Sequence record: ON529858.1
Length of the DNA stretch: 64,000 bases
Reading direction: 5' to 3' (one strand)
In this document: positions 1 through 64,000 of the stretch, piece after piece
Numbering within the stretch: the stretch's first letter is position 1
Layout: every line of letters begins with the position of its first letter
The notes under the pieces: generated by a model
What the model was told of the DNA's origin: nothing
Databases searched by the model: none
What the model saw: the letters and a program-made list of their open reading frames with translations, nothing else
Position numbers and translations under genes: made by a program

Positions 1-25
1 TAACGCCATCTAAGGAGAAACCCAA

Positions 26-442
26 ATGGCTTCCGTTATCTACGACTCGTTCATGCAAGACCTCGCCACGGCGGGCCTGAACATGGACACCGACACCTTC
101 AAGGTCGCCCTGGTCACTTCGGCCTACGTCGCCGACAAGGGCCTGCACGACCGCTTCAACGACATCACCGGCGAAGTGGTCGGCACCGGATACACGCAAT
201 CCGGACAGGTCTCGGACGGCACGCTGACGCTCGACACGGCGCTGCACCGCCTGGACATCACGTTCGGCAACGTGACGTGGGCCGGCTCGACGCTGACCGC
301 GCGCGGTTGCGTCATCTACAAGGTCGGCGCCACGCCGGCCCTGAGCCCGCTGGTCGCCTACGTCGACTTCGGCCAGAACGTCTCGTCGACGTCGGCTGCG
401 TTCGCCGTGACCTTCTCGTCGGCTCTGCGCCTGCAAAACTAA
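26..442 (+). CDS. Putative virion structural protein (138 aa)
   Basis: AGGAG ribosome-binding site at ~12-16; phage-like codon usage; beta-rich sequence (FKVALVTSAY, ITFGNVTW, ARGCVIYK, LVAYVDFG) typical of small phage structural proteins. Confidence 0.7.
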   Translation: MASVIYDSFMQDLATAGLNMDTDTFKVALVTSAYVADKGLHDRFNDITGEVVGTGYTQSGQVSDGTLTLDTALHRLDITFGNVTWAGSTLTARGCVIYKVGATPALSPLVAYVDFGQNVSSTSAAFAVTFSSALRLQN

Positions 443-461
443 CGTCGTCGATCTTGACGTT
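441..461 (+). promoter_or_regulatory. Conserved promoter/operator motif AACGTC-N9-GACGTT containing the TTGAC -35 box
   Basis: Perfect 6-bp inverted arms; identical 21-mer at 29131-29151; variants throughout the window. Confidence 0.75.
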
Positions 462-534
462 CAACTAGCGCCGGGCGATACCCTCGCCCGGCGCCCTTGC
501 CTGTTTTCGGGACTCCCCAGCCTTGCCGACTCAA

Positions 535-3500
535 ATGCCGACCACCGGAGTTTACAGCGCCGCCTATACCGGCGCGGTGGAGACGTTTGTCGCGGAAGTC
601 GACGGCGGGATCACCTTTGAACTGTGGGGCGGCGCCGGCGCGGGCGGCTCCTACGGGAACACCGCCAACACCAGGGCCAACCGGCGCGGTGGCAACGGCG
701 GCTTCCAGAAGGGCCTCATTCCTGTCGTCGCCGGCGATGTGATCACCGTCGAAGTCGGGCAAGGCGGTCGCAAGCCCACGGCCTTCAGCCCCACGGTTGG
801 CGGCGGCCCTGGCGGCTGGCCTGATGGCGGCGCAGGCGGCACGTCCACCACCGCCACGATCGCCCTGGGCGGCGGCGGCGGCTCGACGCGCCTCTATAAG
901 AACGGCGTCCTGATGGCGATCGCCGGCGCGGGCGGTGGCGGCACGGGATATTATTTCGGCGGCTCCGGCGGCGGCGCGCTCGGCTCGACGGACGGCTACA
1001 ACACCGCCCAAGCGGCTGAGAACGGCGCGAACTCCACCGGCGGCTCCCAGACGGCGGGTGGCACCACCGGCGGCGCCTCTCTGAAGGGCGCGGATTCGCC
1101 CTCCCCCGCAACGGCGATTGCGACCGCGTCGGCAGGCGGCGGCGGCGGCTATTTCGGCGGCGGTCGCTCCAGCACCAGCGGCGCGCACGGAGGCGGCGGC
1201 GGCGGCTCGAACTTTGCGGCCGAAGCTGTCCTCAACTATGAGAGCCGCATCGCTCTGACGGCTGCGGATACGATCTCCACGCTTCCGCCGGTTTCGGCGA
1301 ATGCGCCCGCCGGCACGGGCATGGGCGGCGTCAGCGCCACCACGATCGCCGGCATCGCGAATGGCGGCGACGGCTACGCCCGACTGGCGTTCACGGCCTC
1401 TGCCCGGACCATGGGTCCGACGGATGTCCTGTCCCTGCCCCCGATCGCGAACGATCAAGTCATCACGGTCACCGCTGCTGGGGTCCTGCAACTGAAGTTG
1501 TGGGGCGCAGGCGGCGCGGGCGGTAGCTATTCGGGGAGCACCGTGACGGCCCGTCGCGGCGGTCCGGGGGCGTTCACGAACGTCTATCTGCGGGTTGCGG
1601 CCGGCGACGTGCTGCGCATCAAGGTCGGCGCCCCCGGTCAAAAGGGAATGCACGACTCCACGCCGATCCGAGGCGGCTCCGCCGCTTATCCGGACGGGGG
1701 CTGGAGCAATCGGTCGGCCGCCAACACCGTCATCCTGTTCGGCGGCGGCGGCGGCTCGACGCAGGTCTTCAAGAACAATGTCCTGGTCGCGGTCGCGGCT
1801 GGCGGTGGCGGCTGCACGGGCTTCTATGCCGGCGGCGCGGGCGGCGCAGACACCGGTCAAGTCGGCATGGACGCCGTGGCGGCGAACGGGACCGGCGGCA
1901 CGCAGAGCGCCGGCGGGCTGAGCGGCGGCGGCTATCTTCAGGGCGGCAACAGCGGCGCAAACACGGCCAGCCAGACGAACGGCGGCTCGGGCGGCGGCGG
2001 CGGCTACTACGGCGGCGGCGCCAACCGAGGCGCGGCGGGCGCGCACGGCGCGGGCGGCGGCGGCTCCAGCTTCCTCGACACGGTCCAGGCCTTGGCCCCG
2101 AGCCAGCGCGTGGGCGGCAACAACACGACCTTCCTCGCGCCGGTAGACGCGGACAAGCCTGCGGGCGTGGGCGATGGCGGTCTCTCGACGGTCCGCTACG
2201 ACACCGTGACCCACGGCGGCCCAGGCTACGCCAAGATCAGCTACATCGACGAACTCACGACCCTCGGAGACGTCCGGACGATCAACTTCACGGGCGAGGC
2301 GAAGTCGTTCTACTGCTCGACGTCCGGCGTGATCGACTTCAAGTCCTGGGGCGCGGGCGGCGGCGGCGGCATCAGCCTCGTCGAAGCGGCGGGCTCGCGG
2401 GCGGGCGCGGGCGCTCACACCAAGGGCCTTGTCCCGGTCGAGGCCGGCGACGTCATCAAGGTCGAAGTCGGCGGCGGCGGCAAGAGGGTCGTGGACCTCG
2501 CAACTCAGGCGATGGGCGGCTGGCCCGACGGCGGAACCGGCGCGCGCGGCGCAAACTCGGGTGCTGAAAACTATGCGGGCGGCGGCGGCGGCGGCTCGAC
2601 CCGCGTCTATAAGAACGGCGTCCTGATCGCGGTAGCGGGCGCGGGCGGCGGCGGCGATCGCGGCGCGGCCGGCTCGGGCGGCGCCCTGGTCGGGTATGAC
2701 GGCCGCAACTCCGGCGGCGGCGTCGCCTCGACGGGCGGCTCCCAGACGGCGGGCGGCTCGCTCGCGGGCGGCTTCCTCCAGGGCGGCAACTCCGTCCACA
2801 ACACGTCGCTGGGCGGCGGTGGCGGCGGTGGCGGCTACTATGGCGGCGGCGCGTCCGGCCAAGCGGTCTGCCCCGGCGGCGGCGGCTCCAGTTGGTTCAA
2901 CGGGTCCTATGTCATCGCGGGAAGTCGCCTAGGCGGCAACAGCGGCAACACCGGCGAGGCCGGCGGGTCGAATGACGTCCACTATCCGGGAGCCCCGATC
3001 GCACAAGGCGGCCTGACCCAGCGCGCCAGCGCGGGAGCCCTCACCGATGGCGGCAACGGCTATGTGCGCCTCGAACTGAAGGACGAGTCCGCCATCGGCT
3101 CGGCGCCCCTGCCAGTCGCGGCGGACGGCACGGAAAAGACCGTCACGGTCACCACGTCCGGCGTGATGTCGGTCGTCCTCTGGGGCGGTGGCGGCGGCGG
3201 CTCCAAGCTGTTCAACGGGAGCGCTCCGCTCACCGGCGCCGGCGCGGGCTTCACCAAGATCAACTTCGGCGTCGTGCCGGGCGACGTCATCAAGTTCAGC
3301 GTCGGCCTGGGCGGCAAGCGCGGCGTCAACGCCGGCGGCACCACCGGCGGCGGCGGCCTGGGCGGTTGGCCTGATGGCGGCGCCGGCGGCGCGCCGGGCA
3401 ACGCTGACTTCGGCTGCGCCGGCGGCGGCGGCGGCTCGCGGGTCTACAAGAACGGCGTCCTCATGGGCGTCGCGGGCGGCGGTGGCGGTTCGGGCGGCTA

Positions 3501-6500
3501 CAGCCCTCGCGGTGAAGCGGGCGCGGGTGGCGGCGCGACGGGCGGCGATGGTCCCCACGCGAACGCCGGCACCGGCGGTTCGCAGACGGCGGGCGGCTTC
3601 AACAAGACGGCTCCGAGCAACGTCGCCTACCAGGGCGCGGCGCTCCAGGGCGGCAAGGGCTCGCCCGGCGTCGCCACGACTCCGAGCGCGGGTGCAGGCG
3701 GTGGCGGCGGCGGGGGCTACTTCGGCGGCGGCGGGGGCGGCTTCGACTCCGGCTCGGGCGGCATCTATCCCGGCGGCGGCGGCGGCTCGGGCTACATCAA
3801 CACGCTCGCCGGCGCGACCGGCACGACCACGGCCGGAACCGGCACCGGCGGCGCGGCGGCGGGAACCTCCGATCCTCTCTACCCTGGCGGTGGCGAAGGC
3901 GTCGGCGGCGTCGGCGACGTCTCCGTCATGACGAACGTCAAGGACGGCGGCAACGGCGCCATCACCTACTACGTCACGCCCACGACGGGCGGCGACATCG
4001 GCACCGTCACTCTGACCTCTCCGACGGGCACGGCGCTGCGCCAGGGCGCGGAAGTCCGTTACGATTTCTCGGGCGCGGCTCAGACCGTCGTTGTGCCTGC
4101 AACCGGCACGGCTGTGGTCAAGGCCTGGGCCGGCGGCGGGGGCGGCGGCTACAATCAGAAGGGCGCGGCGACCAACGGCGCCGGAGCCTCCGGCGGCTTC
4201 ATCACGGCGCAGCTTCAGGTCGATGCCGGCGACGTCATCAAGGTCGAAGTCGGCGGCGGCGGCCTGGGCGGACGCACGAGCGCGGCGCTAGGCGGCTGGC
4301 CCGACGGCGGTTCCGGGCAATACGGCGGCGCCTCCGGTTCGGAGCAATATGGCGGCGGCGGCGGCGGCGGATCGACCCGCGTCTACGTCAACGATGTCCT
4401 GCAACTGGTCGCGGGCGCAGCCGGCGGCGGCTTTGGTCCGCAAGCCGCGACTCCCGGCATCGGCTGGGCGGGTCCCGGCGGCGGCCTCACCGGCGGTGAT
4501 GGACGCGGAGCCTATGGCGTCTTCTCTCGCGGCGGCACTCAGATCGCCGGCGGCAATAACGGCTTTGACGGGCCGGGTAGCGCGCTGCAAGGCGGCTCGG
4601 TCACGACCTCGGCCGGCGGCGGCGGCGGCGGCGGCTGGTTCGGCGGCTCGGGCGGAGCCAATGCCAGCGGCGTCACGGGCGGCGCGGGCGGCGGCGGCGG
4701 CTCTTCGTGGGCCGGCGGCTCTCGCGTCATCCCTGGCTCGGTCACCACCCTGTCGGGTTCGATCGACGCCGGACCGGCGGGCGGCTCGACCGATTCCAAG
4801 TATCAAAGCCCGGTCGGCAAGGGTGGTCTCAACCGCTCCACCGCTCCGTCCGACGCCGGGTCTCCCGGACAGGTTCACATCTACTTCGACGGTCTGGCCC
4901 CGGCGAACGCCAGCGGGGCAACCGGGGGCACGATCAGCCTGACCGTCCCCACGGTCTCGACGGGCGTGCCCGCTAATGCCGTGGCACCGACCCAGGCGAT
5001 CGCACTGACGGCTCCGGCCGGCGGCGTGCTGGTCGGCCTTCCGAGGGGTCCTGTCGGCACGATCACCTTCTTCGGCGATCTCACCGGCGAAGCGACGATC
5101 CTCGCCTCGGCCACGCCGGCGATCCCCGGCCTGGAGTTGCGCGCCGAACTCGGCGGTCAGGGCACGATCGAAGCGGTCACCCTGGTTCCGCTGACCGACA
5201 ACGACCTCGCGTGGACGTCGGTGATCTCGGCAACCCTGGTGGGCGAAGTCGACTACAAGAACACGGGCGTCTCGATCATCCGCCTGACGCCGCCGCGCTT
5301 CTACCTGCCCGGCGTCGCCCCAGGCGATCCCTTCGACAACGATCTCGTCTTCAACGCGCCCCAAGGTTTCGGGCAAGAGGGCGTAGACGTCTACGCGGCC
5401 TTCTCGTCTGTCATCGCCCTGACGGCGCCCGGCGGCGACCCGCACGCGGGCGCGCTGGCGCGCAACAACCTCCCGGCCTGGAGCGCGGGCGCACCGGGAC
5501 CCTACACCGCCGCCATCAGCCTCCAACCGCTGCTCGGGGCGACGGCGGGCGGCGACGCCCTGGCCGCCAACGTCACGCCGGTGATCCTCGACCTGACCCC
5601 TCCGGGAGTCGTCGCATCCGGCATCACGATCGACGCTCCGGCCGTCTTCGACAGCCTGATCTATCTGACCGCGCCCACCGGCACGGGCGAGCAAGGCGTT
5701 CAGGCTGACGCGGACTTCGATTCCGTCATCGCCCTGACGCCCCCGGTCGGCGATCCTCACGTCATCGGTTATGCGAGCGCGGACTTCGCTTTCCGCACGA
5801 TCACCCTGACGCGCCCGCTGCACATCGTCGAGGGCAACGCCTACCTGAACATCACGGCCGATCCGCCGTTCGTTCGGATCACGCCGCCGCAGGCCCTGAC
5901 CACCTATGGCGCTTCGGTGCTCGCCACTATCCTGCCGGCGCAAATCCGACTGCGCGCCGCCAGCGCCATCGCCAGCGAGGGCAACATCGCCCTGGCTGTC
6001 GGCGGCCTGGAAGACGTGCCGCTCCTGTTCACGCCTCTGGACGGCATCGGAACGATGCAGCCCGAGGTCCGCTTCGACCCCCTCCACTTCCATACGGTGG
6101 ACGGCTACGTCGAAAACGGCGACGACACCCAAGGCCCGCTGCGATTCAAGCGTTCGCGCGACGAAGGCGCTGTTCCGACCCTCTCGGACGGCGAAATCGC
6201 GCTCAATGAGGCTGACGGGGTCCTGTTTAGCCGCAACGGGGCCGGAAATGTGCGCCAAACGCCCTATGGTGCGCTCCAAATGGGCGGTTTTGCCCCTGAA
6301 GGAGGCGTTTCGGGCCATATTTTGGCTGCTGACCGGTCCTGGAAGCCCGCAACGGCCCGATTCGACCGTCCGATCCGGCTGAGTCCGGCTCTGGGCGCCC
6401 TCGTGCCCTTGTCGAACGACCCCGTGGGCGTCGAAACCCGCGTCCTGCCGAACACGCGCACCCACTATCACCCCTTCTTCGTTCCCAAGCAGGTCGGGGT

Positions 6501-6873
6501 CGACCAGTTGGCGATCAACGTGGCTGGCAACACGGGCGCCGCCTACCTTGAGGCCTACATCTGCCGCTGGGACGGTGAAGCGGCCGGCGAACCGATCGTC
6601 ACCGCCGGATTCCTGAGCCCCGGCGCCGGCGTGACCATCAAGCCGGTCTCGGGGACCCTTCAACCGGGCTGGCACGTCGCTGTCGTGACTGTCGCCGCTG
6701 TCGGCGTGCTGCAAATGGTCGTCCACCGCTCGCCGGTGTCCCTCAACGTCGACTTCACCCCCGCCGGCGACCCGTCGGGACCCGCCAACGCCCCCGGAGC
6801 GCCCCTGCTCCCGATCAACGGCCGAAACACCGGCTCCTGGGCGATTTTGTCTGCGAGATTCACCAATGGATGA
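535..6873 (+). CDS. Giant glycine-rich repeat protein (~2112 aa), putative head filament/appendage fibre
   Basis: Five ~260-aa Gly-rich modules (LWGGGG..GG, V..GDVIKVEVG.GG, GGWPDGG, GGGGGSTR.YKNGVL, GGSQTAGG, GGGGGYYGGG), then an I.LT.P repeat stalk and a C-terminal domain. ATG at 535; alternative TTG at 523. Confidence 0.85.
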   Translation: MPTTGVYSAAYTGAVETFVAEVDGGITFELWGGAGAGGSYGNTANTRANRRGGNGGFQKGLIPVVAGDVITVEVGQGGRKPTAFSPTVGGGPGGWPDGGAGGTSTTATIALGGGGGSTRLYKNGVLMAIAGAGGGGTGYYFGGSGGGALGSTDGYNTAQAAENGANSTGGSQTAGGTTGGASLKGADSPSPATAIATASAGGGGGYFGGGRSSTSGAHGGGGGGSNFAAEAVLNYESRIALTAADTISTLPPVSANAPAGTGMGGVSATTIAGIANGGDGYARLAFTASARTMGPTDVLSLPPIANDQVITVTAAGVLQLKLWGAGGAGGSYSGSTVTARRGGPGAFTNVYLRVAAGDVLRIKVGAPGQKGMHDSTPIRGGSAAYPDGGWSNRSAANTVILFGGGGGSTQVFKNNVLVAVAAGGGGCTGFYAGGAGGADTGQVGMDAVAANGTGGTQSAGGLSGGGYLQGGNSGANTASQTNGGSGGGGGYYGGGANRGAAGAHGAGGGGSSFLDTVQALAPSQRVGGNNTTFLAPVDADKPAGVGDGGLSTVRYDTVTHGGPGYAKISYIDELTTLGDVRTINFTGEAKSFYCSTSGVIDFKSWGAGGGGGISLVEAAGSRAGAGAHTKGLVPVEAGDVIKVEVGGGGKRVVDLATQAMGGWPDGGTGARGANSGAENYAGGGGGGSTRVYKNGVLIAVAGAGGGGDRGAAGSGGALVGYDGRNSGGGVASTGGSQTAGGSLAGGFLQGGNSVHNTSLGGGGGGGGYYGGGASGQAVCPGGGGSSWFNGSYVIAGSRLGGNSGNTGEAGGSNDVHYPGAPIAQGGLTQRASAGALTDGGNGYVRLELKDESAIGSAPLPVAADGTEKTVTVTTSGVMSVVLWGGGGGGSKLFNGSAPLTGAGAGFTKINFGVVPGDVIKFSVGLGGKRGVNAGGTTGGGGLGGWPDGGAGGAPGNADFGCAGGGGGSRVYKNGVLMGVAGGGGGSGGYSPRGEAGAGGGATGGDGPHANAGTGGSQTAGGFNKTAPSNVAYQGAALQGGKGSPGVATTPSAGAGGGGGGGYFGGGGGGFDSGSGGIYPGGGGGSGYINTLAGATGTTTAGTGTGGAAAGTSDPLYPGGGEGVGGVGDVSVMTNVKDGGNGAITYYVTPTTGGDIGTVTLTSPTGTALRQGAEVRYDFSGAAQTVVVPATGTAVVKAWAGGGGGGYNQKGAATNGAGASGGFITAQLQVDAGDVIKVEVGGGGLGGRTSAALGGWPDGGSGQYGGASGSEQYGGGGGGGSTRVYVNDVLQLVAGAAGGGFGPQAATPGIGWAGPGGGLTGGDGRGAYGVFSRGGTQIAGGNNGFDGPGSALQGGSVTTSAGGGGGGGWFGGSGGANASGVTGGAGGGGGSSWAGGSRVIPGSVTTLSGSIDAGPAGGSTDSKYQSPVGKGGLNRSTAPSDAGSPGQVHIYFDGLAPANASGATGGTISLTVPTVSTGVPANAVAPTQAIALTAPAGGVLVGLPRGPVGTITFFGDLTGEATILASATPAIPGLELRAELGGQGTIEAVTLVPLTDNDLAWTSVISATLVGEVDYKNTGVSIIRLTPPRFYLPGVAPGDPFDNDLVFNAPQGFGQEGVDVYAAFSSVIALTAPGGDPHAGALARNNLPAWSAGAPGPYTAAISLQPLLGATAGGDALAANVTPVILDLTPPGVVASGITIDAPAVFDSLIYLTAPTGTGEQGVQADADFDSVIALTPPVGDPHVIGYASADFAFRTITLTRPLHIVEGNAYLNITADPPFVRITPPQALTTYGASVLATILPAQIRLRAASAIASEGNIALAVGGLEDVPLLFTPLDGIGTMQPEVRFDPLHFHTVDGYVENGDDTQGPLRFKRSRDEGAVPTLSDGEIALNEADGVLFSRNGAGNVRQTPYGALQMGGFAPEGGVSGHILAADRSWKPATARFDRPIRLSPALGALVPLSNDPVGVETRVLPNTRTHYHPFFVPKQVGVDQLAINVAGNTGAAYLEAYICRWDGEAAGEPIVTAGFLSPGAGVTIKPVSGTLQPGWHVAVVTVAAVGVLQMVVHRSPVSLNVDFTPAGDPSGPANAPGAPLLPINGRNTGSWAILSARFTNG

Positions 6874-7489
6874 CACGATTCGGCTGAAGAACGCCGTCAA
6901 GGCCGCCGATGGCCTCGAACCGGGCGAATATGCGCTAGATGAGGTCGGCGGGATGCTGATTCTCGACCGTGGGGCCGCTTTTGACTTCGATGTCATCCCC
7001 CTGGACGTGATTGCGCTCCCCAAGGTCTCCGCAGAGCCGAAGGCGGACGAAATCGTCGCCTATCGACCCTCGGGGCCAGTCGAAACGGTGCTGACGCTCG
7101 GCGCCGGCGGCCCGCCGCGAGATGCGCGCGACTGGCGCACTCCCGGCTGCACTCCGGTCGGGATCACCACCCAGGTCGCCTCTCTGCGGCTGCAATCCAC
7201 GATCGAGATCACCTCGCCCGCCGCGATCAACGGTCTGCGCCTGTCGCCGACCGCCGTGGACTGCCAGATGACCTTCGGCGTCGAGTCGACCACCGGAGAT
7301 ACCATTTTCGAGGTCCAGGACAACGCCTACGCCGGCGTGCTGGAGACCTTCGTCAACATCGCCCTGGCGCCCGGCCGCTATATCCTTTTCGTCGAGGTCG
7401 AGTTCCCCATCTCCTTCGATGTGGTCACCGCGACGCGACCGTTCGCCGCCGGGGTCCAGAACCACCCGGTCCTCGTGAGATTTGCCTGA
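6866..7489 (+). CDS. Hypothetical virion-associated protein (207 aa), related to the C-terminus of the giant protein
   Basis: Overlaps the upstream stop; LEPGEYALDEVGGMLIL resembles LSDGEIALNEADGVLF in the giant protein. Confidence 0.7.
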   Translation: MDDTIRLKNAVKAADGLEPGEYALDEVGGMLILDRGAAFDFDVIPLDVIALPKVSAEPKADEIVAYRPSGPVETVLTLGAGGPPRDARDWRTPGCTPVGITTQVASLRLQSTIEITSPAAINGLRLSPTAVDCQMTFGVESTTGDTIFEVQDNAYAGVLETFVNIALAPGRYILFVEVEFPISFDVVTATRPFAAGVQNHPVLVRFA

Positions 7490-8268
7490 TGCCTTTGAAG
7501 AACGCACGATCCGACACGCCTGGAGCCCGCGCCAACCTCCTTCCGGGCGAAGTCAAGCACCAACGCGCCGACGATCTTCTGCTGATCCGGGGCAACGGCA
7601 ATCGCAAGCTGGAGATCGACCTGGAGCGCTGGCGCAGCGACGCCGCCCCGGCTGACGGCGTCTCGGGCGCCCCTCTGCTGCGCTCCGGTTCCGGTGTGTC
7701 CTGGGATGCGTCCCTGGCGCCGTCGTGCGAGGTGAACGGCCACACCACCGTCGACGCCGCGCCCGCCGCCTACGGTGTTCCGGGCCTGATGATCACCGGC
7801 CTAGGGACGCCCCTCGACGTGCAGTCCGGGCGCGTCCTGGTCGAGACCTTCTACCTCGCCTCCGACACCATCCACGTCGTGGACCTCGCCATCAACGTCA
7901 CCGAGAACCCCGGCCCGCCGGTCCGGTTCGGTCTGGTCGACTCCACGGGAGAGATCATCTTCGAACAGCGGCTGTCCAACACCGTGCTCGGCCGCAACGC
8001 CGTCGCCGTGAACATGGACATCACCTACGGCACCTACCACCTGATGATCTGGTGCGGGTCTTCCTTCCAGATGTCGCAGGTCCAGGGCGTGCGGATCGAG
8101 CAGGGCATGACGTTCGATGAGCGCACCCCGCAGTTCCTGCGCCGGCGCCAGACGGCCTCGCCCATGGGGACGGCCCTCGCCTACCACGGGATCGAGTTCA
8201 ACGACGTGCTCTCGGCGACGCCTGGAGAGGACCACGCTATCCTCATGTCGTGGGAACTGACGACCTAA
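7489..8268 (+). CDS. Hypothetical virion-associated protein (259 aa), third copy of the same module
   Basis: TGATG coupling; LLPGEVKHQRADDLLLIR and GVSGAPLLRSGSGVSW resemble motifs in the giant protein C-terminus. Confidence 0.7.
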   Translation: MPLKNARSDTPGARANLLPGEVKHQRADDLLLIRGNGNRKLEIDLERWRSDAAPADGVSGAPLLRSGSGVSWDASLAPSCEVNGHTTVDAAPAAYGVPGLMITGLGTPLDVQSGRVLVETFYLASDTIHVVDLAINVTENPGPPVRFGLVDSTGEIIFEQRLSNTVLGRNAVAVNMDITYGTYHLMIWCGSSFQMSQVQGVRIEQGMTFDERTPQFLRRRQTASPMGTALAYHGIEFNDVLSATPGEDHAILMSWELTT

Positions 8269-8269
8269 T

Positions 8270-8310
8270 ACGTCGTCGATCTTGACATCAGGAAAAAGAG
8301 ACGCTATGGT
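8270..8310 (+). promoter_or_regulatory. Sigma70-type promoter with conserved upstream motif
   Basis: ACGTCGTCGATC-TTGACA(8282-8287)-N17-TATGGT(8305-8310). Confidence 0.75.
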
Positions 8311-8334
8311 GGCGTCCTTCATCTGGAACTTCCC

Positions 8335-8703
8335 ATGTCCAATCGCGTCCGCATCTATTCGCCGCTTACCAACGAGCCCTTCGACGTCACCGAAGCGCGC
8401 GCCACGAAGCTGCGTCTGGATCACGGCTGGCTCAGCCAGCCCTACACCGAGACCGGTGACGCGACCGACCTGGGAACCGGGATCGGCGAAGACACCGGAG
8501 TCGTCGACTCCGTCGTCCGTGTGCCCGATTCCGAGAACACGGTGATCGACTGGCGTGACATGGAACAGGTGCAGACCTCGGACGGCCCCGGCCTCCCGGA
8601 TCACACCGAGTCCGAAACGCCGCCGGAAACGGACGTCGAGGAAGAGCCGGCCGCCAAGGGCCGAGGTCGCGGGCGGAAGTCCGCTGAGACCGCCGAGGAC
8701 TAA
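8335..8703 (+). CDS. Hypothetical acidic protein (122 aa)
   Basis: Directly downstream of a promoter; phage-like codon usage; low-complexity acidic C-terminus. Confidence 0.7.
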   Translation: MSNRVRIYSPLTNEPFDVTEARATKLRLDHGWLSQPYTETGDATDLGTGIGEDTGVVDSVVRVPDSENTVIDWRDMEQVQTSDGPGLPDHTESETPPETDVEEEPAAKGRGRGRKSAETAED

Positions 8704-8787
8704 ACCCCTCCTGCGGTGCTCGGCGCCGCTTCTGCACAATCCGACCTTTTCTTTCACCGGCGCGCGGGGCGCGCCTGGAGTCTGACC

Positions 8788-9300
8788 ATGCTCGTTATCA
8801 ATCTCATCGCTGGCCCTGGCGCCGGCAAGAGCACGTCCGCCGGTATCCTGTTCGGGCTGATGAAGATGGCGAATGAGAAGGTCGAACTGGTCCAGGAATA
8901 CGCCAAGGACAAGACCTACGAACAAGACTGGACGGCGCTGGACAACCAGTTTATGTGCGCCGCCCAGCAGGATCAGAGGCTTCGGCGCCTTCTCGGGCAT
9001 GTCGACTTCTGCATCAACGACTCGGCGCTCCCCCTGGGGCTCGCCTACGCCAAGGCTCCGTTCGACAAGCCCTGGTTCACCGACGCTGTCTGGGGTCTCT
9101 ACGACACCTACAGCAACTTCAACGTCTTCATCGAGCGGGTGAAGCCGTTCCAGCAATACGGCCGCGCCCACAACGAGGCGGAGAGCCGGGAGAAGGACGA
9201 AGAACTGAAGGCCATCTTCGCGGGCCGTATCAATCTGACCGTGCCGGGCGACGCCGCCGCCGGGGCAGTGATATACGAAGCGATCAAGAGATTGTCCTAG
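8788..9300 (+). CDS. P-loop NTPase, AAA_28/NadR-type kinase-like (170 aa)
   Basis: GGAG RBS, ATG at 8788; N-terminal VINLIAGPGAGKST Walker A, followed by VELVQEYAKD. Confidence 0.75.
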   Translation: MLVINLIAGPGAGKSTSAGILFGLMKMANEKVELVQEYAKDKTYEQDWTALDNQFMCAAQQDQRLRRLLGHVDFCINDSALPLGLAYAKAPFDKPWFTDAVWGLYDTYSNFNVFIERVKPFQQYGRAHNEAESREKDEELKAIFAGRINLTVPGDAAAGAVIYEAIKRLS

Positions 9301-9320
9301 CCCTCGGGCCGGGACCACAT

Positions 9321-9408
9321 GCGGGTCTGCTGGAGTGGACGAACAGGGCGGTCTCCAAAACCGCTAGGCGAAAGCCTCACAGGGGTTCGAATCCTCTGGC
9401 CCGTGCCA
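9321..9408 (+). tRNA. tRNA-Trp(CCA) with long variable arm
   Basis: Acceptor GCGGGTC/GGCCCGT, G73, CCA; anticodon arm GCGGT-CTCCAAA-ACCGC; variable arm AGGC-GAAA-GCCT. Confidence 0.85.
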
Positions 9409-9415
9409 AAATAAT

Positions 9416-9489
9416 GCGGCCGTAGCCAAGCGGTAAGGCACCGGATTTCCACTCCGGCAGCGCGGGTTCGATCCCCGCTGGCCGCTCCA
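9416..9489 (+). tRNA. tRNA-Gly(TCC)
   Basis: CCGGA-TTTCCAC-TCCGG anticodon arm; GGTTCGAT T-loop; TCCA end. Confidence 0.92.
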
Positions 9490-9616
9490 TCTACACTGAG
9501 GCCAGCCGGGCATTTCATCCTCCGGCTGGGGTAACGAAAAGGCAGTAGCCGGGGTTGTGCCGGCGAACCCGCCCAGAGGCTGGACCTGGGCTCCCTCGGA
9601 CGACGTGCCTACCGAC

Positions 9617-9692
9617 GCGACCATCGTATCATTGGTGAATACACTGCGTTGCCAACGCGGGGAGGGGAGTTCGATTCTCCCTGGTCGCTCCA
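9617..9692 (+). tRNA. tRNA-Gly(GCC)
   Basis: Acceptor GCGACCA/TGGTCGC; CTGCG-TTGCCAA-CGCGG; TCCA end. Confidence 0.9.
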
Positions 9693-9702
9693 TTTTCAAA
9701 AA

Positions 9703-9746
9703 TCTACGTCAAAGTTCTTGACGTAGAGATCAACCGAGTATATAAG
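9703..9746 (+). promoter_or_regulatory. Promoter for the Glu/Asp tRNA block
   Basis: TCTACGTC-N9-GACGTAGA inverted repeat; TTGACG(9718)-N17-TATAAG(9741). Predicted start site coincides with ATG 9754 (leaderless mRNA). Confidence 0.8.
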
Positions 9747-9753
9747 CCATCCT

Positions 9754-9819
9754 ATGACGCACTTCCTGACCATTCGAGAGAGCGAGACCCACACGGGTCG
9801 AGATACGCGCGCCGCCTAG
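9754..9819 (+). CDS. Candidate leader peptide 1 (MTHFLTIRESETHTGRDTRAA, 21 aa)
   Basis: ATG ~7 nt after the -10 box; stop lies in the loop of a long hairpin that ends at TTTT just before tRNA-Glu. Confidence 0.5.
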   Translation: MTHFLTIRESETHTGRDTRAA

Positions 9820-9853
9820 ACAGCGGCACTCGTAGTCGACGGCCCGTGCTTTT

Positions 9854-9932
9854 GGAGCCGTCTTCTAAATGGACTAGGAAAACAGCCTTTCAAGCTGCTG
9901 AATGCGGGTTCGATCCCCGTCGGCTCTACCAA
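9854..9932 (+). tRNA. tRNA-Glu(TTC), irregular anticodon arm
   Basis: Acceptor GGAGCCG/CGGCTCT; CAGC-CTTTTCAA-GCTG gives an 8-nt loop or a bulged stem; ACCA end. Confidence 0.8.
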
Positions 9933-9963
9933 AGCACTCTACGAAAACGCTGCTCATCTTTAT

Positions 9964-10038
9964 GGTGCGCTCTTCTATCGGTTAAGAACACCCGTTGTCT
10001 GCGGGAAAAGCGGGGTTCGATTCCCCGGCGCATCGCCA
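9964..10038 (+). tRNA. tRNA-Asp(GTC)
   Basis: Acceptor GGTGCGC/GCGCATC; CCCG-TTGTCTG-CGGG; GCCA end. Confidence 0.88.
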
Positions 10039-10179
10039 CCTTTTTCGTGCCTACCCTCACTTTTGTTCTTGACGAACGTCGTCAATCGTGAGACACGTCG
10101 ATCCAACAACACCGGTCACGCCTCTCTTCGATGCGCCTCAGATCGGTTTCTCCTTTCATCCTTCGCAGGAACCTTCATC

Positions 10180-10308
10180 GTGACCACCCTGTCGCACAAG
10201 CTGAGCCTGAAGAGCGCCCCGTCGGCGTTGCTTTCGCTCGCCCATGCGCCGGCCACGCTGAAGTCCACCCCCGCCACCGTGGCGTCCACCTCGGAGACCT
10301 TCTCGTAA
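10180..10308 (+). CDS. Leader peptide 2 (42 aa; Thr/Leu/Ser/His/Lys/Ala/Pro sensor)
   Basis: AGGA RBS at 10167, GTG start; MTTLSHKLSLKSAPSALLSLAHAPATLKSTPATVASTSETFS. Residues 2-33 all belong to the 7 amino acids of the downstream tRNA block. Confidence 0.8.
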   Translation: MTTLSHKLSLKSAPSALLSLAHAPATLKSTPATVASTSETFS

Positions 10309-10374
10309 GGTCTCAGCAGGTGGCGCCCCCTGGGGCCTCACCTGCGAAATGCTTCCCAAGCACCCAGCAGTTGT

Positions 10375-10408
10375 AGGTCCCAGGCGCCAGCCTCGGGGCC
10401 TTTTTCTT
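10375..10408 (+). terminator. Intrinsic terminator (attenuator) upstream of tRNA block 2
   Basis: AGGTCCCAGG-CGCCAG-CCT(C)GGGGCCT followed by TTTTCTT. The 5' arm can alternatively pair with CCTGGGGCCT at 10329-10338. Confidence 0.75.
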
Positions 10409-10420
10409 GTCCAAAATCAA

Positions 10421-10497
10421 CGGTGTTTAGCGCAGTCTGGTAGCGCACTCGGTCCGGAACCGAGGGGTCGCAGGTTCAAATCCTGCAACGCCGACCA
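10421..10497 (+). tRNA. tRNA-Pro(CGG)
   Basis: CTCGG-TCCGGAA-CCGAG (C33, A37); C1-G72, A73, CCA. Confidence 0.88.
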
Positions 10498-10505
10498 TCC
10501 ATCAT

Positions 10506-10580
10506 CTGGGTCTGGCCGAACGGTTAGGCACCTCGTTTGGGGCGAGGACTATGCGGGTTCGAGCCCTGCGGCCCAGACCA
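10506..10580 (+). tRNA. tRNA-Pro(TGG)
   Basis: CCTCG-TTTGGGG-CGAGG; acceptor CTGGGTC/GGCCCAG; ACCA end. Confidence 0.9.
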
Positions 10581-10588
10581 TCTTCAAC

Positions 10589-10665
10589 CGGTGTTTAGCG
10601 CAGTCTGGTAGCGCACTTGCTCGGGAAGCAAGGGGTCGCAGGTTCAAATCCTGCAACGCCGACCA
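10589..10665 (+). tRNA. tRNA-Pro(GGG)
   Basis: CTTGC-TCGGGAA-GCAAG; otherwise identical to 10421-10497 (duplication with a different anticodon arm). Confidence 0.88.
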
Positions 10666-10671
10666 ACAAAT

Positions 10672-10744
10672 GCCATGGCCTCGGGATTGGGGCCGGCCCC
10701 TTGGTATGGGGAAGAGCAGGGTTCGAGTCCCTGCCATGGCTCCA
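10672..10744 (+). tRNA. tRNA-Thr(GGT)
   Basis: Acceptor GCCATGG/CCATGGC; CCCC-TTGGTAT-GGGG; TCCA end. Confidence 0.82.
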
Positions 10745-10752
10745 AGTTTCAT

Positions 10753-10823
10753 GCCTGCGCCTCGTGGGAGGTCGGCCCTTTCGTAGTGGGCCAGCGAGGG
10801 TTCGACACCGTCCGCAGGCTCCA
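10753..10823 (+). tRNA. tRNA-Thr(CGT), compact D arm
   Basis: Acceptor GCCTGCG/CGCAGGC; GCCCT-TTCGTAG-TGGGC; same G1-C72, C2-G71, U73 as the adjacent Thr tRNA. Confidence 0.72.
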
Positions 10824-10893
10824 TCATCAACCAACGAGCCTGAGAGGCAGGCAGCGATCTTAGCCCACACACCGGCGGATCGCAACAAGATAC

Positions 10894-10982
10894 GGACGTG
10901 TAAACCCCTAGCGGCGATGGGTGCGGGCTCTTAATCCGCTGTCGAAAGACCACCGTGAGTTCGAGTCTCACCACGTTCTCCA
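10894..10982 (+). tRNA. tRNA-Lys(CTT) with long variable arm
   Basis: Acceptor GGACGTG/CACGTTC; GCGGG-CTCTTAA-TCCGC; variable arm GTC-GAAA-GAC; U73. Confidence 0.82.
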
Positions 10983-10984
10983 TC

Positions 10985-11053
10985 ATGTTCCCGATCGGGA
11001 TCATCTCGTGCCGGCGCCGTCGAAAGCGCCCCGGATGTTCCCGATCGGGATCA
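10985..11053 (+). repeat. 19-bp direct repeat ATGTTCCCGATCGGGATCA, two copies, each with a 12-bp palindrome
   Basis: Exact copies at 10985-11003 and 11035-11053. Confidence 0.85.
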
Positions 11054-11063
11054 CACAGATCAT

Positions 11064-11148
11064 CCCGGTCTGGCGAAGTAGTAGACGCGCTGTCCTCAGA
11101 AGGCAGTGTCCTTGTGACGGGAGGGTGCGAGTCCCTCGACCGGGACCA
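11064..11148 (+). tRNA. tRNA-Leu(CAG)
   Basis: CTGTC-CTCAGAA-GGCAG; long variable arm; T-loop TGCGAGT; A73. Confidence 0.87.
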
Positions 11149-11156
11149 ACATCTCT

Positions 11157-11242
11157 GCCCGACTGGTCGGAATCGGTAGACGCAGCGACCTCAAAAGTCG
11201 TGGCCTTCGGGCGTCCCGGTTCAAGTCCGGGGTCGGGCACCA
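11157..11242 (+). tRNA. tRNA-Leu(CAA)
   Basis: GCGAC-CTCAAAA-GTCGT; long variable arm; ACCA end. Confidence 0.92.
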
Positions 11243-11250
11243 AACCTCAT

Positions 11251-11335
11251 CCTGGGGTGACGAAGCTGGTAGACGTGGCGGTCTGAGAGGCCGCTGTCGA
11301 AAGACGGGCGGGTTCGAATCCCGCTCCCAGGACCA
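11251..11335 (+). tRNA. tRNA-Leu(GAG)
   Basis: GCGGT-CTGAGAG-GCCGC; long variable arm; ACCA end. Confidence 0.9.
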
Positions 11336-11346
11336 AGGGTTTCTAT

Positions 11347-11419
11347 GCTGTCAGGCGCTTGGTGCGCAGGCTGGGTTGTGTCCCCGGTCGGTTGGGTTCG
11401 AAACCTAATGACAGTGCCA
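11347..11419 (+). tRNA. tRNA-His(GTG), no encoded G-1
   Basis: Acceptor GCTGTCA/TGACAGT; CTGGG-TTGTGTC-CCCGG. Absence of G-1 is an established trait of tRNA-His in several alphaproteobacterial orders including Caulobacterales. Confidence 0.78.
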
Positions 11420-11425
11420 TTTCAT

Positions 11426-11499
11426 GGGGTTGGGGCTTGGGTCCCAGGTTCGTTTTGCAAACCTACCGTGTCGGGTTCGAATCCCGATGACTCCACCAA
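11426..11499 (+). tRNA. tRNA-Ala(TGC), irregular anticodon stem
   Basis: Acceptor GGGGTTG/TGACTCC gives G3:U70 and A73 (Ala identity); loop TTTGCAA closed by GT/AC within a mismatched stem. Confidence 0.65.
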
Positions 11500-11564
11500 C
11501 ACGGCGCCGGGCACGGCGCCACCGTTCGCTGACATCGCGAGATGTTCGCGATCGACGACATCAT

Positions 11565-11654
11565 GGAAGGCTGGCTGAGTCCGGTTTAAGGCACCGGTTT
11601 CGAAAACCGGCGGACCGAAAGGTCCCGTGGGTTCGAATCCCACGCCTTCCTCCA
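11565..11654 (+). tRNA. tRNA-Ser(CGA)
   Basis: CCGGT-TTCGAAA-ACCGG; long variable arm GGACC-GAAA-GGTCC; U73. Confidence 0.9.
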
Positions 11655-11660
11655 CATCAT

Positions 11661-11750
11661 GGTAGGCTGGCTGAGTCTGGCTGAAGGCACCCGCCCGGAA
11701 AGCGGACAGACCGCAAGGTCTCCAGGGTTCAAATCCCTGGCCTACCTCCA
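11661..11750 (+). tRNA. tRNA-Ser(GGA)
   Basis: CCGC-CCGGAAA-GCGG (C33); long variable arm; U73. Confidence 0.87.
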
Positions 11751-11883
11751 AGCTGGGTCCCAGCACCGACGGCGCCCTTCAAGCGCCGGGTCTGCTGGGG
11801 GCAAGAGCCCGAGCCGTTGCTGACACCCCTATCGTGTGGGGACGTAAGGCACACGAGGCCGGCGGGCTGCGCCCTTGTATCAC

Positions 11884-11970
11884 GGATGGTGAACCCTGGG
11901 CGGCCAGGGCGCCGGTTGCTAACCGAACGGAGCCGCAAGGCCTGGGGTTCGAGTCCTCCGCCATCCGCCA
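11884..11970 (+). tRNA. tRNA-Ser(GCT)
   Basis: Acceptor GGATGGT/GCCATCC; loop TTGCTAA; long variable arm; GCCA followed by a T-tract. Confidence 0.85.
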
Positions 11971-11986
11971 CTTTTTTCGCAACAAT

Positions 11987-12029
11987 CTACGTCGCGGATG
12001 TTGACGCCCGCCGGGCGCTCTGGCATCAA
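11987..12029 (+). promoter_or_regulatory. Promoter motif upstream of candidate ncRNA and def
   Basis: ACGTC-GCGGATGTT-GACGC with TTGACG at 12001-12006; the -10 box is weak. Confidence 0.55.
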
Positions 12030-12435
12030 GGTCCCAGGTCGAAGCGGCCGGCAGGTTTCACCTCCCACCGCCCAGCGAGACCTCAGTGTGGAGTTCTTGG
12101 TTGCCTCTCCCGAACAAGGGCGACCACAAAATCACGGTCCGTCCGGGGGTCACCGGACGGGGTAACTCGACGGGTTGATCCTCCGGCTGAGCCACCCGAC
12201 TACCGCGTGCGCTCAGACAGGTCCTGGGTCGCAGAGTCCTAGCCCTGTCCCCTGCTGCTAGGCTGGGGTTCAATGGAACCAGGGCCGTTCTGAGCGCACG
12301 CGGTTCAATAGCTTCGGCAGAGCATGAGGGTGGATTGGGGCCGTGACTCCCCGGTCCGGCGCCGTCACGGGCGCACATGCGCTCCGCCCGCAGTGGTGGA
12401 GAGAACCCGGTTCGAGTCCGGGGCCGAGGACCGCA
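12030..12435 (+). ncRNA. Candidate ~400-nt structured ncRNA ending in a tRNA-like T arm
   Basis: Perfect 16-bp helix 12202-12217/12289-12304; several hairpins; CCCGG-TTCGAGT-CCGGG at 12406-12422; no convincing ORF. Confidence 0.55.
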
Positions 12436-12449
12436 CAGGAGAAGACCCG

Positions 12450-13001
12450 TTGATACGCCCGATCGTCTCTTGCACCGATCCCTTCCTCCGCATCCCGTCC
12501 GTCGAGATCGCCACGATCACCCAGGACGTCCGCGACCTCGCCCGCGATCTGGTCGAGACCGCCCTGCACCATGAGGCCGCCGGCATCGCCGCGCCCCAGG
12601 TCGGCGCCGGCCTGCGCATGGTCTGCTACATCGACGTCCCCGGCGCCACGAACCTGCCCCAGGTCCACCTCAAGCAGTTCTGGAAGCCGACGATCCTGAT
12701 TAACCCCGTGATCTCCAAGGCCTCCGAGGCGATGATCGAGTGGGATGAGGGATGCCTGTCGATGCCGGGCTCCTACTTCCCCGTCAGCCGCCACCGCCTG
12801 ATCGACGTCAGCTACACCGACCTCAACGGCGAGACCCAGACCATCACCGACGCCGGCGGCTACAAGGCCATCTGCCTCCAGCACGAGATCGACCACCTCG
12901 ACGGCATCTTGAACATCGACCGCATCGTCGGCCCGCTCAAGAAGGCTATGATCATGACCTCCTGGCGCAAGGCCCAGCGCCGCGCCCAGCGGGCCGCCTG
13001 A
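12450..13001 (+). CDS. def: Peptide deformylase (183 aa)
   Basis: AGGAG RBS with TTG start; motifs GIAAPQVG, EGCLS and QHEIDHLDG (HEXXH). Confidence 0.95.
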   Translation: MIRPIVSCTDPFLRIPSVEIATITQDVRDLARDLVETALHHEAAGIAAPQVGAGLRMVCYIDVPGATNLPQVHLKQFWKPTILINPVISKASEAMIEWDEGCLSMPGSYFPVSRHRLIDVSYTDLNGETQTITDAGGYKAICLQHEIDHLDGILNIDRIVGPLKKAMIMTSWRKAQRRAQRAA

Positions 13002-13017
13002 AACTTTTTCTGAAAAA

Positions 13018-13060
13018 GTTCGTCGTTGTTCTTGACGAACCGATCCACTTAGTGTAGACA
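13018..13060 (+). promoter_or_regulatory. Promoter for tRNA block 3
   Basis: GTTCGTC-N9-GACGAAC perfect inverted repeat; TTGACG(13032)-N17-TAGACA(13055). Predicted start site at ATG 13068 (leaderless). Confidence 0.8.
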
Positions 13061-13067
13061 TCGCTTC

Positions 13068-13163
13068 ATGACCTCCTATCGCCAAAACGTGCAGAACATT
13101 CGAGTCGTCCGGTTTAACCGGACGGGCCGTTCGCATGTGCGTGATAGTGGGACCCAGATTTAG
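13068..13163 (+). CDS. Leader peptide 3 (31 aa; Tyr/Arg/Gln/Asn/Val/Ile/Phe sensor)
   Basis: MTSYRQNVQNIRVVRFNRTGRSHVRDSGTQI; residues 4-18 all belong to the 7 amino acids of the downstream tRNA block. Confidence 0.82.
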   Translation: MTSYRQNVQNIRVVRFNRTGRSHVRDSGTQI

Positions 13164-13195
13164 GGTCGTAGACCCCACCCTCCACCGCTTCGAAT

Positions 13196-13230
13196 GGCCC
13201 GTCTGGTAACCCAGGCGGGCCTTTTCTTTT
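13196..13230 (+). terminator. Intrinsic terminator (attenuator) upstream of tRNA block 3
   Basis: GGCCCGTCTGG-TAAC-CCAGGCGGGCC followed by TTTTCTTTT. The 5' arm is complementary over 11 bp to CCGGACGGGCC (13118-13128) inside the leader ORF. Confidence 0.85.
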
Positions 13231-13266
13231 GTCCAAAATCCTCAAGGAAAACATCAAGATCACCCT

Positions 13267-13349
13267 GGGTGGTGAAAGTCAGTTGGCTCTGACAGCGGTC
13301 TGTAACACCGCGCCGCAAGGGAGGGGTTCGATGCCCTCACCACCCACCA
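13267..13349 (+). tRNA. tRNA-Tyr(GTA)
   Basis: GCGGT-CTGTAAC-ACCGC; acceptor GGGTGGT/ACCACCC; ACCA end. Confidence 0.85.
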
Positions 13350-13350
13350 C

Positions 13351-13425
13351 CGTTCCATAGCTGAGATAGAATAGCGCGGGCTTGAAAACCCCGAGACGGA
13401 GATGCGAACGCTCCTGGGACGGCCA
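13351..13425 (+). tRNA. tRNA-Phe(GAA)
   Basis: Loop TTGAAAA; acceptor CGTTCCA/TGGGACG; atypical T-loop TGCGAAC and G73. Confidence 0.75.
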
Positions 13426-13441
13426 ACATTTCGAACTTCGA

Positions 13442-13516
13442 AGCGCTTTAGCCAAGTAGAAAGGCACGGCTGTGACATGGCCGCACGCGCTGGTGCGATT
13501 CCAGCAAGCGCTACCA
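13442..13516 (+). tRNA. tRNA-Val(GAC)
   Basis: CGGCT-GTGACAT-GGCCG; acceptor AGCGCTT/AAGCGCT; T-loop TGCGATT. Confidence 0.85.
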
Positions 13517-13521
13517 AGTTT

Positions 13522-13595
13522 TCTCTCGTAGCATAAAAGTGATGCGAGCGGCTGATAACCGCTAGAAGAAGGTGCGATACCTTCCGGGAGGACCA
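13522..13595 (+). tRNA. tRNA-Ile(GAT)
   Basis: AGCGG-CTGATAA-CCGCT; T-loop TGCGATA; ACCA end. Confidence 0.87.
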
Positions 13596-13661
13596 AATCG
13601 GCCGGGGATGCTTCCCCGGCCCTCATCAACGCTTAGATCGAAAGGTCAACGACTAAACCAC

Positions 13662-13736
13662 AGCGTGTTAGGCAAGTAGAAATCCGGGGGTGTCACATAC
13701 CTCTATGCGAGGGTGCGATTCCTTCACACGCTACCA
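13662..13736 (+). tRNA. tRNA-Val(CAC)
   Basis: GGGGT-GTCACAT-ACCTC; acceptor AGCGTGT/ACACGCT. Confidence 0.83.
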
Positions 13737-13751
13737 ACTATACTTCTGTGA

Positions 13752-13829
13752 TGCCGGGTGGCGGAACTGGTAGACGCAGCACGCTTTGAACGTGTATAAC
13801 TGTGGGTTCGAGTCCTACGCCGGCAGCCA
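13752..13829 (+). tRNA. tRNA-Gln(TTG)
   Basis: GCACG-CTTTGAA-CGTGT; U1-A72, G73. Confidence 0.85.
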
Positions 13830-13884
13830 GAAGTATCGACGAAGTCTAGTCCGCTCTAAGGACTGAAGATCGTGAGGGTTTTGT

Positions 13885-13970
13885 TTGCTCGTGGCGGAAG
13901 CGGGTAGACGTGCCGGACTGTTAATCCGGGGCCGAAAGGCGTGCAGGTTCGAGGCCTGCCGGGCAAGCCA
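13885..13970 (+). tRNA. tRNA-Asn(GTT) with long variable arm
   Basis: CCGGA-CTGTTAA-TCCGG; variable arm GCC-GAAA-GGC; GCCA end. Confidence 0.85.
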
Positions 13971-13988
13971 AACCCTCATCAAGATCAC

Positions 13989-14071
13989 GTCGCTCTAACC
14001 GGGCCGGTCTACGAAACCGGTCGCCGTAGCTGGAGTTGAAAAGGGTGGTTCGAGTCCACTGAGCGACGCCA
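13989..14071 (+). tRNA. Atypical tRNA-Arg(ACG): no D arm, 23-nt variable region
   Basis: Acceptor GTCGCTC/GAGCGAC; CCGGT-CTACGAA-ACCGG; canonical T arm; GCCA end. Confidence 0.65.
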
Positions 14072-14090
14072 TACTTTCGAGCCGACCAAC

Positions 14091-14165
14091 GCGCCCAGGT
14101 GGTCCAGTTAGTGGGCGCCGGGCAGTCTACCCGGAGGGTGCGGCGAACATCCGCTCACGGGCGCA
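14091..14165 (+). pseudogene. tRNA-like cloverleaf without a T-loop consensus or CCA (Asp-like GTC loop)
   Basis: GCGCCC/GGGCGC terminal helix; GTCC/GGGC arm; CCGGG-CAGTCTA-CCCGG; GCGG-CGAACAT-CCGC; abuts the next tRNA. Confidence 0.4.
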
Positions 14166-14265
14166 GTCCCGGCTCGATCCACGTCTCGGTAACCGGTCCG
14201 GCTTCCGAAGCCGGGAGCCGTAGCTGGAGTTGAGAAGGGTGGTTCGAACCCACTCCGGGACGCCA
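14166..14265 (+). tRNA. Atypical tRNA-Arg(CCG), 100 nt
   Basis: Acceptor GTCCCGG/CCGGGAC; CCGGC-TTCCGAA-GCCGG; shares the variable segment GCCGTAGCTGGAGTTGA with Arg(ACG). Confidence 0.65.
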
Positions 14266-14272
14266 TCAACAT

Positions 14273-14347
14273 GCCGGCGACGCCTATTGGATGGGCGCCC
14301 GCCTTCTAAGCGGTCCTGGGTAGGTTCGAGTCCTTCCGCCGGCGCCA
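14273..14347 (+). tRNA. tRNA-Arg(TCT)
   Basis: CCGC-CTTCTAA-GCGG; acceptor GCCGGCG/CGCCGGC; GCCA end. Confidence 0.88.
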
Positions 14348-14384
14348 TAGTTCTTGACGCCGACCGCGTCACCCTCCATACATC

Positions 14385-14767
14385 TGCCAGGGCCTGTTCC
14401 TGGGCCTGGACTACGGAATGCGGGGACCTTTCGCGAGGGCGCCTTGGCGGACCGAAACCAGCAGATCGAACGCGGCTCGCCGTGGAGGTCTGAGGGAAAT
14501 CCGAAACCAGGGCCTTCCATCTCACCGACGACAACCTGGGGCATACGCCGGGTCGAGACGGGACACGGGCCGGTGCCGCTATGGACGGCCCCCGAAGGAA
14601 GCGACGACCGTGCCGCGTCGCCCTGCGCGGTCGTCACTATTCTAGCGGCCCGTCCTTGAGAAAGACGGGGTTGAGAGGCACGGAACGCGGTTCACCCCCG
14701 CCGCCCAAGGCAGACGGATCGGAAATGCAGCCACGCTACGGCCGATCCCCGCTCTCATATTTTTTTT
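14385..14767 (+). ncRNA. Candidate ~380-nt structured ncRNA
   Basis: Preceded by TTGACG-N17-CATACA; long-range helix 14441-14450/14701-14711 with internal hairpins; ends at a T8 tract; no credible ORF. Confidence 0.5.
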
Positions 14768-14778
14768 GACGCTACCCG

Positions 14779-14928
14779 TTGACAAGGTCCGGGTAGGGTT
14801 CTACAACCCCATTCGTGAGCACGGCAATACCACGGGCGCCCGCCAATCGGGTGAGGTAACGCTGGTCTCCTTTCATCCGTCGTCAGATGCACCCCGTCGG
14901 TCCCGTCCGGCGGGGTGTTTCGCTATTT
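14779..14928 (+). ncRNA. Candidate small RNA with its own promoter and terminator
   Basis: TTGACA(14779)-N17-TACAAC(14802); anti-Shine-Dalgarno-like TCTCCTTT at 14866; hairpin GCACCCCGTCGG/CCGGCGGGGTGT at 14889-14918 followed by T-rich sequence. Confidence 0.5.
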
Positions 14929-15038
14929 GGATGAACCGCTTACAACAGCACTCGTCAACGTCGTGAATCTTGACTTTCGCAGTGCGGTGTGCCAGGGTGC
15001 GGCTCACATCAACTGCTCAGAAGACGGGGTCCCAGAGC

Positions 15039-15428
15039 ATGTCGCAAGACAACCTCCAAGGATTCCCGGCGTCGCCCGGCGATCCGCTTATTGTCCGGAT
15101 GCTCGCTGAGATGCAGAGTTCGCAAACCCGCACGCGGGAAGATACGATCGAGATCAAGGGCGCCGTCAAGTCGATGTCCGAGGCGGTCACCCGCGTTGAG
15201 AAGCGCCAGGAGGCTTTCGAGAAGGAAGTTGACCAGCGGATCGAATCGGAGCACCGCAAGAACAACGCCAAGATGGTCGAGATCGCCCGCGAGGTGAAGA
15301 CGATCCGGGAAGAGCGCATCGCTGAGAAGGCTCAGTGGCGCGGCCCGGAAAAGGTCATCGGCATTCTGGTTCTGGTTGCGTCGGCGCTTGGCGCCATTGT
15401 GGCAATCAAGGCCTTCTTTTTCCCTTAA
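15039..15428 (+). CDS. Coiled-coil protein with C-terminal transmembrane helix (129 aa; holin/XhlA-like shape)
   Basis: Heptad-rich middle region; hydrophobic VIGILVLVASALGAIVAIKAFFF tail. Confidence 0.65.
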   Translation: MSQDNLQGFPASPGDPLIVRMLAEMQSSQTRTREDTIEIKGAVKSMSEAVTRVEKRQEAFEKEVDQRIESEHRKNNAKMVEIAREVKTIREERIAEKAQWRGPEKVIGILVLVASALGAIVAIKAFFFP

Positions 15429-15511
15429 TCGGACGTCGTCGATGTTGACGCTCTCACCCAAACGGGTTAACCACGGTCTAACAGTGGGGCTCCGGTTGGA
15501 GGGGAACAGAT

Positions 15512-15730
15512 TTGAACTCGGCGAGCGTCACAGAGGTTCCGCGTGAAGCGGTAAATAATGTGGTCATTGATGTTGAAGCCGCTCAAGAAGGCCTCATCAT
15601 GACCATGACCCAGATGGCAGAGATGTCGACTGGCGAAATGACGAAGGAAGTGCTGGACGATCTTCGGCGCCTGTATCACCAGATCGGCGCCGACCTCGCC
15701 CGTGTCGAAGTGGGGCTCAGTCAGACGTAA
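15512..15730 (+). CDS. Hypothetical protein (72 aa)
   Basis: GGAGG RBS before TTG; downstream of a conserved promoter motif at 15432-15450. Confidence 0.55.
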   Translation: MNSASVTEVPREAVNNVVIDVEAAQEGLIMTMTQMAEMSTGEMTKEVLDDLRRLYHQIGADLARVEVGLSQT

Positions 15731-15755
15731 CCTGTTTCCTTGAAAGGGAGCGACG

Positions 15756-16640
15756 TTGTCCGACGACAGCCAGAGCCAACACACCGCCGAGAACCCGGTC
15801 TTCGAACCTCGTTCTCCCTCTCCCAAGGCCGCCAAGCGCCAAGCGAAGCGAGCCGACAAGACGGCCAAGTCCCTGCCGCCCGGTCATCTCAAGCCCCTCG
15901 TGGCGAAGACCGAGAAGCAGAAGCGCTACATCCAGGCGCTGACCAACGGTGATAGCGCGTTCGCCGTCGGCGGCGCCGGCACTGGCAAGACCTACATCGC
16001 CGGCCGCAAGGCCGCTCGCGCCCTCGTCGAGGGTCGTGTCGAGAAGATCATCCTGACCCGCGTGACCGTGTCGTCGCCGCGCCATGCCCTGGGCTTCCTG
16101 CCCGGCAAGCTGGAGCAGAAGATGGCCCCGTGGATTCAGCCCATGATCGACGGCATCCGGGACGAAGTCTCGCCCGCCACGCTGGAACAGTGGACCGCCG
16201 CCGGCAAGTTCGAGGTGGTCGCATTCGAGCACATGCGCGGACGCACCTTCCGCGACAGCTTCGTCATCCTCGACGAGGCCCAGAACGCCACCTACGGCGA
16301 CCTCCAACTCTTCCTGACCCGGATCGGCGAGAACGCCCAGGTCGTCGTCACCGGCGACATGGACCAGATCGACATCCGTGACTCGGGCCTCGAACGCATC
16401 CTCAACCTCTGCGACCAGAATGACGTGCCGATGCACATCATCGAGTTCGGCGAGGAAGACGTCGTGCGCTCGCCCATGGCGAAGGCCTGGGTCAAGGCCT
16501 TCGGCGCCGACAAGCGCCTGAAGGCGGCCAACCAGGACGCTCCGGAAGGGTCTCGACAAGCGGCGGCAGACGTCGCGAATCTTGACACACTGCCGGGTTT
16601 CGTGGTTAATGGCGGTCGTCGCGAACTCGTCGCGGCCTAA
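15756..16640 (+). CDS. phoH: PhoH family ATPase (294 aa)
   Basis: GGAGTGKT Walker A; GFLPG.LEQKM.PW; MRGRTF, ILDEAQN, TRIGEN, GDMDQID. Confidence 0.95.
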   Translation: MSDDSQSQHTAENPVFEPRSPSPKAAKRQAKRADKTAKSLPPGHLKPLVAKTEKQKRYIQALTNGDSAFAVGGAGTGKTYIAGRKAARALVEGRVEKIILTRVTVSSPRHALGFLPGKLEQKMAPWIQPMIDGIRDEVSPATLEQWTAAGKFEVVAFEHMRGRTFRDSFVILDEAQNATYGDLQLFLTRIGENAQVVVTGDMDQIDIRDSGLERILNLCDQNDVPMHIIEFGEEDVVRSPMAKAWVKAFGADKRLKAANQDAPEGSRQAAADVANLDTLPGFVVNGGRRELVAA

Positions 16641-16660
16641 CTTCTCCAGGCTCCCACGAG

Positions 16661-17182
16661 ATGGCATTTTCCTTCGTAGTTGAAACCGGCATGGGCGACA
16701 GCGACGCCACGTCCTATGTGGACGTGGACTTCGCTGACGACTACGTCGAGTCCAACATCCACGCCTCCGACTCCTGGCTCGCCCTGGAAGAAGAGGACAA
16801 GCAGCGGCTGCTCGTGCGGTCGTCCCGCTACATCGACCGCATGGTCGAGTGGAACGGTGAGCGTGTCGACGGAGACTCCGGTCTCCGTTGGCCGCGCGCC
16901 GGCGTCTACGACATGGACGGCTTCGTCATCCATGACGACTCCATCCCTCGCGCGCTGAAGGAAGCGGTCTGCGAGTTCGCCACCTACCTGATGTCCGACG
17001 ACTGGACCGCGCCCCAGGGCTCGCGGGGCCTGAAGGAAATCCAGGTCGACGTCATCGAACTGAAGTTCGACGACACCTTCGTCCGGGGCTCGATGCCGGA
17101 CTTCATCATGCAACTGCTGGAAGGCCTGGGCGTCGTCAAGACCGGCCGCCGTCCCGCCTTCAAGAAGATCATCCGCCACTAA
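16661..17182 (+). CDS. Head-tail adaptor (DnaT-like ssDNA-binding family) (173 aa)
   Basis: FVVETG.G..ATSYV.V..AD.Y start, LRWPR, IP..LKEAVCE.A; first gene of the joining module. Confidence 0.75.
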   Translation: MAFSFVVETGMGDSDATSYVDVDFADDYVESNIHASDSWLALEEEDKQRLLVRSSRYIDRMVEWNGERVDGDSGLRWPRAGVYDMDGFVIHDDSIPRALKEAVCEFATYLMSDDWTAPQGSRGLKEIQVDVIELKFDDTFVRGSMPDFIMQLLEGLGVVKTGRRPAFKKIIRH

Positions 17183-17568
17183 TGTCCATGCGCGCGATGA
17201 TCGGCCGTCAGGTCCAGAACGCCTTCCGCCAGTTGGGTGACATCCCGGTTGCGTGCGACTACGTTCACCTGACCGGCGGCGAGACCCGCGACATCGAAGC
17301 CGGCGTCACCACCCCCAACACCGTCACCTACGCCGTGCCCCTGGTCGTCAAGGCCAAGTTCGTCGAGAAGGAGATCGACAAGCACGTCGACGTCTCCACC
17401 GACATGAAGATGCTGATGCCGCGACTGGACCTCAACAAGGCCGTCGTCGATCCCCGCACCTCCGACAAGATCATCGAGAAGAAGAACGGCCGCCTCTGGG
17501 AGGTCGTGCGCCTGCTGTCCGATCCCGCCGACGCCTGCCTGATCTTCCACGTCCGGACCGTCCGGTAG
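17182..17568 (+). CDS. Putative head-tail joining/closure protein (128 aa)
   Basis: Position, size, coupled start. Confidence 0.65.
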   Translation: MSMRAMIGRQVQNAFRQLGDIPVACDYVHLTGGETRDIEAGVTTPNTVTYAVPLVVKAKFVEKEIDKHVDVSTDMKMLMPRLDLNKAVVDPRTSDKIIEKKNGRLWEVVRLLSDPADACLIFHVRTVR

Positions 17569-18047
17569 TGGCGCGGCGCGCTGGCGGCTCCAAGCTGTCC
17601 TTCTACACGGACGGCAACCTGGAGGCCGCCTTCAAGCGGCTGATGAACAAGGCCGTCGACCAATACGACGAAGCGCTGGACAAGAAGATGATCCGGCTGA
17701 ACGAACTGATCCTTTCGCGCACGCCCGTCTGGGAAGGCGACACGATCCACAACTGGCGCTGGAGCACCAGAGCCCCGGACTTCCGGCACGAGGCCCCTGT
17801 GGGCGTCCCCCTGGATACCGGATACACGGGACGTCTGGCCCTAGGCGATGAGCCCCGGCGCCGCGCAAACGAGACTAGGCCCCGCCAATCGCTGCGGGGC
17901 GCTCTGCGGGCTCGTGAGCCGGTGGACATCTACCTGACCAACTCGTCGGACACGGCGGCCCTGGTCGAATACGGGCTCGCGCCCACGCCGACCCTCTCGC
18001 GATCGCGAGGCGCCCTGCGTCTGTCGATCAAGGAGGTGTTCGGATGA
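17568..18047 (+). CDS. Putative neck/tail completion protein (159 aa)
   Basis: GTG overlapping the upstream TAG; RTPVWEG..IHNW and IYLTNS motifs resemble HK97 gp10-like proteins. Confidence 0.6.
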   Translation: MARRAGGSKLSFYTDGNLEAAFKRLMNKAVDQYDEALDKKMIRLNELILSRTPVWEGDTIHNWRWSTRAPDFRHEAPVGVPLDTGYTGRLALGDEPRRRANETRPRQSLRGALRAREPVDIYLTNSSDTAALVEYGLAPTPTLSRSRGALRLSIKEVFG

Positions 18048-18119
18048 TCGCGGCCCAAATCTTGCTGCCCGGTCTGCTGATGCGCGCCTGGGTCTCTTTC
18101 TGGCTGGGAGGGTCGGACG

Positions 18120-18569
18120 ATGAATGAACATGACATGCTCCGCCAAGTGCTGGAGCAACAGGCCCTGGCTCTGGTCGGACCGCTGAACATGAAGCTGGTG
18201 CTGGACAACGACGACTTCGTCCAGCCCAAGGACGGCAAGGTCTGGTCCGAGTTCTGGTTCGAGACCGGCAAGACCACGGCCACCACCGGCGGCGGCGCCA
18301 AGGGCTGGGAGCGCACCTCGGGTGTGCTTCAGTTCACGCTCAAGTGCCCCGAGAACACCGGCAACGGCCCGCTGCTGAAGGTGGCCGCCGCGATCAAGCG
18401 CGCCTTCAATCGCAAGCAGTGGAACGTCCCGCCCGAGGGCTACGTCAGCCTCGACCCCGTTTCGGTCCAGGCCCACGGCAAGCCGATGGGCGGGCTCTAT
18501 CACGTCATCGTCGACGCGACCTTCTGGTTCCACCACCGCGACACCGCCGCGCCCGAGTTCTACGAGTAG
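18120..18569 (+). CDS. Putative tail terminator protein (149 aa)
   Basis: GGAGG RBS; ERTSGVLQFTL..P..TG pattern; position before the tail tube gene. Confidence 0.65.
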   Translation: MNEHDMLRQVLEQQALALVGPLNMKLVLDNDDFVQPKDGKVWSEFWFETGKTTATTGGGAKGWERTSGVLQFTLKCPENTGNGPLLKVAAAIKRAFNRKQWNVPPEGYVSLDPVSVQAHGKPMGGLYHVIVDATFWFHHRDTAAPEFYE

Positions 18570-18572
18570 ATC

Positions 18573-18821
18573 ATGGCCTCGGTTCTCGATCTCCCCGCCG
18601 AAGGTTTCGACCGTCGCAAGCCGCTGTTCCGTCTGTTCGAGATGGAGAACGGCACGCTCGAATGGTATGAAGTGTTCAGCCAGACCAACGCGCCCGGCCG
18701 GCGCCTGTCGCCCGCGTGCGAGGCCCAGGTCTGGCGTCATGTCGCCAAGGCGACGTGGCGGCAAGGCTTCTGGGAAGCATTCGCCCAGCACCGGAAGGCC
18801 ACCGTCTATGAAGACTCTTGA
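18573..18821 (+). CDS. Hypothetical protein (82 aa)
   Basis: Tightly packed; phage-like codon usage. Confidence 0.6.
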   Translation: MASVLDLPAEGFDRRKPLFRLFEMENGTLEWYEVFSQTNAPGRRLSPACEAQVWRHVAKATWRQGFWEAFAQHRKATVYEDS

Positions 18822-19152
18822 AGCCCTCCGCTGCGGCTACGCCAATGCCTGCACCTCCGCCGCCCACACTATCACCACGCCCCTCGCCGGCGTCATCTTC
18901 GCCGGCTTCTCGATCGGCTGGATGACCTGGGCGCTGCTGAACCACGCCGTGATCGGCTGGGATGGCGTGGCGACCATCGCCTCGCTCGCCTTCGTGGTGA
19001 TCCTCCAGGCGTCGCAGAACACGGACAGCAAGGGCCTTCACGCCAAGCTGGACGCCATCATTGCGGCCCTGCCCGAGGCCGATGACCGCTTCAAGCGGAT
19101 CGAGGAACGGACCGAAGAAGAGATCGAACAGGCCCGTCTAGCGGCCACCTGA
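18808..19152 (+). CDS. Low-affinity iron permease family small membrane protein (114 aa)
   Basis: Two hydrophobic helices followed by ILQASQNTDSKGLHAKLDAII, resembling the family signature LIQ.TQNRD..ALQ.KLDELI. Confidence 0.7.
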   Translation: MKTLEALRCGYANACTSAAHTITTPLAGVIFAGFSIGWMTWALLNHAVIGWDGVATIASLAFVVILQASQNTDSKGLHAKLDAIIAALPEADDRFKRIEERTEEEIEQARLAAT

Positions 19153-19158
19153 TCTCAG

Positions 19159-19207
19159 GTCAATACGATTCACGACCTCAAACGTCGTGAATCTTGACAT
19201 TAACCAT
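19159..19207 (+). promoter_or_regulatory. Promoter motif (with an inverted second copy) upstream of the major tail gene; TTAACCAT half-site
   Basis: AACGTCGTGAATCTTGACA at 19181-19199; reverse-oriented GTCGTGAATC upstream; TTAACCAT at 19200-19207. Confidence 0.65.
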
Positions 19208-19300
19208 CTCTTGCGCTAGGGTCCACTCACTCGCGGAGGCGGCCGGGTCGGTCACGCATCTCCCCGTCCGTCCAACCGAACCGAGAGTGGTGATCCCAAC

Positions 19301-21139
19301 ATGGTCGCAATCTTTGCCGACTCCAACCGCGCGCGTATGCGCTACATCAAGGAATCCGACGTCGCCTGGGGTGTGACCCCCGCGTCGGGCCGTGCGCGCG
19401 AACTGCGCTTCACGTCGTCCTCCATCAACGCCCAGAAGAACACCACGGTTTCCGAGGAAATCCGTGCTGACCGCATGGTGTCGGAAAACGTCGAAGTCGG
19501 CGCGAACACGACCGGCGAAGTCGGCATCGAGTTCTCGGCCGGCTCGCACGACGACTTCATGGAGTCGTTCATGTTCGGCGCCTGGACCCGTCCGATGACC
19601 TTCGACTCGATCGAAGGCCCGTCGCTCGAATGGGGCGCCGCCGACACCCTCTACGTCAAGGGCAAGGACGTCACCGACCTGTTCGACGCCGGCAAGCGCA
19701 TCCGCACCCACGGGTTCGGCCTGCCCGCCAACAACGACTATTTCGAGATCGACACGATCACCTTCAACGCCGGCTCGAACCGGACCGAGATCGTGGTCAC
19801 CGTCGCCTCGGCTGAACTGGAACGCGGTTCGTCCTACACCGCCCTGTTCGACGCCAACGACGTCATCGTCCTGAAGAACGAAGACATCCGCGCGGGCACC
19901 GCCGGCGCCTCGACGTTCGACTCGAACGGCACGGACGCCTTCGCCGCCGCCATCGCCGCCGGCCAACTGGTCGCCGGTCAAAAGGTCTGGGTCGAAGGCC
20001 TGGGCTACGGCGTCGGCACCGTCACGATCACCACCGCTCCGCCCGTCGCCGGCGCTCGCGTCACCGTCTTCGACGGCGTCAAGACCGTGATCTTCCAGTG
20101 GGGCGGTTCCGCTCCGCAGAACGTCACGATCGTGCCGATCGGCGCGAACCTGACGGCCTCGGCCGCCAACCTCGCCGCCGCGATCAACACCAAGCGCGTG
20201 CGTGGTCTGCTCAACGTCTCGGCCACGTCCGCCGTCGGCGCCGTGACCCTGAAGAACCTGAACCGCATCGGCGGCTCGATCGCCGAAACCGTCGCCGACG
20301 CCAACGTCGCCGTCGTGACCTTCGCTGATGGCGACGCCACCCTGGGCGGCGTCTACACCATCGAGTCCGCGACCGACGACGTCCTCACGGTCTCGCCGGC
20401 TCCGGCCACCAACGCCAACGCCGGCACGCTCGGCGTGACCATCAAGGGCTCCATGCTTCGGAACCCCGGCAACCCGGACGACATCGTCCCGCAGTCGTTC
20501 ACGATCGAAACGGCTCAGGAAGACGTCGACCAGTTCTTCATCGCCGATGGTCTGCGCGTGGGCTCCTTCGCCTTCAACGTCGCCGCCAACTCGATCCTGA
20601 CCGGCTCGTATTCGTTCCAGGGCCGGGCCACCACCCGCCAGGGTTCGACCAAGCTGGGTGACGATCTCGCCTACACGACCCTGCCGACGACCGCCACGCC
20701 TGTCGCCAACGCGACCGTGAACGTCGGTCAGATCGTCATGAACGGCGAAGAACTGTCGACCGCCCTCCAGTCGATCACGCTGAACGGCAACAACAACCTG
20801 CGCGACCAGAACGCGGTTGGCTACAAGTTCCCCGCCGGCATCGGCGCGGGCCGCATGGAGATCACCGGTTCGCTGGTGGCCTACTTCGCCAACGGCGACC
20901 TGTGGGACAAGTTCATCGAGCACCAGACGGTGTCGGTGGCCTTCCGCCTCCAGGACGTCAAGGGTCACCGCTACGAGTTCACGATCCCGGCCGCCAACTT
21001 CGGCACCGACACCGTGAACCCCGCCGGCGGCAACCAGGACATCATGGAGAACCTGGAGTTCATGGCGAAGCGTGACCCGGTCACGGAATGCCAAATCCAG
21101 ATCGACCGCTTCTCCTGCGTTCTGCCGACCACCGCCTAA
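19301..21139 (+). CDS. Major tail tube protein (612 aa)
   Basis: N-terminal YIKESDVAWGVTP, LRFTSSS, EEIRADR; C-terminal ITGSLVAYF and YEFTIP typical of phage tail tube family 3; central inserted domain. Confidence 0.88.
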   Translation: MVAIFADSNRARMRYIKESDVAWGVTPASGRARELRFTSSSINAQKNTTVSEEIRADRMVSENVEVGANTTGEVGIEFSAGSHDDFMESFMFGAWTRPMTFDSIEGPSLEWGAADTLYVKGKDVTDLFDAGKRIRTHGFGLPANNDYFEIDTITFNAGSNRTEIVVTVASAELERGSSYTALFDANDVIVLKNEDIRAGTAGASTFDSNGTDAFAAAIAAGQLVAGQKVWVEGLGYGVGTVTITTAPPVAGARVTVFDGVKTVIFQWGGSAPQNVTIVPIGANLTASAANLAAAINTKRVRGLLNVSATSAVGAVTLKNLNRIGGSIAETVADANVAVVTFADGDATLGGVYTIESATDDVLTVSPAPATNANAGTLGVTIKGSMLRNPGNPDDIVPQSFTIETAQEDVDQFFIADGLRVGSFAFNVAANSILTGSYSFQGRATTRQGSTKLGDDLAYTTLPTTATPVANATVNVGQIVMNGEELSTALQSITLNGNNNLRDQNAVGYKFPAGIGAGRMEITGSLVAYFANGDLWDKFIEHQTVSVAFRLQDVKGHRYEFTIPAANFGTDTVNPAGGNQDIMENLEFMAKRDPVTECQIQIDRFSCVLPTTA

Positions 21140-21340
21140 GCCTTCCCCGCCTGGGGGCGCGCCCCCAGGCACCTCTCCCGCTCCGGCGGGGGAGCCCCAT
21201 TCGCCCGGCGGTCCCCTCCGCCCGGCGCATAAGACCACCCCGACTGCTTTGGGTTTTCCCAGAGTCTCACCGGTGAGCAGGACGCGCGAGGAGTCGGGGC
21301 CTCGCGCGTCCACCCACCCAAACCCCGAAAGAAAATCATC

Positions 21341-21757
21341 ATGAGCACCGACGCTCTCGACCTGTTTGAACTGTTCTCCGCCGACAAGGAATCCGAAGAG
21401 GAAGGCCGCTGGGTCGACCTCAACGACGTCACCGGCTTCAAGATTCGTGCTTTCGGCGCCAAGCAGGTCATCGACCTGCGCGAGAAGCTGATGCGCCCCT
21501 ACGCCAACCTCCAGCGCGCGAACCTGCCGATCCCGGCGGACAAGAACGAAGAGGTCGGTCTGCGGGTCATCGCCGGCGCCGTCCTGGCCGACTGGAAGGG
21601 TGTGAAGATCGACGGTGAACTCGTCGAATACACCCCCGAGAACGCCTACAAGCTGCTGAAGAGCCTGAACCGTCTGGCGAACTTCATCATCTCGGCGTCC
21701 ATGGACAGCCAGAACTTCCGGGACGACCTGCGCACGGATGGCGCGGGAAACTCCTAA
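21341..21757 (+). CDS. Tail assembly chaperone (138 aa)
   Basis: Between tail tube and tape measure; EEEGRWV, FKIRA, VLADWKGV motifs. Confidence 0.8.
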   Translation: MSTDALDLFELFSADKESEEEGRWVDLNDVTGFKIRAFGAKQVIDLREKLMRPYANLQRANLPIPADKNEEVGLRVIAGAVLADWKGVKIDGELVEYTPENAYKLLKSLNRLANFIISASMDSQNFRDDLRTDGAGNS

Positions 21758-22194
21758 AGGCTCTGGAACACACCCTCGCTAACTCCGGCGGCTCCAAGGT
21801 GGAGCAGGACCGGAGGGCTTGGTTGGAAAGCGTAAAGGCGGCCCAGGCCGGAGGTGATACCTCCGACCTGGACGCCGAACTCGACGAGGAACCGGACGAC
21901 CCGGAGCCGGCCGGTAACCAGCCCTTCCCAGACTTGATGTGGGCCTGGGACGGCTTTTGGCGCCTCTCGAACAAGCGACCCCAGGGCTTCAACGGCCCTC
22001 TGCGCATCCCCCTTACCGAGATCGAGTCCTTCGCGCGTCTGAAGGGCTGGGATCACGAGAAGCGCAACGATTTTCTCTTCTACGTCGACAAGCTGGACGA
22101 GGCCTACATGGTCCACGTCGCAGCCGAGATCAAGAAGCAGGAAGACGCCACCAAGATCAACGCCGGACAGCCGCCCCCGAAGGGACGGCGGTAG
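21745..22194 (+). CDS. Tail assembly chaperone -1 frameshift extension (G-GT type)
   Basis: Slippery G-GGA-AAC at 21745-21751; the -1 frame is open to 22194 and encodes WDGFWRLSNKRPQGF.GP.RIP.TEI. Confidence 0.78.
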   Translation, partial: GKLLKALEHTLANSGGSKVEQDRRAWLESVKAAQAGGDTSDLDAELDEEPDDPEPAGNQPFPDLMWAWDGFWRLSNKRPQGFNGPLRIPLTEIESFARLKGWDHEKRNDFLFYVDKLDEAYMVHVAAEIKKQEDATKINAGQPPPKGRR

Positions 22195-22200
22195 GGGACC

Positions 22201-25200
22201 ATGACCGAACAAACCAGCTTCAAGATCGACTCCAAGGGGGCTCAGCGCGACCTAGACGCGCTGGCCTCCGCACTCGATCGCGCCGCCGGCGCCGCTGGTC
22301 GGATGGACCGGGACTTCGCCAAGGCGGCGCAGTCGGCCGACAAGAACCTCAAGACCGCGTCGCGCGCGATGGAGCGCTACGCCCAGATCGCGACCCTGCT
22401 GTCGCGCATCAAGTTCGCCGGCGACGGCGCAGGCCAGATCGCCAAGTTCGGTCAGGCCCTGGACTCGCTTGGCAAGGCTCGCTCGATCAAGCCTGAAACC
22501 ATCAAGGGCTTCGTCAACCTCATCGACGTCGCCGCCCGCGCTCAGCGCATCGCCTTCAATCCCGCTTTCGGCAACTCGATCCGCGACATCGCCTCGGCGA
22601 TGGACTCGCTCGGCCGCGCGCGCCCGCTGCGCGACGGGACCCTGAAGTCGTTCGTCCAACTCATCGACGTCACGTCCCGCGCCCAGCGCGTGCGGATCGA
22701 CCCTGGCTTCGCCGCCGGGATGAAGAACATCGCCGGCGCCATGGACTTTGTCGGCCGCGCCCGCGCCATCCGCCCGCAGACCCTGAAGTCCTTCGTCGAC
22801 TTCATCGAGATCGCGGCCCGCTCCCAGCGCCTGAAGTTCGACCCGTCCACGGCCCAGAGCCTGCGGGCGTTCGGCGCTGCCATCTCGCAACTGAAGCCGC
22901 CGGGCAAGGCCGCCATCGAACGTCTGGACAAGATGTTCGTCGTGCTGGCGAACGCCAAGAAGATTCCGAACGCCGCCGCGATCGCGCGTGACCTGGACAT
23001 GGTCGCCGCCGCCGCCGGCCGCGCCTCCAACGCCCTCGGCGCCCTGCCCGCTCGTATGCGCAGCGCTGGCGGCGGTGGCGGCGGACGTGCGTTCCAAGAG
23101 ACGGCCGCAGGCGCGAACGCCGCGACCAAGGGCTTCTCCAACTACGCCTCCGGCGCCGAGAAGGCCGGCAAGGGGACCTACACCCTGGGCGAGCGCCTGC
23201 GCGGTCTGAACCACCGGTTCTCGATCGCCTATCAGGCCGGCACCCTGTTCACCTCCATGTTCGCCTCCTTCACGCTGGGCGGGTTCATCAAGGGCATCTT
23301 CGATGCCTCGATCAACCTCGCGAAGCTGGAGAAGTCCATGACCTTCGCGACGCGCTCGACGGAGGCCGGTCACCAAGCGACCATGCGCTTCATCGGCGCC
23401 GCCCAGGAAATGGGTCTCAGCCTGAACTCGGTCTCCGAGTCGTTCGGCCGCTTCTCGATCTCGTCGGGCGCCGCCGGCATGTCGCAGGCTGAGTCGTCGG
23501 AAGTCTTCATGTCCGTCGCCCGCTCGCTGCAAGTCGTCGGCGCGTCCGCCCAGCAGACCGAATACGCGATGTATGGTCTGACGCAGATGATTCAGAAGGG
23601 CAAGGTTTCGTCCGAAGAGTTCAACCGTCAGATCGGTGAACAAATCCCCGGTAACGCCACGGCCGGCGCCATGGCGATGTCCAAGATTCTCGGCCGCAAG
23701 GTCGAACTCGCCGAGTTCTTCGACATGATGCGCAAGGGGCAAATCATGTCGAAGGAGTTCTCGATCGAGTGGGCGCGCGCCCTGAACTCGATGTTCGCTC
23801 CCATGCAGGGGATGCTCCAGAACCGTCCTGACCTCGCCGTCAACCGCCTGAAGAACGCCTTCACGATCTTCCAGCAGGAGATCGGCAAGAACCGCTTCAT
23901 GACCGAGATCGGCGTCCAACTGAACCGCCTCGCGGGTCTGTTCGGCAAGGTCGAGAACGGCGTCTTCAAGCTGCATGACCCGGTCCGGGAACTTGCCAAG
24001 CAACTCGGCCACAACCTCGCCAACGGCGTGCGTGTGATCGGTGACGCCCTGGTCTGGGCGTTCGAGAACATGGACAAGCTGATCCTGGCCGGCAAGGGCA
24101 TGGCTGCTCTCCTGGTCGGCTCGACCTTCTTCTCCTGGGGCAAGAGCGCGATCGAGGCCGCCGGCAAGATCATGCTGATGGTCGGCGCCATGCGCGCCGC
24201 CAAGGTTGAAGCCGCCGCGACCGCCACGGCGAAGACGGTCCAGGCCGCCGCCACCACGCCCGGCATCGTCGGCGCGGGTGCGTCGACGGCTGACATCATC
24301 GCCCAACGCAACATGCGCGGCATCGCGCCCACGGCGGTCGGCGGCTCTGTGACCACCGCTCAGAAGTTCGCCTCGAACAACGAATACGGCGTCAACACCT
24401 TCGCTCGCCCGACCGGTCCCGACGGCAAGCCCGCCCAAGGCATGGGCGCACGTCAGTTCGGCCGCCGCGCCCTGTCGCCCGCGCTCGCCAATGCCGGCGC
24501 GGCTTCCGCTGCTGCCTCGGGCGCAGGCCAGATCGCATCCGCCGGCACCGCCGCTGCGGGCGCGGCTCCCAAGGTGAACATGCTGAGCGGCGCCATCCGT
24601 GGCCTGGGTCTGGCGTTCGGCGCCTTCTCGCTCCTGGCGATCGCCGCCGTCGCAACCCTGGCCGTCTTCTCGGACAAGCAGGTCGAAGTCGCCGGCAAGT
24701 CCGTCAAGGGCGGAGACATTATGATGGGCTCGCTCGACGTCGTCGGGAAGTCCTTCAAGGATTGGGCCAAGACCACCGGCGACAGCATCACCGGCGTGTC
24801 GGGTTCGTTCGACTGGCTGGACAAGAACGCCGGCGAACTGATGGTCGGCCTGATGGCGGCTGTCATCACGATCGGCAAGACCTTCCTGACCGTCTTCACC
24901 TCGATCGGCAAGATCATCGGCACCGTCGTCGCCAACATGATCATCCCGGCGATGATGGGTATCTCCAAGCTGGCGAAGGGCGACATCATCGGCGCCGCCG
25001 AGACCTTCCTGAAGGAATCCTTCACCGGCAACGCCAGCCGCATGATGGAAACCGCCCGCGAGATCGGTGGAGACTTCGTCGCCGCCGCCGACTACGAAGG
25101 CACCGCCACCTCGATTCGCACTGCCGCGATCGGGCGCGCCACCGACCGCAACGCCGCGAACAACGCCAACGACCTCGACCAGCAACGTCAGACCGACGCA

Positions 25201-28200
25201 GCCCTGCGTCAGCAGGACATCGACGCCGCCAACATGCAGCGCGAAGCCGCCGCGCGTCAGATCGACGCCGCGCGCCGGATGCAGGAAGCCATGTCGCCGC
25301 CGTCGTGGCAAGCCCTGCGCACGCGCATCGTGGCCCTGGCTACGGGCGAATACGCCGCCTCGAATCCTGTCCGTGCTCCCGGCTCGGCCGCCACCGCGAC
25401 CGTTTCGCCCACGGGCGCCACCGCCGGCAACACCCCTGCGGGTGCGACGGCTGCGCGCCCCACCGGCGGCAACTCCGTCGAGATGGCGCGCAGCACGATC
25501 GCTCGGTTTGAAGGCTTCAGAAACACCGCCTATTGGGACGTCAACGCCCTGCGCGCAGGCTATGGCTCGGACACCACCACCGACGCCGCGACCGGCCGCG
25601 TCTCGCGCATCACCCGTGGCTCCAACGTCAGCCGCGCCGACGCCGACGCCGACCTGAGCCGCCGCATCACCACCGAGTTCATGCCCGTCGCTCAGCGCGC
25701 GGTCGGAGCCGCCTGGGCGAACCTGGACGCGGCGACGCAAGCCGCCCTGACCTCGGTCACCTACAACTACGGCAACCTGCCCGGTCGCGTCGCCCGCGTC
25801 GTGCGCGCCGGCGGAACCACGGCTGAGATCGCCGATGCGGTCCAGGGCCTGGGCTCGGACAACAACGGCGTCAACCGTCGCCGTCGTGCGGCGGAAGCCG
25901 GCATGATCCGCTCGGGCACCGGCATCGCAGCCGGCGGCGGGTCGGGAAACCCCGGCTCTGACGACGACGTCCAGAAGCAATACGAGCAGGCCATGAACGA
26001 CTACAAGTCGTTGCAGTCCTTCTCGGCCCAGAGCGGTCCCATGGGTGCTGCTCTGGCCTCCATTGCGTCCAAGCTGGAGCCCCTGCGCGACATCATCGAA
26101 CGCGACGAATCCCGTGTCGCCGGCGGCGCTCAGTCCCTCTTCACGCCTGAAATGGTGGCGCAGATGGACAGCGCCATGGCTGGCCTCATCAAGGAACTCG
26201 CCGACGCCGTCAACCCGTTCGCGGCCCTGGTTCGTAAGATGAACCAGTCCAACGATGTGACGGCCATGACGCTTGCCGGCGGAAACGAGTCGAGCGTCGC
26301 TTGGCGTCAAGCCCTGAACGACCTGAAGGACCAAGGTTACGACCTGGAAGCCATGGAGGACCCCACGGTCCTGCAATCGGCTCTGAACGATCTGCTCGGT
26401 GAAGAGCACTCCCTGCGGGTTCAAAATCTGGCCGACGCTCAGGTCGAGTTCGAACTGGCGCGCCTGCGCGGCAAGAACCTGCAAGCCGAAGTCGACCTGC
26501 TGCAAACGCGCAACGCCCTGACCGTCCAGAACATCGTCGACACGGGCTCGCGTCGCGAAGGCATCTTCGCGAACCTCGTGAACGCTTCGTCCGACGTCGG
26601 CTCCTATGAAGACAAGCTGATGGGTCTGACGGCTCAGCAGCGCGCCTCCATGGGCGCCAACGCCGCCCTGCAAGACAGCGCCGCCGCGACCGCCGCTGCG
26701 CGCGACATCCGCGTGCAACTGTCGGAAATGCTCTCCAACGAGCACCTGACTCAGGCCCAGCGCAGCTTCCGCGAAACCTACAAGCAGGCCCTGGAGCAAC
26801 TGACCGGACTGTCCGGCCGGACCCTGGGTCAACTGACCTCGCAAGCGACCGATTCGCAACGCGCCCTGGCTGACCAATACGCGAAGACCATCGAGCGCCT
26901 TGAAAACCCGCCGGGCTTCCAGGCCTGGGTCGACGGCCTGGAGCCGTTCGCCCGTCGCATGGAGAAGATCAAGACCGACTTCATGGACAACCTGTCCGAC
27001 GGCATCACCGACTCGCTCATGGGTGAAGAAGTCGACTGGAAGGGTATGCTGAAGAGCATGACCCGCGACTACCTGAAGGCTCAGGTCGATGAGCAACTGA
27101 AGGGCATCATGGGCTGGTTCGGCATCGGCAAGGGCGCTGAAGAAGCCGCAACGCCGGAGGCTCAAGCCCTGGTCGACGCCGGGACCAACCTGTCGCAAGT
27201 TGCAACGGCTCAAATCACGCCGGCTGCAACTGAACTGTCCACGGCCGGCACGGGCCTGCAAACCGCCGCGACGGCGCTGAACGGCGCCGCCCAGGCGATC
27301 TCGGTTGCTGCGTCTTCGCAGGGCTCGATCGCGAATACCGCCATCTCCGCCATCTCGTCGGCGGCGACCGGCTCCATGGACACGCCTCTGGACCTGAACT
27401 CGCTGATGGACGGCACGCCTGAGAGCGCGGCTCGCCAGAACGCCATCACCAAGTCGCTGAACTCGTCGTCGGCCGGCGTCACGCCGGCCAATGACAACAT
27501 CCTGAGCGACATGCTCCAAGACATCGGAACGACGTCGTCGAAGAACCCGATGACGGAAGACCAGATCACCCGGACCCTGCTGGCGTTCCAGAATGCGCCC
27601 TCCACTGAGCAGTTCGACTTCGGCGCGATGCTGTCGAAGATCATGGGCGGCACCGTTTCGGCTGAGGACAATAACGCCCTGCTGGCCGGCGACGTTAGTT
27701 CGCTCGCGGGCACGATCCTCAACCCCGGCGGTGGCGGCGGCCCGCTGCAAGCCCTCATGGGAATGTTCGGCATGGGCGGCGGCGGCGGCGGCCCGATGCA
27801 AGCCCTGATGGGAATGTTCGGCATGGGCGGCGGCGGCGGCGGCGGCGGCCCGATGCAAGCCATCATGGGAATGTTCGGCGGCGGCGGCGGCGGTGCAGGC
27901 GGCCCCGGCCAAATGCTGTCGTCGCTGTTCGGCGGCGGCTCGGCGGGCAAGGGCGGCGGCCCGATGCAGATGCTGATGACGCTGGCGTCGCCTATTCTCG
28001 GCCAGTTCCTGAACAAGAAGAAGGAGCCCAAGACCGTCCGCGAACTGAATGTCGGCGGTCTGCTCAACCCCATGGGCGGCGTGACCACCGAGTTCACCGA
28101 GGTCGCAGCCCACGCCAACCCGATCGCTCAGATCGCCAACATGGCGCTCAGCGCCTTCACGGGCGGCTTCGGCAAGGGCGGCGGCATGTCGTTCGGCAAG

Positions 28201-28605
28201 ACCATGGGGAACATGGGTTCGTCGATGTCGGGCAACTTCGGCAAGATCGGCAAGCTGTTCGGCGGCTTCCAGGAAGGCGGCATCGCGGGTTCGCCCGTCA
28301 CCTTCCACTCGGCGGCGAACGTCGACTGGTCCACCGCGCCCCACTACGCAGAGGGCACGGCGAACACGTCGGGCGGAATGCCGGCGATCCTGCACCCCGA
28401 GGAAGCGGTGATCCCGCTGTCGCGCGGTCGCAAGATCGGCGTCGAAATGAAGGGCGGCTCGACGGGCGGCATGACGAACGTGAACTCGAACATCACGATC
28501 GTCGCCCAGGACCCGAACGCCTTCCGTGCGTCGAAGGCCTCGATCGCTCGCAACCAAGCCCGCACGCTGAAGCGCGCGGCGGTCCGGAACCTCAACCCGC
28601 TCTAG
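22201..28605 (+). CDS. Tape measure protein with internal lysozyme-like domain (2134 aa)
   Basis: Tape-measure signature (YAMYGLTQMIQKGKVSSEEFNRQIGEQIPG); Ala-rich helical body; IARFEGF..AYWD...AGYG...ALTSVTYNYG at ~25483-25910; C-terminal HPEEAVIPL. Confidence 0.92.
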   Translation: MTEQTSFKIDSKGAQRDLDALASALDRAAGAAGRMDRDFAKAAQSADKNLKTASRAMERYAQIATLLSRIKFAGDGAGQIAKFGQALDSLGKARSIKPETIKGFVNLIDVAARAQRIAFNPAFGNSIRDIASAMDSLGRARPLRDGTLKSFVQLIDVTSRAQRVRIDPGFAAGMKNIAGAMDFVGRARAIRPQTLKSFVDFIEIAARSQRLKFDPSTAQSLRAFGAAISQLKPPGKAAIERLDKMFVVLANAKKIPNAAAIARDLDMVAAAAGRASNALGALPARMRSAGGGGGGRAFQETAAGANAATKGFSNYASGAEKAGKGTYTLGERLRGLNHRFSIAYQAGTLFTSMFASFTLGGFIKGIFDASINLAKLEKSMTFATRSTEAGHQATMRFIGAAQEMGLSLNSVSESFGRFSISSGAAGMSQAESSEVFMSVARSLQVVGASAQQTEYAMYGLTQMIQKGKVSSEEFNRQIGEQIPGNATAGAMAMSKILGRKVELAEFFDMMRKGQIMSKEFSIEWARALNSMFAPMQGMLQNRPDLAVNRLKNAFTIFQQEIGKNRFMTEIGVQLNRLAGLFGKVENGVFKLHDPVRELAKQLGHNLANGVRVIGDALVWAFENMDKLILAGKGMAALLVGSTFFSWGKSAIEAAGKIMLMVGAMRAAKVEAAATATAKTVQAAATTPGIVGAGASTADIIAQRNMRGIAPTAVGGSVTTAQKFASNNEYGVNTFARPTGPDGKPAQGMGARQFGRRALSPALANAGAASAAASGAGQIASAGTAAAGAAPKVNMLSGAIRGLGLAFGAFSLLAIAAVATLAVFSDKQVEVAGKSVKGGDIMMGSLDVVGKSFKDWAKTTGDSITGVSGSFDWLDKNAGELMVGLMAAVITIGKTFLTVFTSIGKIIGTVVANMIIPAMMGISKLAKGDIIGAAETFLKESFTGNASRMMETAREIGGDFVAAADYEGTATSIRTAAIGRATDRNAANNANDLDQQRQTDAALRQQDIDAANMQREAAARQIDAARRMQEAMSPPSWQALRTRIVALATGEYAASNPVRAPGSAATATVSPTGATAGNTPAGATAARPTGGNSVEMARSTIARFEGFRNTAYWDVNALRAGYGSDTTTDAATGRVSRITRGSNVSRADADADLSRRITTEFMPVAQRAVGAAWANLDAATQAALTSVTYNYGNLPGRVARVVRAGGTTAEIADAVQGLGSDNNGVNRRRRAAEAGMIRSGTGIAAGGGSGNPGSDDDVQKQYEQAMNDYKSLQSFSAQSGPMGAALASIASKLEPLRDIIERDESRVAGGAQSLFTPEMVAQMDSAMAGLIKELADAVNPFAALVRKMNQSNDVTAMTLAGGNESSVAWRQALNDLKDQGYDLEAMEDPTVLQSALNDLLGEEHSLRVQNLADAQVEFELARLRGKNLQAEVDLLQTRNALTVQNIVDTGSRREGIFANLVNASSDVGSYEDKLMGLTAQQRASMGANAALQDSAAATAAARDIRVQLSEMLSNEHLTQAQRSFRETYKQALEQLTGLSGRTLGQLTSQATDSQRALADQYAKTIERLENPPGFQAWVDGLEPFARRMEKIKTDFMDNLSDGITDSLMGEEVDWKGMLKSMTRDYLKAQVDEQLKGIMGWFGIGKGAEEAATPEAQALVDAGTNLSQVATAQITPAATELSTAGTGLQTAATALNGAAQAISVAASSQGSIANTAISAISSAATGSMDTPLDLNSLMDGTPESAARQNAITKSLNSSSAGVTPANDNILSDMLQDIGTTSSKNPMTEDQITRTLLAFQNAPSTEQFDFGAMLSKIMGGTVSAEDNNALLAGDVSSLAGTILNPGGGGGPLQALMGMFGMGGGGGGPMQALMGMFGMGGGGGGGGPMQAIMGMFGGGGGGAGGPGQMLSSLFGGGSAGKGGGPMQMLMTLASPILGQFLNKKKEPKTVRELNVGGLLNPMGGVTTEFTEVAAHANPIAQIANMALSAFTGGFGKGGGMSFGKTMGNMGSSMSGNFGKIGKLFGGFQEGGIAGSPVTFHSAANVDWSTAPHYAEGTANTSGGMPAILHPEEAVIPLSRGRKIGVEMKGGSTGGMTNVNSNITIVAQDPNAFRASKASIARNQARTLKRAAVRNLNPL

Positions 28606-29048
28606 TAGCCGGGCGAGCCTGGGCCGTCGTCGCGGGCGAGCAGGATGTAGTTGCTGCGATCGCAGCCGGCGGCGCGCCAGTCCCTGATCTCCTGGGGCTG
28701 GGTGCTTCTGATCTGGGGTTCGATCAACAGGTCAGGCGCCGAGCGCATGATGAAGGACACCCACGGTCCGTTGTTGTATTTCACCGTGCCGCAGTAGGTC
28801 GTGCCGGCGCCGGGGCGAGTGAACAGGGCGACGTCGCGCACCTCGGTCGCGGCGCCCGTCACATGGCTCAGGTCGCGTTCCATGTTGTCCAACAGGACAT
28901 CGGCGCGCTGATCCCGGATTTCGCCAGACGAGTAGCCCAGCGGCCCACCCAGGTAGGTCTCCCTCGCCTGGGAGTTGGCGGCGTCGGCGCAGGCGGTCAC
29001 GGCGATCGCGAGGCTGGCGACTGCGAGAAGTCTCGTGGTGCGGTTCAT
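28602..29048 (-). CDS. Lipoprotein (148 aa), opposite strand inside the tail operon
   Basis: AAGGAG RBS; signal MNRTTRLLAVASLAIAVTA-C lipobox; minus-strand TTGACA at ~29111-29116. Confidence 0.75.
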   Translation of the reverse strand: MNRTTRLLAVASLAIAVTACADAANSQARETYLGGPLGYSSGEIRDQRADVLLDNMERDLSHVTGAATEVRDVALFTRPGAGTTYCGTVKYNNGPWVSFIMRSAPDLLIEPQIRSTQPQEIRDWRAAGCDRSNYILLARDDGPGSPGY

Positions 29049-29196
29049 GGGGGCTCCTTCCGTTAAGGGGTTGTCAATACTCTCACGCCAATACGATCCC
29101 TTTTTCTCCCTGTCAACTCTTTTGACGTTGAACGTCGTCGATCTTGACGTTAACCACGATCTCTGTCATCCAAGGACCTCCCCAGCCGGACCCCTA

Positions 29197-31929
29197 ATGA
29201 GCGACTTCCACGAAATCCTGTTCCCGCCGACGATCTCCTATGGGTCGTCGGGCGGACCCCGGTTCAAGACCACGCTGTTCACCACGGACGCGGGCTATGA
29301 GCAGCGCAATATCGACTGGACGGAAGTCAGGCACGAATACGACGTGGCCCACGCCATGCGCGAGTTCGACGGCACGCTGAACGTCGCCGGCATCCACCAG
29401 CTTCACGCCTTCTTCATGGCGCGCGCCGGCCGGTCGCACGGCTTCCGCTTCAAGGACTGGAACGACCACCGCGTCGACGACGGGCAGGTTCTGGGCTCCG
29501 GCGATGGCGGCACGACCTCCTTCCAGATCATCAAGACCTACTACGAGAAGCAGAACGAAAACCAGTGGGAGTCGATCTTCGACCGCCGCATCACGAAGGT
29601 CGATTGGGACTCCGTGATCACCGTCCGCCTGGACGATGAGATCATCAATCCGATGTATTGGACCCTCGACTACAACACCGGCATCCTGACCTTCCTCACG
29701 GCCCCGCCGGTCGGCGCTTCCGTCACCATCGACGGCGTCCTGTTCCACGTCCCGGTCCGTTTCGACACCGACTATTGCGACGTCACGGTCGAGTTCTGGA
29801 ACGGCGGCTCCTGGCCGTCGATCCCGCTGATTGAACTGCGCCAGCCCAACGACGCCTACAAGATCAAGAGCCTGACGCTCAACGACACGATCCATGAGGT
29901 CCTGTTCCCCGTCGGTGTCTCCTGGGGCGCCTCGGGCGGACCGAAGTTCAAGACCGCGATCTATACGATCGACTCGGGCTACGAGGCCAACGTCCGCGAC
30001 TGGACCCGCACGCGGGCGGAATACGAGTGCTCGCACGAGGTCAAGCACCCCGAGCAGATGAAGACCCTGACCGAGTTCTTCATGAACCGGCGCGGGATGG
30101 CCTACGGCTTCCGCTACAAGGACTGGTCCGACTACCGGCTCAAGCAGGAGAAGATCGAAGGCAAGGGCAACCACGCCCAGAAGATTTTCCAGATCACGAA
30201 GACCTACCGCAGCCACCGCGAAGGCGCGGAGCCGACGACCTACGTCCGCCGCATCACGAAGCTGGCCTGGAACACCATCGCCGGCGTCACCGTCGGCGGC
30301 GTCGTCGCCCGCCAGTCCAATGAAGGCGATTGGGGCGACATCACGGACTTCACCAAGCCCTGGTATCACGTCGACGTCGACAAGGGGAAGATCGAGTTCT
30401 ACGAGGCCCCGGCCGGCCGCCGCTACGAAGGCGTGACCGACCGCACGCCGCTGACGCTGATCACCACCGGCGGACTGTTCACGAACTCGGTTGCGACCAA
30501 CATTGGCGGCCGGTATGTCTACGCCGATCCCGACGCCGGCTACATCTACATGCTGGGCGGCGGCGGCGGGCAGAACGGCATTCGGCGCGTCCGGATGTCT
30601 GACGGCGTCGAGGACTTCCAGGTGCGGTCCGAGACGATCGGCTTCCCCCTGACCAACGTCTCCTATGACGACCGCAAGATCAGTTCGTTCGTGGCGGCCG
30701 GCAACGGCTTCATCTACGTCATGGTCGGCGGCTTCAACACCCAGGTCCTCTATAAGATCGACCTGAGCGACTTCAGCATCGCCGCGTCGCGCGGGACGGC
30801 CGCCGGCGGCCTCCCGTCCGGATCGCAGACTTCCGCCGCCCTCGCACCCGGCGCCGTCTCCAAGGACGGCACGCGGGTCATCCACCTGGGACAACTCGGC
30901 GGCGAAGACGCCGTCAACGTCTTCACCACCGAAGACCTGACCCCGGTGCGGACCTGCGACGTGGGCGGCTTCATCCCGATCGCGAACAACCCCCTGCGCG
31001 CCGCCTGCCCGCTCTACGAGGTCAACTTCGGCATCCTCCTGTCCTGGGACGTCAACTCCGACAAGGGCGCCCTGGTCGAGCTGTGGGACGACGCCGGGCA
31101 CAAGCTGCTTCAGTTCGAAGGCGTGGGCGACTGGATCGCTCGCGACGACGGGGCCACGCCCACCGACGCCGGCGTCCTGGTCGGCTGGCACGACGCCGAC
31201 GGCGTCTACATCTCCAAGTATTCCGAGGCCGAGCAGAAGGAAGTCTGGCGCGCCACTGTGCCCGTCCAGGGCGCGGTGTCCCCGCAGTCGCGCGTCGCCG
31301 GGCACATGGCCTATGCGGCGGATGACGTGATCATCCACATCGACACCACCACCGGCGAGGTGATCACCCGCGCCAGCGAGGTCGACAACTTCTCGTCGGC
31401 GCAGTTCTACGACCGCATCACCGACCGCATCTACGGCGTGCCCCAGATCAACGAGGTCGACGGCTATCTGGACACCAGCGTCGAGGGGCTTCAGGTCCTG
31501 GATGCGGCTGAAATCGTCATCGGCACGGCCGAGTTCCACGTTCCGGTCCGCTTCGACAGCGACCAACTGGACGTGACCCAGGACCACTTCAACGTCTCGT
31601 CGTGGCCGTCCATCAGCCTCGTCGAAATCCGCGATTGGGTCGAACTCGGGATCAGCGAGCCGCCGGCGCCGCGCGGCGTCAAGAGCCCCCACACCATCAC
31701 GCCGGGCAAGCGCTGGCAGACCGTGCTCGCGAGCGGCGGCGTCGGCGCAGTCGCCTATTATCCGACGGCCTACGCGGCGTGCCGCCGCCAGTGGGAAGAG
31801 TTCGCCAACACCGAGCGCACCGAGTTCATCGGCGCCACCGTGCTCGATAGCGGCAACGCCGTGTGCATGTGGTCCTACATCCCGGCCGATCCGCTGCCGG
31901 CCATCGTTTCTCTAGTTGACGACGTCTGA
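29197..31929 (+). CDS. Tandem DUF2460 distal tail protein with large inserted domain (910 aa)
   Basis: Two FHE.LFP..ISYGSSGGP.FKT...FHVPVRFD units; the second is split by a ~360-aa insert. Confidence 0.85.
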   Translation: MSDFHEILFPPTISYGSSGGPRFKTTLFTTDAGYEQRNIDWTEVRHEYDVAHAMREFDGTLNVAGIHQLHAFFMARAGRSHGFRFKDWNDHRVDDGQVLGSGDGGTTSFQIIKTYYEKQNENQWESIFDRRITKVDWDSVITVRLDDEIINPMYWTLDYNTGILTFLTAPPVGASVTIDGVLFHVPVRFDTDYCDVTVEFWNGGSWPSIPLIELRQPNDAYKIKSLTLNDTIHEVLFPVGVSWGASGGPKFKTAIYTIDSGYEANVRDWTRTRAEYECSHEVKHPEQMKTLTEFFMNRRGMAYGFRYKDWSDYRLKQEKIEGKGNHAQKIFQITKTYRSHREGAEPTTYVRRITKLAWNTIAGVTVGGVVARQSNEGDWGDITDFTKPWYHVDVDKGKIEFYEAPAGRRYEGVTDRTPLTLITTGGLFTNSVATNIGGRYVYADPDAGYIYMLGGGGGQNGIRRVRMSDGVEDFQVRSETIGFPLTNVSYDDRKISSFVAAGNGFIYVMVGGFNTQVLYKIDLSDFSIAASRGTAAGGLPSGSQTSAALAPGAVSKDGTRVIHLGQLGGEDAVNVFTTEDLTPVRTCDVGGFIPIANNPLRAACPLYEVNFGILLSWDVNSDKGALVELWDDAGHKLLQFEGVGDWIARDDGATPTDAGVLVGWHDADGVYISKYSEAEQKEVWRATVPVQGAVSPQSRVAGHMAYAADDVIIHIDTTTGEVITRASEVDNFSSAQFYDRITDRIYGVPQINEVDGYLDTSVEGLQVLDAAEIVIGTAEFHVPVRFDSDQLDVTQDHFNVSSWPSISLVEIRDWVELGISEPPAPRGVKSPHTITPGKRWQTVLASGGVGAVAYYPTAYAACRRQWEEFANTERTEFIGATVLDSGNAVCMWSYIPADPLPAIVSLVDDV

Positions 31930-33554
31930 TGAAGAATCTTTCCAAGCAAATGCTCGGCCGTCTGCGGCGTGGGGTCACCACGCTCTGCACCTGCATGACC
32001 ATCCGCCGTCGCGACGGCAAGGTGCTGACCTTCACCGACCACGACCAGCCTGTCGATGTGGCCGGAACCCTCTTCCTGCCCTACCACTCCTTCTCGCGGA
32101 CCTCGGTGTCCTCGACGCTGGAACTGGACGTCGACGGCCTGGAACTGATCGGCATCCTGAACTCGACCGCCGTCTCGCGCGAGGACATCGCGGCCGGCGA
32201 CTTCGACGGCGCCGACGTCGAGGTCTTCGTCGTGGACTACGAGATGCCGGAGATCGGCAAGGTCATCCTGCGCATTGGCACGATCGGCGAGATCGTGGCG
32301 AACGAAGACGGCACGTTCGAAGCGGAAGTGCGCGGCCTGAGCCAAGTCTACACCTTCCGGATCGGCGAAAGCTACACGCCCGAATGCCGCGCCAACCTGG
32401 GCGATCGCCGCTGCAAGGTTCCGATCGAGCCCCCGCGCTGGCGCCCCGGCACGGCCTATCGCCGTGGCGACGCCGTCAAGGGCATCGTCAACCCGGCCTC
32501 CAACTACGAGAACCTGGGCTTCACCAACGGTTCGTTCGAGGACAGCGACGTCAACGAGCCCCTGCGCTCGATCCCTGGCTGGAAGACCTACGGCTCGGTC
32601 AACGGCCGCTGGGAGCCGCGCACCACGCTCGACGATCTGAACGGCGCGATCTCGGGCTCCTACTTCATCGCCCACCGCAACCCGAGCGGCGACAGCGCCG
32701 ACCTGGGCCTCACCCAGACCCTCTACTTCCAGGGGCAGGGCGTGGACCAGACCGCCATCGACACCGGCCTGTCGCGCCTCACCTCTTCCGTCTGGATGGG
32801 CTGCACCAACCGCGACGCCAAGGGTCGGTTCCGTGTATCCGCAATCATCAACGGCGTCGCTGACGCGGTGATCTACGATTCTGGGGTCAAGGTAGGCCCG
32901 GTGGATCAGTGGTTCGTGGAGAACGGCTGCAAGGACGTCATCATCCCCATGGGGACGATCGGCCTGAAGTTCGACATCTACGCCACCAAGAAGGCCAACG
33001 ACGAGACCGGCATGTGCTTCGACTTCGTCCAGGCCGCCGTCAACTACCCCAACGGCAACTACGGCGGCAACGACCAGTTCGGCGACGTCGTCTTCCGGGC
33101 TCAGTCGAGCGGCACGACCGGAGCGACCGAACCGGACTTCTCCAACCTGATCGGCTCCGAGGTCAACGACAACGGCATCGTCTGGGCCGCGCAACAGGCC
33201 TGGACCCGCACGGCGACCGTCGAGGCTCCGGCTGTCGACAACCGCTCCTTCCTGGCCGAAGGCATCACCCAGCCTCCCGGCTACTATGATGGCGGGCTGC
33301 TGACCTGGGAGACCGGCTCCAACGCCGGTCATAGCCAGGAGGTCAAGTCCTGGAAGGGCGGAAGCGTCGTCTTCTTCCAGCGCCCCTATCACGCGATGCG
33401 TAGCGGCGATCGCTACACCATCCGCCCCGGTTGCGACAAGCGCCGGACCACCTGCGTCGAGAAGTTCTCGAACATCCTGAACTTCCGGGGCGAGCCCGAC
33501 GTGCCCGGCCAGGACGAATACTACAAGACCCCCAACGCGACGGCGGAAGCATGA
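31929..33554 (+). CDS. DUF2163/BR0599-type baseplate hub protein (541 aa)
   Basis: TTLCTC..IRRRDG..L.FTDHD; CRANLGDRRC; PGCDKR..TC..KFSNILNFRGEP.VPG. Confidence 0.88.
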   Translation: MKNLSKQMLGRLRRGVTTLCTCMTIRRRDGKVLTFTDHDQPVDVAGTLFLPYHSFSRTSVSSTLELDVDGLELIGILNSTAVSREDIAAGDFDGADVEVFVVDYEMPEIGKVILRIGTIGEIVANEDGTFEAEVRGLSQVYTFRIGESYTPECRANLGDRRCKVPIEPPRWRPGTAYRRGDAVKGIVNPASNYENLGFTNGSFEDSDVNEPLRSIPGWKTYGSVNGRWEPRTTLDDLNGAISGSYFIAHRNPSGDSADLGLTQTLYFQGQGVDQTAIDTGLSRLTSSVWMGCTNRDAKGRFRVSAIINGVADAVIYDSGVKVGPVDQWFVENGCKDVIIPMGTIGLKFDIYATKKANDETGMCFDFVQAAVNYPNGNYGGNDQFGDVVFRAQSSGTTGATEPDFSNLIGSEVNDNGIVWAAQQAWTRTATVEAPAVDNRSFLAEGITQPPGYYDGGLLTWETGSNAGHSQEVKSWKGGSVVFFQRPYHAMRSGDRYTIRPGCDKRRTTCVEKFSNILNFRGEPDVPGQDEYYKTPNATAEA

Positions 33555-33967
33555 CCCGAGACGAGATCGTAAACGAAGCCCGGTCCTACCTCGGCAAGCC
33601 GTGGCGCCATCGCGGCCGGCTGCGGTCCGGGCTGGATTGCGCGGGGCTGCTGGTGCTCGTGTCCAACACGGTCGGCCACGAGGTCGAAGACGTCGAGGCC
33701 TATTCGCGCCTGCCCGACAAGGAGCGTTTCGTCGATCACCTGAAGGCGCAGTTCCAGCCGGCCTCGCTGCCGCTGAAGCCGGGCATGATCGTGGTCCTGC
33801 GCGACGGCATCCTGCCCTGCCACACGGGCATCCTGGGGTGGAAGCACGACCGCCTCACCCTCATCCACGCTTCGGCGACTAAGCGCATGGTCGTGGAGGA
33901 AGTCTGGGAACAGTTCTGGACCTCCAAGTTCCGTTGCGCGCTCGATTTTCCTGGTGTTGAAGACTAA
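33551..33967 (+). CDS. NlpC/P60 tail-associated peptidase (138 aa)
   Basis: ARSYLGKPWRHRGR..SGLDCAGL (catalytic Cys); HTGI; IHA. Confidence 0.92.
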   Translation: MTRDEIVNEARSYLGKPWRHRGRLRSGLDCAGLLVLVSNTVGHEVEDVEAYSRLPDKERFVDHLKAQFQPASLPLKPGMIVVLRDGILPCHTGILGWKHDRLTLIHASATKRMVVEEVWEQFWTSKFRCALDFPGVED

Positions 33968-36900
33968 TGGCTGATCCTTTTTCCTTCGCAATCGCGACCG
34001 TCGCCCAGATCGGGATCGGCTACCTCTTCCCGTCTGAAGGCCCTCGCCTGAAGGACCTGAAGGTGTCGGCGTCGACCTATGGCGCCGCGATCCCCGAGGT
34101 CTTCGGGACCTGCCGCGTGGGCGCGAACATGATCTGGTCCGCGCCGATCGAAGAGCGCAAGCGCAAGCGGTCCGGCAAGGGCGGCGGCGCCTACAACGAA
34201 TACACCTACTACTGCTCCTTCGCCATGGCGCTCTGCAAGGGTCCCGTCTCGATGGTCCGTCGCCTGTGGGCGGACGGCAAGCTGATCTATGACGCGACCG
34301 GCGCGTCGGAGGGCTTGCAGTCGGGCAAGATTCGCCTGCGTATCTACAACGGCACCGAAGACCAGATGCCCGACGCGCTGATCGAGCGCCTGAGCGCCGG
34401 CGGCAAGCAGAACCAACTCATCCCGGCCCCGCCCGGCGACCAGATCACCCTCTACAAGAACGGCAACTACGGCTCCAAGGCGCTGACCTACAGCACGTCG
34501 ATCGCCGACATGAACAAGACCGGCCAGGGCCTGAACGACGGCGCCTCGTCGATCAAGACGGTCGGCCCGTGGGAGGTGTTCGAACACGCGGACTTCAAGG
34601 GCGCGTCGACGGTCATCAACGGCGACGTGCCGGACCTGGGCGCGATCGGCTTCAACGACAAGATTTCCTCCTTCCGTCCGGCCAACGACTACGCCGCCAG
34701 CGGCAACGTCCCCGCCTATCGCGACCTCTGCTATGTCGTGTTCGAGGACATGCCGCTGGCGGACTTCGGCGGCCGTCTACCGCAGATCGCCGCAGAGGTC
34801 TTCGCTGACGCCACCGGCGGCGGCACGCAAGGCGTTCCCACGACGATCGAAGTGGCCTCCAAGGACGAAGCGCACCCGCTCGACGGTTATCAGTCGGACT
34901 TCCTGGCTGACAACGACCGGGGCTACATCTACGTCCGCTCCACGAGCCCGGACGGCCTGCGCCGCATTCGAATGTCGGACGGCACCGAGGACCGGCAGGT
35001 GCTGGCCTCGCAGATGGGCTTCAGCCTGGACCCGACCAACGTCTACGACAGGGCGACGGTGGGTCCGCTCCTGTGCGTCACGCAGGACGGCTCCATCCTG
35101 GCCTTCAAGGGCGGCTCGAACAACTACAACGCCGTCGTCAAGATCGACCCGATCTCGCTCCAGGTCGTCGGTCAATACTCCCGCAACCACCCCTTCAGCG
35201 GCGGTCCTGCGCTGAACGGCCGCTACAGCGCCGCGTCCGGACCCTACGTCGCCTTCTACGGACGGGTCGGCTACGGCCCTGGTCAGGTCCACATCCTGGA
35301 TGAGAACCTGGGCCTTCAAGGTCCGCCCTTCACGGCGGACCTCGGCTCGCCCGCCGGCATCGTGGGTCGCAACGACGGCACGCCCGTCTTCTACGCCTTC
35401 GACAACGCCGAAGCCACCTCGACCACGGGCGCGACCGGCCTGCGGATCGTGAGGCTGGACCCGACCAAGAGCGAGTTGAGCGAACTCGTCTCCTTCACGC
35501 CCGATGACTTCGGCATCCCCACCCCGACGATGATGTGCCAGAGCGCGCACTACGATCCGTCGGATGGCGGTGTGCTGCTGCACCTGCGGGCAGGCTCCGG
35601 CTTTGGCGCGTCGTATCTGGCGAAGTTCTCCTTCGACACGATGAGCCTGACCTGGACCGGGGCTTACCCGGTCTCGCTCAACACCCGCTTCGTCTCGCCG
35701 CGCATTCTCAGTGGTGAGTTCGCCTGGGTCAACGACGACACCCTCTACGCCATCTCGACGATCTCGGGCGCCTTCATCGACCGCGACGCCGACCTCTATG
35801 TCGACCCCGAGGACGACGCGAACGACCCGGCCTTCGACGACGGCGCGGCGGGCGTGCCGATCGACGGCATCAATGGCGTCGCCGTCTCCTACGAGTCCTA
35901 CGACAGCCTGCGCAACTCCGTGATCTGCTTTGGATCGGGAACGCCGGCGATCATCCGCACAGGCGCCGCCGCTACGCCGGGCACGACGCTCGGCTGGGTG
36001 GTCGAACAGATGCTGCGCAAGGGCGGCCTGACGAACAAGAACTTCGACCTCACCGCCCTCTACACGATCCCGATCCGGGGTTACGGCTGGGCGTCAGGCA
36101 CCGACATCAAGTCGATCCTGGACGAACTGTCTCGGGTCTTCCTGTTCGACCTGTTCGAGTCGAACGGCAAGCTGAAGGCCCGACTGCGCGGCGACGAGAC
36201 GGTCACCGTCTTCTCGCAGGACATCACCGAGATCAGCCAGGACCTGCTTGGGTCGACCAGCGCGGAGACGATGGACTTCTGGAAGGAGACCCGCATGTCG
36301 GAGCAGGACCTGCCCGAGCGCGTGTCGATGACCTACATGAACGTCGACGACGACTTCGAAGTGTCGACGGCTCAGTCCCAGCGCATCTCCGAGCCCATCC
36401 CGACGATGTTCTCGCGACAGCAGGTCTCGATGCAGATCAACCTCGTGCTCACGCCCACCGAGGCGAAGAACATGGTCAATCGGATGCTCTACTCGCAGTG
36501 GAGCGAACGGACCAAGCACGAGACCCGTCTGCCCTGGGCCTATCTGAACCTGGACCCGGCTGATCTGATCAAGGTCAAGCTGAACGACGGCCGGGCCTAT
36601 GTCGAGCGTATCCACCAAACGGAGTTCGGCGCCAACTTCTCGATCGAGGCCGAGACCTATGGACAGGACTCGGGCTCCTACGAGAGCGAGGCTGTCGGCG
36701 AAGGCGGTGGCTCCGGCCGGGTCGACGTCATCTACCTGACCAAGCCCGCCCAGGCCTTCGTCCTCAACACGCCTCTGCTGCGCGACCAGGACGACTCGGG
36801 CGGCGGCTTCTCGCGCTACTACACCGCCGTCGGCACGGCCGCGCCGGGCGTCTTCCAGGGCGCCGGCGTGTTCCGCTCGATCACCGGGCAGGACTACGAC

Positions 36901-37743
36901 GAACTCTACGCCGAGACCACCGAAGTCGAATGGGGCGTTCTGGCCGGTGCGCTGCCGCCGGCGCCGCATGGGGCCTTCGCGCTCGATTGGGAGTCGACGG
37001 TCAAGCTGTTCCCTGGTTCCGGGGGCTTCGAACTGGAGTCCATCACCGACGACGAACTCTGGGCCGGCGGCAACCTCTGCGTCATCGGCGACGAGGTCAT
37101 CCAGTTCCGCGACGCTCAGCAGGAGGAAGACGGCTCCTGGACCCTGCGCACCCTGGCGCGCGCCCGGCGTGGGACGGAATACGCTCACGACAAGCACAAG
37201 AACGGCGAGCGCTTCATCTTCCTGTCCTCGGAGACTGTCGAGAGCCAGGGCGATCTCGTCGACTCGCGTGGTCAGGATCGCTACTTCAAGGCGGTCGGCA
37301 CGGGCCGGACGGTCAGCGACGCCCAGGCGCTCAAGATCAACTACGAGCCCCGCGACCTGATGCCCTACGCCATCACGGACCTGCGCCGCACGATCGACAC
37401 GGTCACGCCGGCGATCACCTTCACCTGGGCGCGCCGCACGCGCCTGGGCGGGAACCTGCTCGACGAGACGGGCGACGTGCCGCTCAACGAAGCGTTCGAG
37501 CGCTACGAGGTCTACGTCCTCAACGAGCCCTTCAGCGGCGACGCCTCTCGCGGCCGAGCCCCCGACAGCTACAAGCGGATGACCGTCGTCGAGGGTCCGA
37601 CCTGGACCTACAGCGCAGCAGATATGACGACGGACAACGTCGCCATTCTTGACACTCTGCACGTTGTGGTCTATCAAATCAGTGCAGCCGTCGGGCGTGG
37701 ATTCCCGACCGCACGCACGATCGAGCCCTGGCGCGAGTGGTGA
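33967..37743 (+). CDS. Central tail fibre/tip attachment (J-like) protein (1258 aa)
   Basis: STYGAAIPEVFG..RVG.NMIW; RRLWADGKLIYD; PAYRDLCYVVF; C-terminal LARARRGTE and TWARRTR; beta-gamma-crystallin and beta-propeller-like inserts. Confidence 0.88.
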   Translation: MADPFSFAIATVAQIGIGYLFPSEGPRLKDLKVSASTYGAAIPEVFGTCRVGANMIWSAPIEERKRKRSGKGGGAYNEYTYYCSFAMALCKGPVSMVRRLWADGKLIYDATGASEGLQSGKIRLRIYNGTEDQMPDALIERLSAGGKQNQLIPAPPGDQITLYKNGNYGSKALTYSTSIADMNKTGQGLNDGASSIKTVGPWEVFEHADFKGASTVINGDVPDLGAIGFNDKISSFRPANDYAASGNVPAYRDLCYVVFEDMPLADFGGRLPQIAAEVFADATGGGTQGVPTTIEVASKDEAHPLDGYQSDFLADNDRGYIYVRSTSPDGLRRIRMSDGTEDRQVLASQMGFSLDPTNVYDRATVGPLLCVTQDGSILAFKGGSNNYNAVVKIDPISLQVVGQYSRNHPFSGGPALNGRYSAASGPYVAFYGRVGYGPGQVHILDENLGLQGPPFTADLGSPAGIVGRNDGTPVFYAFDNAEATSTTGATGLRIVRLDPTKSELSELVSFTPDDFGIPTPTMMCQSAHYDPSDGGVLLHLRAGSGFGASYLAKFSFDTMSLTWTGAYPVSLNTRFVSPRILSGEFAWVNDDTLYAISTISGAFIDRDADLYVDPEDDANDPAFDDGAAGVPIDGINGVAVSYESYDSLRNSVICFGSGTPAIIRTGAAATPGTTLGWVVEQMLRKGGLTNKNFDLTALYTIPIRGYGWASGTDIKSILDELSRVFLFDLFESNGKLKARLRGDETVTVFSQDITEISQDLLGSTSAETMDFWKETRMSEQDLPERVSMTYMNVDDDFEVSTAQSQRISEPIPTMFSRQQVSMQINLVLTPTEAKNMVNRMLYSQWSERTKHETRLPWAYLNLDPADLIKVKLNDGRAYVERIHQTEFGANFSIEAETYGQDSGSYESEAVGEGGGSGRVDVIYLTKPAQAFVLNTPLLRDQDDSGGGFSRYYTAVGTAAPGVFQGAGVFRSITGQDYDELYAETTEVEWGVLAGALPPAPHGAFALDWESTVKLFPGSGGFELESITDDELWAGGNLCVIGDEVIQFRDAQQEEDGSWTLRTLARARRGTEYAHDKHKNGERFIFLSSETVESQGDLVDSRGQDRYFKAVGTGRTVSDAQALKINYEPRDLMPYAITDLRRTIDTVTPAITFTWARRTRLGGNLLDETGDVPLNEAFERYEVYVLNEPFSGDASRGRAPDSYKRMTVVEGPTWTYSAADMTTDNVAILDTLHVVVYQISAAVGRGFPTARTIEPWREW
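37636..37677 (+). promoter_or_regulatory. Internal promoter for tail fibre genes
   Basis: AACGTCGCCATTC-TTGACA-N17-TATCAA within the 3' end of the J-like gene. Confidence 0.6.
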
Positions 37744-37822
37744 TCCACCCACACCGCGCCTGACGCCTCCTGCCCTTCCTCCAGCCTTCCACAAGCGTGT
37801 GCTGCCACGCGAAAGAGACTCC

Positions 37823-40105
37823 ATGGCCGATACCCCCATCCTCAAGCTGCCGCAAGTCGCTCCTGGTCAGAACCAGAAGGAGTTGACGATCAACACCGCT
37901 CTGGCGATCCTGGAAGCGGCGATGAACGACAGCCTTGTCCACACGGGCAAGACGGCGAACTTCACGTTGAATGAGGATCAGTGGACCCGCTACTTCCTGC
38001 ACCGGGTCTCGGGCAACACCACCGCCATCACCATGACCGTCCCGGCGCGGGAGCGCCTGTTCGTCGTTTCCAACGAAGGCACGGCGGCTCTGACGATCAC
38101 GCCGGCCGGCGGCAGTGCCGGCAACTCGGCGGAAGTCCCGTTCGGCAAGATCGTCCTGTTGGTCAACGACGGCGTCAACATCTACGCCATTTCGTCCGGA
38201 GTCGGCCGCCTCCAGGACCTGTCCGACGTGGATGGCACGGGCGCCGTGGATGGGATGATCCTGTCCTATGAGTCGACGGGAGAGAAGTGGGTTCCGGTCA
38301 CCGTCGCCAACCTCTTCAACCTCGCCTTCACCGGCCTGAGCGACACCCCGAACAACTACACTGGTGCGGCCAAGAAGTTCGTGCGCGTCAACGCCGCCGC
38401 GAACGCCCTGGAGTTTTTCGTCCCCTCGCTGACCTCCCTGTCCGACGTCAATGAGACCCTGGCGCCCGATGACGGCGAGGTCCTGACCTTCCTGGACGGG
38501 AAGTGGATTTCGGCTCCCGTCGGCGCCGCCACCATCAAGTTCACCGATCTCAATGATGCGCCCGACAGCTTCACCGGGCAGGGTGGCAAGGCCGTCGTCG
38601 TCAAGGAAAGCGAAGACGGAGTCGAGTTCGTCGAGGTCGGCGGCAAGATCACCGTCCAGAACGAAGGCACCGAGATCGCCGCAGAGGCTGCGGTCGTCGA
38701 CTTCGTCGGGACCGGCGTCAACGCGACCTTCGCCGGCGGCAAGGTCACCGTCACCGTCAATCCGACAGCGCTGACCGCCGCCCCTGATGTGCCCGACGCC
38801 CTCACCGGGCAGGCGGGCAAGGCCCTCATCGTCAAGGATACTGAGGACGGGTTCGAGTTCGGCGACACCGCCGGCACCTTCCTGGCGCTGACCGACACCC
38901 CCGCCGCCTATACGGGTCAAGCCGGCAAGGCCGCCGTGGTCAACGACGCCGAAACCGGCCTGGAGTTCGGCGACATCGCCGGCGTCATCGCGGTTCAGGA
39001 AGAAGACGCCCTGGTCCAGGCCGCCGTCACCACCCTCAACTTCGAAGGCGACGGCGTCTCCGTGTCCGATGACGGCGCCGGCAAGGTGACCATCACGGTC
39101 GGCCCCGGCGGCGCCGGCGTCGGCCCCTTCGGCGAGCACGCCTACTGGCGCGTCTTCTGCACCTCCAGCCACGGCAACAACTGGTTCTCGACGAAGGAAC
39201 TGGACTTCTATTCCGAACCCGGCGGCGCGGTCCTCAACACGGGAGGCACCCCGGTCGAAGGCGGGCACTACAGCGCTCAGGTCGCCGCCAATGCGTTCGA
39301 CAACGACACGGCGACCGAATGGACCGCCCCGACCAACGGGACGAACACGGGAACGGCATGGATCGGCTATCACTTCGCCGCCCCCGTCTCCGTCGTCGAG
39401 GTCAAGCTGCAAGCCTCCAACTCGCCGACGACTGAGTCCTTCAAGACGGGCTCGGTGCAGTATTCCGACAACGGCGTCGACTGGACCGAGGCCTGGGATG
39501 TCGCGGATCAACCGAACTGGACGACCAATGAAATCCGGACGTTCAACTACCTGAGCGCGCCGACCGGCTTCGTCTCCCTGGGCGACACGCCGACCTCCTA
39601 CCTCGGCCAAGCCGACAAGAAGGTTCGCGTCAAGACCGCTGAGTCCGGCCTGGAGTTCGTCGCCGACACCTTCCTGTCGCAGATCGACACGCCTTCGACC
39701 TACTCGGGCCAGGGCGGCAAGACCGTGCGCGTAAACAGCGCGGCGAGCGGCCTGGAGTTCGTTCTGGACACCCAGGCGGCAAACGTCGTTTCGTCCAAGA
39801 CGGCGGCCTACACGCCGGTGCTGGCCGACGCCCAAGAGCGGACCGGGGTGATCCCGGTCAACGTCGCCTCCACGGTCGATGTGACGATCCCGACCAACAC
39901 GGCGGTCCCCTATCCGGTCGGCACTCAGATTTCGATCCTGCAAATCGGCGCCGCCAAGGTCGGCATCGTCGGCGCCGCCGGCGTCACGGTCAACAAGCCC
40001 GCCGCCTTCAACGCCAAGACCCGTGAACAGAACTCCCTCGTGATGGCGCTGAAGATCGCGACCGACACCTGGGTTCTGCTGGGCGATATGGAAGTCGCAC
40101 CCTAA
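37823..40105 (+). CDS. Tail fibre protein with L.D.P..YTGQ.GK repeats and discoidin-like domain (760 aa)
   Basis: N-terminal TP.LKLPQV.PGQ.QKE..IN.AL; about six LxDxPxxYxGQxGKxxxV repeats; HAYWRV...ELDF, NAFD....W, VQYSDNG.DW. Confidence 0.8.
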   Translation: MADTPILKLPQVAPGQNQKELTINTALAILEAAMNDSLVHTGKTANFTLNEDQWTRYFLHRVSGNTTAITMTVPARERLFVVSNEGTAALTITPAGGSAGNSAEVPFGKIVLLVNDGVNIYAISSGVGRLQDLSDVDGTGAVDGMILSYESTGEKWVPVTVANLFNLAFTGLSDTPNNYTGAAKKFVRVNAAANALEFFVPSLTSLSDVNETLAPDDGEVLTFLDGKWISAPVGAATIKFTDLNDAPDSFTGQGGKAVVVKESEDGVEFVEVGGKITVQNEGTEIAAEAAVVDFVGTGVNATFAGGKVTVTVNPTALTAAPDVPDALTGQAGKALIVKDTEDGFEFGDTAGTFLALTDTPAAYTGQAGKAAVVNDAETGLEFGDIAGVIAVQEEDALVQAAVTTLNFEGDGVSVSDDGAGKVTITVGPGGAGVGPFGEHAYWRVFCTSSHGNNWFSTKELDFYSEPGGAVLNTGGTPVEGGHYSAQVAANAFDNDTATEWTAPTNGTNTGTAWIGYHFAAPVSVVEVKLQASNSPTTESFKTGSVQYSDNGVDWTEAWDVADQPNWTTNEIRTFNYLSAPTGFVSLGDTPTSYLGQADKKVRVKTAESGLEFVADTFLSQIDTPSTYSGQGGKTVRVNSAASGLEFVLDTQAANVVSSKTAAYTPVLADAQERTGVIPVNVASTVDVTIPTNTAVPYPVGTQISILQIGAAKVGIVGAAGVTVNKPAAFNAKTREQNSLVMALKIATDTWVLLGDMEVAP

Positions 40106-42747
40106 TGCTGCTGCTCGGAGCCACGGCCGCGTCCGGCCGACGTGTTACCTCGACCGGTCCTGGCGGCGGCGGCGGCGGGTCTGCGCTTCCCGTCCCGATG
40201 TTCGCGACGGGGCCTAAGCAGAACCCCGACGCCACCCTGAACGCGGCGAGCGCGACCCGCTACTTCAGCCCCAACGGCTCCTTCACCGGCTACGCCAGCG
40301 GCGCGACGCAATGGAAGACCGCCGAAGGGACGTGGCGCCCGCGCATCCACGCGGCCGGCATCCTGTCGAACTTCAGCCTCTACATCGGCACCAACGCGCG
40401 CACGACCCCGACGGTCTACACGCTCATGGTCAACGGCGTCGCCACCTCCGTCACCGCCACCGTCGCCGGCGGCGTGACCGGCTATGTCGACTTCACGGGC
40501 ACCGCCGCCGTCGCCCAGGGCGACCTCATCTCCATGCGGGTCGTGACCGGCACGGGCACGCAGAACATCGTCCTGAGCGCGCTCATGGGCGTCTTCACCG
40601 CGACCGGGGCCGATACGGTCAACCACCTGTTCTGCGCGGGCGACTACCACTACTCCCAGCCGACCGAAACCGGCCAAGCCGTTTCCTCGGTCCACGGCTC
40701 CAACGACTCCAACACGTTCGGCACGGGCTGGTCCTTCGTCTCCGGGGGCGCATCGTCCGTCCAAAAGGGCGCCAACGTGATCGGGACGGCCGGCGTCATC
40801 AGCCGCTTGCAGGTCGACATCCCGGTCAACACCAGCACCTCGACCTATCGGATCGAGATGTATAAGAACGGCTTGGCGACGGGCCTGTTCGTTCAGGTCG
40901 CTCCCGGCGCGACGGGCGTGTTCACTGACGACACCCACACCGTCACGGTCGCAGCGGGCGACAACATCGAATACCGCCGCAATGCCCTGGCGAGCGGGAC
41001 CGGCACGATCCAGATTGGCAATATGTGCTGCGGTCTGGTGACCACCGGCGGCTTCGACATCATGTCGGCGCGCGGCACGGGTTCGACGCTCCAGGGCTAT
41101 GCCGGCGTCAACAACTACCTCGGTCTCTCCCGGTTCGCCCCGGTCAACAACGACCCCGAGTTGATCGGATCGCGCCGGCACCGGATGCCGAAGCGCGCCA
41201 AGGCGACGAAGTTCATCGTCGACGCCAACTCCCAGAGCGCGACGGTGGCTTGGCCTGTGACGCTGATCCAGAACGGCGTCGACACCGAACTGAGCGTGTC
41301 CGTCCCGCAGCCTGACAACCGCTATGAACTGAGCGACACCGGCGCGGTCCAGGTCGCGGCCAACGATCGCTTGAACGTGAAGTTCAACACCAGCGGCTTT
41401 TCGTCGACCCCCCACGCCTTCACGATCTCTTTCGTCGATCCGGGCATCGAGCAGTTGAAGACCCCGATGTGGTCGACGACCCCCAATGCGTCGGTCAGCA
41501 GCGTCACCTTCCAGGCCGTCGCGCCCGGCTCGCGCTACTTCCGGCTGGGCGGCGCCCTGGCGCCCTACGCCGACTTCGCGTCGGTCCCCTACACCTCCGA
41601 GGGCGACTGGCGCTCGGCCGCCGGCGCGGCGGGCTCGATCTCGGGCCTGGGCGTGTTCGTCAGCCAGAACAACCGCACCGAAGCCTCCACCTTGACCCTG
41701 ATGGTCAACGGCGTGGCCTCGACGACCCAGACGATCAGCATTCCCGCCAACGGCACGGGCTGGTTCTCGGTCGCCGTCGACACGGCGCAGGCGGTCGCCA
41801 AGGACGATCTGCTGTCCGTCCGCCTGTCCTACGCGACCGGAGACTTCGGCACGATCGGCATCAACGCCCTGGAGGCCGCCTTCCTGGCGACCGACGGCAC
41901 GGTGGCGCATCACTACCTCCACGGCGACTACAACTCCGGCTCTGCCGCCCGCATTGCAGTGGCGTCGTCACAGGCGGGCGCCCCTGTCTCGGGCTCGGTG
42001 GCGGGCAACAGCTTCTCGGCGGGCTGGGGCTCGGTCGTCACCCCGTCTGCGGCCTCCTTCTTCGCCTCGCAGTTCTACACGCCGGGTGAAATCGGAGCCC
42101 TGCGGGCGCACGTCTTCTCCAATACGGCGACGCAACGGACGCTCCTGACGCTCTACAAGAATGGCGCCGCCACGGGGTTGAAGGTCGAAGTCCCCGCCGG
42201 CGCCACCGGCTTCTTCACCGACAGCATCAACCAGATCACGATCGCCACCGGCGACAAGTTGGAATGGCGCGTGCAGTTCCCGGACTTCGTCTCGGGCGAC
42301 ACGGGCGGCATCCAGTTCGGCAACATCCAGACCGTCGTCAAGACGGCGGTGGCCGCCTACGACATCGTGGCGGGCCGGTTCGGCGAGCAGTTGGGTTCGG
42401 ACACCGTCGACAAGTGGCACGGCCCATCGCGGATGCACCAGCGTGACGCCGACAACGTCTATATGACCAACCTGCGGATGCCGGCGGCGGGCAAGGTCAA
42501 GCGGCTCTTCGGGTCCGCGAACAACTACTCGGCCGGCACCGCCCCCTGGAACACCACCCTGGTCAAGAACGGAACCGACACGGCGCTCAGCATGATCCGG
42601 CCGGCGACGGGCGACATTGCCTTCATGCTGGCGGACTCCGTCGAGGTCGCATTCGCCAAGAGCGATCGCTTCAACGTCCGCTACCGCACCAACGCCCCGG
42701 TCCAGGAACTGATGTCGTGGGGCATGACGATCGGGTCGGCCGAATAG
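40105..42747 (+). CDS. Putative receptor-binding tail fibre with internal duplication (880 aa)
   Basis: Coupled to the previous gene; two ~430-aa homologous halves (TLMVNGVA.., YKNG.ATGL..VP.GATG.FTD). Confidence 0.7.
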   Translation: MLLLGATAASGRRVTSTGPGGGGGGSALPVPMFATGPKQNPDATLNAASATRYFSPNGSFTGYASGATQWKTAEGTWRPRIHAAGILSNFSLYIGTNARTTPTVYTLMVNGVATSVTATVAGGVTGYVDFTGTAAVAQGDLISMRVVTGTGTQNIVLSALMGVFTATGADTVNHLFCAGDYHYSQPTETGQAVSSVHGSNDSNTFGTGWSFVSGGASSVQKGANVIGTAGVISRLQVDIPVNTSTSTYRIEMYKNGLATGLFVQVAPGATGVFTDDTHTVTVAAGDNIEYRRNALASGTGTIQIGNMCCGLVTTGGFDIMSARGTGSTLQGYAGVNNYLGLSRFAPVNNDPELIGSRRHRMPKRAKATKFIVDANSQSATVAWPVTLIQNGVDTELSVSVPQPDNRYELSDTGAVQVAANDRLNVKFNTSGFSSTPHAFTISFVDPGIEQLKTPMWSTTPNASVSSVTFQAVAPGSRYFRLGGALAPYADFASVPYTSEGDWRSAAGAAGSISGLGVFVSQNNRTEASTLTLMVNGVASTTQTISIPANGTGWFSVAVDTAQAVAKDDLLSVRLSYATGDFGTIGINALEAAFLATDGTVAHHYLHGDYNSGSAARIAVASSQAGAPVSGSVAGNSFSAGWGSVVTPSAASFFASQFYTPGEIGALRAHVFSNTATQRTLLTLYKNGAATGLKVEVPAGATGFFTDSINQITIATGDKLEWRVQFPDFVSGDTGGIQFGNIQTVVKTAVAAYDIVAGRFGEQLGSDTVDKWHGPSRMHQRDADNVYMTNLRMPAAGKVKRLFGSANNYSAGTAPWNTTLVKNGTDTALSMIRPATGDIAFMLADSVEVAFAKSDRFNVRYRTNAPVQELMSWGMTIGSAE

Positions 42748-42817
42748 GTCGTGAATCTTGACGTTAACCCCGATTCGTGCCATGGTTCCGGGCTTTTCGA
42801 AAAGAGTCAATCCCCTC

Positions 42818-43459
42818 ATGCAAGTTTCCGCCAACGGCCTCAAGCTGATCCAGGCCTGGGAAGGCATCGAAGATGGCAACCCCGCCACCGTCGATCTCGA
42901 ACCCTACATCTGCCCGGCCAAGGTCTACACCGTGGGCTGGGGTCACGTCCTGACGACGCCGGCCGGCGCCCAGATCGACGTTGACGTCTTCAAGCCGACC
43001 CGCGCGCGCCAACTGGCGGCGGAAGCGATGATCCGCACCTTCGGCAAGCCGGCGATCACCATGGCCGAGGCCGAAGCGCTTCTGCGCCGCGACGTCGCCA
43101 AGTTCGAGCGCTACGTCGAGACCGCGATCGGCGCGAACAACGCCACGCCGGCGCAGTTCGACGCCATGGTCTCCTTCACCTTCAACTGCGGACCGGCGAA
43201 CTTCAACGCTTCGTCCATCAAGCGCCTGCACCTCCAGGGCAAGCGCACCGTCGGCGACGTCTCGCTGTCGACGATGTGCCGCGAGTCCAAGGCCAAGGCC
43301 GCGACCAACACCATCCCCCGCGCCTTCTGCGCGTGGTCGAACGCGAACAAGAAGTGGATGCTGGGCCTGTTCCGGCGCCGCGTCTCCGAACTGCTGATCT
43401 ACGGCGGCCATGACGCCGCCACGGCGCTGCGCACGGCCCAGAACTTCAAGGGCTGCTAA
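42818..43459 (+). CDS. Endolysin, GH24 phage lysozyme (213 aa)
   Basis: GLKLIQAWEG, YICPAKVYTVGWGH, QFDAMVSFTFNCG, GLFRRR..E. Confidence 0.92.
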   Translation: MQVSANGLKLIQAWEGIEDGNPATVDLEPYICPAKVYTVGWGHVLTTPAGAQIDVDVFKPTRARQLAAEAMIRTFGKPAITMAEAEALLRRDVAKFERYVETAIGANNATPAQFDAMVSFTFNCGPANFNASSIKRLHLQGKRTVGDVSLSTMCRESKAKAATNTIPRAFCAWSNANKKWMLGLFRRRVSELLIYGGHDAATALRTAQNFKGC

Positions 43460-43463
43460 GCCC

Positions 43464-43970
43464 ATGGGGACCAGCTTCAAGCAGGGCATGTCGAAGATCG
43501 GGAAGTGGATCGCACGCACGGTCGACACCCTCTGCGACCGCCCGGATCACCTTCAACGTCTGTCGATCATCGGTTCGGGGATTTCGATCTTCCCGATGAT
43601 CGCGTCGATGGTCGCCCTGCTGGTCTTCTTTGGCCTGCGGACCGACGTGCTCGCCGAGATGGTCGTGCCGATCCTGGGCTACGTCACCTATGGGATGCTG
43701 ATGCTGTTCGCCCTGGCGCAGATCGCGCTCCTGGGGATCATCCGGGGCTTCCGGGTCAACGGCCCTGGCGGCTTCGGGGTCGAGATCGAGACCACGTCCG
43801 GTGATGACGACGACGCGCCAACGACCACGACGAAGGTCACCGTGCCGGTCGCCATTCCTGAGCCTATCCCTGCCCCCGTCACCCCGCGCGGCCGGCGTGA
43901 GGCGGAGGCGGCTGAAGACGCCACCTTCGATCGCACCGCCGAAGACCGCCTGCCGGAGATCAAGCCGTGA
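43464..43970 (+). CDS. Putative holin (two TM helices, 168 aa)
   Basis: Immediately after the endolysin; two long hydrophobic segments and a charged tail. Confidence 0.6.
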   Translation: MGTSFKQGMSKIGKWIARTVDTLCDRPDHLQRLSIIGSGISIFPMIASMVALLVFFGLRTDVLAEMVVPILGYVTYGMLMLFALAQIALLGIIRGFRVNGPGGFGVEIETTSGDDDDAPTTTTKVTVPVAIPEPIPAPVTPRGRREAEAAEDATFDRTAEDRLPEIKP

Positions 43971-44443
43971 TGCACCTGCTCTTCACCCTACTCTTCAACC
44001 CGGCGTCGCTGATCGTCTACGCCCTGGTGGCGGCGGCGTTCGTCGCCGTCTGGTTCATCCTGGGTCCGGTCCGGTTCTGGCTCATCGCCAAGAACTGGAA
44101 GACCTGGGCGCTGATCCTGGGCGCCTGCGCGATCGTCTCCTACTCGAACATGGCCGCCCGCGTCGACAAGGCCGAGGACAAGGTCGAGCAGGTCGAGATC
44201 ATCGACGAGGCCAAGGACGACAACGCCGTCATCACCGCAAACCGCAACACCCAGCGCCAGACCCGAAACACTGAGCGCGCCCGACAGCAAGAGGCCATCA
44301 CCAATGCCGCACCCGGACAAGAACTCGACGACCTACTCGATGAGATCGCTCGCCAAGAAGGCCGCACCGCTCCTGGCGGCGGGAAGCCTGCTCCTGAGCC
44401 TGAGCGCGTGCGCGACGGCCCCGACGGGGTGGTTCTCCCCTGA
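43967..44443 (+). CDS. Putative inner-membrane spanin (158 aa)
   Basis: N-terminal TM segments then a coiled-coil periplasmic region; overlaps a lipoprotein gene. Confidence 0.7.
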   Translation: MMHLLFTLLFNPASLIVYALVAAAFVAVWFILGPVRFWLIAKNWKTWALILGACAIVSYSNMAARVDKAEDKVEQVEIIDEAKDDNAVITANRNTQRQTRNTERARQQEAITNAAPGQELDDLLDEIARQEGRTAPGGGKPAPEPERVRDGPDGVVLP

Positions 44444-44708
44444 CGATCTCTATCCTGACGCGATCACCTCGTGCCAGGACCTGCCGACTGTCCCTGAGCG
44501 CCCCGCGCCCGGCGTCGCCCGCCCGCCCGAGGTCCAGGCCAACTACGTCGCCGATCTGCACGGCACGGCCGTCGACTGCAAGGACACCGTGGGCGCCACG
44601 GCTGACCGCAAGCAGGCCTACGCCCGCCGCTACGAGCAGCACAACTACAACCTCGCTCAGCGCTGGTGGCGCCGGGCGACGGGTTCCGCAACCACCAACC
44701 AGGAGTAG
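44340..44708 (+). CDS. Putative outer-membrane spanin lipoprotein (122 aa)
   Basis: MRSLAKKAAPLLAAGSLLLSLSA-C lipobox, Pro-rich; overlaps the i-spanin 3' end. Confidence 0.75.
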   Translation: MRSLAKKAAPLLAAGSLLLSLSACATAPTGWFSPDDLYPDAITSCQDLPTVPERPAPGVARPPEVQANYVADLHGTAVDCKDTVGATADRKQAYARRYEQHNYNLAQRWWRRATGSATTNQE

Positions 44709-44712
44709 GCCC

Positions 44713-44904
44713 ATGGCCGGCGACAACGACATCATCACCCGCGAGGGCTGGGGCGGCAACGGCATCGGCGACGGTGGCGGCGGCTGCATCTCCCCGACCA
44801 CCGGCGGCATCGGCGACGGCGGCACTACCTGCATCGGCGACGGCGGCACTACCTGCATCGGCGACGGTGGCACGGGCTGCGTGTCGCCGATCAAGGACGA
44901 CTGA
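44713..44904 (+). CDS. 63-aa IGDGGxxC repeat peptide
   Basis: AGGAG RBS; four IGDGG-x-x-C units. Confidence 0.65.
   Translation: MAGDNDIITREGWGGNGIGDGGGGCISPTTGGIGDGGTTCIGDGGTTCIGDGGTGCVSPIKDD
44807..44878 (+). repeat. 24-bp tandem repeat (two exact copies plus one variant; a fourth variant at 44762-44785)
   Basis: Unit GCATCGGCGACGGCGGCACTACCT. Confidence 0.9.
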
Positions 44905-44935
44905 CCTTTCCCACCTGCTTTTCCCTGAGCGCGCT

Positions 44936-45187
44936 ATGACCGACACCACGAAGCCGCGCGATCCCCGCAGAGCCGAGACCCTAGACGAAGCGGCCCGCAA
45001 CGCCGACGGCTCCTACAACGGGGCCGCGATGCTGTCGTGGCTCAGCGAATGCCTCCAGCCTGGGAACGGGTTGACCGAGACGGAGATCAGAGAGATTTTC
45101 GACGAGGTCCAGACCGGACAGGAACTGCTCACGCAGCAGTTCTACGTCAACCCCGTGCCGATGAGCCGACGCAACACCGGCGGATAA
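44936..45187 (+). CDS. Hypothetical protein (83 aa)
   Basis: Plausible codon usage; follows the lysis cassette. Confidence 0.55.
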   Translation: MTDTTKPRDPRRAETLDEAARNADGSYNGAAMLSWLSECLQPGNGLTETEIREIFDEVQTGQELLTQQFYVNPVPMSRRNTGG

Positions 45188-45200
45188 TCAGCGACGCATA

Positions 45201-45241
45201 GCGTCGTCGATCTTGACAGCGAGCCCTTTTTAGTGTAGGCC
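45201..45241 (+). promoter_or_regulatory. Promoter with conserved motif driving an apparently non-coding transcript
   Basis: GCGTCGTCGATC-TTGACA(45213)-N17-TAGGCC; shares TAGTGTAG with the 13032 promoter. Confidence 0.7.
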
Positions 45242-45244
45242 TCA

Positions 45245-45640
45245 TCCTCTTGCTGGGGACCAACCTCTCCAGACACCGACAGGATGGCTCGTGCTCGTGC
45301 TTCGCAGGCGGGTTGCGACCAAAGCGGTAACCGGCAATCTGAAGCCGGCCACACGCGGGACCCCGACTGGAACGTCGGGCAACCACATTTGAACAGGTCA
45401 CTACGCCCCCAAGGGGCCTGTGTCTGCGGCGCTCCTGGAGTAGGCTCGGGGCTGTCCGCTAGAGGGAACTGAACGCTTGAGCGGCGCCGGCCGCGATAGT
45501 CCCTCGCCGCCCCAGACGTGGGGTTCACGCGCGATGCGGGATAAGGCACGGAAACTGCCAAAGTGTGAAGCGTGCCATCGTTGAGGGTTTCCCCCATACG
45601 ATGAGGCCCGCCCGGTTCGCCGGGCGGGCCTTCTTTCGTT
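45245..45640 (+). ncRNA. Candidate ~390-nt structured ncRNA
   Basis: Bounded by a promoter and a strong terminator; many short hairpins; only an atypical 62-aa ORF. Confidence 0.4.
45604..45640 (+). terminator. Intrinsic terminator at the junction of convergent modules
   Basis: AGGCCCGCCCGG-TTCG-CCGGGCGGGCCT followed by TCTTTCGTT. Confidence 0.85.
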
Positions 45641-45663
45641 CTGACAGCCGCGTTTCGTGACTC

Positions 45664-46491
45664 TCAGCAGATGCCTATCTTGCCGATCACCGCGCCGAGG
45701 ATGTTGATCTCGCCGGGCTCGACCTCGACAAAGGACCTGTCGGCCGAGTAGACCTTGTAGGGTCCGCCGCGCGCCGGACGGGAGACGTTCGCCGCCATCA
45801 ACTGATCATTCCAGCCGAAGACGAACTCGGCCGCGCCGCGCCCAGGCTCTTCCTCGCGCCTGATGACCGCCATGTCGCCGGGCTTCAGGGTGGGAGAGAA
45901 GTCGTCGACCTGGGCCAGGACGATCTCGTGCGGCGCCGCGTCGAAACGCTCCTTCAGGAAGGCCGGATCGAACGACCACAGGCTCTTGCGATCGAAGTGG
46001 TCGAGGTTCGGCGTGCGCTTGGCGGCGTCGTCGGCGTCGACCGGCTCGAACGTGTCGACCTTGGGGTTGTAGGTGACCTGCTCGATCGGGTGCGGCTCGC
46101 CCTCGCCGGCGGCGATGTAACCGACGGTGGACTTGAGGGTTTTGGCGATCTGTGCGATGACTGGAATGGTCGGTTTGACCTGATCAATCTCATACATGTT
46201 GTAAGCTGGCCGCGACAGACGAGTGGTCTGACCCTCGCGCTTGCCGCTCTTGTGCTCAAGCGTCACCGTCTTGGCGACGTCGTCGCTCTTGAGGCCCAGG
46301 GCCAGTCGAAGGGCGGTGATGCGCTGTCCGACGGTCTGCGGGTTCTCCAGAGCGGAGCCCTTGACGATCATGGACCCGACGCGGTGTGGCGTCTTCGTGG
46401 GCGGCGACATTGGCGGCTCCGACTTCCGGGAGCGGGTCGGCGCCTTGGCGCGGGCTCGCTTGGTGTTCGTTTCTTCAGCAGCTTGCATCAT
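45664..46491 (-). CDS. XRE-family HTH regulator with S24-like C-terminal domain (275 aa)
   Basis: VGQRITALRLALGLKSDDVAK...LSRPAYNMYE....KPT...IAKTL; C-terminal DDFSPTLKPGDMAVI. Confidence 0.8.
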   Translation of the reverse strand: MMQAAEETNTKRARAKAPTRSRKSEPPMSPPTKTPHRVGSMIVKGSALENPQTVGQRITALRLALGLKSDDVAKTVTLEHKSGKREGQTTRLSRPAYNMYEIDQVKPTIPVIAQIAKTLKSTVGYIAAGEGEPHPIEQVTYNPKVDTFEPVDADDAAKRTPNLDHFDRKSLWSFDPAFLKERFDAAPHEIVLAQVDDFSPTLKPGDMAVIRREEEPGRGAAEFVFGWNDQLMAANVSRPARGGPYKVYSADRSFVEVEPGEINILGAVIGKIGIC

Positions 46492-46778
46492 GTCTATATA
46501 CCCCTTTGCTCAGGCCGCCCACAACGTCAAGAAAACTACGCTCTCGACTGCCGGTTCCGATCCTGTGTCAATAAAACTGTCAGAGCGGTATGTAGCCGAT
46601 CCTTGGCAACACATCAAGGCCAAGGGCAAGAAAAAGTGCAGACCGACGTGAAAAAGGCGTTGACACGATGCCAACGCCTTGATTTCAAACGAAAAGAAAA
46701 TCCACAGTCTGTGGATAACCGGCATACCGACGGTGCGTGTAACGGCGTTCTAACCCGTATGGGGGAGGTTCGGAGCGC

Positions 46779-47417
46779 CTACGATCCTGTCGAGCCGAAC
46801 CCGCCCTGACCACGCTCGGTCGTGTCAAGCGCCGCGACCTCATCGGGTTCAGCGATGACGCACTGCTCGAAAATGATCTGAGCGACGCGGTCGCCGGGCT
46901 GGATGACGAAGACCTCGTCGCGGGTGCCCGACACCAGGACGACCCTGATCTCGCCGGTGTAGTCGGCGTCGACCACACCGCCGATGACGTCCAGGCCCTG
47001 CTTGGCGGCGAGCCCGGACCGGCCGGCGATGCGCCCGTAGCAGCCCTCGGGCGGCGTCATGGCGATCCCGGTGGGGATGATGTGGCGCGAGCCGGAGTAG
47101 AACTCCAGCGGCGTGTCGCCGTCATAGTGCAGGTCCAGGCCGGCGGAGTTCGGCGAGCCCCGCGTCGGGATGGTCGCGGACGGCCGCACCTTCATGACCG
47201 AGAACTTGACCTTGCGCTCGTGTGGAATCATGGCGTCAATGGCCTCCCAGGTGAAGACGGCGACACTGCCGTCGATCTGGGCTACACCGACGCGGTCCTC
47301 GGCGCCATACAGAACCTCGACCGTGCCGTAGCCGGCCTCCCTCATCCGCTTGGCGAGACGGTGGGCGCGCTCCTGGTGGTCGATCCGCTTGAACGTGACG
47401 TAGCTGTTGGTCGCCAT
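46779..47417 (-). CDS. dut: dUTPase with N-terminal extension (212 aa)
   Basis: SAGLDL, GRIAGRSG, GVVDADYTGEI, GDRVAQ, RGQGGFGSTG; ATG at 47417. Confidence 0.92.
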   Translation of the reverse strand: MATNSYVTFKRIDHQERAHRLAKRMREAGYGTVEVLYGAEDRVGVAQIDGSVAVFTWEAIDAMIPHERKVKFSVMKVRPSATIPTRGSPNSAGLDLHYDGDTPLEFYSGSRHIIPTGIAMTPPEGCYGRIAGRSGLAAKQGLDVIGGVVDADYTGEIRVVLVSGTRDEVFVIQPGDRVAQIIFEQCVIAEPDEVAALDTTERGQGGFGSTGS

Positions 47418-48721
47418 CAGGCGGCTCCGTTGACTTCTTGGGTGAAGGCGTCGGCGCCGCCAACGAACCGGATCACATCTCCGGACACGCTGTCGATCTC
47501 GAACACCATGGGAAACGTCTTCCAGCCGTCGTAGGCCTTCTTGATCTCTTCCCGCTTCAGGCGGTCGTCGATCTGGATGACCTCGTGCCGCAGGCCCTTG
47601 TCCGAGGCGAGCGCCTTGGCGCGAACGCAGTGCGGGCAGTCCGGCATCGTCAGGATGCGGTAGGTCGTCGCCACGCTCTTCTCGGTCGTGGTCCGCGTCA
47701 GCTTCTCGATCAGCAGGGCCTTGGAGCGATCGTGGTCCATGAAGGCGAAGGCCTTGTCCCAGCCCTTGACGCCGCCCTTGCCGTATTCGGTCGAGCGGCC
47801 TTCGAAGAAGTTGGTGTGCGTCGGCGCGTTCATGATCCAGTCGAGCCAGGGGAAGGGGTTTTCCTTCTGGCCGTAGTTCGGCTTCAGGCCGAGTTGGATC
47901 AGGCGGCGGTCGGCGATGTAGCGAATGTATTCCTTGGCTTGACCGATGGTGACGCCCATCATGGTCTTCTCGCCCGACGCATCCACCTCGGCGAAGGTGT
48001 AGGCTTGGTCGATGAAGGCGTCTTCCAGCGTGACCATGTCGCGGCAGGCTTGGTAGATGCGCTTCTTGGTCTCGTCGTTCCAGGTGCGCGGGTGCTCCTT
48101 GACCACCGCGTGCATCAGCTTGATCATCGACGCGACGTGGTGCGACTCGTCGCGGATCGACCACTCGACGATCGTGGTCATGCCCTTCATCAGGCCCTGG
48201 CGCTGGAAGTTCATCAGCAGCGCGAAGCTGGAGAACAACTGCATCCCTTCGCCGAAGGCCGAGAAGACGGCGATGTCGACGACCAGATCGGCGATCGACT
48301 TGCCGGTCTCGCGCTCCGCCATATACTCGTGCTTCTCGCGCATCGCTTCATAGGCCTGGAAGGCCTGATATTCGCTTTCCGGGATGCCGAGCGTGTCGAT
48401 CAGGGTGGAGTAGGCGTGGATGTGGTTCGCCTCGGCCGTGGCGAAGGACGACAGCATCATGCGCAGTTCGGGGTGCTTGAACCGGGGCAGATACTTCTCG
48501 ATGTATGCCGCCGCCACATCAACGTCAGCTTGTGTGAAGAACCTGAACAACTGAGTCAAGAACTCGCGCTGAGCGACCGTCAGCTTCGTGTTCCAGTCCA
48601 GCAGGTCGTCAGCCATCGGGCTCTCGTGCGGGAGCCAGTGCATCGCCTGCATGACCTCGTAGGCCTCGAACGCCCACGGGTAGGAGAAGGGCTTGTAGAA
48701 GTCGCGGGATTCGAGAATCAT
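47417..48721 (-). CDS. nrdB: Ribonucleotide reductase class Ia beta subunit fused to C-terminal glutaredoxin (434 aa)
   Basis: YKPF.YPW, FTQAD..V, EANHIHAYS, EGMQLFSSF, RDESHH; C-terminal CPHCVRAK...KTFPMVF. Confidence 0.93.
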   Translation of the reverse strand: MILESRDFYKPFSYPWAFEAYEVMQAMHWLPHESPMADDLLDWNTKLTVAQREFLTQLFRFFTQADVDVAAAYIEKYLPRFKHPELRMMLSSFATAEANHIHAYSTLIDTLGIPESEYQAFQAYEAMREKHEYMAERETGKSIADLVVDIAVFSAFGEGMQLFSSFALLMNFQRQGLMKGMTTIVEWSIRDESHHVASMIKLMHAVVKEHPRTWNDETKKRIYQACRDMVTLEDAFIDQAYTFAEVDASGEKTMMGVTIGQAKEYIRYIADRRLIQLGLKPNYGQKENPFPWLDWIMNAPTHTNFFEGRSTEYGKGGVKGWDKAFAFMDHDRSKALLIEKLTRTTTEKSVATTYRILTMPDCPHCVRAKALASDKGLRHEVIQIDDRLKREEIKKAYDGWKTFPMVFEIDSVSGDVIRFVGGADAFTQEVNGAA

Positions 48722-48972
48722 GGTGTCGTTGTTGCCTTGGCGAGACCTGCACGCCGGCGCCGGCGGAGGTTATGGATGTGGAAGCCGCCGATGATGAATC
48801 CCTGAGCCAGGAGGAACCAGGAGTGGGTCATCAGCGCGAAGATGGTCCAGGGGATGATCGAACCGAGGTTCAGCCAGAGCCCTAGACGTTGCTGCTCGCC
48901 GTCGCGGCCCAGGAGCCATAGTGACGTGATCACCATGACCGACCCGACCGCTTCGGCGATGTGGACAAGCAT
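48718..48972 (-). CDS. Small multi-pass membrane protein (84 aa; PnuC-like)
   Basis: Three hydrophobic segments; W.....LG....W....WFL pattern. Confidence 0.55.
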   Translation of the reverse strand: MLVHIAEAVGSVMVITSLWLLGRDGEQQRLGLWLNLGSIIPWTIFALMTHSWFLLAQGFIIGGFHIHNLRRRRRAGLAKATTTP

Positions 48973-51788
48973 CAGCCTTCGCAGTCGATGCAGGTGGCGT
49001 CGGCCATGGGGCTGAGAGCCAGTTGACGGGCTTCGTCCGAAGCCTGATCCGAGGCCTGGGAGGCGTCGGAGACGATCGTCTTGCGAGCGATCTTGGTGTT
49101 GGTGTTCTCGGCGCGCTTGGGCGTCGTCGAGCGCAGGTAGTAGAGGCTCTTCAGGCCGAGTTCCCAGGCCATCCAGTGGATTTCGGACAGGTAGGCGGCT
49201 TCGACCGAACCGTCGCCCGGCAGGAAGATGTTGATCGACTGCGCCTGACAGATTTCGGGACCCCGGTCGGCCGCCAGGATGATGATCGCGCGCTGGTCCA
49301 GTTCCATCGCGGTCTTGAAGACCTTCTCGACGTGCGCCCAGACCACCGGATCGACGGTGACGCCGATCTGCTCGAACGGGGAGGGGACGTCGTCGCCGTC
49401 TTCGTCGACGGTCGGCGTGTTCAGGCCGGCGACCGAGCCGTCGTTGCCGACGATCAGCTTCCAGACTTCCTCGGTGTCGATGCCGAGTTGAGCCAGCTTG
49501 GCCTTCAGGTAGATGTTGCGGACCGGGAAGGAGCCCGACAGCGTCTTGTGCAGGTAGGCGTTGGCGCGGTGAGGCTCGACGGACGGCGAGGTGCCGCCGC
49601 AGAGGATCGACGACGAGGCGTTCGGCGCGATCGCCAGCTTGTGGGCGAAGCGCTCGCCCGTGCCTTCCATGTCCGGGGCTTCACCACGCTCGGCGCCCAG
49701 CTTCAGCGAGGCGGCGTCGGCGTGCTGACGCAGGTGACGGAAGATCGCCTTGTTGACGACGCGGGCGTGCTCGCTCTCGAACGGGATGTCGTGCTTCTGG
49801 AGGTAGGCTTGGAAGCCCAGCAGGCCCAGGCCGATCGAGCGCTCGCGCATCGCCGAATAGATGGCGTCCTTCATCTGCTCGGGCGCCGTGTCGATGAACA
49901 CCTGGAGGGCGTTGTCGAGCATCCGCATCAGGTCTTCGATGAAGCGGGGGTCGTCCTTCCACTCGTCGAACTTCTCGCCATTGGTGGACGACAGGCAGCA
50001 GACGGCGGTGCGCTTGTTGCCGAGATGATCCCGGCCGGTCGGCAGGGTGATCTCGGTGCAGTTGCCGGTCAGGTAGCCGTTGAAGACGATGCGGTTGCGG
50101 CCTTGCTCGGTTCCGCAGTAGGTGGCGGTCTTCCAGGGCAGGGGATGCAGGTCGGCGACCACCGGCGACTTGAAGGGACGCTCGGCGCCGGGCGTGCGGA
50201 CCTGGGTCAGGACGCAGCCAGCTTCGATCAGGGTGTTGACGTCCCAGGCGGGCAGGGCGAAGCCGTTCAGGGTGTCGGTCAGGCGGATGCGCGGCGTGAG
50301 GCCCACTTCCAGCGCCAGACGACGCATCTCGCGGATCAGGTCGCGATTGGTCGAGCCCAGGCTGAGCCACTTCACGCCGTCGATGTCGATCCAGTCGGCG
50401 CCGGCGTCCAGCGCGCCCGCCAGCCACATGCGGCGCGTGGCGTAGCTGAACTCGAACGGGACATGGCCGGAGGCGATCGTCGTGGGCTCGTAGCGCACGG
50501 TCGTCAGGGCGTCGTCAGCCTCGGCGTCGACCGAGTGCGTGAACAGGCGCTTGAACAGGGCCTCGGGCGAGCCTTCGGCGATCGTGACCGCCAGACGGTT
50601 GCGGTCCTCGAACCCGGCCAGGGTGGCGTAGCCGGCGGTGTAGGCCTGCTCATCCGTGGGCTGGGCGTAGCCTTCGACCGACAGGGGCAGGTTGGGCGCC
50701 TCCAGTTCCAGGCCGATCGGCAGGGCGCCGGCGCGGTGCTCGACGCCGTCCTTGTCGTAGAACTTGTGCTCGGGGGTGCAGTCCAGGAAGTCGCCGTCCT
50801 CGAACCAGACGCGGACCAGATCGGCGCTGTCGGCCGTCTTGACGATCTCGACGGGGCTCCAGTCCTGACCATTCCACAGGTCATGCGTCGAGCCGGCCAG
50901 GGCGCCGATCGGCATGTGACCGTTGCGGGTCAGGACTTCGGTGTCGCCGGTGACGCAGAGGTTGGACTGCTTGACCTTCAGGCCGAGACGCTTCTGGGCC
51001 TCGGGCAGCGCAGCGTTCGAATGATCGACGAAGTGCATATAGGGCTCGCCCGTCTGCATCCGGGTTTCGAGCATCAGGCGCCACAGGTCGCGGGCGCGCA
51101 CGGTCTTGATGACCTCGCGGGTCTTGGGCGAGCGCAGGTGGAACGGGCTGTCCGAGCGCACGGCGCGCATGAACTCGTCGGTGATGTTGACCGCGTTGTG
51201 CAGGTTCTCGATCTTGCGGTTCCGATCGCCGCCGGTCGACTTGCGGGCGACGATGAACTCTTCGATCTCGGGGTGGTCGATGTCGAGGTAGTTCGCCATG
51301 GAGCCACGGCGCGTGCCGCCCTGGGAGACGGCGAGGATCAGGCGGTCGTCGACGGCCTGGAAGGGCATCACGCCGGTGGACGACGAACCCTTGGAGGTCT
51401 TCTCGCCGGCCGAGCGCAGTTCGCCCCAATAGGAGCCGATGCCGCCGCCCATGGAGGACAGCCAGATCACTTCGTCGTAGTGGGCCGAGATCGACTCGCG
51501 GCTGTCCTCGACGGCCGTCAGGAAGCAGGAGATGGGAAGGCCGCGCCCGGTCCCGCCGTTGGACAGCAGGGGCGTGGCGAACATGAACCAGCCCTTGGAG
51601 ACATAGTCATACAGACGCTGGGCGTGCGCTTCGTCGTCCGCGAAGGCGGCCGATGCACGAGCGAAGGCTTCCTGGGGCGACTTTTCGTCGCCGACAAGGT
51701 AGCGTTCCTTCAGGGTCTGGAGAGTGAAATCACTCAGAGCGTCGTCGCGCGAGAGGTCGATGGTGATGGCGCGAGGGCTCACAGGCAT
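48972..51788 (-). CDS. nrdA: Ribonucleotide reductase alpha subunit containing an intein (938 aa precursor)
   Basis: FMFATPLLSN, PISCF, GGGIG, QGGTRRGS, TGEPY, QSNL/CTEI, AIAPNASSS, KSLYY, C-terminal CIDCEG. Confidence 0.95.
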   Translation of the reverse strand: MPVSPRAITIDLSRDDALSDFTLQTLKERYLVGDEKSPQEAFARASAAFADDEAHAQRLYDYVSKGWFMFATPLLSNGGTGRGLPISCFLTAVEDSRESISAHYDEVIWLSSMGGGIGSYWGELRSAGEKTSKGSSSTGVMPFQAVDDRLILAVSQGGTRRGSMANYLDIDHPEIEEFIVARKSTGGDRNRKIENLHNAVNITDEFMRAVRSDSPFHLRSPKTREVIKTVRARDLWRLMLETRMQTGEPYMHFVDHSNAALPEAQKRLGLKVKQSNLCVTGDTEVLTRNGHMPIGALAGSTHDLWNGQDWSPVEIVKTADSADLVRVWFEDGDFLDCTPEHKFYDKDGVEHRAGALPIGLELEAPNLPLSVEGYAQPTDEQAYTAGYATLAGFEDRNRLAVTIAEGSPEALFKRLFTHSVDAEADDALTTVRYEPTTIASGHVPFEFSYATRRMWLAGALDAGADWIDIDGVKWLSLGSTNRDLIREMRRLALEVGLTPRIRLTDTLNGFALPAWDVNTLIEAGCVLTQVRTPGAERPFKSPVVADLHPLPWKTATYCGTEQGRNRIVFNGYLTGNCTEITLPTGRDHLGNKRTAVCCLSSTNGEKFDEWKDDPRFIEDLMRMLDNALQVFIDTAPEQMKDAIYSAMRERSIGLGLLGFQAYLQKHDIPFESEHARVVNKAIFRHLRQHADAASLKLGAERGEAPDMEGTGERFAHKLAIAPNASSSILCGGTSPSVEPHRANAYLHKTLSGSFPVRNIYLKAKLAQLGIDTEEVWKLIVGNDGSVAGLNTPTVDEDGDDVPSPFEQIGVTVDPVVWAHVEKVFKTAMELDQRAIIILAADRGPEICQAQSINIFLPGDGSVEAAYLSEIHWMAWELGLKSLYYLRSTTPKRAENTNTKIARKTIVSDASQASDQASDEARQLALSPMADATCIDCEG
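50061..50957 (-). mobile_element. Intein (299 aa) in the NrdA active-site QSNL|CTEI motif
   Basis: Starts CVTGDTEV, ends IVFNGYLTGN before +1 Cys; DCTPEHKF block B; degenerate LAGLIDADG-like WLAGALDAGA. Confidence 0.9.
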
Positions 51789-51877
51789 GTCAGGGATGTC
51801 CGAAGAAAAAGCCCTGAATAATCAGGGCTCTAGGGGAGGGTCAAAGGACGGTAACCATACCTAAGACGCGGCGGAAA

Positions 51878-51894
51878 GTCAAGATTCACGACGT
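51878..51894 (-). promoter_or_regulatory. Conserved promoter motif upstream of nrdA
   Basis: Minus strand reads ACGTCGTGAATCTTGAC. Confidence 0.7.
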
Positions 51895-51928
51895 CCAACG
51901 TCGTGAGATATTGTTCTTGACGAGGGTC

Positions 51929-52177
51929 TTAGCGACCCTCGTCTGCGAACTTCATCCCGGCCGCAGCGAGGATGTCTTTGGTGTTGCAGGGCTTTCCGTC
52001 GAGACGGAAGCCTAGCTTAGTTTCGACGACCCGACCTTCCAGGGCGAGCAGGGCTCGCTCCAGAACGGTCAGGCCGTCACCCAGCGGGGCGATGATGGCG
52101 CCAGTCTCTCGGGGGAGCCGCTGCGCAAGGTTGGGGTTCTTCGGCGCCTTTGCCGGCTTCTGCTTAGGTGCGGACAA
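51929..52177 (-). CDS. Hypothetical protein (82 aa)
   Basis: Tightly packed in the minus-strand operon. Confidence 0.6.
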   Translation of the reverse strand: MSAPKQKPAKAPKNPNLAQRLPRETGAIIAPLGDGLTVLERALLALEGRVVETKLGFRLDGKPCNTKDILAAAGMKFADEGR

Positions 52178-52514
52178 GGCCGGCGACCCCCGTGACGGCC
52201 TGGAACTTGGCGAGGGCTTCGTCGACAGCCTCGCCTTCGGCCAGGGCGGTGCTCAGATCGGAGATGGCCGCGTTGACCTTGTCGAGTTCTTCCTTGAAGA
52301 AGTCCGGCATCTCGCGCAGGATGTTGACCAGGGCCAGGATCACGACGTCGGTGACCGGCAGGCGCATTCCGCCGTCGCCCGAAGACGAGAAGGAGGCCAG
52401 GGACAGGCCGATGGTGAAGCCGCCGGCGTTGCCTTCTTGCTCGGTGAGCGAGAGGATCGAGTTGGCGAGCGCCGGGGTGTCGGCGACGATGGTGGGCTCA
52501 GACGGGTTGGACAT
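52164..52514 (-). CDS. Hypothetical protein (116 aa)
   Basis: Overlapping start and stop; phage-like codon usage. Confidence 0.65.
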   Translation of the reverse strand: MSNPSEPTIVADTPALANSILSLTEQEGNAGGFTIGLSLASFSSSGDGGMRLPVTDVVILALVNILREMPDFFKEELDKVNAAISDLSTALAEGEAVDEALAKFQAVTGVAGLVRT

Positions 52515-52848
52515 TTTGCTCTTCTTGCAGCAGGAGGGTGATGCGGTTGTGGGCGTCGACCTCGGAGATCGGACCTTCGGCGAGCATCGCCTGGACCGTG
52601 TCGTTGAGGGTGCCCTGTTGGTCGAGAACCAGGATGGCGAGCCCGACCAGCAGCGCCATGGAGGCGTGCTTCTTGATGTCGGGCGGCCCCTGGAGGGAGA
52701 CGATCATGTCGCAGTCGCCGCGATCGCCGCCGTCGGTCGGGTCGCCGGGAAAGCAAGCCAACTGGAAGTCTGGGGCGTCGATGTCCGGCACGCCCTGGGG
52801 CGGGGTCTCGATGATCTTTTGGGGGTGGTCGTCGTGTTGGAGGGACAT
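52498..52848 (-). CDS. Hypothetical protein (116 aa)
   Basis: ATG at 52848, downstream of a promoter motif. Confidence 0.6.
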   Translation of the reverse strand: MSLQHDDHPQKIIETPPQGVPDIDAPDFQLACFPGDPTDGGDRGDCDMIVSLQGPPDIKKHASMALLVGLAILVLDQQGTLNDTVQAMLAEGPISEVDAHNRITLLLQEEQNVQPV

Positions 52849-52928
52849 CGGAACTCTGTCACTAGGGGTGTCGGCTACGTCGCCGCTGTTGACGTTCGTG
52901 ACAGGATTCACGACGTTCGTCAACATGG

Positions 52929-53864
52929 TTAATCGGCGGAAATGCGCTCGTGGGGGATGAACTTGCGGAACTGCTCGAACCCGACCAGATTGCCGCAATA
53001 GGGCGAGCCGGCGTAGACCTGGGGCCGGCCCTGATGCTCGAACGGCGAGGCGTGGATCGGCTTGGAGCCCAGCTTCAGGAAGGTGCCGATGTCCTTCTCG
53101 ATCGTCGCCTTCTTGCCGTCGAAGTTGTTGTAGGACGTCCGGGCGCAGCGGGCGGCCGAGCGCACCAGCAGCAGGCGGGTGACGGCGTCCAGGAACTGAA
53201 GGTTCTCGAACGCGAAGCCCGTCGCCGCCATCACCGCCCGGTTCTCTTCCGGCTGCTCGCGCACGAAGCGCGCGCTCTCGACGCGGTCTTCGTCCTTGAT
53301 GAAGGGCAGATGCCATTCGCCGTAGGGCAGATGCTGGGGCACGGCGCCGGAGAGTTGAGCCCGGATCGCCTGGGCCTGCCAGATGATCTCATCCTGGGCG
53401 TCGTCATGGTCCCGCAGGCCCATGTAGTTCGTCCAGTCGGTGGAGGTGACGACCACGGTGATGTAGCCGAACCACTCCAGCATCCGGTTCGTCCACTGCT
53501 TGTGAATGTTCAGGCCGTTCTTGTCCGCCAGGGTCCGGGCGGTCCGCTGGCAGTAGTCGGCGGCGTCGAGCCATAGCTTGGCGGCGATCTGCTGCTCTTC
53601 GGGCGTCAGGTATTCGCCCGGCTGCATCCCGGCCTTGTTCTTGCGGAAGGTGGGCGTGTAGGGGTCGTCCGCCAGGAGCGTGACCGACGGCATGGCGCGG
53701 CTCGACGACCCGTTGCGCGAGAAGACGCGGTGGGTCATGAAGTCGGCATGGACCATGCGTGGGTAGCGCGCCTTGACGGTGTCGATACGGGCGCCGGCCG
53801 ACGTGATGGACGACGCGATCGACTCGGCCGTAACGGCGATGTGGCTGGGGGTGAAGTGAGGCAC
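52929..53864 (-). CDS. thyX: FAD-dependent thymidylate synthase ThyX (311 aa)
   Basis: THRVFSRNGSSSRA (RHRxxSxxxxSxR variant); HKQW.NR.LE; LRDH..AQ.EI; HASPFEH. Confidence 0.9.
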   Translation of the reverse strand: MPHFTPSHIAVTAESIASSITSAGARIDTVKARYPRMVHADFMTHRVFSRNGSSSRAMPSVTLLADDPYTPTFRKNKAGMQPGEYLTPEEQQIAAKLWLDAADYCQRTARTLADKNGLNIHKQWTNRMLEWFGYITVVVTSTDWTNYMGLRDHDDAQDEIIWQAQAIRAQLSGAVPQHLPYGEWHLPFIKDEDRVESARFVREQPEENRAVMAATGFAFENLQFLDAVTRLLLVRSAARCARTSYNNFDGKKATIEKDIGTFLKLGSKPIHASPFEHQGRPQVYAGSPYCGNLVGFEQFRKFIPHERISAD

Positions 53865-53865
53865 G

Positions 53866-54456
53866 TCAGTGGGCTCCCGTGATCTCGCGCACGATGGCGT
53901 GCAGGGCGGGGATCGTGCCGCCGTTGATGATGGTATGGTCCGGCTCGATCTTGTCGATCTCGGTTTCGCTGGCGTGCTGGGACGCGACGTCGTGCAGATC
54001 GACGTGCGGGTTCACGATCTTGATGATGGTGACCTCCGCCTCGGCGAAGAGTTCGCCCTGGGCCGGCGGCTCCGCCATCTCGCGCAGGGCGTCGGCTTCG
54101 TTGGGGAAGCGCAGGTCCGAGCACACGATGTGGCTGTATTCCTGGGCCTCGCGTTCGAAGCACTTGACCCAGGTCTCATCGAGCGGCTTGCCGTCGTTGA
54201 ACTTGGTCTTGCGGAACATATCGGTGCCGACGATCTGCATCAGTTCGCGCGGGCTCTTGAACGGCCAGCGGTTCAGCACCTGCTCCTTCAGCACCGGGTC
54301 CAGCATCTCGTGCATCGAGACGCCGTAGACGATCTCGACGACCTGACGGACGGGGTCGCCGAAGGCGATGTTGCGATAGCCCAGCGCCTCTAGGGCGTCG
54401 GAGGCCGTGGACTTGCCGTGTCCGCGCTTGCCAGTGATGGCGACGATCTTCTTCAT
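53866..54456 (-). CDS. Deoxynucleoside monophosphate kinase (196 aa)
   Basis: IVAITGKRGHGKST; SPRELMQIVGTD; SDLRFPNE; HASE. Confidence 0.88.
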   Translation of the reverse strand: MKKIVAITGKRGHGKSTASDALEALGYRNIAFGDPVRQVVEIVYGVSMHEMLDPVLKEQVLNRWPFKSPRELMQIVGTDMFRKTKFNDGKPLDETWVKCFEREAQEYSHIVCSDLRFPNEADALREMAEPPAQGELFAEAEVTIIKIVNPHVDLHDVASQHASETEIDKIEPDHTIINGGTIPALHAIVREITGAH

Positions 54457-54465
54457 CTCGGGCTC

Positions 54466-55797
54466 CTAGATCAGGACGGTGAGGGTCTTGGCGGCACGGG
54501 TGACGCCGGTGTAGAGGTGGTTGTCGGCGTCCTGTCGGAAGACGCTGGACTCGTCGATCAGCACGACGTCATCCCACTGCGACCCCTGGCTCTTGTGGAC
54601 TGTGATGGCGTAGGCCCAATCAATCTCGATCGAGTTCTTGCGCGCGCGCCACGCCGTCGCCTGGGGCGCCGTGAAGCCCTTCGGCCCGTGGAAGTGCTCT
54701 TCGAACAGGCCCTGGAACACGCGCTTGTCGCGATACTCGATGCCGCCGTCGTCCTCGAACGACAGTTGCAGCGTCGAGTCGCCGTCCACGAGGTCGGCGT
54801 TGGACGTCGCGATGCACTCGGTCCCGTTCACGAGATCGGGGTTGTCGCGGTTGTTCTTGCAGACGATCAGCTTCTCGCCGACCTGGGGTCCGATCTTCTG
54901 ACCCGCGCGATCGACGATGCCGAACTCTTCGCGCAGCTTCTGATTGACCGACCACCGGGTCTTGTTGCGGCCGACCAGGAACTGCGGCGCGTCCTCGCGG
55001 TCGAAGACGTCCTCGTAGTCCTTGCGGCGCTGGACCTTGACGCCGTTGCCGTAGTCGGCGATCGGCAGGTCCTTGCCCTGACGCGCCAGCGTCGAGAGGT
55101 GGATGATCGGGTTGTCGGCCGCCTGACGGTGGATTTCCGACAGGAAGAAGTCGGGGTCGCCGGCGAGCAGGCCGGGCTCATCCTCGACCGGCTTCAACTG
55201 ACCGGGATCGCCCATGGCGAAGATCGGCACGCCGAAGTCTTCCAGATCGGTCCGCATCCGCATACCGACCATGGAGGCTTCGTCGACCACGATCAGGTTC
55301 GCCAGCTTGATCGAAGAGTCGGGGTTGAGTTGGAAGTTGACCTTGTCCTCGCGGTAGGCCTGATTCAGTTCGTGCTTCAGGCGCAGGACCAGCTTGTGCA
55401 GCTTCATGACCATGCTGTCGGTCAGCGGGTCGCCGCCCTCGGACCGGCAGATCATCGTCGCCTCGGCCAGGGCCTCTTCGTTGTTGAACAGGTCGTCCTC
55501 AAGCGTCGCGATCGGCGCCGGCTTGGCGCGGTAGATCGCGCTATGGATCGTTCCCGCCATGGGGTTCGGGTAGCCCTGGTCCTTCAGCTTCTGGCGCATG
55601 ACCTTGGCCGCCTTGCCCGTGGGCGCGACGAAGGCAATGGTCTCGGGTTGCCAGCCGAGCGAGTCGAGGATCGAGGGCAGGATGGTGGACTTGCCGGAGC
55701 CGGCGAACCCGGTCAGGGTCGTCAACGGCTGGCCGTCCTTGATGCACCGGATGATCTGGGTCCGGGCCTTCTCTTGTTGCGCGCTGAGCGTAGTCAT
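54466..55797 (-). CDS. SF1B (RecD/Dda-like) DNA helicase (443 aa)
   Basis: GFAGSGKST, APTGKAA, TIHS, VVDEASM, GDPGQLKPV, IHRQA, YAITVHKSQGS, LYTGVTRA. Confidence 0.92.
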   Translation of the reverse strand: MTTLSAQQEKARTQIIRCIKDGQPLTTLTGFAGSGKSTILPSILDSLGWQPETIAFVAPTGKAAKVMRQKLKDQGYPNPMAGTIHSAIYRAKPAPIATLEDDLFNNEEALAEATMICRSEGGDPLTDSMVMKLHKLVLRLKHELNQAYREDKVNFQLNPDSSIKLANLIVVDEASMVGMRMRTDLEDFGVPIFAMGDPGQLKPVEDEPGLLAGDPDFFLSEIHRQAADNPIIHLSTLARQGKDLPIADYGNGVKVQRRKDYEDVFDREDAPQFLVGRNKTRWSVNQKLREEFGIVDRAGQKIGPQVGEKLIVCKNNRDNPDLVNGTECIATSNADLVDGDSTLQLSFEDDGGIEYRDKRVFQGLFEEHFHGPKGFTAPQATAWRARKNSIEIDWAYAITVHKSQGSQWDDVVLIDESSVFRQDADNHLYTGVTRAAKTLTVLI

Positions 55798-55874
55798 GCG
55801 GGTGCCTGGACGGGGGTGAAGAAGGTCCCGCCCGCCGTGCGGACACGGCGGGCGGGCTCAGGCGTCAACGGTGC

Positions 55875-57035
55875 TTAGAAGCGACCGCGTCCGCGCGCCG
55901 GGGCAGCATCGCCGCCCGCGTCGTCGTCACGGCTCGAACGACGGGCCGGGCGTTCGTCTTCCGACGGCGCCGGACGGTCATCACGATCGTCACGCTCCGC
56001 CCGGCGAGCCGGGCGTTCTTCTTCATCACGCGAGGACCGGCTGTCGCGGTCATCGCGGTCGTCACGCGCCGGGCGACGGTCGTCATCCCGGTCGTCGCGA
56101 GCCGGACGACGGTCGTCATCGCGGTCATCGCGGGCCGGACGACGGTCGTCATCGCGGCTGGAGCGGTCGTCGCGGTCGTCGCGAGCCGGACGACGGTCGT
56201 CATCGCGGTCATCACGAGCAGCCGGGCGGCGCTCTTCACGGTCGTCACGCGCGGGGCGGCGATCGTCTTCGCGGTCGTCACGGGCCGCCGGGCGGCGGTC
56301 GTCACGGTCATCGCGGGCGGCCGGACGACGGTCGTCATCGCGGCTGCGGTCCTCCAGAGCGGGAGCGCTCCGGCGGTCGTCATCGTAGGCTTCCTTGGAG
56401 TCGCCGACCAGAGCGGCCAGCTTTTCCTCGGATTCCCAGCGCACGATCTTGAACTCGGGCGCATACTTGGTGACCTTGCGGCCACCCTCGGTCTTGCCTT
56501 CGAACTCGCGCGCGGTCAGGCGCACGACCGGGACCTTGCCGGGGTTGGAGCGGAAGCCGTTGCCGAAGTCCTTCAGCAGGGCGGCGAGCGCCCGGCGCTT
56601 GGAGACGTTGTTGGCCTGGAAGACCATCTCGACGTGCGGCTCTTCCATCAGACGGAAGTCGATCGTGTATTGCTCGACCGGGCCGTCCTCCTTGCCGTAG
56701 GGACCCTTATCGGGCAGGGCGCTCTTGGACGGCTGCGGGCCATCCTCCAGCTTCACCATCTCTTCGTGAACGACCTCGGAGTTCACCCAGATCACCCAGC
56801 CGCGCGCATAGGAGCGCGGGTTCATGGCGAACTCGGTGCCCGACCGGGCGTCGGTGTCCAGCGGATTGTCTTCGGCGCCGTAGGAGGCGGAGCCGTCGTT
56901 GCCGTCGAACTTCATGAAGGCCTTGCCGTCACCACCGCCCTTGAGGCCGGCAGCTTCCGACGCCAGGGCGGCGAAGTAGTCATCGTTGGTGGACAGGTAG
57001 TTCCCGCCCGTGGTAGCCAGTTCGCGATTGCTCAT
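55875..57035 (-). CDS. Putative ssDNA-binding protein with Arg/Asp-repeat tail (386 aa)
   Basis: N-terminal domain resembles phage SSB-like proteins (FMKFDG.DG, GWVIW, P.V.L); located between nuclease and helicase. Confidence 0.6.
   Translation of the reverse strand: MSNRELATTGGNYLSTNDDYFAALASEAAGLKGGGDGKAFMKFDGNDGSASYGAEDNPLDTDARSGTEFAMNPRSYARGWVIWVNSEVVHEEMVKLEDGPQPSKSALPDKGPYGKEDGPVEQYTIDFRLMEEPHVEMVFQANNVSKRRALAALLKDFGNGFRSNPGKVPVVRLTAREFEGKTEGGRKVTKYAPEFKIVRWESEEKLAALVGDSKEAYDDDRRSAPALEDRSRDDDRRPAARDDRDDRRPAARDDREDDRRPARDDREERRPAARDDRDDDRRPARDDRDDRSSRDDDRRPARDDRDDDRRPARDDRDDDRRPARDDRDDRDSRSSRDEEERPARRAERDDRDDRPAPSEDERPARRSSRDDDAGGDAAPARGRGRF
55960..56385 (-). repeat. Imperfect ~30-33-bp tandem repeats encoding RDDRDDDRRPA-like units
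   Basis: About ten RRPA(A)RDDR units visible in the translation. Confidence 0.85.
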
Positions 57036-57189
57036 CTGATCTAGGTCTTTTCTGTTTCTAGGACTGTTGGGTAGGCACGTCTTGCTTTCTCCCGGCGTCC
57101 TCGCGAGACGCCGGGAACCTAGCTAGGCTTCGTTCTGGTCTAAGCTGCTGCTGTCACTGTCACTGTCTGACGGCTCCAGTCTGGTCGGC

Positions 57190-58305
57190 TCAGTCCGCGT
57201 CCGCTTTGGCTGGTCCTCTCTCCGAGATCGCCAGCCGGTCGTGGCCTTCGCCATCCTTCATGAAGTCGTCCACTGGAATGCCGGCCTCGCGCATCGCCGG
57301 AACATCCAGCGTTTTGCGACCCTTGATCCAGGAGATGGAGGCCTTGATCATTCCGTCCGAAGACTTCGCGCTCTTGACCCCCGTGTCGCGGAACCACTGC
57401 TTCAGCTTCTCAGCCGTCGCTTTCTTTTCCGCTTCGGCCGCCTTCGCAGCAGACGCAGCGACCCGCTCCGCCACCACGAGACGTTCGAACTCTGCCAGAA
57501 GGGGCGACGGCGTCGTCTTGGAGTTCGCCTCGCCCTTGGTGGGCGTCGCCTTCTGGTTTGTCTTGGCGCACACCACCTTGAAGGGGCAGTAGGTGCAGGT
57601 GCCGTCGATCTTCCCCTCGGCCATGATCGTAGCCGGGTCCTTGATCTCGAACACCGCTTCCGCGCGTTGTTGAGCGACGACGAACTCATCGTGGTTGTAG
57701 GGAACCACGAAGACTTCGATGTCGTCGAAGAAGGAACAGTCGATGTAGATGATGACCGCGTAGTTCGGCTTCCACGAGGTTTGCTTCCTCATGAGGCCCA
57801 TCTGCACGATCGTCTGGCCCCTATGCACGCTCTTCTCTTCCTTGAGATTCACGCGAGGGTCGATCGACTTGATTTCGAACGCGAAGCACGCGCTCGGGTG
57901 ATCCGGGTCGCCCTTGGTGCCGAGCGACGGGATGCCGTATTCCATCAGTGCGTCGTCGTCGGCGTAGATGACCAGACCATCGGGCGTCGCCGACAGGCGG
58001 CCGTCGATGAGGGTCTTCTGGTTGTCACCGCCCCAGATGAGCATCGCGTCCTTGGTCGTGTGCTCCAGGAACCACTTCGTCGCGGGCTCGACGAAGTGCT
58101 GCTCGATCAGGTCCCCGCGTTGCAAGGCGCCCCAGGACTGCTCATAGTCCGGGTCCTTCTCGGCGCCGTTCTTCTCGAACCACGCCTTGCGCAGACAGCC
58201 GAAGGCCGACGACGCACCGAGGCTCTGGGAGCGATCGTGCGCCCAAACCTTCTGATGGTTCGCGACGTATTCGTCGAAGCCGCGACGGAAGTTGATGGAG
58301 GCCAT
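57190..58305 (-). CDS. PD-(D/E)XK (Cas4/lambda-exo-like) nuclease (371 aa)
   Basis: GASSAFGCLRK, SATPDG, FEIKS, Q...QM, CTYCPFK..C. Confidence 0.78.
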   Translation of the reverse strand: MASINFRRGFDEYVANHQKVWAHDRSQSLGASSAFGCLRKAWFEKNGAEKDPDYEQSWGALQRGDLIEQHFVEPATKWFLEHTTKDAMLIWGGDNQKTLIDGRLSATPDGLVIYADDDALMEYGIPSLGTKGDPDHPSACFAFEIKSIDPRVNLKEEKSVHRGQTIVQMGLMRKQTSWKPNYAVIIYIDCSFFDDIEVFVVPYNHDEFVVAQQRAEAVFEIKDPATIMAEGKIDGTCTYCPFKVVCAKTNQKATPTKGEANSKTTPSPLLAEFERLVVAERVAASAAKAAEAEKKATAEKLKQWFRDTGVKSAKSSDGMIKASISWIKGRKTLDVPAMREAGIPVDDFMKDGEGHDRLAISERGPAKADAD

Positions 58306-58339
58306 TCAGGCGAACTCGGGGGCGGGGGTGGTCGGAGGG

Positions 58340-58492
58340 TTAGGCGGCGGCAGGGTTGTCGTCATCGCCGCCGGGCGGACCGGCGAGGAAGAGGATCACA
58401 AGCAGGAAGATGATGATCTCCCAGAAGACCCAGATGGCGGTCTTGATCTCAGCGGCGTGCCACTGGCCCCAGAAGTCGATCTGCTCCCACAT
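58340..58492 (-). CDS. 50-aa Trp-rich single-pass membrane microprotein
   Basis: ATG overlaps the upstream TGA; MWEQIDFWGQWHAAEIKTAIWVFWEIIIFLLVILFLAGPPGGDDDNPAAA. Confidence 0.55.
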   Translation of the reverse strand: MWEQIDFWGQWHAAEIKTAIWVFWEIIIFLLVILFLAGPPGGDDDNPAAA

Positions 58493-59088
58493 CAGGCGGC
58501 GTGGGGGCGGCGGCCGGCGACGATGTCCTGGAGGGCATAGAAGCAGCGGCGGGTGGCGAGGACATCGGAGATGGCGGTGTGAGCGCCGTCGAACTCTTCT
58601 CCGGTGAGATGCTGGTGCAGGGTCATCAGCTTGACCTTGCCTTGCGGGCGGCGCATCAGCGCGGCGCCGTTCGGCATGGTGTCGAAGATCGACTTGCCCT
58701 CGAACGGATCGAGGGTCGGCCGGCCCAGGACACGGCGCACGTTGGCGCGGACCATGTCGTTGTCGAAGCCCTTGATGTTGTGGCCGACGATCATGTCGGC
58801 GACCGCGACCATGTCGAGGAAGGCTTCAAGGGCGATCACCTCGGTCATGCCGACGCGGTCGGAGTGGGCCTTGGTGATGCCGTGGAACTTGGCGGCGCCG
58901 TCCCAGCCGTCGAGCACGACCTGGGGCAGGTCCGGGTGACGGATGATGACGTCGAGACGCATGATCTCTTTGCCATCGGCGTCGTCGAGGACGGCGCCAA
59001 GCTGGACGATCCGGGCCTGATCTTCGTGATCAAGCGGCAGCTTCTTGTTCAGGAAGCCGGTCGTCTCGGTGTCGTAGGTGAGGATCAT
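58492..59088 (-). CDS. DEDDh 3'-5' exonuclease (DnaQ-like, ~198 aa)
   Basis: YDTETTG, IVGHNIKGFD, AHTAISDV. Confidence 0.9.
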   Translation of the reverse strand: MILTYDTETTGFLNKKLPLDHEDQARIVQLGAVLDDADGKEIMRLDVIIRHPDLPQVVLDGWDGAAKFHGITKAHSDRVGMTEVIALEAFLDMVAVADMIVGHNIKGFDNDMVRANVRRVLGRPTLDPFEGKSIFDTMPNGAALMRRPQGKVKLMTLHQHLTGEEFDGAHTAISDVLATRRCFYALQDIVAGRRPHAA

Positions 59089-59137
59089 CGGGGGCTTTCG
59101 GTCGGGGCTGATCTTGGTAACCAATCCCGTTAACTAT

Positions 59138-59156
59138 GTCAAGATTGGCGACGTAG
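59138..59156 (-). promoter_or_regulatory. Conserved promoter motif
   Basis: Minus strand reads CTACGTCGCCAATCTTGAC. Confidence 0.65.
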
Positions 59157-59171
59157 AATGTCGCGAAAAAC

Positions 59172-59453
59172 TTACGCCTCGGCGCAGATTTGCGAGATGC
59201 GCTGGCGGGAGACGCCATAGTCGGCGGCGATGTCGACCTGGGCGTCGCCGGCGATGAAGAAGCGCTGGCGAATGGTCTCCTTGGTCGCCTTCTTCCACGC
59301 CTTGCGAGCGACGGCGGCCTGGGGGTAGTGCAGGCGGATCATCTGGCGGAAGCCGCTCTCGGAGAGGTTGGCGACCTTGGCGCAGGCGGCGGCGTCGGTG
59401 CCGGTGGCGAAGAGTTCGGCCGCCTGATCGCGGATGGACGGGATGTCGGTCAT
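59172..59453 (-). CDS. Small HTH DNA-binding protein (93 aa)
   Basis: C-terminal DIAADYGVSRQRISQI helix-turn-helix; possible second HTH near the N-terminus. Confidence 0.7.
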   Translation of the reverse strand: MTDIPSIRDQAAELFATGTDAAACAKVANLSESGFRQMIRLHYPQAAVARKAWKKATKETIRQRFFIAGDAQVDIAADYGVSRQRISQICAEA

Positions 59454-59495
59454 AGGAAGTCCTTCGCGGCACGACGGCCGCGTCACAGGGGTGGA

Positions 59496-61748
59496 TTAGT
59501 GGGTGTCGGACCAGCGCTGGCCGAACTTGACGGTCACATCGACGGGCAGGCGGAAGTCGAAGCGCTCGCCAGCGAGGCGGGCGGCCTCTTCCATGTTCTT
59601 CGAACAGATCATCCGGACGCGCGGGTCGTCGCGGACGGCGACCTGCATTTCGTCGTGGACCCACGCCAGGACCGCGAAGTCGCCGTCCCAGCCGCTCTTC
59701 AGGCCGTCTTCTTCGCAGAGTTGTTCGAACAGGACGCACCACGCCTTGGCGATCGTCGCGCCGGCGCCTTGCAGCAGCGTGTTCAGCGCCGAGTGCTTGG
59801 CCCGGACGTAGAGTTCGCGACCGTCGAGACCCAGGACGTAGCCGTGCTTCGCCATACGCTGCACGGCCTTGATGACCTGTTGCAGCGCGGGAATGCGCGT
59901 CATGATCCGGCGGCGCATTTCGGCGCCGAGAGCCTTGGCCTTCTGCGGGTAGAGCGAGACCGACGGATCGACGGTGCAGCCCAGCTTGTAGTCCTGGGCG
60001 CCGTAGATCATGGCGTAGATGAAGGTCTTGGCGAGGTCCCGGCTTTCCAGTTCCATCGCCTGCTGGTGGACGGCGTGGATGTCGCCGTTCAGCACGATCT
60101 CCCCGTAGGCGCCGCCGTCGAACTCCGCCATGAAGTGCGCCAGACAGCGCAGTTCGATACCGGCTTGGTCGGCGCCCATGAGCACCCAGCCCTCCGGCAC
60201 ATAGAACAGGTTCCGGCAGTCCCAGCCGTGGTCGCCCTCGCGGCCCTTCATCAGGACCTTCTTGGTCTTGACCTTGCCTTCGTCGTCCAGGATGAACTCG
60301 CCGGTCTCGGGGTCGCGGACCGGCTTGCCGAAGATTTGCTCGCCGTTCGGGCCAAGCAGCGGCGTGCCGTCCTCGTTGAACTGAGCCGGGCTCTTGAAGA
60401 CGACGCGCGGGACCTGGGCGATGTTCGGGTTGGAGTGCGAGGCGCGGTTCGTGACCGTGCCGCCGACGACGATCCGGCCGTGAATCTTGCCGTCGCCGTT
60501 CCACTCTTCGCACTTGACCAGCCAGCCGTTCTTGCCGTCGACAAGCTGGCCGAGACGCTTCTTGAAGTAGAAGATTTCGGCGAGGTCTTCGCAGATCGGG
60601 ATGACCAGACGGTTCGAGCCTTCCTCGCGCACCTGGGCGAGGTCGCGCAGGACCTCATCGTTCACCGACGGCGATCCGGCCTCGGTGAACTCCTGGGGCT
60701 CCCAGCCGTAGACCTTCTTCAGACGGTCGATGATCTGGGGGCGGGAGTTCGGGTTGAACTCGATCTTCTTGATGGCCGTGTAGGCGCAGCCGGCGGTGCG
60801 GTCGCCCCCGGAGACCTTGTTGTCCTTGTAGCGGATGTTCTTGGGCGGGACGGTGACCTCGCCCCAGAACTCGCGGCTCCCGTTCTCGCCGAACTCGGCA
60901 CGCGGCCGGAAGCCCGGCTGGTCCTTCTCTTCCTTGCCGGTCTCGGGGTTCGTGTAGGTGGTCGAGTCGTTGACCTTCTTCCACTTCATGGGGACCCACC
61001 ACGAGCCGAAGTGCTCGATGGCGGCCTCGGACAGCGCGTCCAGCGACGTCCGCAGGCTGGTCTCCAGGACGCGCGCCTGATCGCGGTCGAACGGGAAACC
61101 GTTGACCTGCACGCGCTCCATCATGTCGTGAACAAGGTGCTCCAGCTTGGTCGCGGTCTCGGACCACGGCTTCTGCTCGATCTTCGTCCAAAGCGCCTCG
61201 GTGACGGTGACGTCATTCTCGGCGTAGTCGTCCATCTCCTGATTCCACGTCGCCCAGACGTAGGTCATGATCTCTTCTTTGTCGGTCAGCCCGCGCGACT
61301 TGGCTTCCTCGATCTTGACGTCTGAATAGTCGCCCTTGGGGAAGCCGAGACGTTCGCCCCAGGCGCCGAGTTCGTGGGAGCCGATGTAGCCGCCGTAAAG
61401 CTGGCCGCGCTTCCACATCTTGAAGTCATTTTCCTTGATGTCTGCGAACAGCATCCGGGCCATGACCATCGTGTCGCGCACGACGCCGCGCGGGTCGAAG
61501 TAGGACCCGTAGACCTTCCAGAGCGCCGGCATGTCGAAGCCGACGATGTTGTGGCCGACGATCAGTTCGGCCTCGTTGAGCATGTCGATGCCGTCACGGA
61601 TCGTGTCTTCACGATCGTTGCGACGGAAGCGCCAGACCTGACGGGTGTCGATGTCCTTGATGACGATGATGTGGACGCGGGTCAGCTTGAGCAGCAGACC
61701 GTTCGTTTCGATGTCCCAAAGGAGGCGCCGGCCGCGAGGAATGATCAT
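59496..61748 (-). CDS. Family A (T7-like) DNA polymerase (750 aa)
   Basis: WDIETNG, VGHNIVGFD exonuclease motifs; GADQAGIELR, AKTFIYAMIYG, LNTLLQGAGA, VHDEMQ. Confidence 0.95.
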   Translation of the reverse strand: MIIPRGRRLLWDIETNGLLLKLTRVHIIVIKDIDTRQVWRFRRNDREDTIRDGIDMLNEAELIVGHNIVGFDMPALWKVYGSYFDPRGVVRDTMVMARMLFADIKENDFKMWKRGQLYGGYIGSHELGAWGERLGFPKGDYSDVKIEEAKSRGLTDKEEIMTYVWATWNQEMDDYAENDVTVTEALWTKIEQKPWSETATKLEHLVHDMMERVQVNGFPFDRDQARVLETSLRTSLDALSEAAIEHFGSWWVPMKWKKVNDSTTYTNPETGKEEKDQPGFRPRAEFGENGSREFWGEVTVPPKNIRYKDNKVSGGDRTAGCAYTAIKKIEFNPNSRPQIIDRLKKVYGWEPQEFTEAGSPSVNDEVLRDLAQVREEGSNRLVIPICEDLAEIFYFKKRLGQLVDGKNGWLVKCEEWNGDGKIHGRIVVGGTVTNRASHSNPNIAQVPRVVFKSPAQFNEDGTPLLGPNGEQIFGKPVRDPETGEFILDDEGKVKTKKVLMKGREGDHGWDCRNLFYVPEGWVLMGADQAGIELRCLAHFMAEFDGGAYGEIVLNGDIHAVHQQAMELESRDLAKTFIYAMIYGAQDYKLGCTVDPSVSLYPQKAKALGAEMRRRIMTRIPALQQVIKAVQRMAKHGYVLGLDGRELYVRAKHSALNTLLQGAGATIAKAWCVLFEQLCEEDGLKSGWDGDFAVLAWVHDEMQVAVRDDPRVRMICSKNMEEAARLAGERFDFRLPVDVTVKFGQRWSDTH

Positions 61749-62740
61749 GCCAGGGCCTCCTTGATGCGGGCGCCGATCCACGCCACCATCGGCACGGCCA
61801 GGGAGTTGCCGATCGCGTCATAGCGCTGCGTCGCCGACGCGCCGGGGATCAGGGTGTGGTTGTCGGGCATCCCCTGGAGGCGTTCGCACTCCAGCGGGCT
61901 CAGCTTGCGCAGGTCGCCCTCGGGGGTCAGGACCAGTCCGATCGAGCCGCCGCCGCCGGCGGTGCGCAGGCAGTTGGCGATGTCGTTGCCGACCTCGATC
62001 TGCTGGCCGCTGAAGTCGTTGATCGTGCGGCCTCGGATCGCTACACGAAGGGCGAGAGCGCCTTCTTCATCCGCGCCGATAGCGTTCGCCCGGCGCTGAG
62101 CGCGTTGCTCAAGAGAGTCGCCTTCCGCGTGTCCTTCATGAAGGATGTCGCGGGGATCGACGCCCGAGGTTCGAGGACATGCGACAAGGACGACTCGCTT
62201 GCGAGATTGGGGGACACCGAAGTGTTGCGCGTCCAGGAGGCGCCAAGCGATGGTCCGTCGGGGGCCAGACACATAACCTGCGTCCGTCCACCCAGACCTT
62301 GGCGGCTCAAGAGGTCCGAACTCTCCGCAGAGCGCTCCCAGGAGATACCCGAAGGCGTTGTGATCATCGGTCAGTAGTCCTTCGACGTTCTCGTAGCAGA
62401 AGACCTTCGGGTCGATCTCGTCGACCAGACGGAGGCCGCCCAGGGTGAGGGCGCCGTTGGCGCCCATGATGGAGGCTTGCTTGCCCGCGACGGAGAAGTC
62501 CTGGCACGGGAAGGAGGCCCAGAAGACGTCGACCTTGTCGGCCCAGACCGTCCCGTCGATGCGGGTCAGGTCGCCGAGGTTCGGGACGTCAGGCCAGTGA
62601 TGCTTGAGCACCGCGTTCGGGAAGGCCTCGATCTCGCTGTAGAAGATGGGTTCGAAGCCTTGGGGCTCCCAGGCGAGGGAGACCGCTTCGACGCCCGAGC
62701 AGACAGTGGCGAAGCGGATGGGGGCGGTGATGTCGGGCAT
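61745..62740 (-). CDS. DNA cytosine-C5 methyltransferase (331 aa)
   Basis: CSGVEA, SFPCQDFS.AG, ENV, PQSRKRV, ECERLQG, IGNS. Confidence 0.92.
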   Translation of the reverse strand: MPDITAPIRFATVCSGVEAVSLAWEPQGFEPIFYSEIEAFPNAVLKHHWPDVPNLGDLTRIDGTVWADKVDVFWASFPCQDFSVAGKQASIMGANGALTLGGLRLVDEIDPKVFCYENVEGLLTDDHNAFGYLLGALCGEFGPLEPPRSGWTDAGYVSGPRRTIAWRLLDAQHFGVPQSRKRVVLVACPRTSGVDPRDILHEGHAEGDSLEQRAQRRANAIGADEEGALALRVAIRGRTINDFSGQQIEVGNDIANCLRTAGGGGSIGLVLTPEGDLRKLSPLECERLQGMPDNHTLIPGASATQRYDAIGNSLAVPMVAWIGARIKEALA

Positions 62741-62796
62741 GAATCTTGGTTAACCTACGTCGTGAATCCTGTCAAGAAATGTCGTCAGAGACGACG

Positions 62797-63543
62797 TCAG
62801 GGACGTTGCAGGTTCTTGCGTTCAGCCGCCGTCAGGACACGCGGGCAGGGCAGATCGCCCTTCCAGACCTTGTCGGCCAGACGCACGAGTTCCTTCGCCA
62901 GGAGGCGCTTGCCCTCGGGTCCGACCCAGGCGTTCAGTTCGGACGGCCAGCGGGCGGGGCGGCCGAAGAAGTGGATCGCCTGCGGGTTGGTCCACAGGTC
63001 GGTCGCGAACTCGGCGGCGTATTGTTGGTTGATCGCATAGGCGTGGTCGCCAAGCTGGCCGGCGCCTTCATGATCGTGGTAGCCCAGGCCGATCCTGATC
63101 TTGTTGATGCCGCTGTCGTAGGCGAGCCAGAACAGTCGGCCGTCGCCCAGGGACGCGATCTTGATGTCCCAATCCATCGGGTGGCCCCAGGCTTCGAAGT
63201 GCATGGCGCGCAGGGCTTCAGCGACCTTCTGGGCGATCTGGGGGCTCTGCTCGATCACGGCGCCCAAGACCTTTTCCTGGGCCGCGAAGGTCAGCGTCTC
63301 GCAATCCAGGAAGAGGGCTGCGAGGCGTCCGGTCTTGACGGCGAAGCCCGACATCTCGATCCCGTCCGCCATCTCGTCGCAGACCAGTTGATGGACCTTG
63401 GCGCCGTCGACGTGGGTCAACTGGAGGCCATTGGCGCTCTCGTGGCCGACCCCGATCTGGATGTAGTTCGCGGCGTCCGGGTGCATCAGGTAGATGAAGG
63501 CGCCGGACGGTTGGGACTGGATGGGGATGCGCTTGTAGAGCAT
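62797..63543 (-). CDS. Hypothetical protein (248 aa)
   Basis: Long ORF with phage-like codon usage. Confidence 0.7.
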   Translation of the reverse strand: MLYKRIPIQSQPSGAFIYLMHPDAANYIQIGVGHESANGLQLTHVDGAKVHQLVCDEMADGIEMSGFAVKTGRLAALFLDCETLTFAAQEKVLGAVIEQSPQIAQKVAEALRAMHFEAWGHPMDWDIKIASLGDGRLFWLAYDSGINKIRIGLGYHDHEGAGQLGDHAYAINQQYAAEFATDLWTNPQAIHFFGRPARWPSELNAWVGPEGKRLLAKELVRLADKVWKGDLPCPRVLTAAERKNLQRP

Positions 63544-63599
63544 GGGTCTCTTCGGACGGGGGTGACGGGCCGCACCCGGTGATGCGGCCCGGAAGGCGC

Positions 63600-63923
63600 T
63601 TAGGCTTGAGCGGCGGAACGGGCCTGCTCGGCGAGCGCGGCGGCGGCTTCGTCGCCCTTGACGCTCAGGATCGTCACGCCCAGGCCGCGCAGGGCGTCGG
63701 CGCGACGTGCGGCAGCACGGAGCGTGGCGCGGATGGTTTCGAGTTCGGTGGCGGCGGCCGTGCCGATCTCACCACGCACGGCGGTGTGCTTCTTGTCGGC
63801 GGCCTGGACGCTGATCTCGTGGTCGGCGTCGGCCGCCGTCTTCAGGGCGATCAGCTTCTCGGCGGTGGTGCGCGGCTGGAACTTGTTGGCGAGCCGGGCG
63901 GCGACGGTGCGGGGCGTGAACAT
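63600..63923 (-). CDS. Hypothetical Ala-rich helical protein (107 aa)
   Basis: AGGA RBS; phage-like codon usage. Confidence 0.7.
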   Translation of the reverse strand: MFTPRTVAARLANKFQPRTTAEKLIALKTAADADHEISVQAADKKHTAVRGEIGTAAATELETIRATLRAAARRADALRGLGVTILSVKGDEAAAALAEQARSAAQA

Positions 63924-64000
63924 CGGGGGTTTCCTTGTTGATGTCGGGTGGGAGAGGCTTAGGCGGGGAAGCGCTGGTCGAGACGCCAGCGCCCGTTGCT

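Follow-up and report, generated by a model that had tools for sequence, protein, structure and literature searches.

A candidate leader-peptide attenuator ahead of tRNA genes in phages of the Dolichocephalovirinae

The trp leader comprises four segments and the his leader six, and in both of them the stall site lies inside segment 1, which is masked by the stalled ribosome. Each of these leaders senses one amino acid via a run of identical codons, and their targets are biosynthetic enzymes. Multivalent leaders, among them those of thr (Thr and Ile), ilvGMEDA (Leu, Val and Ile) and ilvBN, respond to two or three related amino acids, with feedback through amino-acid synthesis. In the E. coli pheST attenuator (pheM leader), a single amino acid is sensed and the target is an aminoacyl-tRNA synthetase. 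T-boxes bind uncharged tRNA directly, with neither a ribosome nor an ORF. Leader-peptide attenuation also operates in the host genus of phage phiCbK, at the ilvBN leader of Caulobacter crescentus (PMC4117421). Our literature searches found no prior description of leader-peptide attenuation for tRNA genes, no Ribo-seq, Term-seq or reporter data on the leader analyzed here, and nothing relevant on a leader attenuator of the E. coli tRNA-Phe genes pheU and pheV.

The purpose of phage tRNA genes has been debated for decades, and almost nothing is known about their regulation. Among the roles proposed are compensation for codon usage, substitution for host tRNAs that have been degraded, and evasion of tRNA-cleaving defences (for example PMC10264068 and PMC11464382). 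The 64-kb window, which is the whole stretch of DNA analyzed here, comes from Brevundimonas phage vB_BgoS-Bajun, a giant phage of the Dolichocephalovirinae. Judging by its sequence, we consider it likely that a leader ahead of a block of 14 tRNA genes (leader 2 and block 2, respectively) functions by ribosome-mediated (leader-peptide) transcription attenuation, determines how much of block 2 is transcribed and serves as a demand sensor for tRNA supply. The phage would then probably make block 2 tRNAs only when ribosomes are short of them. An attenuator had been put forward for this locus in the original prediction, and that reading is supported in that all of its sequence-level predictions are borne out, in many lineages independently.

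The leader ORF and the tRNA genes behind it

The leader is preceded by a promoter-like region (10041-10093, + strand) consisting of a T-rich stretch, GTTCTTGACG (10065-10074), a 13-nt spacer and GTGAGA (10088-10093). A -35-like TTGACG (10069-10074) falls within GTTCTTGACG, of which the window contains five exact copies, each on the + strand and four of them in the tRNA region (at 9714, 10065, 13028 and 14350). Although these features lead us to infer promoter activity for 10041-10093, a generic sigma-70 scan did not call this region. The stretch after the fourth copy (14350-14775) was not above shuffled sequences in structure (z = -0.3) and gave no Rfam match.

Within the 5' leader, a Shine-Dalgarno-like AGGA (10167-10170, + strand), read from the sequence, lies 9 nt 5' of the GTG start of a 42-codon ORF that extends from 10180 to a TAA ending at 10308 on the + strand. 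The short ORF and translation start signal expected of a leader-peptide attenuator are therefore present. GenBank lists the ORF as hypothetical protein BAJUN_02440, and its translation is VTTLSHKLSLKSAPSALLSLAHAPATLKSTPATVASTSETFS. Other frames across it are likewise stop-free, as the DNA is GC-rich, and the open frame alone therefore proves little. Its composition is more informative. Codons 2-33 (10183-10278, + strand) form an unbroken run of 32 residues drawn from P, T, K, L, H, A and S, hereafter the sensor run, which is encoded by CCG, CCC, ACC, ACG, AAG, CTG, TTG, CTT, CTC, CAC, CAT, GCG, GCC, TCG, TCC and AGC. A recount confirmed that 38 of the 41 non-initiator residues belong to this set, as had been claimed, and that the pure run ends at codon 33, before the first pairing segment (segment A). 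No longer run of its kind exists in the six frames of the window, the runner-up having 23 residues. The binomial probability of at least 38 in-set residues out of 41 is 8e-12 at a frequency of 0.416 (a proteome proxy) and 2e-8 at 0.52 (the mean of short six-frame ORFs). By both the count and the six-frame maximum, the ORF is enriched in the codons that an attenuator of this block would sense.

tRNA block 2 (10421-11970, + strand) contains, in order, Pro-cgg, Pro-tgg, Pro-ggg, Thr-ggt, Thr-cgt, Lys-ctt, Leu-cag, Leu-caa, Leu-gag, His-gtg, Ala-tgc, Ser-cga, Ser-gga and Ser-gct. ARAGORN called ten of these 14 at its default setting (Pro-cgg/tgg/ggg, Thr-ggt, Leu-cag/caa/gag, His-gtg and Ser-cga/gga). 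The remaining four, which the original prediction had assumed, were recovered at a relaxed threshold: Thr-cgt (10753-10823), Lys-ctt (10894-10982), Ala-tgc (11426-11498) and Ser-gct (11884-11970), all on the + strand and collinear with those of relatives, with weak Rfam matches for two of the four. With these genes present, the amino acids served by block 2 are those of the sensor run and no others. The leader codons match the encoded anticodons in the manner foreseen, and TTG and CTT are indeed rare in the phage, accounting for 5% and 6% of Leu codons in long ORFs. The exception is a set of four Ala GCC codons, which tRNA-Ala(UGC) is not able to read under standard wobble rules; across lineages, 2-6 GCC codons per leader fall outside the wobble range of the encoded tRNA-Ala(UGC). 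The first gene of the block, tRNA-Pro, begins at 10421, only 11 nt (10410-10420) after the U-tract of the leader terminator described below, which leaves no room for a separate promoter before it.

A second unit in the window (13068-13231, with its promoter motif from 13028) has the trp-like, four-segment layout of an attenuator. Its ORF (13068-13163), leader 3, contains the 15-residue run YRQNVQNIRVVRFNR, which is again the six-frame maximum (next longest, 12). All seven amino acids served by the tRNA block behind it (genes for Tyr, Phe, Val, Ile, Val, Gln and Asn and three for Arg) appear in this run, and no others do. Leader 3 thus resembles leader 2 in that the amino acids of the leader are those of its own block, and both in Bajun and in phiCbK-like homologues it shares the GTTCTTGACG promoter motif, the terminator-to-tRNA arrangement and TGTCCAAAATC after the terminator. 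It differs from leader 2 in having four segments in a trp-like order with sensor codons that overlap segment 1, and in drawing on a disjoint set (Y/F/V/I/Q/N/R), such that the two sensor runs have no amino acid in common. The 2:3 antiterminator helix of this unit carries a compensatory A-U to G-C change between Bajun and the Caulobacter phages. A search of metagenome contigs with the hairpin pattern of unit 3 returned 61 matches; since none had at least two tRNA genes nearby, they were taken as chance occurrences of a GC-rich hairpin.

Mutually exclusive helices and the predicted switch

Between the end of the sensor run and tRNA-Pro, the + strand holds a chain of alternative pairings. Segment A (10282-10301) covers the last ORF codons and forms the 5' arm of A:B, and the stop codon TAA (10306-10308) sits at the apex of this hairpin. 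Segment B (10307-10326) can pair with A or, through its core (10316-10323), with B'. Segments C (10329-10338) and B' (10338-10345/8) together occupy 10329-10348 and are either held in the B:B' hairpin or form the 5' half of the antiterminator. A small middle hairpin (UGCUU-CCC-AAGCA, 10350-10362) falls within the antiterminator loop. The 3' half of the antiterminator is supplied by segments D' and D (10365-10385), of which D (10375-10385) doubles as the terminator 5' arm. Segment E (10390-10401) is the terminator 3' arm, and with the U-tract TTTTTCTT (10402-10409) it completes the unit at 10390-10409.

The A:B, B:B', C:D and D:E pairings, all of which had been predicted with their coordinates, were each present on folding. 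A (10282-10301) pairs with B (10307-10326) at -26 to -30 kcal/mol and B (10316-10323) with B' (10338-10345) at -21 to -22 kcal/mol. C (10329-10338) and D (10375-10384) form 10 bp, extended by 10342-10345 with 10367-10370, at -31 to -33 kcal/mol. The terminator hairpin (10375-10385 with 10390-10401), which is GC-rich with 11 bp and one bulge, has a folding energy of -19 to -20 kcal/mol (-19.8) and is followed by UUUUUCUU at 10402-10409. An intrinsic terminator therefore lies between the leader ORF and the genes it would regulate, and the C:D helix with its extension is an antiterminator that uses the 5' arm of that terminator and excludes it. The 146-nt region folds far better than shuffled versions of itself (z = -5.8; 0 of 200 as good). 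Complementarity in Bajun likewise exceeded that of shuffles for A with B (z = -4.8) and for C/B' with D (z = -3.6), with none of 300 shuffles equal in either case.

A structure of this strength might also belong to an untranslated 5' leader, which would act as a tRNA-precursor processing or stability element, or as a riboswitch-like or tRNA- or protein-binding switch without a ribosome. Helices inside the ORF fit this idea as well, and the terminated trp leader RNA of Sinorhizobium is reported to act in trans as an sRNA (PMC7968998, PMC7298713). We regard it as highly improbable nonetheless, and as the least probable of the readings considered here. When 8500-16000 was scanned with cmscan against all Rfam families at E <= 1, no T-box was found and no family covered the leader ORF or the hairpins. 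The sole match near the leader was abiF at 10112-10147 in the 5' untranslated region, at a chance-level E of 0.81. The T-box riboswitch model, with its specifier loop and T-box sequence, thus had no match here. An untranslated element would leave the amino-acid restriction inexplicable at the RNA level, and in relatives the start codon and the Shine-Dalgarno-like site are conserved with fixed spacing while the frame stays open through indels of 3 nt and 9 nt.

Under the attenuator model, host RNA polymerase would initiate near 10065-10093, and a ribosome would load on the 42-codon leader, where codons 2-33 would sample codons of the 14 downstream tRNAs. When aminoacyl-tRNAs are plentiful, the ribosome would keep up with the polymerase, reach the final codons and the stop, and mask A. 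B would then be unpaired and B:B' would form, with C locked inside the hairpin; D would stay single-stranded until E emerges, and the resulting D:E terminator would stop transcription at the U-tract, 12 nt short of tRNA-Pro. The physiological signal for readthrough would be a shortage of any one of the seven amino-acid/tRNA species, which would stall the ribosome in the sensor run and leave A unmasked, so that A:B would form once B has been transcribed. B' and C, now free, would pair with D' and D as the antiterminator, E would be without a partner and the polymerase would enter the tRNA genes. The output would be more of the limiting tRNAs and faster translation of the leader, closing a negative feedback loop. 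Because there are five segments and the sensor is upstream of segment 1, any stall along about 30 codons would have the same outcome, which amounts to an OR gate for seven amino acids.

One point against this scheme is that the loop of B:B' contains C, which may form a pseudoknot with D. An intra-ORF hairpin (10189-10252, + strand; -26 kcal/mol) may serve as an RNA polymerase pause or synchronizing hairpin; an equivalent is predicted in eight of eight folded sequences, and in Bajun alone the hairpin is no better than shuffles (z = -1.3).

When RNA ending at D was folded at equilibrium, C:D won in most lineages under all three masks, whether or not A was masked, and the switch would therefore have to be kinetic. 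A:B is more stable than B:B' by 7-17 kcal/mol, and the estimated barriers are 10-17 kcal/mol from formed B:B' to C:D and 10-20 kcal/mol from A:B to B:B'. In a barrier-limited co-transcriptional model, the antiterminator was obtained in 19 of 27 settings with A free and the terminator in 46 of 81 settings with the ribosome at the stop, in a simulation that is crude and whose output is sensitive to parameters. Co-transcriptional folding with A masked or unmasked, the check suggested for the original prediction, gave the predicted direction in most relatives when simulated in this way, but for Bajun itself, with the ribosome at the stop, just 2 of 9 settings ended in the terminator. The B core begins 8 nt 3' of the stop codon, which places it at the edge of or just outside the ribosome footprint. 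Together with the stop codon at the A:B apex, this geometry is compatible with a switch set by ribosome position. The fate of an untranslated leader in this model varies by lineage.

Conservation and divergence in the Dolichocephalovirinae

The same design was found in nine sequence-distinct Dolichocephalovirinae lineages, namely Bajun, Gurke/Kikimora, the Domovoi group, Shapirovirus (phiCbK, Karma and Ccr10), Poindextervirus (Rogue, BL57 and BL10), Colossusvirus and three uncultured relatives. It consists of the promoter-like region, the Shine-Dalgarno-like site, the set-restricted ORF, the stop codon in or beside the A:B apex, the exclusive helices, the terminator and tRNA-Pro. A homologous ORF (gp083 in phiCbK) occupies the syntenic place immediately before tRNA-Pro(CGG) in each of 8 Brevundimonas phages, over 25 Caulobacter phage records and the 3 uncultured lineages. 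In all 16 phage-genome sequences examined, CTTGAC followed by GTGAGA, GTAGAGA or GTAAAGA occurs after a T-run 5' of the leader, a purine-rich GGA, AAGGA or GAGAG is found 5-9 nt 5' of the start codon, and the start codon itself is kept. Two further searches added no relatives. A search through the NadR-like/AAA_28 protein that adjoins the tRNA cluster gave 26 IMG/VR loci, all from unrelated low-GC phages without tRNA clusters, and the leader DNA pattern TTGTCGCAYAA..CTGAGC had 24 matches in IMG/VR, of which the one real case was CcrKarma itself. Two regions of Gurke, 4475-4660 (upstream of tRNA-Ser) and 2219-2413, were considered as further leaders and rejected as not composition-biased.

The peptide sequence changes freely between lineages while its composition does not. 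Differences among leaders number 90, 85 and 90 at codon positions 1, 2 and 3, and non-synonymous changes outnumber synonymous ones by 128 to 36. A composition that is kept while third-position bias is missing is the signature expected of a codon sensor, and not of a functional protein. In-set runs are 20-40 residues long in the 16 tabulated phage-genome sequences. Out-of-set residues are confined to positions 2-3, to the tail overlapping segment A and to isolated single sites, these being Asn-7 (Shapirovirus and BL57), Tyr-23 (Gurke) and Gly-16 (Colossusvirus). Two recent indels between close relatives, of 3 nt and 9 nt, both keep the frame. Each tabulated anticodon class of block 2 has at least one readable codon in 16 of 16 sequences, with Pro-UGG served via CCG only. 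The rare TTG is present in every leader, having been relocated in Bajun and Colossus and never lost.

The geometry of the helices is retained along with the composition. In every folded lineage except Colossusvirus, the inner A:B hairpin has the stop codon in its apical loop or next to it, despite differing hairpin sequences. The distance from the stop to tRNA-Pro is 107-119 nt in 19 measured sequences and, by coordinates, about 115 nt in Colossus and PW. Relative to the stop, in the 10 tabulated sequences, A:B spans -28 to +29, B:B' +8 to +49, C:D +21 to +83 and the terminator +67 to +101, with energies of -26 to -32, -12 to -25, -23 to -31 and -15 to -21 kcal/mol, respectively. This five-segment geometry is kept while the helix sequences are replaced between Brevundimonas and Caulobacter phages, where C/D/E read GGGGCC/GGCCCC/GGGGCC (most Brevundimonas phages) and GGAGCCGC/GCGGCUCC/GGAGACCGC (Caulobacter phages). 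Complementarity exceeds that of shuffles for A with B in 11 non-Colossus sequences (z = -2.7 to -5.8) and for C/B' with D in 12 of 12 sequences tested (z = -2.6 to -4.4). The phiCbK and Karma equivalents of the terminator are annotated in GenBank as rho-independent terminators, whereas that of Colossusvirus is poor, with a 4-6 bp stem and no U-run. A formal base-pair covariation count was not obtained from MAFFT alignments, because these were not structure-consistent and the helices fell out of register across lineages; the subset that aligned well hardly varied 3' of B. In place of covariation counts, whole helices were compared and tested against shuffles.

These data bear directly on whether the ORF is an ordinary small protein gene with its own terminator. 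In that case, the tRNAs would arise from leaky read-through or upstream transcripts, and the helices and the amino-acid match would be by-products of a GC-rich, structured sequence. The ORF is annotated as a hypothetical protein in many genomes, the Caulobacter-phage versions constituting PHROG 12742 of unknown function. Moreover, peptides rich in Ala, Ser, Thr, Pro and Leu are common in high-GC frames, and the best other short ORF in the window is 88% in-set. Functional proteins, however, evolve otherwise than by predominantly non-synonymous change free of third-position bias, and the leader ORF has no significant Pfam match. The composition match is a window-wide extreme that leader 3 replicates with a different set. 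The A:B and C:D complementarity is significant and is kept in nearly every tested lineage while sequences change. The stop codon, too, is conserved in its place at the apex of the hairpin. We therefore hold a protein-coding function to be very improbable. The Ser/Thr-rich peptide was also considered as a RiPP precursor, which was rejected because no modifying enzymes lie nearby and there is no purifying selection on its sequence.

A general-translation attenuator would have a structural logic identical to that of the tRNA-demand model. Arrival of the ribosome at the stop would lead to termination, and the leader would gauge the overall availability of ribosomes or the coupling of transcription to translation, for instance following host shut-off, with its codon make-up being secondary. 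A five-segment leader whose sensor precedes segment 1 would respond to ribosome delay of whatever cause. Ser tRNAs are missing from the Poindextervirus phages Rogue, BL57 and BL10 (Gill et al. 2012, PMC3556154), yet the leaders of these phages contain 9-11 Ser codons; with the tRNAs lost and the codons kept, leader composition does not track tRNA content there. Among the lineages compared, there was no case of joint change in leader composition and tRNA set, and the GCC codons that block 2 does not serve point in the same direction. This alternative leaves unexplained, however, why the run is limited in every lineage to the seven amino acids of the block, why leader 3 has a disjoint set matching its own block, and why rare codons such as TTG are retained. 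We consider it unlikely, and favor attenuation in response to tRNA demand.

Relation to described attenuators

If the three promoter-leader-terminator modules are taken together, it seems somewhat more probable than its opposite that phages of the phiCbK group possess a codon-resolved homeostat of their own tRNA supply. The modules would share out 16 amino acids (E/D; P/T/K/L/H/A/S; Y/F/V/I/Q/N/R), with each leader acting as a test strip on which ribosome speed sets tRNA transcription. Were this the case, the phage itself would report which tRNAs count as limiting. tRNAs would be made on demand through a direct feedback in which their supply governs how fast ribosomes traverse the leader, and this speed in turn governs tRNA transcription. 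The virus would turn on its substitute tRNAs only upon failure of the host pool, for example through late codon demand or host tRNA-cleaving defences. Classical attenuation would be extended from amino-acid metabolism to tRNA genes, as the first case of ribosome-mediated attenuation there, in a design absent from the textbook cases: an odd number of segments, a sensor upstream of segment 1 and an OR gate for seven amino acids. The question is directly testable, since the same element is present in phiCbK, a model phage of the genetically tractable Caulobacter crescentus NA1000. Being compact and natural, such leaders might also find use as reporters of translation stress at specific codons.

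Leader 2 had been described in the original prediction as a his-like cascade. The multi-hairpin cascade is there, but the layout is not of the his-operon type, which has six segments and a single-amino-acid codon run inside segment 1. Leader 2 has five segments and seven interleaved amino acids, and its sensor (10183-10278) lies upstream of segment 1, ending before A, as the mechanism given in the original prediction in fact has it. With enterobacterial trpL and hisL it shares a short leader in which regulatory codons are enriched, an intrinsic terminator close ahead of the genes under control, an antiterminator built on the terminator 5' arm, and a chain of exclusive hairpins among which ribosome position decides, as is predicted here. 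It departs from them in that a stall would free segment 1 and a finishing ribosome would mask it, and in being a viral element whose targets would be tRNA genes. Like a T-box, it would make a terminator/antiterminator choice that reports tRNA charging to translation-related genes; unlike a T-box, it has an ORF and no Rfam T-box match. The pheST attenuator (pheM) is similar in that a component of the translation apparatus acting on the sensed tRNA is attenuated, whereas leader 2 would target the tRNA genes themselves. As in the thr, ilvGMEDA and ilvBN leaders, several amino acids would be sensed by one leader. In contrast to those leaders, the seven amino acids of leader 2 are unrelated and are set by the downstream tRNA genes, and its feedback would pass through tRNA supply.

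Leader ORF and the tRNA genes of block 2

The source of the window, Brevundimonas phage vB_BgoS-Bajun (ON529858.1, 207 kb), belongs to the Dolichocephalovirinae, the phiCbK-like giant siphoviruses, and the leader ORF sits within its 5-kb tRNA region (subtracting 124,000 from a record coordinate gives the window coordinate). The ORF, VTTLSHKLSLKSAPSALLSLAHAPATLKSTPATVASTSETFS, runs on the plus strand from GTG to TAA (10180-10308, 42 codons), has an AGGA site 9 nt upstream of the GTG as read from the sequence, and is annotated in GenBank as hypothetical protein BAJUN_02440. The other reading frames across it are likewise without stops in this GC-rich DNA, which counts against giving weight to the open frame by itself. 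On its 3' side, ARAGORN with default settings called ten tRNA genes (Pro x3, Thr-ggt, Leu x3, His and Ser x2). Four further genes assumed in the original prediction, absent from both the GenBank annotation and the default ARAGORN output, were recovered on the plus strand at a relaxed threshold: Thr-cgt (10753-10823), Lys-ctt (10894-10982), Ala-tgc (11426-11498) and Ser-gct (11884-11970). They fill gaps between the default-called genes, are collinear with the tRNA order of relatives, and two of the four have weak Rfam matches. Block 2, the array that opens with tRNA-Pro, thus comprises 14 tRNA genes, and the amino acids they serve number exactly seven (P, T, K, L, H, A, S).

The relaxed threshold also returned Phe-gaa and third Arg tRNAs at 13351-13425 and 14171-14265, likewise missing from the annotation and the default calls. 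Of the six relaxed-threshold genes, some have Rfam matches and several have long variable arms or odd D-arms. A default ARAGORN call, tRNA-Arg(ccg) at 12349-12432, overlaps the stretch annotated as the start of the peptide deformylase gene, lying wholly within it, and is without Rfam support (12324-12450). The first ~40 residues of that CDS are unlike deformylase, so its annotated start may be too far upstream.

Our count reproduced the claim that 38 of the 41 non-initiator leader residues belong to the block 2 set, with an unbroken sensor run through codons 2-33. The binomial probability of at least 38 of 41 is 8e-12 at the set frequency of the phage's long ORFs (0.416) and 2e-8 at the mean of short six-frame ORFs (0.52). 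At 32 residues, the longest in-set run in six frames of the 64-kb window is that of the leader ORF, and the runner-up has 23. Codons and anticodons pair as originally listed, except that the four Ala GCC codons are unreadable by tRNA-Ala(UGC) under standard wobble rules. Of the two Leu codons described as looking rare, TTG accounts for 5% and CTT for 6% of Leu codon use across the phage's genes. A Pfam search with the leader peptide gave no significant match; its Caulobacter-phage counterparts form PHROG 12742, where no function is assigned.

Competing helices and the proposed switch

Folding placed all four helices of the original prediction where it had put them, on the plus strand: A:B (10282-10301 with 10307-10326), B:B' (10316-10323 with 10338-10345), the antiterminator C:D (10329-10338 with 10375-10384; 10 bp, lengthened by pairing of 10342-10345 with 10367-10370) and the terminator D:E (10375-10385 with 10390-10401, then UUUUUCUU). 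The tRNA-Pro gene starts 12 nt past the terminator UUUUUCUU. The leader region folds much better than shuffled sequences (z = -5.8); a hairpin within the ORF (10189-10252) recurs in relatives and is not significant alone (z = -1.3).

A long-range pairing is also predicted between the translation start region (10172-10183) and leader codons 27-31 (10260-10270), with a counterpart in Gurke (locus L002, ~2988-3005 with ~3089-3100). It displays an apparent compensatory change, CUUC/GAAG in Bajun and Domovoi versus UUUC/GAAA in Gurke and Kikimora (Lys AAG to AAA), and if formed might gate ribosome loading.

We propose a switch built on a five-segment chain of helices in which adjacent pairings compete: A:B, B:B', (C+B'):(D'+D) and D:E. 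With A free, A:B would form while B emerges, C/B' would pair with D'/D, and the terminator would be blocked. A:B is more stable than B:B' by 7-17 kcal/mol, with an estimated barrier of 10-20 kcal/mol from A:B to B:B'. A ribosome over A at the end of the ORF would instead leave the B core exposed, and B:B' would be made before D exists; the core starts 8-14 nt downstream of the stop codon, either at the rim of a ribosome footprint or outside it. D would then remain for E, because the estimated barrier from B:B' to C:D is 10-17 kcal/mol. We infer that a stall anywhere across ~30 codons would give the same output, which suits a sensor of seven amino acids. A pseudoknot of C, in the B:B' loop, with D appears sterically conceivable.

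In equilibrium folding at the decision point, D pairs with C in most lineages whether A is masked or not, so the switch must be kinetic. A crude, barrier-limited and parameter-dependent co-transcriptional model moves in the predicted direction in most relatives, with a weak response in Bajun. Of 27 settings with A free, 19 ended in the antiterminator; of 81 with the ribosome at the stop codon, 46 ended in the terminator. Gurke, Kikimora, Domovoi, Ccr10, phiCbK, Rogue and BL57 behave mostly as predicted; with the ribosome at the stop, Bajun forms the terminator in just 2 of 9 settings. When A is masked in Bajun, the two folds are close in energy and depend on the extent to which B is covered. 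For a leader with no translation at all, the predicted outcome varies by lineage.

Conservation of the leader among relatives

With the leader region as blastn query, homologous sequence (70-74% identity) turned up immediately 5' of tRNA-Pro(CGG) in seven other phages of Brevundimonas. Caulobacter phages gave a weak match in syntenic position. Further relatives were gathered by retrieving matched loci and searching again with the Caulobacter version. The arrangement is common to Shapirovirus (phiCbK, Karma, Ccr10 and others), Poindextervirus (Rogue, BL57, BL10) and Colossusvirus (Colossus, PW). Three uncultured lineages (P0001, P0007, P0008) were added by profile searching among 5.8 billion predicted proteins; in their contigs the ORF lies 107-118 nt ahead of a Pro-...-Leu-His tRNA array. 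The start codon follows a purine-rich Shine-Dalgarno-like site, and a promoter-like CTTGAC(A/G)...GTGAGA-type element stands behind a T-run, in 16 of 16 phage-genome sequences.

The in-set run spans 20-40 residues in the 16 phage-genome leaders tabulated, and the uncultured-lineage peptides consist almost entirely of in-set residues. Out-of-set residues are confined to positions 2-3, to the C-terminal tail overlapping segment A, and to isolated sites (Asn-7 in Shapirovirus and BL57, Tyr-23 in Gurke, Gly-16 in Colossusvirus). Differences among Brevundimonas phages are spread evenly over codon positions 1, 2 and 3 (90/85/90), and non-synonymous changes in the ORF number 128 versus 36 synonymous. 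Composition kept while sequence drifts is what would be expected of a codon sensor and is unexpected of a functional small protein. All 16 tabulated leaders have at least one readable codon for each anticodon class, tabulated as CCG, CCC, ACC, ACG, AAG, CTG, TTG, CTC/CTT, CAC/CAT, GCG, TCG, TCC and AGC; Pro-UGG is sampled through CCG only. The rare TTG, which is codon 4 of the leader in most lineages, is relocated rather than lost in Bajun (codon 18) and Colossus (codon 11). Between close relatives there are two recent indels: Domovoi and Bambus differ by 3 nt, Ccr10 and Karma by 9 nt.

Poindextervirus phages are without Ser tRNAs (Gill et al. 2012, PMC3556154); having lost those of block 2, Rogue, BL57 and BL10 yet keep 9-11 Ser codons in their leaders. 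This counts against the sensor reading, and the loss offers a natural test of whether leader composition follows the tRNA set. No case of joint change in leader composition and tRNA content was found among the relatives compared.

Comparison was made at the level of helices in place of a pair-by-pair covariation count, because MAFFT left the helices out of register across lineages. When ten sequences are aligned at their stop codons, the four helices fall at near-identical positions with similar energies: -26 to -32 kcal/mol for A:B, -12 to -25 for B:B', -23 to -31 for C:D and -15 to -21 for D:E. The stop codon lies 107-119 nt from the tRNA in 19 sequences (~115 nt by coordinates in Colossus and PW). 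Helix sequences vary by genus. Most Brevundimonas phages have CAGCAGGUG/CACCUGCUG as B/B' and GGGGCC/GGCCCC/GGGGCC as C/D/E, Caulobacter phages have GGGUGC/GCACCC and GGAGCCGC/GCGGCUCC/GGAGACCGC, and the closest uncultured relative of Bajun has GGUGCGGC/GCCGCACC as B/B'. The inner A:B sequence changes in nearly every lineage (GAGACCUU/AAGGUCUC, GGCUGG/CCAGCC, CCUG/CAGG and others), with the stop codon in or beside its apical loop in all lineages except Colossusvirus. Against dinucleotide shuffles, A x B complementarity scores z = -2.7 to -5.8 in 11 non-Colossus sequences, and C/B' x D scores z = -2.6 to -4.4 in 12 of 12. The non-significant A x B value in Colossus (z = -0.7) is possibly due to fixed windows that do not fit. 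Colossusvirus retains the ORF and analogues of B:B' and C:D, and has a weak stem without a U-run at the terminator site.

Other RNA features were observed in these loci. A tRNA-Tyr(GUA)-like cloverleaf (RNAfold; 8-bp acceptor stem, long variable arm) lies just upstream of tRNA-Phe in Ccr10 (locus L009, ~5020-5103) and at the equivalent place in phiCbK, Rogue and BL57, overlooked by tRNA finders; the phiCbK genome paper states that these phages have no Tyr tRNA. Rogue has a match to skipping-rope RNA (RF02924; locus L012, 1688-1784; 45.8 bits, gathering score 36.7) between tRNA-Gly and the Glu/Asp leader. Gurke has a weak tmRNA-like Rfam match (locus L002, 4765-4982; 31.7 bits, below the gathering score of 47) between two tRNA-Ser genes.

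Related units and known attenuators

The exact promoter-like motif GTTCTTGACG has five copies in the window, all on the plus strand and four of them in the tRNA region. The copy at 13028 opens a second candidate attenuator (13028-13241, plus strand) with an ORF, MTSYRQNVQNIRVVRFNRTGRSHVRDSGTQI (13068-13163; sensor YRQNVQNIRVVRFNR), helices and a strong terminator (13196-13221 plus U-tract), followed by Tyr, Phe, Val, Ile, Val, Gln, Asn, Arg, Arg and Arg tRNAs. Residues 4-18 of the ORF draw on all seven amino acids of these tRNAs (Y, F, V, I, Q, N, R) and on no others; this run of 15 is the six-frame maximum for that set (next 12) and shares no amino acid with the sensor run of leader 2. Homologues in Gurke, Domovoi and Caulobacter phages retain the match between leader and block. 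Structurally, the unit is predicted to be a four-segment, trp-like attenuator, with segments 1 to 4 being UCGUCCGGU (inside the sensor), ACCGGACGG(GCC), GGCCCGUCUGG and CCAGGCGGGCC; its 2:3 antiterminator helix has one compensatory change, A-U in Bajun to G-C in Caulobacter phages. A Glu/Asp unit (9714-9853, plus strand; GTTCTTGACG at 9714) has a 21-codon ORF, MTHFLTIRESETHTGRDTRAA (9754-9819), and a long hairpin then CUUUU, abutting tRNA-Glu and tRNA-Asp. E-x-E...D is present in all lineages, and the leader-tRNA match is much weaker (3 of 20 residues). These two units, although outside the original observation, are the strongest independent support for reading leader 2 as an attenuator.

The 11-mer TGTCCAAAATC follows the terminators of both leader 2 and the second unit (10408-10418, 13230-13240), occurs nowhere else in the window, and may either have been left by duplication of the module or serve as a processing signal. 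The motif GTTCTTGACG has further exact copies at 14350, directly past the last tRNA, and at 51913. The ~400 nt after the former (14350-14775), closed by a T8 run near 14760, contain no convincing ORF, no structure above shuffles and no Rfam match.

The original observation of leader ORF, composition and helices holds as a whole, and its interpretation as a leader attenuator is supported by the comparative evidence. By its defining sequence features (a leader ORF predicted to be translated, sensed codons, a terminator, an exclusive antiterminator and a geometry set by ribosome position), leader 2 is a putative ribosome-mediated transcription attenuator, and an attenuator acting as a demand sensor is its probable explanation. 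A T-box riboswitch was rejected, no Rfam family matching the leader at E <= 1. Full-text literature searching turned up no account, for phages or for bacteria, of tRNA genes under the control of attenuation or a leader peptide; the genome paper for the phiCbK group annotates the terminators. The label "his-like" does not fit the five-segment layout, with its sensor upstream of segment 1. Leader 2 differs from trp and his in parity, in that a stall would free segment 1 and a finishing ribosome would mask it. Leader-peptide attenuation operates in Caulobacter at ilvBN (PMC4117421). The mechanism is already known; what is new is the proposed target, viral tRNA genes, together with the odd-segment layout and a putative new sensor type, a multi-codon sampler defined by the tRNAs downstream.

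Follow-up and report, generated by a model that had tools for sequence, protein, structure and literature searches.

Between its tRNA-Ser genes and the peptide deformylase gene def, the genome of the phiCbK-like Brevundimonas phage vB_BgoS-Bajun (ON529858.1) contains a stretch of about 400 nt whose overlapping ORFs match no Pfam or PHROG family. The analysis covered a 64-kb section of this record (the window), in which the neighbors of the locus within 4 kb are tRNA genes, a NadR-like gene, def, and PhoH. An Rfam search, a check proposed in an earlier note on this DNA, matched no known family: with Rfam 15 at the gathering threshold and at E ≤ 10, the interval 11700–12600 gave nothing relevant except a tRNA-Sec-like match at 11884–11966. 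The note's description of the region as structured, promoter-driven, and unclassified is borne out, the region also being noncoding, and all the features it listed (promoter, 16-bp helix, 8-bp hairpin, T arm, and GTCGAAG) were found in place. On balance, we read 12001–12435 as a noncoding transcription unit that joins three pieces with separate origins, namely a small RNA, a long hairpin, and a tRNA-derived element, all of which are probably transcribed ahead of def; all coordinates below refer to the plus strand.

The promoter (11989–12029) comprises an upstream element, ACGTCGCGGATG, a −35 box TTGACG (12001–12006), a 17-nt spacer, and a −10 box CATCAA (12024–12029). Matches to the promoter motif ACGTCGnnGATCTTGAC number 46 in the window, compared with 4.4 ± 2.2 in shuffled sequences, and the Bajun promoter is homologous to the one that precedes the phiCbK RNA (TTGACA, CCCGC, CATACG). 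Judging from the spacing to the −10 box and from phiCbK, the Bajun transcript probably starts near 12036, and the GGTCC at 12030–12034 may therefore not be transcribed. No terminator-like plus-strand site was called between the promoter and 13196, and neither a promoter nor a terminator was found between the RNA and def in Bajun; the first convincing intrinsic terminator downstream (13196–13231) follows a conserved 31-codon ORF; in phiCbK as well as in Bajun, this ORF carries a phage promoter motif of its own. Four RNA libraries from phiCbK infections cover the corresponding locus as contigs of 3–14 kb with flat depth, and at this contig-level resolution they therefore carry no information on transcript ends or processing.

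The earlier note proposed a single RNA of ∼400 nt, possibly a new large class, in which an upstream GGTCC pairs with the 3′ GGACC. This pairing does appear in the minimum-energy fold of the whole stretch (12030–12034 with 12428–12432), and the 416 nt fold more stably than shuffled sequences (z = −4.4); moreover, large RNAs occur near phage tRNAs, and a separate GOLLD-like RNA is present elsewhere in the Bajun genome. However, the stability signal comes nearly all from the one long hairpin, with neither the core (z = −0.9) nor the tRNA-like part (z = −1.7) being thermodynamically unusual when folded alone. The predicted start lies downstream of GGUCC, so that this strand may be outside the transcript, and the 3′ GCCGAGG has a better local partner at 12312–12318. 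Relatives, furthermore, exist for the 5′ third only: ∼130–170 nt of the Bajun sequence are conserved elsewhere, there as an RNA of ∼215 nt without a tRNA-like end. One ornate ∼400-nt RNA closed by 5′ GGUCC with 3′ GGACC is accordingly an improbable reading, and the idea of a new class holds for the 5′ part, which belongs to an unannotated RNA family, and not for the tRNA-like end, a degenerate relative of an odd tRNA-Arg(CCG), or for the 16-bp helix, which appears specific to Bajun. Covariance models of GOLLD and ROOL, which like the Bajun RNA are noncoding phage RNAs near tRNA genes, gave no match at the locus at the gathering threshold or at E ≤ 10, and the conserved part of the Bajun RNA is several-fold smaller and much simpler than either.

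The 5′ piece, the core (∼12036–12200), is a divergent Bajun orthologue of the ∼215-nt RNA of phiCbK-type Caulobacter phages. Its 5′ domain (12036–12083) is only 48 nt long and is closed by helix P1, in which AGGUC (12036–12040) pairs with GACCU (12079–12083); CGAA follows immediately 3′ of the first strand, giving the string GUCGAAG at 12038–12044. P1 covaries among the phages, being AGAGC/GCUCU in phiCbK, Rogue, and BL10, AGGAC/GUCCU in BL57, and AGGUC/GACCU in Bajun. Next come (12088–12135) the invariant motif GUGGAGUU (12088–12095), hairpin H1 (12099–12106 with 12118–12125), whose 11-nt loop reads CUCCCGAACAA (12107–12117), and an A/C-rich linker. Across the five sequence types, GUGGAGUU and the H1 loop vary little or not at all, whereas the H1 stem is fully exchanged with pairing kept. 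GGAG can pair either with the loop CUCC, forming a pseudoknot, or, as GUGG, with UCAC at 12132–12135, and the two pairings are candidate alternatives. An 8-bp hairpin (12139–12160; 12139–12146 with 12153–12160, loop GGGTCA) is aligned by the covariance model with the CGUCGGCG...CGCCGUC hairpin of the Caulobacter-phage RNA, and a possible 3′ closing helix (12169–12200), found by eye and without statistics, would pair GACGGGU (12169–12175) with ACCCGAC (12194–12200); GACGGG...CCCGAC strings also flank the 3′ hairpin in phiCbK.

A homologue search and a covariation analysis, both suggested by the earlier note, support this assignment and show that several helices covary. Covariance model R1, built from four Caulobacter-phage RNAs without Bajun, finds its best match in the 64-kb window, on either strand, at 12033–12160, over the full length of the model, with 16.4 bits and E ∼0.02, a modest score with a rough E-value. 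In an alignment of five sequence types that was fitted to the model, 98.7% of the cells are paired, and 16 pairs are changed on both sides, compared with 4.6 ± 1.7 in shuffles and 0–4 in slid controls. The Bajun sequence thus shares with the family the R1 match, the promoter and genomic position, and P1, the invariant motif, and H1 with its loop CUCCCNRACAA, maintained under compensatory change.

In the Caulobacter phages, the RNA is found at the same place in 26 records and is annotated in none of them; synteny and an unannotated gap are seen in phiCbK, Magneto, Karma, Swift, Rogue, BL10, BL57, and BL64. It immediately follows the tRNA-Ser genes and precedes the conserved 31-codon ORF; in Bajun, def is inserted between RNA and ORF. 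Of the listed Shapirovirus records, 11 share one sequence of the RNA (100% identity), and 5 more are at 99.1%–99.6%. Where the Caulobacter-phage copies differ by indels, the lengths of these do not come in multiples of three. The phiCbK-type RNA (JX100813, ∼51070–51290; L002, 3601–3820) has in common with that of Bajun the promoter, the position, P1 followed by CGAA, the invariant motif, H1 with its loop, the subsequent hairpin, and GACGGG...CCCGAC near the 3′ end. The Caulobacter version measures ∼215 nt; its first domain is longer, it possesses an additional hairpin, and its 3′ end is formed by a small hairpin and a U-run, whereas the Bajun version leads on to the 103-nt hairpin, the tRNA-like element, and def. 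Neither version has been named or studied before; an Rfam search by Gill et al. (2012) gave nothing but tRNAs for the phiCbK group (PMC3556154). In the present analysis, too, the phiCbK counterpart of the locus yielded tRNA-type Rfam matches only, both at the gathering threshold and at E ≤ 10.

Beyond these phages, R1 gave no match in the tRNA regions of Colossus, CcrPW, Kikimora, Papperlapapp, BL9, and BL47. When the Bajun RNA was compared by blastn with 50,697 phage records, only the query itself and short T-arm matches came back. Motif scans (GTGGAGTT, a gap, and CTCCCNNACAAGG) yielded three contigs in IMG/VR, with sequences matching BL10, Rogue, and Karma, plus one chance match in a coding region; of 22 matches in JGI metagenomes, none has the hairpin, and the 26 matches in GTDB genomes are all in unrelated taxa, as judged from record titles only, so that no host homologue was found by motif scan. 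When the def protein was used as an anchor in IMG/VR, its relatives were at most 40% identical and had no related context.

The earlier note had also remarked on the resemblance of GTCGAAG to the Ro-binding strand of bacterial Y RNAs, and the conserved 5′ domain, with its stem, internal loop containing CGAA, and stem, might on this basis be a Y-RNA-like partner of Ro60/Rsr. The string does fit the YrlA motif GNCGAAN0-1G (PMC4201824), as does GACGAACG in BL57, and Y RNAs (YrlA, Yrn1, and phiLo Yrl1/2) likewise have a CGAA motif beside a stem near the 5′ end and a tRNA-like module in the transcript. Phage Y-RNA-like RNAs can be plain hairpins bearing CGAA, and the relative CcrColossus has been reported to have Ro60 and YrlA (PMC12135203); RtcB, often linked to Rsr in bacteria, is encoded by Bajun and by the phiCbK phages. 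Yet phiCbK and BL10 have AGCGAAC at this point and Rogue has GCCAAC, and the “GGUC” of the segment is a strand of the covarying P1. Y RNAs are 80–130 nt long, form the motif stem from the two ends of the RNA, and are encoded within 4 kb of Ro60, none of which holds for Bajun. In YrlA, T-like and D-like stem-loops lie in the middle of the molecule, whereas the Bajun T arm belongs to the tRNA-derived unit and lies at the extreme 3′ end, and the size and order of the elements also differ. No Y-RNA-type Rfam match was obtained, and the search for a Ro60/TROVE gene that the note had called for came back empty: no TROVE domain is annotated in Bajun or was detected in the 14 large hypothetical proteins that were scanned across its genome. 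Colossus gp105, which adjoins def, is not Ro60 by Pfam, and Gill et al. mention neither Ro nor TROVE for the phiCbK group. The motif is real as a match of letters, and we think it quite improbable that the domain is a Ro60 partner.

Downstream of the core, an extended hairpin of 103 nt (12202–12304) has a perfect 16-bp base, 12202–12217 being the exact reverse complement of 12289–12304, and near-continuous pairing above it, for a total of ∼35 bp. The segment 12198–12308 folds with z = −8.0, and in the whole 64-kb window the 16-bp repeat is the sole perfect inverted repeat of at least 14 bp when loops as long as 150 nt are allowed. The hairpin has no 3′ U-tract and was not called as a terminator. 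A blastn search of the same 50,697 phage records found no relatives of it, and it appears to be specific to Bajun.

The third piece (12312–12432) resembles a tRNA at its two ends. An acceptor stem, CUUCGGC (12312–12318) with GCCGAGG (12423–12429), encloses an expanded D region closed by GCAUG (12322–12326) with CAUGC (12376–12380), an anticodon-like 7-bp stem (12382–12388 with 12395–12401) with a 6-nt loop, CGCAGU, and a T arm, CCCGG-TTCGAGT-CCGGG (12406–12422), followed by GCCGAGGACC. The minimum-energy fold of 12305–12435 is a four-way junction. Model R2, based on five relatives' copies of the odd tRNA-Arg(CCG), matches 12312–12433 with 25.4 bits (E = 2e-4) and, in an alternative register, 12350–12432 with 23.5 bits; the 5′ acceptor strand is ambiguous between 12312 and 12349/12350. 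With the odd tRNA-Arg(CCG) of the Dolichocephalovirinae (32 records, including the Colossus “tRNA-OTHER,” Kikimora, and phiCbK), the element shares an identical T arm, the AG after the acceptor stem, and an AGAG(G/A) variable region; the Colossus anticodon-stem sequence CCGCC is that of Bajun as well, with GGUGG instead of GGCGG on the opposite strand. In these relatives, the loop is the canonical CUCCGAA, the D loop has 17 nt, and CCA is encoded, in contrast to the 6-nt loop, the ∼49-nt D insert, the terminal CCG, and the different genomic position of the Bajun element. As part of the three-piece model, we lean toward viewing it as a decayed copy of this odd tRNA-Arg(CCG), in which just the acceptor stem and T arm are still tRNA-like.

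Could it instead be a working, if aberrant, tRNA-Arg(CCG), with the remainder of the region being spacer? ARAGORN calls a tRNA-Arg(ccg) at 12349–12432, the acceptor stem is intact, and its T arm is that of the conserved tRNA. But with the Rfam tRNA model (threshold 29 bits), nothing reaches E ≤ 10; in the register that corresponds to the relatives, the anticodon loop has 6 nt, and the ARAGORN register puts C at position 37 and a C-A mismatch in the acceptor. A 7-bp acceptor stacked on a canonical T arm is present, while a canonical 7-nt anticodon loop (U33, purine 37) and an encoded CCA are absent: the 3′ end reads A-CC-G, whereas the other 11 T-arm/acceptor ends of repeat family D1 have CCA. 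Bajun also has a CCG-anticodon Arg tRNA-like gene at 14183–14265. On all these counts, a working tRNA here is very doubtful. A group I intron within a tRNA was rejected for want of a matching 5′ exon and of an Rfam intron match, and a T-box, considered on account of GGGUGGA at ∼12328, was rejected because Rfam gives no T-box match.

The length of the region, a pseudoknot-like element, and the T arm near the 3′ end might also bring a tmRNA to mind. As the earlier note had already observed, there is no tag and no G3:U70, and CCA and a tag reading frame after the pseudoknot are likewise lacking. ARAGORN and the Rfam tmRNA models have no match at the locus, and a genuine permuted alpha-type tmRNA, with the tag VAANDNAPFAVREAIAA, is encoded at 192406–192838 of the record; together, these results refute a tmRNA for practical purposes.

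The tRNA-derived element ends 5 nt before the ribosome-binding site of def (12437–13001), which has a Shine-Dalgarno sequence AGGAGA at 12437–12442, a TTG start at 12450, and a stop at 13001. The GenBank start, ATG 12324, overlaps the RNA; the Pfam Pep_deformylase domain begins at residue 44 of the annotated ORF, and the Kikimora and Colossus deformylases start at the residue aligned with TTG 12450. With TTG 12450 as the real start, the GenBank start is too early, and def is annotated 126 nt too long.

The proximity of RNA and gene bears on a further suggestion of the earlier note, a structured leader controlling def. More generally, the RNA might be a cis-acting leader of riboswitch or attenuator type for whatever gene lies downstream, def in Bajun and the 31-codon ORF in the phiCbK-type phages. 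In Bajun, such a leader of def is conceivable because no promoter or terminator separates the two; the element lies close to the Shine-Dalgarno sequence, and the loop UCUCC is complementary to GGAGA of def. The terminator-like site after the phiCbK RNA is weak, and the RNA could therefore be the leader of the 31-codon ORF there too. Against this, the core is present in 26 genomes without def downstream and is therefore not conserved for def control; different genes follow it in different phages, and the 31-codon ORF has its own promoter motif. What lacks conservation is precisely the part adjacent to def, namely the hairpin and the tRNA-like element. No known riboswitch or leader family matched the Bajun locus or its phiCbK counterpart in Rfam, and a constant link to one downstream gene or pathway, combined with an expression platform, is not seen. 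We consider a cis-acting leader unlikely, while allowing it a real chance.

In the three-piece reading, which we hold to be somewhat more likely than not, homology, covariation, the promoter family, the tRNA-like fold, and the absence of a terminator or promoter before def were observed directly, and on this basis, we envisage the following order of events. Host RNA polymerase would start near 12036 and read on into def, one promoter thereby serving the three pieces and def. RNase P may then cut at 12311/12312, on the 5′ side of the tRNA-like acceptor, and 3′ processing enzymes may cut after 12430–12432; judging by its shape, as in the case of the RNase P site, the long duplex may also serve as an RNase III site. 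RNase P, perhaps with RNase III, would in this way separate a stable small RNA, its 3′ end shielded by the long hairpin, from a def mRNA with a ∼17-nt leader. Modules of acceptor stem and T arm serve as processing signals in longer transcripts, such as tRNA-mRNA co-transcripts and mascRNA at the 3′ end of MALAT1. The Bajun module likewise stands between two functional RNAs and is suited to RNase P, with cleavage here being inferred only. In Mycobacterium smegmatis, YrlA is a tRNA-like noncoding RNA that is cut by RNase P and receives CCA (PMC4201824).

The small RNA would most likely act in trans. In what is the weakest step of the model, the invariant motif, the C-rich loop CUCCCNRACAA, and the A/C-rich linker may form a protein-binding site or a seed for G-rich ribosome-binding sites. 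The phiCbK-type phages all carry RtcB and many tRNAs, and a tentative idea, to which we attach a low probability, is that the structured RNA, with its CGAA-bearing stem-loop domain and pseudoknot-like element, serves in RNA repair or decay as a scaffold or decoy that resembles a Y RNA but works without Ro60, or else regulates translation. In Bajun, a reused tRNA gene would then act as the processing signal that matures the RNA and at the same time releases the def mRNA. Phage T4 offers a parallel in RNAC and RNAD (species 1 and 2 RNAs), which are likewise encoded among the tRNA genes of a lytic phage (PMC3014915, PMC9697503) and are stable RNAs of unknown role (PMC3014915). These are documented as discrete transcripts, whereas the Bajun RNA is known from sequence alone, and no relation in sequence or structure is expected.

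Finally, the region might be nonfunctional debris, in which a tRNA copy decays and intergenic DNA drifts while being transcribed by chance. The pseudogene-like tRNA part, the lack of relatives of the hairpin, and the mere 16 bits of the core against its relatives would fit such a view. However, the promoter, P1, the invariant motif, and the H1 loop are kept across genera while stems change by compensatory substitutions, the Shapirovirus copies are identical or nearly so, and drift would be expected to erode a perfect 16-bp helix; we give this explanation little credence.

Several phage tRNA-like genes and the GOLLD-like RNA are also unannotated in the Bajun record. phiCbK is a standard tool in Caulobacter research, and its genome paper stated that tRNAs were the sole functional RNAs found. 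A conserved RNA that has a promoter of its own and lies in the tRNA clusters of 27 sequenced phages would bring a candidate regulator or RNA-protein component into this well-studied system, and the Bajun arrangement is a natural experiment, which suggests how a dead tRNA gene can persist as a signal for cleavage that parts a small RNA from an mRNA.

The element at 12030-12435 (coordinates without an accession are positions in the window; record position = window position + 124000) lies in a large phage tRNA cluster, with two tRNA-Ser genes upstream and a peptide deformylase gene (def) downstream, in Brevundimonas phage vB_BgoS-Bajun (ON529858.1, 207 kb), a member of the Dolichocephalovirinae, that is, the phiCbK-like siphophages. 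All features listed for it in the earlier note are present in the sequence, at the coordinates given there. As claimed there, it has its own promoter (TTGACG at 12001-12006, 17 nt, and CATCAA at 12024-12029, with ACGTCGCGGATG ahead), which belongs to a motif repeated across the window (46 matches with at most two mismatches, compared with 4.4 ± 2.2 in shuffled sequences), ~16 of the matches being close copies ahead of genes. Rfam 15, the check proposed for a known family, gives no match at gathering threshold and, at E ≤ 10, no relevant one.

The 5' part of the element, a core RNA at ~12036-12200, has relatives in Caulobacter phages. In phiCbK, an unannotated gap of ~530 nt between the last tRNA-Ser gene and a terminator contains, in order, a tRNA-Sec-like tRNA, a promoter homologous to that of Bajun (TTGACA, CCCGC, CATACG), a non-coding stretch of ~215 nt, another promoter, and an ORF of 31 codons. 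The 215-nt sequence is found in 26 Caulobacter phage records, annotated in none, and falls into four sequence types (phiCbK/Magneto/Karma/Swift, BL57, Rogue/BL64, and BL10); according to the phiCbK genome paper, tRNAs were the only functional RNAs detected with Rfam (PMC3556154). In Karma (sequence L035, 1300-1788) and Swift, an extra minus-strand gene separates the RNA's promoter from the tRNA-Ser(GCU)-like gene, which shows promoter and RNA moving as one unit. No relative of the 5' RNA was found in the tRNA regions of the subfamily's larger phages, and a motif search of IMG/VR, JGI metagenomes, and GTDB genomes returned no additional ones. The tRNA-Sec-like tRNA of the phiCbK gap (L002, the phiCbK sequence, 3473-3560; 44 bits) is the same as an unannotated one upstream of the Bajun element (11884-11970; 26 bits, gathering score 47), which is probably a third tRNA-Ser, its loop UUGCUAA giving the anticodon GCU; its anticodon stem is weakened in Bajun. 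The 31-codon ORF is conserved in 49 Dolichocephalovirinae records (tblastn), mostly unannotated, and matches no Pfam or PHROG family; it adjoins the RNA in phiCbK-type phages and, in Bajun, is located just past def (13068-13163), arginine-rich and with its own promoter and terminator.

The relatives share a defined architecture. A 5-bp helix, P1, predicted to use the first transcribed bases, is formed by AGAGC/GCUCU in phiCbK, AGGAC/GUCCU in BL57, and AGGUC/GACCU in Bajun, and its 5' strand is followed immediately by CGAA in the Bajun and Caulobacter-phage RNAs alike; the two also share an invariant GUGGAGUU, an A/C-rich linker, and one more hairpin. The stem of hairpin H1 is wholly different (GGUUGCC/GGCGACC in Bajun versus CCGCCUCC/GGAGGCGG in the Caulobacter phages), and yet its 11-nt loop, CUCCCNRACAA, is kept. 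With a covariance model built solely from the four Caulobacter-phage sequence types, Bajun left out, the best match in the window on either strand is 12033-12160, spanning the entire model (16.4 bits, E ~0.02), and by eye the homology reaches ~12200 (GACGGG...CCCGAC around the 3' hairpin in Bajun and the Caulobacter phages alike). The covariation proposed as a check is seen in this 5' part: in an alignment of only five sequence types, itself fitted to the covariance model, 98.7% of cells hold standard pairs and 16 pairs are changed on both sides, compared with 4.6 ± 1.7 in column shuffles and 0-4 in controls with the partners shifted by 1-3 columns. GGAG and the loop CUCC could in addition pair as a pseudoknot, in competition with a pairing of GUGG to UCAC (12132-12135); because these bases never vary, neither pairing is open to covariation.

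The 16-bp helix noted in the middle of the element is exact and is the sole perfect inverted repeat of at least 14 bp (loop ≤ 150 nt) in the 64 kb. The hairpin that it closes (12202-12304) takes the place of the small terminal hairpin and U-run of the Caulobacter-phage RNA; it had no relative in any search made and no U-tract lies behind it, and terminator prediction does not call it. It also accounts for the stability of the fold: z = -8.0 for 12198-12308 and -4.4 for the whole 416 nt, with unremarkable values for the 5' part alone (-0.9) and the tRNA-like part alone (-1.7). The earlier proposal of a single, ornate 400-nt RNA is borne out as to a structured, promoter-driven 5' RNA and is not supported as to its extent: only the 5' third has relatives, the stability signal comes from a single hairpin, and the strand proposed to close the RNA is probably upstream of the start site. 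Bajun does carry a large ornate RNA, but elsewhere. An unannotated GOLLD-like RNA at ON529858.1 ~191484-191902, minus strand (3585-4003 of L102, another part of the record), matches the Rfam GOLLD model over its full length, though at 104 bits (E 1e-27) it stays under the gathering score of 150; it adjoins tRNA-Cys, tmRNA, and two tRNA-Met genes. That tmRNA (192406-192838; L102 4507-4939), annotated in GenBank and agreed on by ARAGORN and two Rfam models, is a genuine permuted, two-piece alpha-proteobacterial type with the tag VAANDNAPFAVREAIAA, and lies outside the window. For the element itself a tmRNA is excluded: ARAGORN calls none there and reports instead a tRNA-Arg(ccg) at 12349-12432.

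The 3' part (12312-12432) is a decayed tRNA. Its counterpart is an odd tRNA-Arg(CCG) that is strongly conserved in 32 records, including Kikimora, Gurke, Colossus, CcrPW, and all phiCbK-type phages (L002 4954-5036 and 31 others, 90-100% identity across Caulobacter and Brevundimonas phages), with a 3-bp D stem, a 17-nt D loop, a canonical CUCCGAA anticodon loop, an encoded CCA, and covarying acceptor and anticodon stems. Most records leave it unannotated, Colossus labels it a pseudo-tRNA, and phiCbK was described as having no Arg tRNA (PMC3556154). The Bajun element has an identical T arm, the same AG after the acceptor, the same AGAG variable region, and the Colossus anticodon-stem sequence (CCGCC, with GGUGG opposite). 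A model from five odd tRNAs matches 12312-12433 (25.4 bits, E 2e-4) and, in a local search without filters, 12350-12432 (23.5 bits). In the minimum-energy fold, 12305-12435 forms a four-way junction: CUUCGGC and GCCGAGG pair as a 7-bp acceptor, GCAUG/CAUGC closes an expanded D domain, an anticodon-like stem of 7 bp carries a loop of 6 nt, and the T arm is the fourth arm. A decoding tRNA is not a credible reading: the Rfam tRNA model has no match at 12312-12432, the loop does not have the 7 nt of an anticodon loop, CCG stands at the 3' end where the other eleven ends of its repeat family are CCA, and Bajun has other Arg tRNA-like genes (ACG, 13989-14071; CCG, 14183-14265). These two, the second unannotated, and one in Kikimora (L042 2899-2982) have no normal D arm, the 7-bp acceptor being followed almost at once by the anticodon hairpin, with a long segment before the T arm. 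Two further tRNA-like sequences are missing from both GenBank and ARAGORN: 13351-13422 (40.7 bits with the Rfam tRNA model) and 11425-11499 (a T arm, with CCA at the end).

The GenBank def (BAJUN_02550) begins at ATG 12324, inside the RNA. Since the Pfam deformylase domain starts only at residue 44 of this ORF, and the Kikimora and Colossus starts align exactly with TTG 12450, seven bases past AGGAGA (Shine-Dalgarno), the true start is TTG 12450 and the annotated CDS begins 126 nt too early (12324-12449). The remaining ORFs overlapping the element match no Pfam or PHROG family, and the Caulobacter-phage copies differ by indels whose lengths are not divisible by three, which speaks against coding sequence; the region is non-coding. 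A leader controlling def, the other earlier proposal, is possible in Bajun, but would leave the conservation in 26 genomes without def unexplained.

A Y RNA as the 5' domain deserved a real look: GUCGAAG fits the YrlA motif GNCGAAN0-1G (PMC4201824), phage Y-like RNAs are sometimes simple and Ro60 is reported in Colossus (PMC12135203), and RtcB is present in these phages. The motif varies across the RNA family, however, the architecture is unlike YrlA, no TROVE/Ro60-type gene lies within 4 kb, and the gene that the note suggested looking for is neither annotated nor Pfam-detectable among 14 large hypothetical Bajun proteins. The RtcB RNA ligase (ON529858.1 17923-19161, Pfam E 1e-123) is ~71-77% identical across phiCbK-type and large Brevundimonas phages and is relevant to tRNA repair.

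A single promoter of the phage's own type precedes a conserved, structured RNA. Transcription would start at ~12036, given that the spacing from the -10 box is as in phiCbK, where P1 likewise begins 7-8 nt past the box, and would continue into def: no promoter motif or terminator-like site is seen until past the 31-codon ORF (first terminator, 13196-13231), and the tRNA-shaped module stops 5 nt ahead of the def ribosome-binding site. RNase P recognizes an acceptor stem stacked on a T arm, and may cut at 12311/12312, with tRNA 3' processing cutting past 12430-12432; YrlA of M. smegmatis, a tRNA-like non-coding RNA, is cut by RNase P and given CCA in vivo (PMC4201824). The ~35-bp duplex could be an RNase III site, or could simply shield the 3' end that processing would leave on the small RNA, in which case it would stand in for the terminator hairpin of the Caulobacter-phage version. 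In four RNA-seq libraries from phiCbK infection the locus is present only within assembled contigs, each with one mean depth, so that transcript ends are not visible in them. The stems of the small RNA vary, but GUGGAGUU, the C-rich loop, and the linker do not, a pattern that points to sequence-specific recognition, which would involve a protein or G-rich ribosome-binding sites. The element is best classed with the small structured RNAs that phages encode in their tRNA clusters, such as RNAC and RNAD of T4, two RNAs of still undiscovered role (PMC3014915); its unusual joining to a long hairpin and a reused tRNA is peculiar to Bajun.

Follow-up and report, generated by a model that had tools for sequence, protein, structure and literature searches.

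A short leader in front of a tRNA operon of Brevundimonas phage vB_BgoS-Bajun, here called leader 3, is probably a ribosome-mediated transcription attenuator, in which the reading of a 31-codon ORF would gate the expression of the phage tRNA genes. The window, which is the whole stretch of DNA analysed, is a 64 kb part of record ON529858.1, and a position in the window equals the position in the record minus 124000. Bajun is a phiCbK-like phage of the subfamily Dolichocephalovirinae, and the leader 3 unit was located between the peptide deformylase gene (def, 12324-13001) and a tRNA run at 13267-14347. The parts of the unit, their conservation, the alternative pairings and the match between codons and tRNAs were obtained by computation. 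The features are listed below.

13032..13037, + strand: -35 hexamer TTGACG, part of the recurring motif TTCTTGAC, with TTGAC invariant in 17 relatives
13055..13060, + strand: -10 hexamer TAGACA, 17 nt 3' of the -35 hexamer and 7 nt 5' of ATG 13068
13068..13163, + strand: leader ORF, 31 codons plus TAG, probably leaderless, with an invariant ATG, 3-nt indels and a fixed stop column
13072..13097, + strand: 5' arm of the outer helix, pairing with 13128-13151 in the terminated conformer (Bajun MFE fold)
13077..13121, + strand: sensor run, codons 4-18, YRQNVQNIRVVRFNR, composed solely of amino acids of the downstream tRNAs
13105..13113, + strand: segment 1, 5' arm of the anti-antiterminator, inside the ORF, pairing with 13117-13125
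13117..13133, + strand: segment 2, of which 13117-13125 can pair with segment 1, or 13118-13133 with segment 3
13163..13175, + strand: small hairpin, starting on the last base of the stop codon
13191..13206, + strand: segment 3, with 13196-13206 as the terminator 5' arm and 13191-13206 as the antiterminator 3' arm
13211..13221, + strand: segment 4, 3' arm of the terminator, in an 11-bp stem with 9 G-C pairs
13222..13231, + strand: U-tract TTTTCTTTTG, directly 3' of the terminator stem
13267..14347, + strand: candidate regulated tRNA block with Tyr, Phe, Val(GAC), Ile, Val(CAC), Gln, Asn, Arg(CCG), Arg(CCG)-like and Arg(TCT), from ARAGORN and Rfam

In blastn, all other sequenced members of the subfamily had a match of roughly 70% identity to the stretch from about 13047 to 13235. 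This stretch was always located directly 5' of the Val-Ile-Val-Gln tRNA block, whatever gene was found further upstream, and in the records of the relatives it was left unannotated or was given just as a terminator or a hypothetical protein. The assignment of the terminator to the upstream def gene was considered and rejected, since the unit stays beside the tRNA block and the upstream gene varies among the relatives. For comparison, 17 distinct versions of the leader 3 unit were aligned. Only already known phages were matched when IMG/VR was scanned with the pattern ATTC..GRCGGGCC..GGCCCG, and the scan of metagenomes with the same pattern gave chance matches only, so that no members were found beyond the cultured Dolichocephalovirinae.

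Within the tRNA block (block 3), ARAGORN called Tyr, Val(GAC), Ile, Val(CAC), Gln(TTG), Asn, Arg(CCG) and Arg(TCT), and a tRNA-Phe(GAA) at 13351-13425 was called by Rfam and, at relaxed thresholds, by ARAGORN. The preliminary description of this DNA had matched codons of the leader to individual isoacceptors; Val(CAC), Val(GAC), Arg(CCG) and Gln(TTG) were indeed present downstream among the ARAGORN calls, and the match of CGC and CGA to Arg(ACG) had to be dropped, as no tRNA-Arg(ACG) was found in Bajun. This tRNA was found in PW, Colossus, SC, BL9 and RB23. In the 35-nt gap between the terminator and tRNA-Tyr, no promoter-like sequence was seen by reading. The possibility that the leader is a degenerate tRNA or a trans-acting sRNA was also rejected, as it had no ARAGORN or Rfam support and would leave the frame unexplained.

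The promoter TTGACG-N17-TAGACA was read as previously described, with 7 nt to ATG 13068, and was kept in the relatives, where the spacer was 17 nt, or 18 nt in SC and BL9. Its motif TTCTTGAC was present in 10 copies in the window compared with 1.08 expected, and four of these copies, at 9715, 10066, 13029 and 14351, headed units of the tRNA region. In a promoter scan with the E. coli consensus, the leader 3 promoter was not listed and its -10 hexamer was weak by that consensus; given this miss, the promoter was accepted because of its conservation among the relatives. The -35 hexamer sits within an inverted repeat, which is a possible regulator site.

The distance from the -10 hexamer to the ATG was 7 nt in 19/19 elements, those of the phages Lacusarx and L02 included, and in the same 19 elements the start codon was always ATG and a Shine-Dalgarno-like sequence was absent. 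An invariant 7-nt spacing without a Shine-Dalgarno-like sequence is what a leaderless mRNA requires, and the mRNA of leader 3 is probably leaderless, a reading that was taken solely from this spacing. In the MFE fold of leader 3 the first 4 nt were unpaired, and transcription has to proceed by another 60-84 nt before the pairing partner of nt 5-30 is made. To our knowledge, no leaderless mRNA has been described as the sensor ORF of an attenuator, and leader 3 would provide a natural example of such an ORF if the model is true. In Caulobacter, 375 leaderless mRNAs were reported, with translation as good as that of leadered ones (PMC4117421). Leader 3 resembles the leaderless mRNAs of Caulobacter in its AUG start, in the lack of a Shine-Dalgarno sequence and of a 5' extension, and in the fixed distance from promoter to AUG (PMC4117421, PMC8459731); it differs in that its start position was predicted from sequence only.

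The leader 3 ORF (13068-13163, predicted product MTSYRQNVQNIRVVRFNRTGRSHVRDSGTQI) behaves as a translated frame across the 17 relatives, as judged from its pattern of variation. The ATG was identical in 17/17 sequences, the two indels within the ORF were of 3 nt each, and the indels 3' of the stop were of 1, 2 or 4 nt. The stop codon occupied a single alignment column in 17/17, though it was TAG, TAA or TGA and the codons before it varied. Frame 0 was free of stops in all 17 sequences, and stops were present in the other frames. Synonymous variation among the relatives was detected for Tyr (TAT/TAC), Arg (CGC/CGT) and Asp (GAT/GAC).

The composition of this frame follows the tRNA block. It was confirmed by reading that the 31-codon ORF uses only amino acids of block 3 in codons 4-18, namely Y, R, Q, N, V, I and F, and that 20/30 residues after Met in the whole ORF belong to this set; after codon 18 the residues are mostly out of set. 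The run of 15 residues was the longest of the seven-amino-acid set in the six frames of the 64 kb, and the runners-up were poly-Arg runs of 12 and 9. Among the relatives, the 15 aligned sensor codons were fully in set in 14/17 sequences, and 13/16 of the alternative residue states fell within the seven amino acids. The probability of 13/16 was about 2e-6 when compared with single-nucleotide nonsynonymous neighbours, 24% of which are in set, and about 6e-5 with the six-frame background frequency of 0.31, the 16 states not being strictly independent events in either calculation. Many of the changes in the sensor were chemically radical and took 2-3 nucleotide substitutions (Asn/Phe, Val/Arg, Asn/Ile/Tyr/Phe). 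Rare codons were used in the sensor, with shares in the long ORFs of the phage of 7% of Ile for ATT, 5% for CGA and 4% for TTT, and the ATT codon was invariant in 17/17; TAT and CAA had shares of 27% each. By this comparison of sequences, the codon match is selected and not accidental.

It is very improbable that the ORF is an ordinary small-protein gene, or the transcript a stable small RNA, whose position and composition are coincidental and behind which the tRNAs are expressed by leaky readthrough. A hypothetical protein was annotated here by some depositors (Kabachok, S2L and RBC57), and Gly20, Ser22 and Asp26 were conserved outside the sensor run, as would be expected of such a gene, but these residues are encoded by the invariant core of segment 2 and the TTCG extension of the RNA helix. 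No PHROGs family was found for leader 3 or for leader 2, a second leader of Bajun, and the changes at residues 4-18 are radical (N to F, V to R, N to I) and yet remain within the set defined by the tRNAs. A second function in trans is possible alongside attenuation, and peTrpL and rnTrpL are precedents for it (PMC7298713, PMC6614838).

The RNA from the ATG to the U-tract had a predicted folding energy of -69.1 kcal/mol (z = -4.06 compared with shuffled sequences), and the RNAalifold consensus consisted of helix 1:2, the outer helix (the part pairing GTGC with GCAY) and the terminator. The predicted pairing of segment 1 with segment 2 was recovered at 13105-13113 with 13117-13125, and helix 1:2 was 93.5% paired in the alignment of 17, where 3 of its pairs had changed on both sides. 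The 3:4 terminator after the leader was likewise found where it had been proposed, with a stem of 13196-13206 and 13211-13221 followed by TTTTCTTTTG; helix 3:4 was 98.9% paired in the 17 sequences, with 4 pairs changed on both sides. In the terminated state, 1:2 plus 3:4, 96.5% of cells were paired with 7 both-side changes, compared with 30-59% in slid controls, and the core of helix 2:3 was 97.9% paired with 3 both-side changes, compared with 24-55% in slid controls. The preliminary description had given this alternative 2:3 pairing a length of 11 bp; the covarying pairing held and the length did not, as 16 contiguous bp (13118-13133 with 13191-13206) were found in Bajun. It had also let the sensor run stop where segment 2 begins, which needed correction, as the run covers segment 1 and the loop and ends 4 nt into segment 2.

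The changes in segments 1, 2, 3 and 4 were linked within lineages. Most phages carried CCGG/CCGG/CCTGG/CCAGG, PW carried CCAG/CTGG/CCAGG/CCTGG, Colossus was similar with CTTGG in segment 2, and SC and BL9 carried TCCGA/TCGGA/TCCGA/TCGGA. The extension of helix 2:3, TTCG/CGAA, was found in all sequences, with a compensatory CTCG/CGAG in the Swift clade. When everything up to segment 1 was removed as a stand-in for a stalled ribosome, 2:3 was paired in 17/17 at -49 to -56 kcal/mol, and with segment 4 present it was kept in the MFE structure in 12/17. The U-tract was conserved in most relatives; it was weaker in RB23 and BL47, in which the terminator was degenerate, a point against the attenuator reading. 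By reading, the stop codon was located in or beside a hairpin loop in the relatives, in leader 2 and in leader A of phage L02. A covarying 2:3 pairing has no role in a plain gene, which also speaks against the small-protein reading.

Strong conservation and covariation of the RNA structure would also suit a switch that is run by a phage or host protein, or by T-box-like direct binding of tRNA, and in which the open frame is incidental. About 29% of shuffled sequences of the same composition were free of stops across 30 codons, and the inverted repeat at the -35 hexamer could bind a regulator. Such a switch is nevertheless quite unlikely, since an incidental frame leaves the invariant spacing of the ATG, the 3-nt indels and the conserved stop position unexplained, and since in three phage groups, whose sets differ, the composition tracks that of the tRNA block behind it. 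Moreover, in an Rfam scan of 8500-15500 with E up to 1, no + strand family, T-box or other, was matched at the leader 3 element (13000-13260).

Based on these parts, a ribosome-mediated attenuator would work as follows; we infer where transcription starts, that the ORF is translated, that ribosome and polymerase are coupled, and which way the system responds. Host RNA polymerase would start at or beside the A of ATG 13068 and give a leaderless transcript, on which a 70S ribosome would begin the 31-codon leader while the polymerase is still transcribing. Codons 4-18, several of them rare, would be read by the tRNA species that are encoded downstream. When decoding is fast, the ribosome would pass segments 1 and 2 and reach the stop codon in the interval before segment 3, segment 2 would be covered or re-paired with segment 1, the 3:4 terminator would form, and transcription would end at about 13231 with a leader RNA of about 160 nt. 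When decoding is slow at any sensor codon, the ribosome would lag on or before segment 1, covering segment 1 and the outer helix and leaving segment 2 free; the emerging segment 3 would then pair with segment 2 in the 16-bp antiterminator, no terminator would form, and transcription would continue into the tRNA genes from tRNA-Tyr onwards. On an RNA without a ribosome, segment 1 and the beginning of the ORF would be paired with segment 2 and the sequence beside it, and the terminator would form; this would be the default off state. The net result would be a negative feedback on the supply of exactly those tRNAs. In the literature, no published mapped 5' ends, ribosome footprints or termination assays were found for these phages.

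Two features of leader 3 do not suit the simple form of this attenuator. The in-set codons 14-18 are located on segment 1, the loop and segment 2, where a stall should favour termination, and these codons may be set partly by constraints of RNA structure. The ORF also runs 13 codons past segment 2, unlike that of trpL, and over this tail the ribosome might mask segment 2 or the spacer. The same parts could obey another logic, in which the passage of the ribosome allows expression of the tRNAs (a translation-competence checkpoint or a positive feedback), or in which RNA processing or stability is controlled. This is unlikely, although an ORF that crosses segment 2 and ends in the hairpin between segments 2 and 3 is not the layout of trpL, and although the ORF of leader 2 stops just before a hairpin, which a terminating ribosome could open. 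Set against it are the position of segment 1 inside the sensor run and the formation of 2:3 once segment 1 is masked, which is the classical geometry in which a stall gives readthrough, as well as the canonical terminator immediately before the first tRNA; a positive feedback on tRNA supply would also be physiologically less sensible than homeostasis.

Leaders with matching composition were found at other tRNA blocks and in other phages. Leader 2 of Bajun (ORF 10180-10308, VTTLSHKLSLKSAPSALLSLAHAPATLKSTPATVASTSETFS), downstream of the TTCTTGAC copy at 10066, is followed by a terminator-like hairpin and then by the tRNAs Pro, Thr, Lys, Leu, His, Ala and Ser. Its in-set run of 32 residues was the longest for its set in the window, its ORF ends just 5' of the first downstream hairpin, and it was kept in Gurke and Bambus, and as gp083 in phiCbK. 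Leader 1 of Bajun (9755-9820, MTHFLTIRESETHTGRDTRAA), before Glu and Asp, showed no enrichment, with 2 Glu and 1 Asp in 21 residues, a result that does not suit the attenuator reading. In Sphingobium phage Lacusarx, which like phage L02 lies outside the subfamily and has its tRNAs sorted into other blocks than Bajun, the leader MFTQTTLLTQCHYWQLLSSSSL has the promoter TTGACA-17-TATCAT-7-ATG, the same geometry as leader 3 of Bajun; it precedes Ser, Tyr, Leu, Thr, His, Gln, Cys and Trp, and its run of 20 compared with a next-best run of 11 in 118 kb. A second leader of this phage, containing RFGKRDRREGERGF, precedes Lys, Gly, Asp, Glu, Arg and Phe. These two matching leaders were designated B and C, and at the first tRNA block of Lacusarx no clean matching ORF was found, which also speaks against the reading.

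In Erythrobacter phage L02, matched leaders (A, B and C) were found at all three tRNA blocks, with MFNVIAMNNPAPAIMVPVAMACVEGTRD before Pro, Met, Val, Ile, Ala and Asn, MTFGRTKRDRREGDERGFTS before Lys, Gly, Asp, Glu, Arg and Phe, and MFTQTALHLLTQTTLCWQCQYSSLSPF before Ser, Tyr, Leu, Thr, His, Gln, Cys and Trp. Leader A of L02 has a 1:2 hairpin in its ORF, a 2:3 alternative with the terminator 5' arm, and its stop codon in the hairpin loop. Sinorhizobium phage Phosso was left out of the comparison, its tRNA region being mixed with CDSs and its amino-acid sets being too large to inform. In a cross-table of leaders and blocks, 7/8 leaders had a longest in-set run of 12-32 when scored with the set of their own block, and of no more than 7 with the set of any other. 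Phe and Arg are grouped with Val, Ile and Gln in Bajun and with Lys, Gly and Asp in L02, and Tyr and Gln move the opposite way; the leaders follow the amino acids that are reshuffled between blocks, which works as a natural swap experiment. For an ordinary small-protein gene, the coincidence of composition would need repeating in 7/8 leaders.

With regard to the wider group, on the whole we lean towards the view that in the Dolichocephalovirinae, Lacusarxvirus and the L02 lineage, and perhaps in other tRNA-rich phages, tRNA sub-operons are each metered by a leader that spells out its block and that, as a codon-resolved sensor, would raise transcription on slow decoding of any one of the codons. 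This would be the first attenuation of tRNA genes and would act as a detector of host tRNA depletion, with the leaders co-evolving with their blocks.

Transcription attenuators with leader peptides are represented by trpL, hisL and the multi-amino-acid ilvL and thrL of enterobacteria, and in pheM-pheST of E. coli a leader peptide rich in cognate codons attenuates tRNA synthetase genes. The elements of an attenuator found in leader 3 were a promoter-proximal ORF, an enrichment of cognate codons, a terminator before the first tRNA, and 2:3 pairing that excludes 1:2 and 3:4. At the level of sequence, the attenuator model of the preliminary description is supported, each part of it that computation could test having passed. 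Leader 3 would work like the amino-acid leaders of Rfam (Trp, His, Leu, Thr and Phe) but belongs to none of them. It shares with trpL, hisL, ilvL and thrL a short ORF right after the promoter with dense regulatory codons, several of them rare, exclusive 1:2, 2:3 and 3:4 helices, and, ahead of the first structural gene, an intrinsic terminator; a peptide of about 32 residues would sense several different amino acids, which is also the case for ilvL. Differently from these leaders, it would control tRNAs and not biosynthetic enzymes, the product being the decoding agent, it is phage-borne and apparently leaderless, it would sense seven amino acids, and its ORF continues for 13 codons past segment 2 to end at a hairpin. 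The leader-peptide attenuators of amino-acid operons have been modelled previously (PMC1183508).

The likeness to pheM-pheST is the attenuation of a component of the translation apparatus through cognate codons, and the difference is that pheM-pheST is cellular and concerns a protein gene and one amino acid. In T-box elements, too, the supply of a specific tRNA is tied to the choice between antiterminator and terminator before translation-related genes, but the T-box binds uncharged tRNA through a specifier codon and the T-box bulge and uses no ribosome, whereas leader 3 has no T-box match and has a conserved frame. An alphaproteobacterial attenuator that depends on the ribosome, with a leader peptide and a small terminated RNA as its released products, is trpL of Sinorhizobium meliloti (PMC6614838, PMC7298713); it differs from leader 3 in that it senses Trp alone and controls trpE(G), and functions in trans were documented for rnTrpL and peTrpL.

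The mechanism itself is known from the trp, his and ilv leaders; its use on tRNA genes would be new, and no earlier description of it was found. Full-text searches of the literature gave no account of tRNA operons, in phages or in cells, that are controlled by a leader peptide or an attenuator. Control of tRNA and rRNA genes is in textbooks a matter of the promoter, by growth rate and the stringent response, and the attenuator, if true, would bring a new logic to tRNA genes, in which the speed of the ribosome is fed back directly to tRNA supply. In the phiCbK genome paper, terminators only were given and Rfam found nothing but tRNAs (PMC3556154).

The interest of leader 3 is high because the regulated product is the decoding agent and the pattern recurs in three phage lineages. 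If the model is true, the depletion of host tRNAs by shut-off, degradation or anticodon nucleases would be sensed. It has been proposed that phage tRNAs make up for host tRNAs that are lost in the course of infection (PMC10264068). This compensation view agrees with a sensor of slow decoding, which makes it testable with a simple reporter. The leaders would also be compact parts that report codon-specific translation capacity, and for annotation they suggest the rule that small ORFs should be sought whose composition mirrors the next tRNA block. Among the relatives, counts of the Asn, Gln or Ile codons of leader 3 showed no clear pattern when compared with the copy numbers of the respective tRNAs. 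The content of the tRNA block was nearly constant across the subfamily.

The second leader unit, that of leader 2, carried a TTCTTGAC promoter at its head, and roughly 100 nt of 5' UTR separated this promoter from the ORF. The residues P, T, K, L, H, A and S made up 38 of the 41 encoded by the ORF, and the tRNAs located downstream of the unit's terminator-like hairpin were Pro, Thr, Lys, Leu, His, Ala and Ser. The hairpin was followed by a T-run, was situated 3' of the ORF and ended near 10415. Leader 2 was kept in Gurke and Bambus, and its phiCbK counterpart was gp083.

Leader units in the window
10066-10420: leader 2 unit, TTCTTGAC promoter at its head
10180-10308: leader 2 ORF, GTG start, annotated as hypothetical BAJUN_02440
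9715-9853: leader 1 unit (third unit), TTGACG-17-TATAAG-7-ATG
9755-9820: leader 1 ORF, product MTHFLTIRESETHTGRDTRAA

Small unannotated ORFs were also found 5' of the tRNA blocks in Erythrobacter phage vB_EliS-L02 and Sphingobium phage Lacusarx. Their residue composition fitted their own downstream tRNA blocks, and their amino-acid sets were unlike those of Bajun.

Small unannotated ORFs 5' of tRNA blocks
L02 1892-2041: small ORF
L02 3483-3545: small ORF
L02 5014-5097: small ORF
Lacusarx 6665-6769: small ORF
Lacusarx 8037-8105: small ORF

Unlike the other blocks of Lacusarx, its first tRNA block (Pro, Met, Val, Ala, Asn and Ile) had no clean ORF upstream; in its place were a promoter-like site at about 4610 and a structured non-coding RNA stretch of about 270 nt. 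Between two tRNA blocks of the same phage lay a further ORF missing from the annotation (7635-7990, about 118 aa), the Cys/His pattern of which resembled that of an HNH endonuclease.

Leader 1 is the sole leader outside the pattern in which composition matches the block. Its ORF was followed by a long hairpin and TTTT, immediately 5' of tRNA-Glu and tRNA-Asp, and showed no enrichment for these tRNAs, with only two Glu and one Asp. Its spacing from promoter to ATG was that of the leaderless geometry of leader 3, and at its position phiCbK contained MTHLLTRYEREATGLDTTTA.

At all three leader promoters, the -35 hexamer formed one arm of an inverted repeat. These repeats could be sites for a dimeric regulator acting in addition to attenuation.

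Inverted repeats at leader promoters
13018-13040: GTTCGTC-N9-GACGAAC
9703-9727: TCTACGTCAA-N5-TTGACGTAGA
10069-10085: TTGACGA-N3-TCGTCAA

Leader 3, leader 2 and L02 leader A (the first of three matched leaders of that phage) each had a small hairpin whose loop or margin held the ORF stop codon. Leader 2, for example, carried GAGACC-TTCTCGTAA-GGTCTC, and Swift carried GGGAC-TAG-GTCCC. The arrangement was constant across lineages and the sequence was variable.

Small hairpins at leader stop codons
13161-13175: leader 3
10290-10312: leader 2
L02 1970-1990: leader A

In most relatives, a strong Shine-Dalgarno sequence, AGGAGATC, was present between the leader 3 terminator and tRNA-Tyr, accompanied by a mini-ORF of 4-5 codons 5' of tRNA-Tyr. 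This region comprised the 35-60 nt immediately 3' of the terminator (L002:1680-1710, and in L003, L005, L007 and L008, all records of relatives carrying leader 3). Translated, the mini-ORF of Gurke and Kabachok gave MTGGD*, that of Rogue, PW and Colossus gave MNNGG*, and that of RB23 gave MTGN*. Bajun retained AGATCACC alone at this position, without an ATG.

At 14351-15030, immediately 3' of the last tRNA, a fourth TTCTTGAC promoter motif headed a stretch of about 650 nt with terminator-like hairpins at its end. No annotated gene and no Rfam match were found in this stretch, which may represent a hitherto unrecognised non-coding RNA. Upstream of tRNA-Arg(CCG) at 12349-12432, the region 12003-12348 contained a promoter-like TTGACG-17-CATCAA and, 3' of it, a G+C-rich, structured-looking sequence about 340 nt long, in which neither an ORF nor an Rfam match was detected.

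Six tRNA genes in the window were absent from both the GenBank annotation and the default ARAGORN output, and several of them had unusual arms.

Unannotated tRNA genes
10753-10823: Thr(CGT)
10894-10982: Lys(CTT)
11426-11498: Ala(TGC)
11884-11970: Ser(GCT)
13351-13425: Phe(GAA)
14171-14265: Arg(CCG)-like, 95 nt

The anticodon loop of the Arg(CCG) tRNA at 13989-14071 (83 nt) displayed G33 and T37. With ARAGORN at default settings, the tRNA-Arg(CCG) at 12349-12432 fell within the annotated 5' end of def (12324-13001). Because def measured 678 nt in Bajun versus 543 nt in relatives, its annotated start is probably too far upstream.
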